NCBI GenBank assembly: GCA_042218325.1
Contig: JBDGRE010000012.1
Span: 1 to 20,279, forward strand
Direction: 5' to 3'
From: Candidatus Nanohaloarchaea archaeon
Lineage (GTDB): Archaea; Nanohalarchaeota; Nanosalinia; Nanosalinales; Nanosalinaceae
Length of the DNA: 20,279 nt
In this document: positions 1-20,279 of the stretch, piece after piece
Position numbering within the stretch: the first letter of the stretch is position 1
Layout of the letters: each line of letters starts with the position of its first letter
Position numbers and translations under genes: made by a program
Notes under the pieces: model-generated
What the model saw: only the letters and a program-made list of their open reading frames with translations
Databases searched by the model: none
What the model was told of the DNA's origin: nothing

Positions 1-95
1 ACGAATATCGCGCCGAATGACAGCACAGCGATTGCGAACTCGTCCATCCAGTTCTCGGCCTGGTAAAGGAACTCGTGAAATTTTTTCTCGTTCAT
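1..95 (-). CDS. Hypothetical membrane protein, 5' part only (runs off the window start); not in ORF track
   Basis: Hand translation MNEKKFHEFLYQAENWMDEFAIAVLSFGAIF...; its ATG overlaps the upstream TGA (ATGA at 95-92) and a GGAGGT SD lies about 8 nt upstream. Confidence 0.75.
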   Translation of the reverse strand, partial: MNEKKFHEFLYQAENWMDEFAIAVLSFGAIF

Positions 96-232
96 CCGAA
101 TAAACCTCCGCCACTATTCATACCCACTCCCTGGTTTCGGCTACCCATGAACTTGGCAAGCAGAAATCCTGCTGCGATCCCTGCCACCAAGACATCCGGG
201 TTCCTCATGATAGCAGACATCAGTTTCGCCAT
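92..232 (-). CDS. 46-aa Gly-rich single-TM small protein; not in ORF track
   Basis: MAKLMSAIMRNPDVLVAGIAAGFLLAKFMGSRNQGVGMNSGGGLFG; fills the gap, has an ATGA overlap with the next gene and an AT-rich upstream region with TATTTAAA near 280-287. Confidence 0.7.
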   Translation of the reverse strand: MAKLMSAIMRNPDVLVAGIAAGFLLAKFMGSRNQGVGMNSGGGLFG

Positions 233-293
233 CGTATAAGACATTTTTTATCTCCTTACTCTACGATTTCCTGCGGTGGTTTAAATATTTGGT

Positions 294-1265
294 TCAGGCT
301 GCGCCGCTGAGTTCCTGTTCCGCCTGGGAAGCTGCCTGATTTTCGGACTCTGCAAGCTGCTGGCGCTCCTGCTCTATCTGCTGCATCGTCTCTCCGATAG
401 ACTGCATCTCGCCCCGGACCTGCTCTATGTGAGACTCCAGGGTCTGGACATCGCCCTTCGGGAACTCACCATGCTGCTGTGAGAACTGTGCTATCATCTC
501 CTCCAGCTCTCCAAGTTCTTCCACTATACGGGAATCCTCGCTCTCTTCCTCTTCCAGCATCTGTATCTCCTGCTTGACCTCTTCGAGCTCCTGATGTAAA
601 TCCTGGTCCGCCTTCTGCTCCAGTTGTTGAAGCTTCTCCTCGTGCTCCTGGAGCTTCTCCAGTAACTGCTGGGTCTGCTGGATCTCCCCTTCCTCGTCCT
701 GGAGTATGTTAAGGAGTTCCTGATCCTGGTTCCTCGCGTACTCTACAAGACCCTCGTAGATCTCGTCGGCTTTTTCCAGCTGCTCTCTTAACTCACGGAT
801 GGCCTCTGTACTGTACTCTATCTCTTCTACCTCGTTCAGGAACGTGGTTTCCTCTGCCTCTACGTCGGATTCCTCTTTCTGTATTAACTGCTTTATCTCC
901 TGGAGCCTGTTCTCGATATCAGAAACTTCCTGTACAACATTCTGTTCGAACTGGGACTCGAACTGCTCTATCTTCTGTATCTCCTCCTGTGAGAGCGCGC
1001 CCTGTTCCTTGTTGCTAAGTTTTCTCAGAGTTTCAGCATCACTCGTGATGAGAGAGTGGATATCGTCCAGATCGCTTTTGATCTGCTTCAGGTCCTGAAT
1101 CTCGGTTTCTTCCTCGCTTATCGTCTCCTCTTCGGCATTGACCAGTTCCTCAAGCGCCTGGATATCCCTGTCGATGGCGTCGAGCAACTCCTGCTCGCCC
1201 TCAATCTCGTTAGCTAGAGCCTGTCTCAAATCCTCTGTCAGTTCTCGTATGTCCTTTTTGCTCAT
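294..1265 (-). CDS. Acidic long coiled-coil protein, 323 aa, function unknown
   Basis: E/Q/L/I-rich heptad pattern throughout, almost no Pro or Gly, no Walker motifs; GGTGA SD at 1274-1270. Confidence 0.85.
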   Translation of the reverse strand: MSKKDIRELTEDLRQALANEIEGEQELLDAIDRDIQALEELVNAEEETISEEETEIQDLKQIKSDLDDIHSLITSDAETLRKLSNKEQGALSQEEIQKIEQFESQFEQNVVQEVSDIENRLQEIKQLIQKEESDVEAEETTFLNEVEEIEYSTEAIRELREQLEKADEIYEGLVEYARNQDQELLNILQDEEGEIQQTQQLLEKLQEHEEKLQQLEQKADQDLHQELEEVKQEIQMLEEEESEDSRIVEELGELEEMIAQFSQQHGEFPKGDVQTLESHIEQVRGEMQSIGETMQQIEQERQQLAESENQAASQAEQELSGAA

Positions 1266-1273
1266 AGTATCAC

Positions 1274-2002
1274 CTATTTAGCAGCTCCACATTTCCAGCA
1301 GTTCGCACCTGAACCCTGTGCATTCGGTCCGGGGAATCCGCAGTTCGGGCACTTGTAGGTTGCGTATGCGCTGTAGACCGCTCCGATACCAGCGACTCCT
1401 GCCGCACCTGCGGCCGCTCCCAGACCCTTTACCTTCTGGAACGCTTTCTGGGCCGGAGAGCCTGTATAGGCACTGTAACCTCTTTTAGCTCCTCCACTAC
1501 CCCACCCAAGGGCGCCGTACACGGAACCTATACCTCCGAATATAACCAGTATAGCAAGTGCCACTAGCAGGAATCCGAATCCTATCCACAGTAGCATACC
1601 TATGTTGTTCGCGAAGAAGAAGAACTTGCCGCTCCCGAGGAACATCAGGGTAAGTATCAGAGATAGCCCGAAGATATGCCACTTGTTGAACGTTGATCCT
1701 CTGGAGTTTATCAGGCCGAGTTCGTCGGCTCCGAAGTATACTATCAGGTAGACGGAGAACAGGACAAGCAGTGCACCGGATCCGTAGAACATCTGCTGTG
1801 TTTCGCTGAAACTGTTCCAGTCGCCCGGCACGATGATGTCGAATATAAAACTAACGAAGCCCGTGACCGCGTTCACGATCATGTCTACAGGGTTTCCCAG
1901 GCTGGGTCCCTCGACTATCGGATCGTCGGATGGGCCCTGCGCGGCAGCAACAGTTGCGAAAGACATGACCGCAACGAAGAATATCGCCGCCTTTTTGTTC
2001 AT
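1274..2002 (-). CDS. Multi-pass membrane protein with signal peptide and C-terminal zinc ribbon
   Basis: N-terminal MNKK-hydrophobic-AAA signal, 3-4 hydrophobic helices, Gly/Ala-rich segment GLGAAAGAAGVAGIGA, and CPNCG...CWKCG at the C-terminus. Confidence 0.85.
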   Translation of the reverse strand: MNKKAAIFFVAVMSFATVAAAQGPSDDPIVEGPSLGNPVDMIVNAVTGFVSFIFDIIVPGDWNSFSETQQMFYGSGALLVLFSVYLIVYFGADELGLINSRGSTFNKWHIFGLSLILTLMFLGSGKFFFFANNIGMLLWIGFGFLLVALAILVIFGGIGSVYGALGWGSGGAKRGYSAYTGSPAQKAFQKVKGLGAAAGAAGVAGIGAVYSAYATYKCPNCGFPGPNAQGSGANCWKCGAAK

Positions 2003-2025
2003 AGATGGTAGTCAAATATTGGACA

Positions 2026-2033
2026 CTTAAATA
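2026..2033 (-). promoter_or_regulatory. TATA box for a probably leaderless transcript of 1274-2002
   Basis: TATTTAAG 24-31 nt upstream of ATG 2002, preceded by A-rich AACAAAC. Confidence 0.55.
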
Positions 2034-2039
2034 GTTTGT

Positions 2040-2543
2040 TCAGAGTCGCCGGATGAGGAACAGAAGGGCCGCCAGGGCGAATATCCCCATCATGAGATAA
2101 ATCGAACCGCCGAACACCCACGCCACGACATCGTTTATCTTCCTGAAGAACGGTGTCGGGACTATCATCCCTGTTATCACCAGGGACAGCATCATGGACT
2201 GTTTCCTGACCCTTTTCCTCTTCTTGCTGTACGGGTCACCGGTCAGCAGAGCCCCTGTTGTGGGCTCATCGTCTGCAAGAGTGAACAACAGGCCGCGGTA
2301 GAGACCTATCTGCAGCACCAGCGCTATCAGCAGGAACGGCGCGACCAGCTGGGTAAGAATCTCTCTATGCGAATCATAATGAGGTAGACTGAAACCTGTT
2401 TCGGCGGAAATCGTACCGGAGCCTCCCCCATCCGCGTAGTAGTGGGAAGCTGTCACAGGAGCGACAAGAAGTATCGATGCGAGGACAGCCAGAGAGACTT
2501 TACTCGCCGAAATCCAGATCACCTTCGTCGAGTCCGCCTGCAT
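2040..2543 (-). CDS. Membrane protein with signal-like N-terminus and about 3 TM helices; start uncertain (ATG 2543 or GTG 2522)
   Basis: KVSLAVLASILLVAPVTA signal-like segment; LVAPFLLIALVLQ, MLSLVITGMIVPTPFF and a C-terminal hydrophobic helix; basic loop KKRKRVRK. Confidence 0.8.
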   Translation of the reverse strand: MQADSTKVIWISASKVSLAVLASILLVAPVTASHYYADGGGSGTISAETGFSLPHYDSHREILTQLVAPFLLIALVLQIGLYRGLLFTLADDEPTTGALLTGDPYSKKRKRVRKQSMMLSLVITGMIVPTPFFRKINDVVAWVFGGSIYLMMGIFALAALLFLIRRL

Positions 2544-2772
2544 CACCGCCGATACCGACCCCGCCACCCGAGCGGACTTTCTCGAGGTATGCCGGAATAA
2601 GCTCGTCGACCACGAAACCGGCTATAAGGCCGGCTCCGGCTATAACTATAAGACGTGTAAGGAACTCCGAGAGGCCGAGGTATGCCTGGAAGCGAGTGGT
2701 CAGCCCCAGAGAGAAAAGGTAACCTCCGACCGAGGCTGCCGGGAAAGCGATGTACTTCCAGGGGTCTCTCAT
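2500..2772 (-). CDS. 90-aa membrane protein with 2 TM helices and a Gly-rich acidic tail
   Basis: Two hydrophobic segments followed by GGGVGIGGDAGGLDEGDLDFGE; ATAAAAA about 23-29 nt upstream of the ATG. Confidence 0.75.
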   Translation of the reverse strand: MRDPWKYIAFPAASVGGYLFSLGLTTRFQAYLGLSEFLTRLIVIAGAGLIAGFVVDELIPAYLEKVRSGGGVGIGGDAGGLDEGDLDFGE

Positions 2773-2824
2773 AGCAACTAATAACAGACCGTGGTTTTTA
2801 TCTTACTGCCCCGGACCTACGTTT

Positions 2825-3304
2825 TTACTGGAGATGCTCGGCCTTCTCTACAGCATCTTCGAGCATAGGAATCTGCTCTTCCTCTATCTGAGAGATCTTG
2901 TTCTCGATATCGGATTCTTCCTGGCCAATCTTCTCGTAGAGCTCGTCCTTTTCGCGCAGGTCAGAGATAATCTCCTTCAGATCTCTCTCGATCTGGGCTG
3001 CTTCCTGCTCTACTTCCGGAAGATCTCTTTCGAGCTGCTTGAACTTCTCCACGTTCTCGAACTCCGCCGATAGAGCGGCCGGAGATACGGTTCCGTTATC
3101 GTCCATGTACTGATTCAGGTCGACTCTCTCCAGATCCTGAAGTACTTGGATATCAGGCTCGATATTTTCGAAACGCTCCAGTGCGTCGCTCAGATCCTGC
3201 AGGATTTCCTCGCTAAGTTCGACCTCGTGCTCCTCCTTTTGCAGCTCGTCCTTGATTTCTTCAGCTAGGTTATGTAGATCTGATCCGGATCCAAATAGCG
3301 GCAT
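2825..3304 (-). CDS. Acidic coiled-coil protein, 159 aa, function unknown
   Basis: E/L/I heptads; GGTGA SD 7 nt upstream of the ATG; AT-rich upstream region. Confidence 0.85.
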   Translation of the reverse strand: MPLFGSGSDLHNLAEEIKDELQKEEHEVELSEEILQDLSDALERFENIEPDIQVLQDLERVDLNQYMDDNGTVSPAALSAEFENVEKFKQLERDLPEVEQEAAQIERDLKEIISDLREKDELYEKIGQEESDIENKISQIEEEQIPMLEDAVEKAEHLQ

Positions 3305-3344
3305 GTTGTTGTCACCTTTGTTGAATATAAAACAAGTGCTGCTT

Positions 3345-3572
3345 TTAAAGCTTCCCTAGCCGTTCTAGCGTCTCGAAAATCCCCCATGCATATATTATAG
3401 ATTCGTACGCGCGCACGTAGTCTTCCTCTTCGAGGAAATGCGTGGTATCGTCCCTGTACGCGAGGACGTTTTCCATCTGCTCCACCTCTTTGTCGGCGTC
3501 CTCCAGGCGTTCGTTCAGCTTCTCCAGCCACTTCCGGGTTTCCTCCTCCAGTTTTTCCTGTGTCTCGTTCAT
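3345..3572 (-). CDS. DUF357 family protein
   Basis: 75 aa with AYxxDxxHFLxxxDxVxAxxxIxYAWGxxE pattern; lies directly downstream of dph5, a common archaeal arrangement; GGTGA SD. Confidence 0.85.
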   Translation of the reverse strand: MNETQEKLEEETRKWLEKLNERLEDADKEVEQMENVLAYRDDTTHFLEEEDYVRAYESIIYAWGIFETLERLGKL

Positions 3573-3576
3573 GTTT

Positions 3577-4278
3577 TCACCTGTGGGCTTCGAGGAACTC
3601 TTGCTCCTTGTGGTCTTTCTCGCCCACCAGAATTATGGAGTGCGGCGGTCTTCCCAGGTCCTCCGAGGTCATGTCCTCGAGATTCCCGACGTTTATCCAC
3701 TGGGAGCTGTGGTTGGCGCGCTCTATCACGACAGCTTCCCGGCCCGGGTCGACGCCCATATCGATAAGTTTCTGCGAGGCCCTGTCCGCCTCGTAGTCGA
3801 TGTCGAGCAGTACCAGCGTATGCAGCCCTATGGAGTCATTCTCCTCTATGTGGTCGAGGACCGATACAGGTTTCGCGTTCTCGGGCAGCGTCACGACCCG
3901 GCCGAACTTGTACGCGTTAAGACCTGTCTCCGCGACCGAGGTCAGGATGGACGGGGCGTGGACGACCTCGACTTTCTCGCCCTTTTCCTCGGCCCGGTGC
4001 TTCACGTCGTAATGGGTCGTCGCGGTGAGAGGGTCGCCGGAGACCAGGAACGCCACGTCGCCGTGCTCCAGCGCCTCCAGCATCTTCTCCTGCTGCTCCA
4101 CCTCTTCACGGGAGAGCTGCTGTATCTCCGTCCCGGTATCGTCCTCAAGTTCTTCGATATCGATATTGGCGGTATTGGTGTAGAACTCGGCGAACGCCTC
4201 CTCGACACTGAAAAGCGCTTCGCGTCCCTTAACCGTTATCTCGCCGTCGTCAAGCCCCAGGCCGATGATATACAGCAT
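3577..4278 (-). CDS. dph5: Diphthine synthase (diphthamide biosynthesis methyltransferase), 233 aa
   Basis: Motifs MLYIIGLGL, GDPLTATTH, GLNAYKFGRVVTLP, NxxxGLHTLVLLDI, PPHSIIL; true start is ATG 4278, not 4560. Confidence 0.95.
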   Translation of the reverse strand: MLYIIGLGLDDGEITVKGREALFSVEEAFAEFYTNTANIDIEELEDDTGTEIQQLSREEVEQQEKMLEALEHGDVAFLVSGDPLTATTHYDVKHRAEEKGEKVEVVHAPSILTSVAETGLNAYKFGRVVTLPENAKPVSVLDHIEENDSIGLHTLVLLDIDYEADRASQKLIDMGVDPGREAVVIERANHSSQWINVGNLEDMTSEDLGRPPHSIILVGEKDHKEQEFLEAHR

Positions 4279-4318
4279 AACCGTTACTGATATACAAGTT
4301 CTTATTAGCTGTACGGTC
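4279..4318. promoter_or_regulatory. 40-bp divergent promoter region between dph5 and trm5
   Basis: AT-rich spacer between divergent ATGs, no SD on either side, so both are probably leaderless; the TATA candidates (ATATACAA on +, TAATAAG on -) are weak. Confidence 0.5.
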
Positions 4319-5359
4319 ATGGAGCAGCAGAAGCTGGAGAGCCGGGTACAGGACATCTTCCAGAGCCAGGGCTTCGAGCTGGAGAAAACGGGCACCCGGT
4401 TCGTAGCGGAGAAGGACGAAGTCAGCAAGCAGATGCAGGTGTTCTCCTCGGAAGAGTACAGCCGGGAAGAGGTACCGGAGCAGGCGGAACCAGGGCACAT
4501 TGTGTTCATCGACGAAGGGCTGGAAGAAGTCCACAGCGAGATCGAGAACGAGGTCTCCATCGTCGGCGAAATCGAGGACAGGGAGGAGTACGACCTTCCC
4601 TCCTACGAGCTCATAGGCGATATAGCCGTCATCAATGAGCTGACAGTGCCGGAGGACGAAACCGTCCAGGGCATCCGGGAACACCATCCGCACGTCGAAA
4701 CCATACTACTGAAGGAGGAGCCGCTGGAGGGCGAGTTCCGTGTCGGCGGCTATAGCAAGCTTTACGGCGAGAAAACAGAAACCACGCATACAGAGTTCGG
4801 CTGCTGCTACCGCGTGGACCCGACGAAGGCGTACTTCTCGGAGCGGCTCGCCACCGAGAGGAAAAGGGTTGCTGACAGGGTAGAGCCAGGCGAAAAAGTG
4901 CTGGTGATAGGCGCCGGCGTCGGCCCGTATCCCATACTGATAGCAAGAGTATCGGAACCGGGGAATGTTGTCGCGGTCGAGAAGAACCCTGAGGCGGTGA
5001 AGTTCCTCCGGGAGAACATCGAGCTGAACAGCGTTTCCAACGTCGTGGAGGTGGTGGAGGGAGACGCCCGCGAGGTCGAGTTCGGAGATAAATTCGACCG
5101 TGTTGTGATAGCCGCGCCGGAGTTCGCGGACAGGTTCCTCGAAACCGCGGCACAGAACCTGGAGAACGGGGGATTAATCAACTATTACAGCTTTCGGGAA
5201 GGCGAGAACTGGAGCGCCGTAATCGACGAAATCAGGGCCGCTCTTCCCGGGGATGCCGGTTTCGAGGTGCTGGAGAAGGTCGTCTGCGGACAGCGAGGCC
5301 CGGACGTCGACCGAGTGTGTATTGACCTGCAAGTCACGAAACAACCAGATGATTTATAA
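4319..5359 (+). CDS. trm5: Trm5/Met-10+ family SAM-dependent tRNA G37 methyltransferase, 346 aa
   Basis: SYELIGDIAVI, YFSERLATERKR, GAGVGPY, EKNPEAVKFLRENIELN, GDAR, DRVVI; start ATG 4319 avoids overlap with dph5; subfamily (Trm5a/b/c or Taw2) unresolved. Confidence 0.85.
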   Translation: MEQQKLESRVQDIFQSQGFELEKTGTRFVAEKDEVSKQMQVFSSEEYSREEVPEQAEPGHIVFIDEGLEEVHSEIENEVSIVGEIEDREEYDLPSYELIGDIAVINELTVPEDETVQGIREHHPHVETILLKEEPLEGEFRVGGYSKLYGEKTETTHTEFGCCYRVDPTKAYFSERLATERKRVADRVEPGEKVLVIGAGVGPYPILIARVSEPGNVVAVEKNPEAVKFLRENIELNSVSNVVEVVEGDAREVEFGDKFDRVVIAAPEFADRFLETAAQNLENGGLINYYSFREGENWSAVIDEIRAALPGDAGFEVLEKVVCGQRGPDVDRVCIDLQVTKQPDDL

Positions 5360-5383
5360 AGTTGTTGTCACAAACCAGTGACA
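5353..5383 (+). promoter_or_regulatory. TATA box (TTTATAAA) followed by palindrome TGTCAC-N6-GTGACA
   Basis: TATA at 5353-5360 overlaps the trm5 stop and is 25-32 nt upstream of ATG 5385; perfect inverted repeat at 5366-5383. Confidence 0.65.
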
Positions 5384-5384
5384 T

Positions 5385-6512
5385 ATGGCAATACTACACA
5401 AGATCCGGGACCCCGGCGGAGGCAGCCGCCGAGATTCGGCATTTTCATACGCATCAAACGGATTCAGAGCAGTAGGGCTCGACGCAGTCCCCGACAAGCT
5501 CGACGATGCAAGAGCATGGGGGATCGCAAACCCGAGGGGAGAACTCGCGGCAGTCACCATCGGACCTCCGGCAGCAGACCTCGTGTTCAACGGAGGGCAG
5601 GGCATAGATGCCTGGGGAGACTTCCTGCTCGATGGAGAGGCCGGCAGGCTGGTCGAGGAGTTCCCTCTTAACGAATACCCAGGGAACGTCATCGAGATGG
5701 CCGGCGAGACGGTCAAAGCCGGGGTGGAAACGGTTGACGAGACCCCGAACAACAGCCCCGTATACTGGCTAGGAGAGGGTATCGAAGGCCTGGGAGAACT
5801 CGTGGGAGACCCCGTGCAGTTCTTCGAGTCAGGTCTTGAAGAGGGCGGAACAGTCCATATCGGGCCTGTCGATATCGGAGTCCCGGGCTACGATGTCTCG
5901 GGAATCGGTGGGAACGACACGGAGTACTTCGACGGCTCCATACTCGACGGCTGGTTCGGCTACGAACCCTCCGACGCAGGTGGCGCAGGAACCCCGACAG
6001 CCACACCGGCTGGTACAGAGACACCCGCAGGAACCGCCACAGAGACACCAGCAGGGACGCCGGCAGAGACCTCCACTCCGGCACCAACAGAGACGTCAGG
6101 AGGTGGCGCGTGTGAACTCGACCAGGCGACACATGAGCAGCTGAACAGGAACGCCGACGCGTACAACACCCACAACATCCACAACATCGAGAGAAATGGC
6201 GAAACCCTCCAGGTAGACTACCAGGTCACGACCGAGAGCGGCGAGGAAGTCATGCAGACCGCCGAGATTTCCTACGACGAGCTCGACATGAGCAGTTCAG
6301 AGGTCGAGCTGTTCAGAAGCCTCTCCGAGTCGGAGGTCGAGAACCTGCTGGAACAGTACGCGGCGGACGAGGGCGAGGTCTGCGGCTACGACTCAGCATC
6401 TCTCGGAGCCGCTATAAGCTCCGCTGGAGGGATGGGCCGCGAAGATTACGGGAAACTGCTGGAAGGCAAAGACCGGGCGCTCGAGAACATGGACGCGCTG
6501 GGAAAGAGGTAG
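5385..6512 (+). CDS. Hypothetical acidic two-domain protein with Thr/Pro-rich linker, 375 aa
   Basis: Long acidic ORF with a good promoter; TPAGT-repeat linker; C-terminal domain bracketed by two Cys. Confidence 0.85.
   Translation: MAILHKIRDPGGGSRRDSAFSYASNGFRAVGLDAVPDKLDDARAWGIANPRGELAAVTIGPPAADLVFNGGQGIDAWGDFLLDGEAGRLVEEFPLNEYPGNVIEMAGETVKAGVETVDETPNNSPVYWLGEGIEGLGELVGDPVQFFESGLEEGGTVHIGPVDIGVPGYDVSGIGGNDTEYFDGSILDGWFGYEPSDAGGAGTPTATPAGTETPAGTATETPAGTPAETSTPAPTETSGGGACELDQATHEQLNRNADAYNTHNIHNIERNGETLQVDYQVTTESGEEVMQTAEISYDELDMSSSEVELFRSLSESEVENLLEQYAADEGEVCGYDSASLGAAISSAGGMGREDYGKLLEGKDRALENMDALGKR
5988..6098 (+). repeat. Low-complexity coding repeat (TPAGT x3, TET units)
   Basis: GTPTATPAGTETPAGTATETPAGTPAETSTPAPTETS; imperfect acagagacacc/gcagg DNA units. 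Confidence 0.7.
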
Positions 6513-6529
6513 CCCGGGCGCGACCAGAG

Positions 6530-6537
6530 TTAAAATA
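6530..6537 (+). promoter_or_regulatory. TATA box candidate
   Basis: TTAAAATA 21-28 nt upstream of in-frame ATG 6558. Confidence 0.5.
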
Positions 6538-6737
6538 GTTGTGTTTTAATCACTGTGATGTCACAAATGAGTCCGCCACGCAACCCGGCGCTCGAAGCAG
6601 CGATGAAGGCAGAGGAGGCCATAGAGGAAGCAGTATTCTACGGCAGCCTGGCCGGGCTCGGACTCGGTCTTAATGTTGATTCGTACGGTAGTTCAAAACC
6701 CCGAAAACCACGACACCAAGAAGGAGGTGAACCAGAC

Positions 6738-7142
6738 ATGACATTCGAAGACGAGACAGAGAGAGCAGAACTCGCGCTCGACGACCACGCACAGGCGAGA
6801 GAGTACATCCAGGATGCAGTCGACCGGGTGGTCGACGCAGGAGAGGATGCAGGAGAAGTAGCAGAAGGCCTATACGACGTAGTGGACGAGCTAGAGGGCA
6901 GCGCGGCAAGAGCAGTAGGCATCATGGCCGACTACCTGATGCAGGACCGCAGCGAGATGGACGACAGGGCAGTCGAGCTCCAGGACACAGCCGCAGACCT
7001 TGAGGACACAGTCACGCACGTCCTCAACGAAGCAGGAGTCACGGACCCTGACGCAGTTTACGACGCTCTCTCCCCCTCAGACGAGCACGAGGACCGCCTC
7101 GACAGGATGAGAGACAAAGTCGACAACGTCTACTTCGACTGA
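6738..7142 (+). CDS. Acidic alpha-helical protein, 134 aa (possible 60-aa N-terminal extension from ATG 6558); paralog of the N-terminal domain of 7229-8029
   Basis: Strong SD GGAGGTGA at 6723-6730; similarity to the neighbour begins right at this Met. Confidence 0.8.
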   Translation: MTFEDETERAELALDDHAQAREYIQDAVDRVVDAGEDAGEVAEGLYDVVDELEGSAARAVGIMADYLMQDRSEMDDRAVELQDTAADLEDTVTHVLNEAGVTDPDAVYDALSPSDEHEDRLDRMRDKVDNVYFD

Positions 7143-7482
7143 TCTCCACCTGTTCTTTTTTCTTCCTTCTTAACCAAAACACTTAAAAGAACAGAGTGTT
7201 ACTATCTATACATAACAACGGTGTAATCATGCCTTCGACCGACGACTACGAGGAAGCGGTAGAGCACGTGGAGCTGGCGATGGACGACCACGCCAGAGCC
7301 AGGAATCTGCTGCAGGACGCCGAGGAAAGAGTCACTACCAAAGGTATGTTTGCAGCGGCTGTGGCAGAAGGCATCTACAGGGCGAGAGACGATCTTGAGG
7401 GCGACTACGAGGAGTTCGCAAACCTTGTCCAGGACTACCTGATGCATGACAGGAGAGAGATGGACGACAGGGCAGTCGAGCT
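6954..7482 (+). repeat. 26-bp exact direct repeat in paralogous genes (6954-6979 and 7457-7482)
   Basis: gagatggacgacagggcagtcgagct occurs twice, each preceded by gactacctgatgca; encodes EMDDRAVEL. Confidence 0.9.
7152..7171 (+). terminator. Archaeal oligo-T/pyrimidine terminator candidate
   Basis: gttcttttttcttccttctt begins 10 nt after stop 7142. Confidence 0.55.
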
Positions 7483-8029
7483 GGCAAAACAGGAAGAAGT
7501 TATAGACAAGCTTATCGATGAACTTGCAGAGGAAGACAGCTCGGGAGAATTCCCGGTCACTAGAAGGGAGGCCGGCCTCGGGTTGGGCGCCGTCCTAGCC
7601 ACGGTCATCGGCGCGAACGCGCTGACCGCAGGTGGTGGAGGAGGCCAGCAGCCACGGAGAGAGACATACAGCTTCAGCAACCCGGATTCCTTCCTTGCCG
7701 CAGTAGATAAAACACAGTACAGCGTTACGGATTACATCCCTCCCAACGAGTGGGCGGAGCAGAGAAAAACAGAGGGACCGGAAGACCTGCCGGATCTCCA
7801 GAGAATCGCGAGCGAGGAGCCGATATCCTTCGATTACAGCAGCAACGGTGGCTCAACGGTCTCTGTTACCTGGGAGGTTTACGACACAGGTGAAGAGCAG
7901 TACGACGAGAACTCTGTGGAATATGATGTCCGCCAGGAACCGGCTGACGCGCTGGCCTCGGCGGCCCAAAACCTTGAAGGAGACCAGAACGCCGACCTTG
8001 AGGACGCAGGCGAGGCGCTCGAAGCTTAA
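7229..8029 (+). CDS. Single-pass membrane protein, 266 aa: N-terminal helical domain, internal RR-led hydrophobic segment, acidic C-terminal domain
   Basis: ATG 7229 with GGTG upstream and CTTAAAAG at 7182-7189; VTRREAGLGLGAVLATVIGANALTAGGGGG segment. Confidence 0.85.
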   Translation: MPSTDDYEEAVEHVELAMDDHARARNLLQDAEERVTTKGMFAAAVAEGIYRARDDLEGDYEEFANLVQDYLMHDRREMDDRAVELAKQEEVIDKLIDELAEEDSSGEFPVTRREAGLGLGAVLATVIGANALTAGGGGGQQPRRETYSFSNPDSFLAAVDKTQYSVTDYIPPNEWAEQRKTEGPEDLPDLQRIASEEPISFDYSSNGGSTVSVTWEVYDTGEEQYDENSVEYDVRQEPADALASAAQNLEGDQNADLEDAGEALEA

Positions 8030-8038
8030 ACTGATACT

Positions 8039-11000
8039 ATGAGAAGACTCACAACCGCAATCATCACCATCACACTCCTGGTTTCGACAGCAGGAGCTAT
8101 CGACATCTCATCTATGAACCTTGAGAACCCGGATGTAAAGGCCGGGAGTTCAACAGACGTGCGCGTCACAGCCACCGACTCGGGCAGCGATCCTGCAATC
8201 AACTGGATCCGGCTGTACGTAAACGGAGACCTCGTGGGCCAGAAATCATGCGGCGGCTCCGGGGACACCCACTGCTTCAGGCAGTTCGACTTCAGCCCCA
8301 GCTCATCGGGTACATACACTCTTACAGCCGTCACGTCCGACCAGCACAGTGACGACGACCTTTCCAAGACCATACAGGTAGAGTCGAGCGCCAACTCCGC
8401 GCCCGTGGTACAGGCGTTCAGCCCGACAGGCTCAGGCGTATCGACCACGCCGACGTTCGAGTTCAAGGCGACAGACGAGAGCAGCGACCTGGATTTCACG
8501 CTGTACCTCAGCAAGGGCGACAGAGACTTCACAGATTTCTCGGATAAGAGGAAAACGTTCAAGGGCGAACCTTCCGGCATCCGCATCCGGAGGACGCCGT
8601 GGAGCCTCGACAGCGGAAGCACGTACTACTGGAAGGTAAAAGCGTCGGACGGCGAGTACGACCCCACCACCAGCGTCAAGAGCTTCACGACCTCCGGCCA
8701 ACAGCAGGAGACCAGAATAACTGACTACGGCTTCGAGGGGAGCGAGCCTCTCGACCAGCGGGTGCACCTGTTCGTCGAGATAAACAGGAACCCCGACGGT
8801 GTCGAGGCATGCAAGTTCAGGAGAGGCAGCTCTATCTCGGGGACCACAGGCAACCTGATGCAGAGGGATAGCTCCACCGCTCTGAGGTGGGACAAGTTCG
8901 AATCGTTCTCGAGCGGGACGCACACTGTCGCGTTCCAGTGCTACGACTTCAACAACAACCCGATAACAGAGAAGAAAACAGTCACGTTCCGCGTCGGCGA
9001 GACAACGACCGGCAACAGCAGACCGACGGTAACGCTGCTGGAACCGAACGACGGCGCGAGGGTATCGACCAGCCCGAGATTCGAGTTCCGCGGCCGGGAC
9101 AGCGACGGCGACAGGCTTGACTACACACTTTACGTCGACAGCGACTCGACGCCGTTCCAGGGCTGGGAGCACCGGCAGACATACAGCAACAGGCGCGAAG
9201 GCGACCGTGTAAGCGTGAGACCGTTCACACTGAGAGACAACAGGGACTACAGCTGGGGTGTCAGGGTCGACGACGATGTCAACTCCCGTGAATCTTCGGT
9301 AAGGGACTTCACCACTCGCGACAGCTTCGACCGCGACAGGGATGGAAGCCTCCGTGTCACCGCGAGAGACGGAAGCGGCGACAGGTTGAGAAACGCCCGG
9401 GTAACAGTGAGGAACGGCGACAGCCGGTCCAGGTTCACCGGGAGCGACGGAGAGGCGTTCTTCTCCAGCCTCGAGCCCGACAGGTACGACGTAGAAGTAA
9501 GATGTCAGGGCCGCGAGGTCAACCGCGATGTAAGGGTCAGCAGCGGAGAATCGGAATCCATCACGGTCCGGTTCGCGCAGAGCTTCAGCAGCAACGACTG
9601 TGAAAGCGACCGGGGCGGCGGCCGTCCAGATGCGAGGCTCAGCGTGAGGCCTGACCCCGCGAACACCGGCGAACAGGTTACTTTCGACGCCCGGGACTCG
9701 CGGGCGAACGGCGGCTCCGTAGAGGAGTACTGGTTCGACATAAACGGGGACGGGGTCTACGAGATCAAGAACGACTTCGACGGCGTCGTCAGGAAGACGT
9801 TCAGCTCGACGCGTTCAAGGACCGCGAGAGTCAAGGTATTTGACAGCGAGGACCTGAGCGATAAAGCGTCCCGTTTCTACACCATCAGGAGCGGCAGGGA
9901 GAGCTGCGACGTGGACATAGGTACGCTCGGTGTCTACCCGACACGTATCGACAGGGGTGAATCGACGACCGCAGACCTGACCGTATTCAACAACATGCAG
10001 CAGGTCCAGAAGGTGAAGGTGCGGTTCGAGGCCAGCGGCAAAAGCCAGTCCTACACGCGCGACATCTCGGGCACCGGCCAGAGAAGTTTCAGCCACAGCT
10101 TCACCCTCCAAGAGGATTCCAGCGTGAAGGCGACAGTGATGACCGAGGGCGACACATGTGGTTCGAGAACCCTCTCCACGCAGTCACGGAACGTCGACGT
10201 GAGAGGAACCCGTGACAGGGACGAAGACGGCGACGCAGAGCTCACGGTAAGAGTCAGGGATGAAGACGGCGACGACCTCGAGGATGCTCGCGTAGAGGTA
10301 AGCAACGGCGGCGACGAGGTCGAGCATACTGACGACGATGGCGAGGCCAGGTTCACACTTGAACCTGACGACTACGAGGTCGAGGTCTCGAAGAGCAGTT
10401 ACCGCACCGAGACCAGGGACGTAGACCTGGACTCCGGTGACGACAGGACCCTGACCTTCAATCTCGAGAAGGGGCAACGCGGGACGACGATGGAGGCTAT
10501 AAACCATCCATCCACAGTGTGCCGGGGCAGCGACCTGTCCGTCCGTGTGCTCGTCTCCAACGGCCACGACAGGGACAGGTCGTTCGAACTCCGGGGAGAC
10601 GGTCTCGGCTCGCAGACCAGGAACAGCTTCAGGGTGCCCGAGGGCGAGAGCCGCGTGCGCACCCTGGTGTTCCCGGACGTCCAGCGGGAATCGTCCGGAT
10701 CCACCGAACGGTTCAGGGTGACCCTGCAGAACGGCGACTTCACGTCGAGGACGAGGACCATCCAGGTCGTGGAGTGTGATGGTACCGGCGCACCGGGCAC
10801 AGCTACAGGTATCAGCCTCGATGTCAGCCCGTCGAAGGTCAAGTCAGGTGAACCTGTGAAGGTCTCCGGCTACGTAGACGGCACGAGAGGCCGGAAAGAG
10901 GTAGATATCAGCGTGAACGGCAGGACTGTGGCACGCGTCAGCTCGGCGCCGGACGGCTACTACCAGGCGTTCATCACTCCCTCGGGGTCGGGCAGCAAGA

Positions 11001-11677
11001 CTGTTACCGCCTCCGTAGACTCGGAGAGGGCCTCAAGAACCGTAGAGGTCGCACCGACCGCAGGCATAGACTTCGTGGAGGCTCCCGACAGGGTCTTCCA
11101 GGGCGAGAGCTTCCAGGTCTGCGGCAACGGTGTCCGTTCACAGGTCACGCCGAAGGTGTTCCTCATAGAAGACGGCGAAGTCGTAGACTCGAGGAACGCA
11201 CAGGGCAGGGTCTGCTTCGATGTCTCGACCATGAAGACCGGCGAGCACGAGTACCGTGTCGCTGCGGTCGCCGGCAACCAGCGTGCGGTGGCCAGCAAGA
11301 AGGTCACGGTGCTCGAGACACGGGAAGAGGCGACCAATTTCCCGGACCAGATAGCATCCGTCGAGTCCGGTTCCGGGCTGGTGAAGGTCACGCTGTACAA
11401 CGATCAGGACAGTATCACGCGTTACGACCTTTCGCTGTCCGGAATCCCGGCGGACTGGGTATCGCAGAGCGAGAAGCAGGCAGTGCTCGAGCCCGGAGAG
11501 AGGCGGGAGGTCTTCTTCTACGTAACGCCCGAGGAAGAGGGAGACTACACCGCGGACCTCCGAGTCAGCAAGCAGGGAACGGTCATCCACCGCCAGGATG
11601 TCCGGATAAGCTCGGGCGGAACCACAAAACCAGAAAAGAGCCTTCTCGGGCGGGTTCTCGCCCGCCTCGGGCTCTAA
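8039..11677 (+). CDS. Large secreted multi-domain surface protein, 1212 aa (Ig/FN3-like, carboxypeptidase-regulatory-like, PKD-like, CARDB/NEW3-like modules)
   Basis: Sec signal MRRLTT...TAGA; two YxWxVxxxD...FTT modules; two NARV/DARV...TxxDGEA...LEPDxY modules; PKD-like VTFDARDS...YWFDINGDG; C-terminal amphipathic KSLLGRVLARLGL. Confidence 0.9.
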   Translation: MRRLTTAIITITLLVSTAGAIDISSMNLENPDVKAGSSTDVRVTATDSGSDPAINWIRLYVNGDLVGQKSCGGSGDTHCFRQFDFSPSSSGTYTLTAVTSDQHSDDDLSKTIQVESSANSAPVVQAFSPTGSGVSTTPTFEFKATDESSDLDFTLYLSKGDRDFTDFSDKRKTFKGEPSGIRIRRTPWSLDSGSTYYWKVKASDGEYDPTTSVKSFTTSGQQQETRITDYGFEGSEPLDQRVHLFVEINRNPDGVEACKFRRGSSISGTTGNLMQRDSSTALRWDKFESFSSGTHTVAFQCYDFNNNPITEKKTVTFRVGETTTGNSRPTVTLLEPNDGARVSTSPRFEFRGRDSDGDRLDYTLYVDSDSTPFQGWEHRQTYSNRREGDRVSVRPFTLRDNRDYSWGVRVDDDVNSRESSVRDFTTRDSFDRDRDGSLRVTARDGSGDRLRNARVTVRNGDSRSRFTGSDGEAFFSSLEPDRYDVEVRCQGREVNRDVRVSSGESESITVRFAQSFSSNDCESDRGGGRPDARLSVRPDPANTGEQVTFDARDSRANGGSVEEYWFDINGDGVYEIKNDFDGVVRKTFSSTRSRTARVKVFDSEDLSDKASRFYTIRSGRESCDVDIGTLGVYPTRIDRGESTTADLTVFNNMQQVQKVKVRFEASGKSQSYTRDISGTGQRSFSHSFTLQEDSSVKATVMTEGDTCGSRTLSTQSRNVDVRGTRDRDEDGDAELTVRVRDEDGDDLEDARVEVSNGGDEVEHTDDDGEARFTLEPDDYEVEVSKSSYRTETRDVDLDSGDDRTLTFNLEKGQRGTTMEAINHPSTVCRGSDLSVRVLVSNGHDRDRSFELRGDGLGSQTRNSFRVPEGESRVRTLVFPDVQRESSGSTERFRVTLQNGDFTSRTRTIQVVECDGTGAPGTATGISLDVSPSKVKSGEPVKVSGYVDGTRGRKEVDISVNGRTVARVSSAPDGYYQAFITPSGSGSKTVTASVDSERASRTVEVAPTAGIDFVEAPDRVFQGESFQVCGNGVRSQVTPKVFLIEDGEVVDSRNAQGRVCFDVSTMKTGEHEYRVAAVAGNQRAVASKKVTVLETREEATNFPDQIASVESGSGLVKVTLYNDQDSITRYDLSLSGIPADWVSQSEKQAVLEPGERREVFFYVTPEEEGDYTADLRVSKQGTVIHRQDVRISSGGTTKPEKSLLGRVLARLGL

Positions 11678-11688
11678 AAATTCGTCTT

Positions 11689-11760
11689 TGACAGGTAATT
11701 AACATCTGTCACTATCGACGAATATATAAAAGTTAATTCGAGTGTCATTTTCAGGTGACA
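11689..11760 (+). promoter_or_regulatory. Promoter with TATA box flanked by two TGTCA/TGACA inverted repeats
   Basis: TGACAG-N11-CTGTCA at 11689-11711, TATATAAA at 11723-11730, TGTCA-N8-TGACA at 11743-11760 (overlaps GGTGA SD). Confidence 0.6.
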
Positions 11761-11768
11761 ATTAAATA

Positions 11769-13499
11769 ATGCGATTCGACAAGATACTTGCGATAACAGC
11801 GCTCATCGTAGCTTCAACAACAGTGGCAGCGGCCAGCCCGGCCGACATGACCATCTTCCCGAAGGAGTCGAGCACAGAGGTGAACTCCTTCACATCCTAC
11901 GAGGTAACGGTGGAGAACACCGGGACCGTCAAGGACTTCTACACTCTGAGCTCCAGGGCGAAAGAGGTACGCATCGCGCCCCGGGAAGTAGAGCTCGAGC
12001 CGGGACAGAGCAAGAAGGTTAATGTATGGTACAACCCGTCCCAGGACAAGGAAGCCGGAACTTACTCCTTCTCCGTGAAGGCGACCTCGAGGGGTACAGG
12101 AAACAGCTTCTCCGTCGAGGGCACCGTAAACGTGATCAAGGACCACGAAGTCGAGGTAAGCGCCGAGCCTACCTCAAGACGTGCGTGCCTCGGGGAACAG
12201 GTAAGCTACGATATCAGGATAACCAACGAGGGGATCCAGAAGGAAGAGTTCTCGCTGTCCACCGACTACGGCCAGCTTTCCAGGAACTCGGTCTCCCTCG
12301 AAGACGATGAGACACAGACCGTCACACTTACAGCGTCGGCCGGCCAGCCGGTCGAGAGAAACTTCAACGTCGTGGCAGCATCCAAGACCAGCTACGCACA
12401 GGATATACAGAACATGGACTTCCAGTCGGTCGTCTGCTACGACTCGGAAGTGTCCATCACTCCACAGAATCAGGAGGTAGCAGCGAAGACGCAGGCAGAG
12501 TACCAGGTCACAGTAAGGAACACGGGCACGAAGGCAGACACATTCACGCTCTCGACCTCGAGAGGCGAACTTGAAGAGACCGAGCTGACTGTCAATGGCA
12601 AGTCGACCGAGTCGACGACACTCAGCTACACGCCGACAAGCCTGGGCAACCAGCGCATCACGGTAGAGGCCGCAGGCGAATCAACGAGCTCCAGCCGTGT
12701 TACTGCGCAGGTCTACAACGGCATGGACATGGACGTCAGCTTCGAGAGAAGCTCCCGTTCCGCCTGCGAGAAAGGTTCCGCGACCTACACCGCGACGGTA
12801 GAGAACAACGGTGAGGCCGAGGAGACGTTCAGCCTTGAGGCGAACCGCGGGAACCTGTCAAGAGAAGAAGTCGAGCTCGAACCAGGAGAGTCGAGAGAGG
12901 TAGAGATAACTGTCAGCTCCAGCGAGGTAAGAGAGGGCGGGACCGTCAACGTCAACCTCGCAGCGACCGCCACAACTTTCGGCGAGCCCAGGAAGACCGC
13001 GACCTCGATGTTCACTTCCTCGAACTGCTACGACCTCGAGATGAACGTCGTTCCGCGTATCGCCAGCGCAGGCGAGAACAGGAGCGTGGTCTACGAGGTA
13101 CAGCTCGAGAACCCGGGAACACGAGAGAACACCTACCACATCACGCAGGACGGTCCCTCGTGGATCTCCATCAAGCCAGAGGAAGTGACGATTCCAGCAG
13201 GCGGTAGCGACACCGTCTACATGTACGCAGGCATCCCGTTCGAGAAGGAAGGCCGCGTGCAGCTACAGGTCACCGGAGAAGGCAACCAGGTCAGGAAGTC
13301 CCAGACCGTCAAGCTGGTGATCGGCGAAGACATCAAGGACGCCATCAAGAGCGACAGGAACGCCCTGACCGGAAGCTTCAGCCGTTTCGTCTCCGGCATC
13401 AGTGACGCGGTTACCGGGTCGAGCAACATCCAGAAGGTACTGGCCTCGATAGTCATCGGCCTCGCCATCTCGCTCGTAGTCCTCTACAGCGAGTGGTGA
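11769..13499 (+). CDS. Membrane-anchored surface protein with five tandem COG1470/NEW3-like Ig repeats, 576 aa
   Basis: Signal peptide; five YxxxxxNxG...(D/E/N)x(Y/F)xLS-type repeats (NTG, NEG, NTG, NNG, NPG); C-terminal TM VLASIVIGLAISLVVLY. Confidence 0.9.
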   Translation: MRFDKILAITALIVASTTVAAASPADMTIFPKESSTEVNSFTSYEVTVENTGTVKDFYTLSSRAKEVRIAPREVELEPGQSKKVNVWYNPSQDKEAGTYSFSVKATSRGTGNSFSVEGTVNVIKDHEVEVSAEPTSRRACLGEQVSYDIRITNEGIQKEEFSLSTDYGQLSRNSVSLEDDETQTVTLTASAGQPVERNFNVVAASKTSYAQDIQNMDFQSVVCYDSEVSITPQNQEVAAKTQAEYQVTVRNTGTKADTFTLSTSRGELEETELTVNGKSTESTTLSYTPTSLGNQRITVEAAGESTSSSRVTAQVYNGMDMDVSFERSSRSACEKGSATYTATVENNGEAEETFSLEANRGNLSREEVELEPGESREVEITVSSSEVREGGTVNVNLAATATTFGEPRKTATSMFTSSNCYDLEMNVVPRIASAGENRSVVYEVQLENPGTRENTYHITQDGPSWISIKPEEVTIPAGGSDTVYMYAGIPFEKEGRVQLQVTGEGNQVRKSQTVKLVIGEDIKDAIKSDRNALTGSFSRFVSGISDAVTGSSNIQKVLASIVIGLAISLVVLYSEW

Positions 13500-13500
13500 T

Positions 13501-15120
13501 TCAGGAAAGGGAGATGCCTGTGATTTCCAGCCTCGCAGTGTGGTAGCTGGAGTCACAGAAATCCCCTACATCTTTTATCCCTATCTTCACGTCGTTCTTC
13601 CCGGGAGACAGTTCGATATCCCACTGGCCACTTTCCCTGCCGGAGCTGTCCTCCGGATCTACTGTCTTTCTCGCTTCACCGTTGACCCATACGCCCATCT
13701 CTCCAGCTGCTCGCCCATGTTCCAGCTCGTAGCTAACTGTCAGCGTACGCGAGGAGGACAGGTCATAAGTTTCTTCGAGATACGCAAAGCCGCAGTACCC
13801 GGTCGGCCCCGTATCCATGACCAGCGGGTAAGTGCCCGAGGATGAAGGTGTCTGGACAAGGCTATCGCTCCCTCCCTTCAGGTTCCTCTCCTTGAAAGTC
13901 CATCCTGTTCCGGTGCCCCCACTGTAGGAGGCGAAAGGCTCCAGCGTTTCGACCACAGTAACCTCACCCCATGTCTTCGAGCCGGCTGCGGACTGGCCGC
14001 CCTCATCTACCCTGTATATCTCTGCGGATAGCTGCCTGTCACCTGTGAGGCCGAGGTAGTCGAGATAGTGCCACTGGACTGTGCGCGCCAGCGTCTCGGT
14101 GTTACCTGTCTCCACGGTTTGCTCCCGCTTCCCTACTTTTTCTCCCCCGAGCTTCCATACAGCGCGTACGAGCTGGTCTCACTCGGCACCGTTCTTCACC
14201 CTGGCCTGGAACTGTACCTTTTCACCGGCCTCGATGAACCTGTCCGTAGTACCGACGCTTTCCAGTGTAAGGGAAGAAGCTGGTTCCGTAGAACCTGTCT
14301 CTCCTGTATCCGTTGTCTCCTGGCTGTTGGAAAGCTCGACTCGTTCCGTGTCCGATGTCCCGTAGGCCTGGTAGTGGAGGACGACCGTGCCCCTGTCGTT
14401 GCTGGAGTCGGTCTGTACTATATCATCTATCCTTGCGTAGCTGATACCGGAGATATCCATCAGGTAGTCTCCCACCCTGACCTCCCGCCTATCGCCGTTT
14501 ACCTTGATGATCGCCGTTCTGGCCGAGTTAACCGAAACGAGTTCGAAGGTCGGCTCGGATGTAGGCTGATGGTTGTCGGGTGTCGAAGGAGGGGCGGAAC
14601 CCAGGGTCTCCGGGTTGAAACGGCATGAAGACTCCATCTCCACCCAGTAACCCTTGCCCGCCCTCACGGACTGTGCGGGGACATATTCACCGGTGGAGGG
14701 ATCCCAGTGCCATATATCTCCTGTGACAGAACCCTCGCCGCATACTGATTCTATGTCAGCTATACCGTATGACTCGCTCGAGGCAGATACCATGTTCCAC
14801 CCTGGGGATAGCTGCATCGTGTCCGAGAGCTCCTGCCCGCTGTAGCTGAACTCACAGCCCCCCGTCATCCTCACCCAGTAACCCCGGAAAGGGTTCAGGG
14901 CCTCGCTGGCGACGTACTGTCCGGAGGATGGATTGTACCACCAGGGCCCGCTCTGCAGCTCGCCCCCACAGTGCTCCTGGAAGTCGCTCTTCTGCAGGCC
15001 CGTGACCTGTGGCGAGACCATGTTCCAGCCACTCACAAGCGAAACAGTGTGTGAGGAGACAGCCGAGACAGCCCCGATGTTCAAAACAAGTAGGAATGCG
15101 AAAAGCTCTCTTTTTCTCAT
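13501..15120 (-). pseudogene. Secreted surface protein (2 GWN repeats, CARDB-like module, C-terminal beta domain) interrupted by one in-frame TGA at 14181-14179
   Basis: Track ORFs 14179-15120 and 13501-14115 are in the same frame; the 63 nt between them read DQLVRAVWKLGGEKVGKREQT and complete a CARDB-like module; could be a nonsense allele, sequencing error or readthrough. Confidence 0.75.
14179..15120 (-). CDS. N-terminal 313-aa product of the split gene: signal peptide plus two LxxGWNMVS...W...GYWV repeats
   Basis: SLVSGWNMVSP...WWYNPSSGQY...GYWVRM and QLSPGWNMVSA...WHWDPSTGEY...GYWVEM; GAGGT SD overlapping the upstream stop. Confidence 0.8.
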   Translation of the reverse strand: MRKRELFAFLLVLNIGAVSAVSSHTVSLVSGWNMVSPQVTGLQKSDFQEHCGGELQSGPWWYNPSSGQYVASEALNPFRGYWVRMTGGCEFSYSGQELSDTMQLSPGWNMVSASSESYGIADIESVCGEGSVTGDIWHWDPSTGEYVPAQSVRAGKGYWVEMESSCRFNPETLGSAPPSTPDNHQPTSEPTFELVSVNSARTAIIKVNGDRREVRVGDYLMDISGISYARIDDIVQTDSSNDRGTVVLHYQAYGTSDTERVELSNSQETTDTGETGSTEPASSLTLESVGTTDRFIEAGEKVQFQARVKNGAE

Positions 15121-15129
15121 CCTGTTACC

Positions 15130-16107
15130 TCAGGAGGGTGGTGCAGGAGGAGAACCTCCATCATCCGGGTTATCGCTTCCTCCACTTGTGGTGCTGCTGG
15201 ACGAGCCGCCACGGCCCTTGACCGTTACAGAGGTCTGGGTCTCCTTCTTGTAGCCGTAGACGGCCTCGAAGGTGACTGGTATCGTTCTCTGTATATCTGT
15301 GGAACTGAAGTCCTCGAAGCCAGTGACCCTGTAGCACTTGATACCTCTCTTGCCGACCAGTTCAACCCGGTTAGGCTGGCCTTCTATCGTCTCGAAGCTC
15401 ATGCTGCCGGAGCTCCTTATCTTGATCTGGACGACATCCTCCTGCGTCCGGTCCTGCGGCCACGTCGGTGTTCCACGTCCCTCGTTCCTGACTATCAGGC
15501 ACAGGTTGCTGGACGTCGTACCGTCCTCGTAGAACACGATGGGTGTCCTCGTCCGGACCTCCATCTGGATGGGTCCGTCAGTGTTCTCTATAGCTGGCCT
15601 TGCACGGGCCTGACCGGTCTCCCGGAACCTCTGCTGGCCCATAAGCTGTATCTCTGTGGTCGCCCGTGTCCTGTACTTGAAGAATATACGGGCCATGAAG
15701 TCGTAAGGTATGACCTCCCCGTCCGACAGGTCGGGAGGTGTAACGGTCTTTGTACGCTCCTTCGGCGTCGCCGGCAATCCCGCTTCCTCGTTCGCGGGCC
15801 GCAGCGTTCCGAAATTGAAGGTTCTCGACTCTACTCCCCATTCTCTCTGGGCAGGCTGGCCGAACGGCACGTTGAACAGTGTCGCCCGCGCCTCGGTGGC
15901 CTTGAAGTCGCCCGTGTTCTTCAGGGTCAGCCTGAGAGTCGGCTCCTGGGATTCGAAAACAGTTTCAGGTATCGCAGAGAAGTTCGAGACCTGCACCGCC
16001 TGTGTCTTCGCGGCTGTATCATCGGTTGTTCCTGTATGCGCACATCCTGAAGCTATAACGACGAGAGCGAGAAAAACGAGCCCGGCGTTTCTATTTTCGG
16101 GTATCAA
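15130..16107 (-). CDS. Lipobox-containing two-beta-sandwich-domain protein (paralog 3)
   Basis: IASGC lipobox then AHTG; TTG start overlapping the upstream TGA, GAGGT SD; LKNTG, GPI, RNEGRG, YGY motifs; S/G/P-rich tail. Confidence 0.85.
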   Translation of the reverse strand: MIPENRNAGLVFLALVVIASGCAHTGTTDDTAAKTQAVQVSNFSAIPETVFESQEPTLRLTLKNTGDFKATEARATLFNVPFGQPAQREWGVESRTFNFGTLRPANEEAGLPATPKERTKTVTPPDLSDGEVIPYDFMARIFFKYRTRATTEIQLMGQQRFRETGQARARPAIENTDGPIQMEVRTRTPIVFYEDGTTSSNLCLIVRNEGRGTPTWPQDRTQEDVVQIKIRSSGSMSFETIEGQPNRVELVGKRGIKCYRVTGFEDFSSTDIQRTIPVTFEAVYGYKKETQTSVTVKGRGGSSSSTTSGGSDNPDDGGSPPAPPS

Positions 16108-16892
16108 GGTCTAACTACCTCTACATCAAGGCTTGGTGATTTGACGTATTTATAAGATGTGGAGAACACCAGGTTCCTCGCCGACGTGGAGCCTGACGAT
16201 ATCTCGCAGGAGAACGTGGTCTTACCTTCCGATACTGACTCCACCTCGCGAGGGCAGTCGCTGAAGACGGAAGAAGGCCTGTACTCCATCGTGTAGCTGG
16301 AGTCGACTCTTCCCGGCCCGGTGGGGCTGAGGCTGAACGATACCACGCCGCCGTCCTGCGGCACCGGGTTCTCGTATGTGACCTCTACTGTCACCTCGCC
16401 GTTGGAGAACTTTCTTCTCACCTCTTTCCTGTTCTCTATCTCGCTTACGGTCCTGAAGTCGGCCTTCATAGGAGACTGTTCGTTGGTGATCGCTGAAGAG
16501 TAGTCGAGGTTGAGCTGCATCGTTACCGACTGCGAGCTGAAACCGCCGAGGTCGTCCGGTGCAGTAACCGTCCATGTGCACTCCATCTCCGGCGCGAAAC
16601 CTTCACGGTACTTGCCTATCTGGGCGGGCGAGCAGCTCTTGCTTCCGGCCTGCATGAACCCGGTGTTGTACAGCGAGAGTTGGTTTATGCTCACAGGTTC
16701 CGTGTGGTAGTTCTTCAGCCTGACCCGGACGTTGGACTGCTGCCCTGTGGTCAGCTGCCGGTCAGCTATGGTGAACTCCTGCACTACCAGCCCCTGTCCG
16801 CTTTCACCGTTGCTACCGGGCGTGTCGATACCGGTATGGACGCAGCCAGATACCGCCACGACGATTGCTATCAGTGCTATCTTAGTTCGCAC
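16104..16892 (-). CDS. Lipobox-containing two-beta-sandwich-domain protein (paralog 2)
   Basis: VSGC lipobox then VHTG; GTG start with GGGTGA SD at 16904-16899; four further Cys; terminal YKY strand. Confidence 0.85.
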   Translation of the reverse strand: MRTKIALIAIVVAVSGCVHTGIDTPGSNGESGQGLVVQEFTIADRQLTTGQQSNVRVRLKNYHTEPVSINQLSLYNTGFMQAGSKSCSPAQIGKYREGFAPEMECTWTVTAPDDLGGFSSQSVTMQLNLDYSSAITNEQSPMKADFRTVSEIENRKEVRRKFSNGEVTVEVTYENPVPQDGGVVSFSLSPTGPGRVDSSYTMEYRPSSVFSDCPREVESVSEGKTTFSCEISSGSTSARNLVFSTSYKYVKSPSLDVEVVRP

Positions 16893-17820
16893 GGGGTTTC
16901 ACCCTTACAGTCCGGGAGCCTACGCTCTGGAGGTATGTGTATTCGACTTCCGCGGAGATCCGGGATATCTGGCTGGGTGCGTCCAGCTCGGATCTCTGCG
17001 GCAGGTCGAGGTTGCAGCTGATGACGCGGGACTGGCCCTCGAACATCCTTATGTCCTCGGAACTCTGGAGGTCGCATTTCTCCATGTTACCGAAGCTCTC
17101 GTCGAGCTGCAGCGGGCTGGTCGCGCTCACATGCAGGCTCTGCTCGTTTACGTCGACTACGCCCTTGTTGTAGTCCTCTCTCCTCTGGTTGCGGAGCTGC
17201 AGCAAAACCTGTAGTTGCCTTGACTCGCCGGGTTCCGTGGCGATGAACGTGGACGCCTTGCCCACGGTACTGCCGACGGTCTCTATCGCGAACAGCATAG
17301 GTCCTGAAGACGACTCCCAGGAAAGCTCCGGTGAGCCCTGGACCTCCCTCTTCTTCTTTATCTGTACCTGGCGATACGTCTGCACCGTGTAGTTGAACGG
17401 TAGCTGGACCTCCACGTCGCAGGTGTACCCTATAAGAGGTACGTCGCCCTGCTGCCGCAGCTGCCACATCAGGTTGAGCCTGTCGCCGGGCTGCAGGGTT
17501 ACGCTCCCGGCCTCCTTAGTCCCCGAGGTGGTGACGGAGAAATCCTCCTGGCTGACACTGAAGATGTCCGGGCAGTAATCCTTGAGCACGCGCTGCCCCT
17601 TGTTACCGAGACGTATCTCCGCGGGGAGCTGGCCGGTGTTCTCGAGGTCGAGCGAGACACGGGCCGATGTACCCTCGCGGATCTCCTGCGGTACCACGGA
17701 GAAAGAGTTTATGGTTATGGCCTTCGCTGACTCCTGCCTATCACCACCACCGGTGTGGATGCAGCCGGAGGCCAAGACAGCGAGCGCCAACAGACTTAAA
17801 GCAAGAGCCCGGTTCTCCAT
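16882..17820 (-). CDS. Lipobox-containing two-beta-sandwich-domain protein (paralog 1)
   Basis: LASGC lipobox then IHTG; LENTG, FNY, SGPM, LRN, YTY motifs align with the neighbours. Confidence 0.88.
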   Translation of the reverse strand: MENRALALSLLALAVLASGCIHTGGGDRQESAKAITINSFSVVPQEIREGTSARVSLDLENTGQLPAEIRLGNKGQRVLKDYCPDIFSVSQEDFSVTTSGTKEAGSVTLQPGDRLNLMWQLRQQGDVPLIGYTCDVEVQLPFNYTVQTYRQVQIKKKREVQGSPELSWESSSGPMLFAIETVGSTVGKASTFIATEPGESRQLQVLLQLRNQRREDYNKGVVDVNEQSLHVSATSPLQLDESFGNMEKCDLQSSEDIRMFEGQSRVISCNLDLPQRSELDAPSQISRISAEVEYTYLQSVGSRTVRVKPRAN

Positions 17821-17850
17821 GTTATATGGGTCTGTTTTCCGCGGTTAAAA
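17796..17850. promoter_or_regulatory. Crossed divergent promoters, each TATA box inside the opposite gene
   Basis: TTAAAG (+, 17796-17801) is 25-30 nt before ATG 17826; TTTTAA (-, 17850-17845) is 25-30 nt before ATG 17820. Confidence 0.55.
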
Positions 17851-18620
17851 GCTTTGTAACCCAGAAGTTCTGGGCGCCTGCTGCTGGCAGGGCAGCGGAC
17901 TACAACGTCTTCAACACCTCCTTTTACGCCGTGGGTTTCGCCGCGGCGGCCGCGTACATAGGTTTTCCGCTGCTGAAGCGGCTCGGTATCGAGCTCGACA
18001 GGCGTTTCTTCCTCTCCGTGACGCCCTACATCCTCCTCGGGGGCGCGGCAAGAGTTCTCGAGGACCGCGCCCTCGTCGACTCCGTGCTTCTCGTGACACC
18101 TTTCATCTACCTCGTGATGTTTGTCGCGACGATAGGAACACTTGTGGCGGCGCGTTACCTGTTCGGCGATGAATACTACCGGCCGTTCGGCCTTGTGGGC
18201 GCGGCAGGCTTCCTGATAACGGTCGCGCTCTACCAGTTCTCGAACTGGCAGGCGGTACCTCTTACCGCCGCGGTCTTCATCGCGACCGCCGGTACCGGCT
18301 ATCTCCTGCTGGAGACGTACAGGCCGGAACTCGCGGGCTACAGCTTCACCATTCCAGTCGCCGCACACTACTATGACGCTTCCACGAGCGTGGTCGCGCT
18401 GTTCTTCGGCGGCAGCGAGAAGCACCTCTTGGCGCAGTTCTTCGTCGACTTTTTCGGGCTTCCCGGCATGTTCGTCATGAAAACCGTGGTGATAGTCCCG
18501 GCGGTTTACTTCATACACCGGGATTTCGAGGGTGACAGGAAGAAGTACTACCTTTTCATAGTGGCCTTGCTCGGCCTCGCGCTCGGCACCAGGAACATTC
18601 TCTCCGTCGCCACGGCCTAG
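17826..18620 (+). CDS. DUF63 family polytopic membrane protein, 264 aa (Ali-like, putative archaeal lipoprotein lipidation factor)
   Basis: YNVFNTSFY, PYILLGGAARVLED, LVTPFIY, AHYYDASTS, EKH, LGLALGTRN motifs; about 8 TM helices; start ATG 17826 avoids overlap. Confidence 0.85.
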   Translation: MGLFSAVKSFVTQKFWAPAAGRAADYNVFNTSFYAVGFAAAAAYIGFPLLKRLGIELDRRFFLSVTPYILLGGAARVLEDRALVDSVLLVTPFIYLVMFVATIGTLVAARYLFGDEYYRPFGLVGAAGFLITVALYQFSNWQAVPLTAAVFIATAGTGYLLLETYRPELAGYSFTIPVAAHYYDASTSVVALFFGGSEKHLLAQFFVDFFGLPGMFVMKTVVIVPAVYFIHRDFEGDRKKYYLFIVALLGLALGTRNILSVATA

Positions 18621-20279
18621 TTATCCCCAGCCCGAGCTCCCGTCTCCCCACGTGCTGTCAGAACCCGAACCCCAGAGGCTGTCTGAGCTTCCGCTGCTAC
18701 CCGACGAACCCGAGCATTTTTTCGCGTTGCGCTCGAAAACGATGACCTTCTTGATGTCGGTCCTCTTCTGCTCCAGCCCCGATGCTGTACACGGCGCGTC
18801 ACGTCCAAGCCTCTCGAACTCCACTTCCAAGCCTCTCGACGTCCTTACGCTTGCGAGCGCGAAGTTCTTGTTGTCGCCGCTCGTCATCCTTTCGATTGTG
18901 TTCCGGTCGAGGCCTATCGCGTACTCCGCGCTTGCGCGGGAGTTAGGCAGCTGGCCTGCGTTGAAGGCTATCTCTCCCTGCTCCAGCTTCTTGTCCAGCT
19001 TGCTGCCGCCCGTCATCAGCTGCTTGCTCCACTCGTTGCTGCGGCCGTCTCCGTCCTCCTTAGGCCCCTTCACGACGGAGCACCCGTTGCCCGCGTCCAC
19101 GCCGGTGCATCTCGTCAGGTAATGGTAATCCCGGTGAGTATCGTTGTACTGCTGTGTGACGAGCAGCGGGCAGTCGTACCTCGCGCTGCACCGCGAGTTC
19201 GAGACCTTGAAGCTGTCGATCTTCTCCTCGAGTGCAACAGTGTACTCGGCCTCCACGCCCATCGTGAGGGTCTCTCCTGACGGGCTGATGTCCGATGGGT
19301 CTTCCAGCCTCATGACGCACCCGAATATAGGCGGCTTCTGGGCCCTTGTGAACCAGAGCGGGCGGTCGCTGGCCGAGGAGATGATGTTTCTCTTCGCCCG
19401 CTGCTTCAGCTGCAGCATGTTATCGCCTGACGGGATGAACTGGCATTCACGGGAGCTATCCTGGTATATAGTTGTTTCCTGCGAGTTCCTCACCTTGAGA
19501 TCCTTCACCTTGTACCTGAGGTCGAACTCCTGCGTGTCGAGCGAGGCCCTGACCGCGAACGGCTGCGCCGCATCCTCCGCGGACTGTCCCTCCTTGAGAG
19601 CCTGGGAATCGTAGAGGACCGGCGAGTTGACGTTGATGGACGCCTTCACGGGTGTGTCCGCGGTCTTCGACTCCTTCATGCTTTTCTCGATGTTCGGGTT
19701 GGACTGGAGATTCTGCAGGCTCATGGCCTGGAAGTAAAGCGTGGACTGTGAGAAGTAATCGTACCGGACCTCGAGCATCACGGTCCTGTACTCACCGAGC
19801 GCCGGCTGGAGCATATTACAGTCCTCAAGAGTGAAGTCGTCACCGTTCTCGTTCCCTTTTATACGCTGGAAACCCGTCGACGCCGACGTACCAGGGTAGA
19901 TGTCGTTGCCTTTCCACGGTTCCCGGGCGTCTTCACGTATATCGTACGCCTTCACAGGTATCCAGCCGGTGTCGCAGTACTCTTTCCTGCTGTCTATGAC
20001 CCTGAGCCGGTAGCTGACGTTCTCGGCGTTCAGGCCTTTCAGGCCGTGCCGGGGGTTGGATATGGTGAACGAGACGGGTATAGCGTAGTCGGTGTTCTTG
20101 TAGGCCACGTCCAAGCCGGAGCCCTGGCCGATATCGAACCTCTCGATCTTCAGGCCGTACTGCTCCCCCACGTCCTCGGATCCAGGCCTCTCCGTGTTGT
20201 TCTGCTGCCACTGCCTGAAACACGCCGGGCCTTTCGCGAAGCAGCCTATCTTGGCCGCGGTCTGGCTCAGCATCGCCGA
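18621..20279 (-). CDS. Large Cys-rich member of the same two-beta-sandwich family with a C-terminal extension; 5'-truncated
   Basis: Frame stays open to the window end (TCG GCG ATG...); GLKIERF, YDYFSQSTL, DTPVKASI, GCVM, EYTV align with the three lipoproteins; stop abuts the DUF63 stop with 0 bp gap. Confidence 0.85.
   Translation of the reverse strand, partial: SAMLSQTAAKIGCFAKGPACFRQWQQNNTERPGSEDVGEQYGLKIERFDIGQGSGLDVAYKNTDYAIPVSFTISNPRHGLKGLNAENVSYRLRVIDSRKEYCDTGWIPVKAYDIREDAREPWKGNDIYPGTSASTGFQRIKGNENGDDFTLEDCNMLQPALGEYRTVMLEVRYDYFSQSTLYFQAMSLQNLQSNPNIEKSMKESKTADTPVKASINVNSPVLYDSQALKEGQSAEDAAQPFAVRASLDTQEFDLRYKVKDLKVRNSQETTIYQDSSRECQFIPSGDNMLQLKQRAKRNIISSASDRPLWFTRAQKPPIFGCVMRLEDPSDISPSGETLTMGVEAEYTVALEEKIDSFKVSNSRCSARYDCPLLVTQQYNDTHRDYHYLTRCTGVDAGNGCSVVKGPKEDGDGRSNEWSKQLMTGGSKLDKKLEQGEIAFNAGQLPNSRASAEYAIGLDRNTIERMTSGDNKNFALASVRTSRGLEVEFERLGRDAPCTASGLEQKRTDIKKVIVFERNAKKCSGSSGSSGSSDSLWGSGSDSTWGDGSSGWG

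Follow-up and report, generated by a model that had tools for sequence, protein, structure and literature searches.

Our analysis suggests that the DUF63 gene and the three lipobox genes LipA, LipB and LipC, found together in a nanohaloarchaeal DNA stretch of 20,279 nucleotides (the window), probably work together as a dedicated surface module of enzyme and substrates, a nanohaloarchaeal version of an ancient module of surface-protein genes. The paralogy of the Lip proteins, their lipoboxes and their adjacency to DUF63 recur in dozens of related genomes, which is more than chance would produce.

The window ends with contig C4, at position 20279, and belongs to a genome of 1.07 Mb that is 96% complete. 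The source archaeon is tiny, salt-loving and symbiotic. The features that concern us here are the following:

8039..11677, plus strand: p1212, large secreted multi-Ig/CarboxypepD_reg protein lying 5' of Ig576 (Pfam and synteny)
11769..13499, plus strand: Ig576, with a signal peptide, about five Ig/CARDB-like domains and a C-terminal TM (Pfam Ig-like families)
13501..15120, minus strand: variable-slot gene, made up of the GWN-repeat ORF 14179-15120 and the same-frame ORF 13501-14115, with a TGA between them
15130..16107, minus strand: LipC, lipobox protein of 325 aa, Cys22, signal peptide ending in ...IASGC
16104..16892, minus strand: LipB, lipobox protein of 262 aa, Cys17, signal peptide ending in ...AVSGC
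16882..17820, minus strand: LipA, lipobox protein of 312 aa, Cys20, signal peptide ending in ...LASGC, first in the operon
17796..17850, unstranded: putative back-to-back promoter region with TTAAAG and TTAAAA boxes
17826..18620, plus strand: DUF63, Ali-family polytopic membrane protein of 264 aa (PF01889)
18621..20279, minus strand: Big ectodomain, 552 aa, the 5' part of the gene (TM region) being on contig C6

The original prediction placed the start of DUF63 5 bp from that of the first lipobox gene, and this is indeed where the two ATG codons lie, that of LipA at 17820 and that of DUF63 at 17826. Each gene carries a promoter-like box inside the opening codons of the other: TTAAAG (17796-17801, plus strand) falls in the signal-peptide codons of LipA and precedes the DUF63 ATG by 24 nt, and TTAAAA (17845-17850; TTTTAA when read on the minus strand) falls in the V-K-S codons of DUF63 and precedes the LipA ATG by 24 nt. 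The box inside DUF63 is visible in 28 of 30 loci and keeps its distance from the LipA start in those that we worked through, with the box upstream of DUF63 being more variable; the intergenic gaps between DUF63 and the Lip gene, parsed in 28 of the 30, range from -2 to 13 nt. To judge from their sequence and position, the boxes may be the TATA boxes of leaderless transcripts, and we propose that start codons 5 bp apart, with boxes in each other's first codons, allow divergent transcription of enzyme and substrates out of one compact control region.

This arrangement is a feature of the phylum, since in 46 of the 51 nanohaloarchaeal genomes inspected, spanning all five families, DUF63 and a Lip gene meet start-to-start, and in three of the other five DUF63 adjoins the ~380-aa gene of the module. 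Its slot differs between families, being either before LipA or between LipB and LipC, always facing a Lip start. The loci examined outside the phylum suggest that the linkage is lineage-specific: DUF63 was found near the Lip module in none of 17 metagenome loci (six of them with long flanks), and a Lip neighbour was found beside euryarchaeal DUF63 genes in none of 80 loci. This absence leaves some room for the view that DUF63 is a general housekeeping lipoprotein transferase or, as was suggested before 2024, a membrane-remodelling protein, whose position reflects genome compaction and inherited gene order instead of a dedicated unit. Related genomes share much of their gene order in any case (Pelota and HtrA, for example, are nearby), and arCOG02177 has earlier been tied to SpoIIM and GldA rather than to lipoproteins. 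We nevertheless consider this explanation unlikely, because DUF63 has moved within the module between families and yet has in most of them kept its orientation towards the start codon of a Lip gene, and because the start-to-start spacing and the embedded boxes are conserved. Moreover, if the Lips are the only lipobox proteins of the cell, a 'general' enzyme would here be the same thing as a 'dedicated' one.

The three genes facing DUF63 were predicted to overlap and to encode lipobox proteins, and both points are borne out by the ORFs, which form an operon with overlaps of 11 nt (LipA/LipB) and 4 nt (LipB/LipC), and by an invariant Gly-Cys pair in each alignment: G19 and C20 in LipA (29 sequences), G16 and C17 in LipB (30 sequences, with four further invariant Cys) and G21 and C22 in LipC (30 sequences). 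They are paralogous over their full length (HHalign probabilities of 98.4-99.4%, E 1e-14 to 1e-21, 238-287 columns), LipA matching LipC at 99.4% and LipB at 98.4%. The AF2 model of LipC (pLDDT 87.3, pTM 0.78) predicts two beta-sandwich domains joined by strands of ~25 residues. By BLASTP, LipC is linked to LipA, to LipB and to all 15 of the distant homologs sampled, and on this evidence it appears to be the Lip member nearest to homologs outside the phylum. Two regex passes over all ORFs of the genome, a heuristic of our own run without a positive control on unrelated lipoproteins, retained 6 and 15 candidates, three of which were in each case the Lips, the remainder being TM helices, a methyltransferase-like motif and junk frames. 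Canonical lipobox signal peptides were confined to LipA, LipB and LipC, which are thus apparently the only convincing lipobox ORFs of the genome, as far as such a census can tell.

One could argue that the Gly-Cys pair is not a lipidation site at all, that the Lips are beta-sandwich proteins of an ordinary kind, secreted or anchored by their N terminus, whose Cys serves in a disulfide or otherwise, and that DUF63 acts elsewhere. In the motif [L/V/I][A/S/T/V/I][G/A/S]C, the V-S-G-C of LipB fits, but LipA and LipC read A-S-G-C, with an Ala at -3 that is outside the canonical [L/V/I]; several more invariant Cys in the mature parts of the Lips are suggestive of disulfides, and we found no experimental lipidation in any DPANN in the literature consulted. 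Against this, the Cys of ~90 Lip sequences immediately follows a typical n-h region, at positions 17-22, its placement is the same in 18 of 18 distant homologs, and predicted lipoproteins are reported to be prevalent in DPANN (PMC12462473), so that we regard this reading as improbable.

As for the presumed enzyme, an HMM search with 17826-18620 returned the DUF63 model PF01889, as had been anticipated (E 3.8e-41, 142.6 bits against a cut-off of 25), with residues 7-260 of 264 aligned to profile positions 1-264 of 269. The protein has at least six hydrophobic segments (Kyte-Doolittle), one of which is long enough for two, and in our alignment it keeps R76, E79-D80, H181, D184, E198-K199-H200, K219 and R256, all invariant with Methanoperedens and other DUF63 proteins. 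On the strength of this profile match and alignment, the window gene is a bona fide DUF63. The acidic residues D80, D184 and E198 are shared without exception by the euryarchaeal members aligned, which fits the conserved Glu and Asp reported in the loops of arCOG02177, a family with ~7 TM (PMC5898192). In Haloferax volcanii, AliA is HVO_2859 (arCOG02177) and AliB is HVO_2611 (arCOG02178), with two conserved Arg described in the former and His in their place in the latter (PMC12462473). HVO_2859 is tabulated as a 'DUF63 family protein' (PMC9426492) and the PF01889 model also matches in H. volcanii, in keeping with the earlier statement that the Ali proteins belong to DUF63. Our tentative assignment of the window protein as AliA-like rather than AliB-like is based on the positions of R76 and R256, which are invariant or nearly so in our own alignments of DUF63 proteins other than HVO_2859 and HVO_2611.

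The cluster copy of DUF63 is not always needed, to judge from family f1, where some genomes have a second, standalone DUF63 and the cluster copy is truncated (187-236 aa) in several and gone in two (G046 and G047), although the lipoboxes of the Lip proteins are retained. A quick unrooted tree puts the cluster copies of f1 in a separate long-branched clade, with the standalone copies grouping with the cluster-embedded ones of families f4 and f5. It is improbable that the window DUF63 is likewise a diverging paralog heading for loss or a new role, with another enzyme lipidating the Lips, as this long branch and the truncated or missing copies of genera g3, g12 and g15 might suggest, since it is the only DUF63 that a profile search found in its genome, is full length and keeps every euryarchaeal-invariant residue (two Arg, an Asp, His-x-x-Asp and Glu-Lys-His), whereas it is the standalone paralog in which His, Asp, Glu and His are replaced by Gln, Gly, Gln and Gln.

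The gene beyond DUF63, whose stop abuts that of DUF63, had been described as a fourth, larger paralog. A distant kinship to LipC is likely: the Big ectodomain has no BLASTP match to the Lips, and HHalign gives 86.7-89.2% probability with LipC (E 2e-6 to 4e-6, 161-162 columns) and only 2-3.5% with LipA and LipB. The AF2 model of Big (pLDDT 84) shows the strand order of LipC, including the two ~25-residue strands, and predicts the Lip-like fold first and an extra C-terminal domain last. The Big orthologs (692-1157 aa) have an N-terminal multi-TM region and no lipobox. The window holds the ectodomain alone because contig C4 ends at 20279; the gene runs on into contig C6, whose overlap with C4 is 55 nt long. 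Big is probably only a distant paralog of the Lips, polytopic and anchored by transmembrane helices.

The Lip/Big module is far older and more widespread than its linkage to DUF63, a point absent from the original prediction. The Lip family comprises 2659 representatives at 50% identity and is covered by neither a Pfam nor an NCBIfam model. In complete relatives, the order is Pelota, a ~380-aa N-terminally anchored protein, the polytopic Big and three tandem lipobox proteins, and unlabelled metagenome contigs have Pelota, a TM-protein, Big and three to four Lips, without DUF63. On the other side of the Lip genes, synteny makes Ig576 and p1212 conserved neighbours of the module; Ig576, the best conserved, has orthologs convergent with LipC in 26 of 31 cluster loci (E 1e-93 to 1e-202) and in further loci at E values of up to 1e-241. 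The secreted GWN-repeat protein, which had been counted as a member of the system, is not part of it, its gene lying outside the conserved module in a variable slot. Its signal peptide is not of the lipobox type, it carries two repeats of ~70 aa (GWNMVS...C...GYWV.M...C.F), and its ORF is separated from the downstream ORF in the same reading frame by a single TGA (14179-14181), which contigs from three of the four runs compared read as TCA, Ser (C14180>G on the plus strand). Among 40 related loci, we found no homolog of the GWN protein at E<=1e-3 and only two weak matches to the downstream part.

In the mechanism that we favor for this dedicated module, LipA, LipB and LipC would be expressed as a single overlapping operon and exported through Sec, and the adjacent DUF63, a single AliA-like gene sitting antisense inside the module, would attach a membrane lipid by thioether to Cys20, Cys17 and Cys22, respectively. 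[quoted passage not shown] Removal of the signal peptide would then leave three beta-sandwich proteins of two domains each, held at the external face of the membrane, beside the Big ectodomain with a predicted fold of the same kind and a helical anchor, and the Lip and Big proteins may assemble, conceivably into a heteromeric lattice or a host-attachment apparatus. The lipid itself may come from the host. Archaeal lipid synthesis had been said to be lacking in nanohaloarchaea, and the families of GGGP synthase, CDP-archaeol synthase and CDP-alcohol phosphatidyltransferase (PF01884, PF01864 and PF01066) were not found in the genome, which is 96% complete, although one UbiA-family prenyltransferase gene is present. 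These missing families fit a host-derived lipid: with GGGP synthase, CarS and the CDP-alcohol transferases absent, the donor would come from the host. A more speculative idea, to which we give little credence at present, is that the Pelota-linked module is a lineage-wide DPANN apparatus at the host contact face, for example for holding or taking up host lipid, with Ali hard-wired into it and scavenged archaeol as the anchor. If this were true, it would be the smallest lipoprotein system known, with one enzyme and three substrates.

The window protein resembles the published description of AliA and AliB in its Pfam family, polytopic nature, conserved acidic residues and predicted lipobox-Cys substrates, and has two conserved Arg that may correspond to those described for AliA. 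It differs in its size (264 aa) and in being ~29% identical to the euryarchaeal homologs aligned, a set made up of proteins from outside H. volcanii, and also in being single-copy, with no AliB-like partner, in an organism without core lipid synthesis genes. For AliA, the main text of PMC12462473 names IMP, a metal-binding protein, GldA and SpoIIM as neighbours, with only aliB described as 'often near lipoproteins', whereas the nanohaloarchaeal AliA-like gene has a fixed place, start-to-start with the genes of its putative substrates. The proposed reaction is also like that of bacterial Lgt, a polytopic transferase that puts a membrane lipid on the lipobox +1 Cys after Sec export. By description only, the Lip family recalls the DPANN-specific 'secreted protein' cluster cls.004306 (NEQ255), which adjoins arCOG02487 and S-layer-like proteins (PMC6393860): both are DPANN-restricted, unannotated, secreted and beside Ig-domain 'S-layer-like' proteins (compare Ig576 and p1212), but the available part of PMC6393860 mentions no lipobox, tandem paralogs or link to arCOG02177. 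Comparison with tandem beta-sandwich surface and adaptor proteins (integrin calf domains, FnBPA/ClfB, RbmA, alpha-2-macroglobulin MG domains, VPS26/arrestin and the AglB/STT3 C-terminal domain) gave whole-model TM-scores of only 0.1-0.27, of which none stands out, and none of these beta-sandwich matches implies a function. Our literature search found no paper on the Lip/DUF63 arrangement; the supplementary tables of PMC12462473 may already list the adjacency.

The archaeal enzymes that lipidate lipoproteins became known as late as 2024-2025, from a single haloarchaeon that has two such paralogs and hundreds of substrates. A genome in which one Ali gene meets apparently three substrates at the start codons would offer a clean natural pairing for the study of substrate recognition, and the same small system could show which lipid serves a cell that is unable to make its own. 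The junction would also be a compact example of divergent leaderless genes, with the promoter of each inside the coding sequence of the other. The Lip proteins themselves represent a large and so far uncharacterised family of surface proteins in small symbiotic archaea, held in a conserved module.

Our analysis showed that the core of the original prediction holds: the gene for an Ali-family enzyme has a tight and ancestral linkage to those of putative lipobox substrates, as borne out by its match to DUF63, by the invariant Gly-Cys of the substrates and by the conservation of their linkage, while the GWN-repeat protein, which had been counted as part of the system, drops out of it. The window is one complete contig (C4) of 20,279 bp, from a genome of 1.07 Mb that is 96% complete, and it encodes proteins whose closest relatives bear the label Candidatus Nanohaloarchaea. 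The ORF coordinates confirm three overlapping lipobox genes and a DUF63 gene that starts 5 bp away on the other strand:

13501-15120, minus strand: GWN-repeat ORF and a following 204-aa ORF in the same frame, separated by a single TGA at 14179-14181
15130-16107, minus strand: LipC, 325 aa, with a 4-nt overlap with LipB; charged residues, then a hydrophobic stretch, then ASGC
16104-16892, minus strand: LipB, 262 aa, with an 11-nt overlap with LipA; charged residues, then a hydrophobic stretch, then VSGC
16882-17820, minus strand: LipA, 312 aa; charged residues, then a hydrophobic stretch, then ASGC
17826-18620, plus strand: DUF63 gene, 264 aa, its start codon 5 bp away from that of LipA
18621-20279, minus strand: Big, a long ORF that runs off the contig and whose stop abuts the DUF63 stop

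Of 30 loci of the window's family, f1, 28 (L032-L059) could be parsed, and in these the LipA and DUF63 start codons lie -2 to 13 nt apart. A TTAAAA box within the DUF63 codons V/I-K-S/R/N (17845-17850) is located 24 nt upstream of the opposite-strand LipA ATG, a distance of about 23-26 nt in the other loci for which it was worked out; loci whose DUF63 protein lacks two N-terminal residues have a gap wider by about 5 nt, which preserves this distance. Reciprocally, a TTAAA(G/A)-like box within the LipA signal-peptide codons (17796-17801) precedes the DUF63 ATG by 24 nt, and varies more between loci than the TTAAAA box. By the textbook pattern of archaeal promoters, both would be TATA boxes of two leaderless transcripts. 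A scan for sigma-70 promoters and terminators was set aside as uninformative in an archaeon.

The DUF63 protein matches the Pfam model (PF01889) over its full length with 142.6 bits (cut-off 25), and the same model matches the Haloferax volcanii control genome. In H. volcanii, HVO_2859 (arCOG02177) is AliA and HVO_2611 (arCOG02178) is AliB, and thioether-linked archaeol is gone from the lipoproteins of the aliA/aliB double mutant (PMC12462473). That paper does not use the word DUF63; HVO_2859 is tabulated as a 'DUF63 family protein' in PMC9426492, and this entry, together with the PF01889 match in H. volcanii, indicates that the original link between Ali proteins and DUF63 was right at the family level. 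Residues R76, D80, H181, D184, E198-K199-H200, K219 and R256 are kept in alignments with euryarchaeal DUF63 proteins (the Methanoperedens-like P0043 and P0044). They fit the conserved Glu/Asp noted for arCOG02177 (PMC5898192), and the Arg residues fit the two that are said to tell AliA from AliB (PMC12462473), which would make the enzyme putatively AliA-like. The window enzyme adds a new member to a known family.

BLASTP similarity among LipA, LipB and LipC is mainly N-terminal; profile comparison extends their homology to full length (probability 98.4-99.4%, E 1e-14 to 1e-21, 238-287 columns). All aligned sequences (30 of LipC, 29 of LipA and 30 of LipB) have the Gly-Cys pair. Judged by these comparisons, the three are true paralogs that keep a predicted lipobox. 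Two regex passes over all ORFs of the genome, a strict one and a looser one that allowed Cys as far as position 50, left 6 and 15 candidates, respectively, once nested frames were removed. By this heuristic census, run without a positive control, LipA, LipB and LipC alone have a canonical n-h-lipobox in both passes; the remaining candidates resemble TM helices internal to proteins, a methyltransferase-like motif (FAGCGG) or frames unlikely to be real. A single DUF63 gene is present in the genome, which would make this an apparent system of three substrates. NCBIfam has no family for the DUF63, LipA-C, GWN, 204-aa or Big proteins, and Pfam has none for LipA-C, Big or the ~380-aa N-anchored protein encoded upstream of Big; fold searches returned generic Ig-like matches only.

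As to archaeal lipid synthesis, PF01884 (GGGP synthase), PF01864 (CarS) and PF01066 (CDP-alcohol transferases) were not found in this 96%-complete genome; one UbiA-family gene is present. This is compatible with dependence on host lipid, although it does not prove it, and the module may use host-derived lipid.

Big had been described as a fourth, larger paralog. Its relatedness probably stands, albeit as a distant one: in HHalign, Big matches LipC (86.7-89.2%, E 2e-6 to 4e-6) but neither LipA nor LipB significantly. In its AF2 model (pLDDT 84) the elements follow the same order as in LipC, with an additional C-terminal domain at about residues 370-525, and Foldseek gives it a list similar to the one for LipC. 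Big orthologs (692-1157 aa) begin with a group of several TM helices, followed by a charged linker and more TM helices; they lack a lipobox. The fragment in the window is the whole ectodomain, and the TM part lies on contig C6, the first 55 nt of which overlap the end of the window's contig; the two are contiguous. As in complete relatives, C6 carries the N-terminal TM region of Big, the ~380-aa protein, Pelota and an HtrA-like protease. Big is probably a distant, differently anchored relative of the Lip proteins; the ~380-aa protein shows no relation to the Lip or Big families by HHalign (probability <5%).

Among the 70 genomes of the class, the DUF63 protein search gave matches in 62 and the LipC profile in 64, including all 28 of high quality. 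We mapped the locus in 50 further genomes, and in f1 the order is Pelota, then the ~380-aa protein, Big, DUF63 in antisense, LipA, LipB and LipC, followed further on by the oppositely oriented Ig576 and p1212. The synteny is conserved in the nanohaloarchaeal phylum: DUF63 and a Lip gene lie start-to-start in 46 of the 51 genomes inspected, this one included. In G003, G004 and G006 DUF63 adjoins the gene for the ~380-aa protein, with the Lip genes at other sites, and G046 and G047 have no DUF63 between Big and LipA. Family f5 has DUF63 between LipB and LipC, and in family f3 a single Lip gene faces it; DUF63 has thus changed place inside the module while still facing a Lip start. No Lip-family ORF was found near euryarchaeal DUF63 in 80 loci (up to 7 kb either side); the DUF63 locus scan of genome contigs comprised euryarchaeal loci only, with Haloferax and DPANN not among them.

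Several f1 genomes have a standalone second DUF63 (L060-L063, L065, L069-L071), in which Gln, Gly, Gln and Gln replace His, Asp, Glu and His, and both Arg are kept. The cluster copy is truncated or lost in some genera, with Lip lipoboxes persisting, and in some of these the standalone copy co-occurs. In a quick unrooted tree, f1 cluster copies form their own long-branched clade and standalone copies group with the cluster-embedded copies of f4 and f5. Taken together, these observations mean that the ancestral enzyme could be either lineage; the genome studied here is free of this question because its sole DUF63 copy is intact.

The neighbours p1212 (multi-Ig/CarboxypepD_reg) and Ig576 (about five Ig/CARDB domains and a C-terminal TM helix), which span 8039-13499 on the plus strand, are conserved beside the Lip operon across the phylum, and Ig576 is better conserved than any other protein of the region (E down to 1e-241). 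Both may be envelope (S-layer-like) proteins. Upstream of p1212, at 5385-8029 (plus strand), are three ORFs of 375, 195 and 277 aa with no Pfam match, and in relatives an ORF at the matching position precedes p1212.

The GWN protein was dropped as a fourth component: its gene is interrupted and strain-specific, and occupies a variable slot. A search of 40 related loci gave no GWN homolog, and two weak matches to the 204-aa part. The interrupting codon (14179-14181) is TCA (Ser; plus-strand change C14180>G) in contigs of three of the four runs compared, these three coming from two studies; the run that matches the window keeps the TGA. The TGA is either a nonsense allele of the window's strain or an assembly error. 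Elsewhere in the window, a 323-aa ORF (294-1265, minus strand) probably encodes a coiled-coil protein; it matches the ALIX V-shaped domain weakly (PF13949, E 6e-9).

The Lip family extends far beyond the DUF63 linkage. The LipC profile matches 2659 representatives (50% identity) at E<=1e-3, some weak matches perhaps covering the first Ig-like domain only; 1063 of them reach E<=1e-10, and 224 reach E<=1e-30. All 18 distant members fetched have a lipobox-like N-terminus. One of 20 distant homologs has an organism name, Aenigmarchaeota, and the nearest clusters in a language-model atlas are archaeal, most commonly Aenigmatarchaeota, without a Pfam family. The family may be cls.004306, a DPANN-specific 'secreted protein' cluster (PMC6393860). 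In a 4048-aa public-set protein (P0162), 25 separate stretches match the first Ig-like domain of Lip; it is a giant surface protein built of this domain. Three distant homologs led to 17 unlabelled metagenome loci, which carry 2-4 tandem lipobox Lip genes where long enough. Pelota (eRF1_1-3) is encoded in four long loci, in three of which (L153, L157, L163) a ~255-aa N-anchored protein precedes a Big-like protein of 800-930 aa; Big-like proteins occur in five loci. DUF63 is found in none of the 17; the module is thus older than the DUF63 insertion, which is peculiar to the nanohaloarchaeal phylum.

The originally proposed heteromeric lattice or host-attachment apparatus would be one form that such a system could take; a complex prediction of mature LipA, LipB and LipC (score 0.00, mark 0.32, without controls) is neutral on assembly. 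Our literature searches, with the supplements of PMC12462473 outside their coverage, returned no description of these arrangements. As far as searched, three features are previously undescribed: a fixed pair of genes for an enzyme and its putative substrates, an apparent three-substrate lipidation system and a wide, unnamed Lip/Big module.
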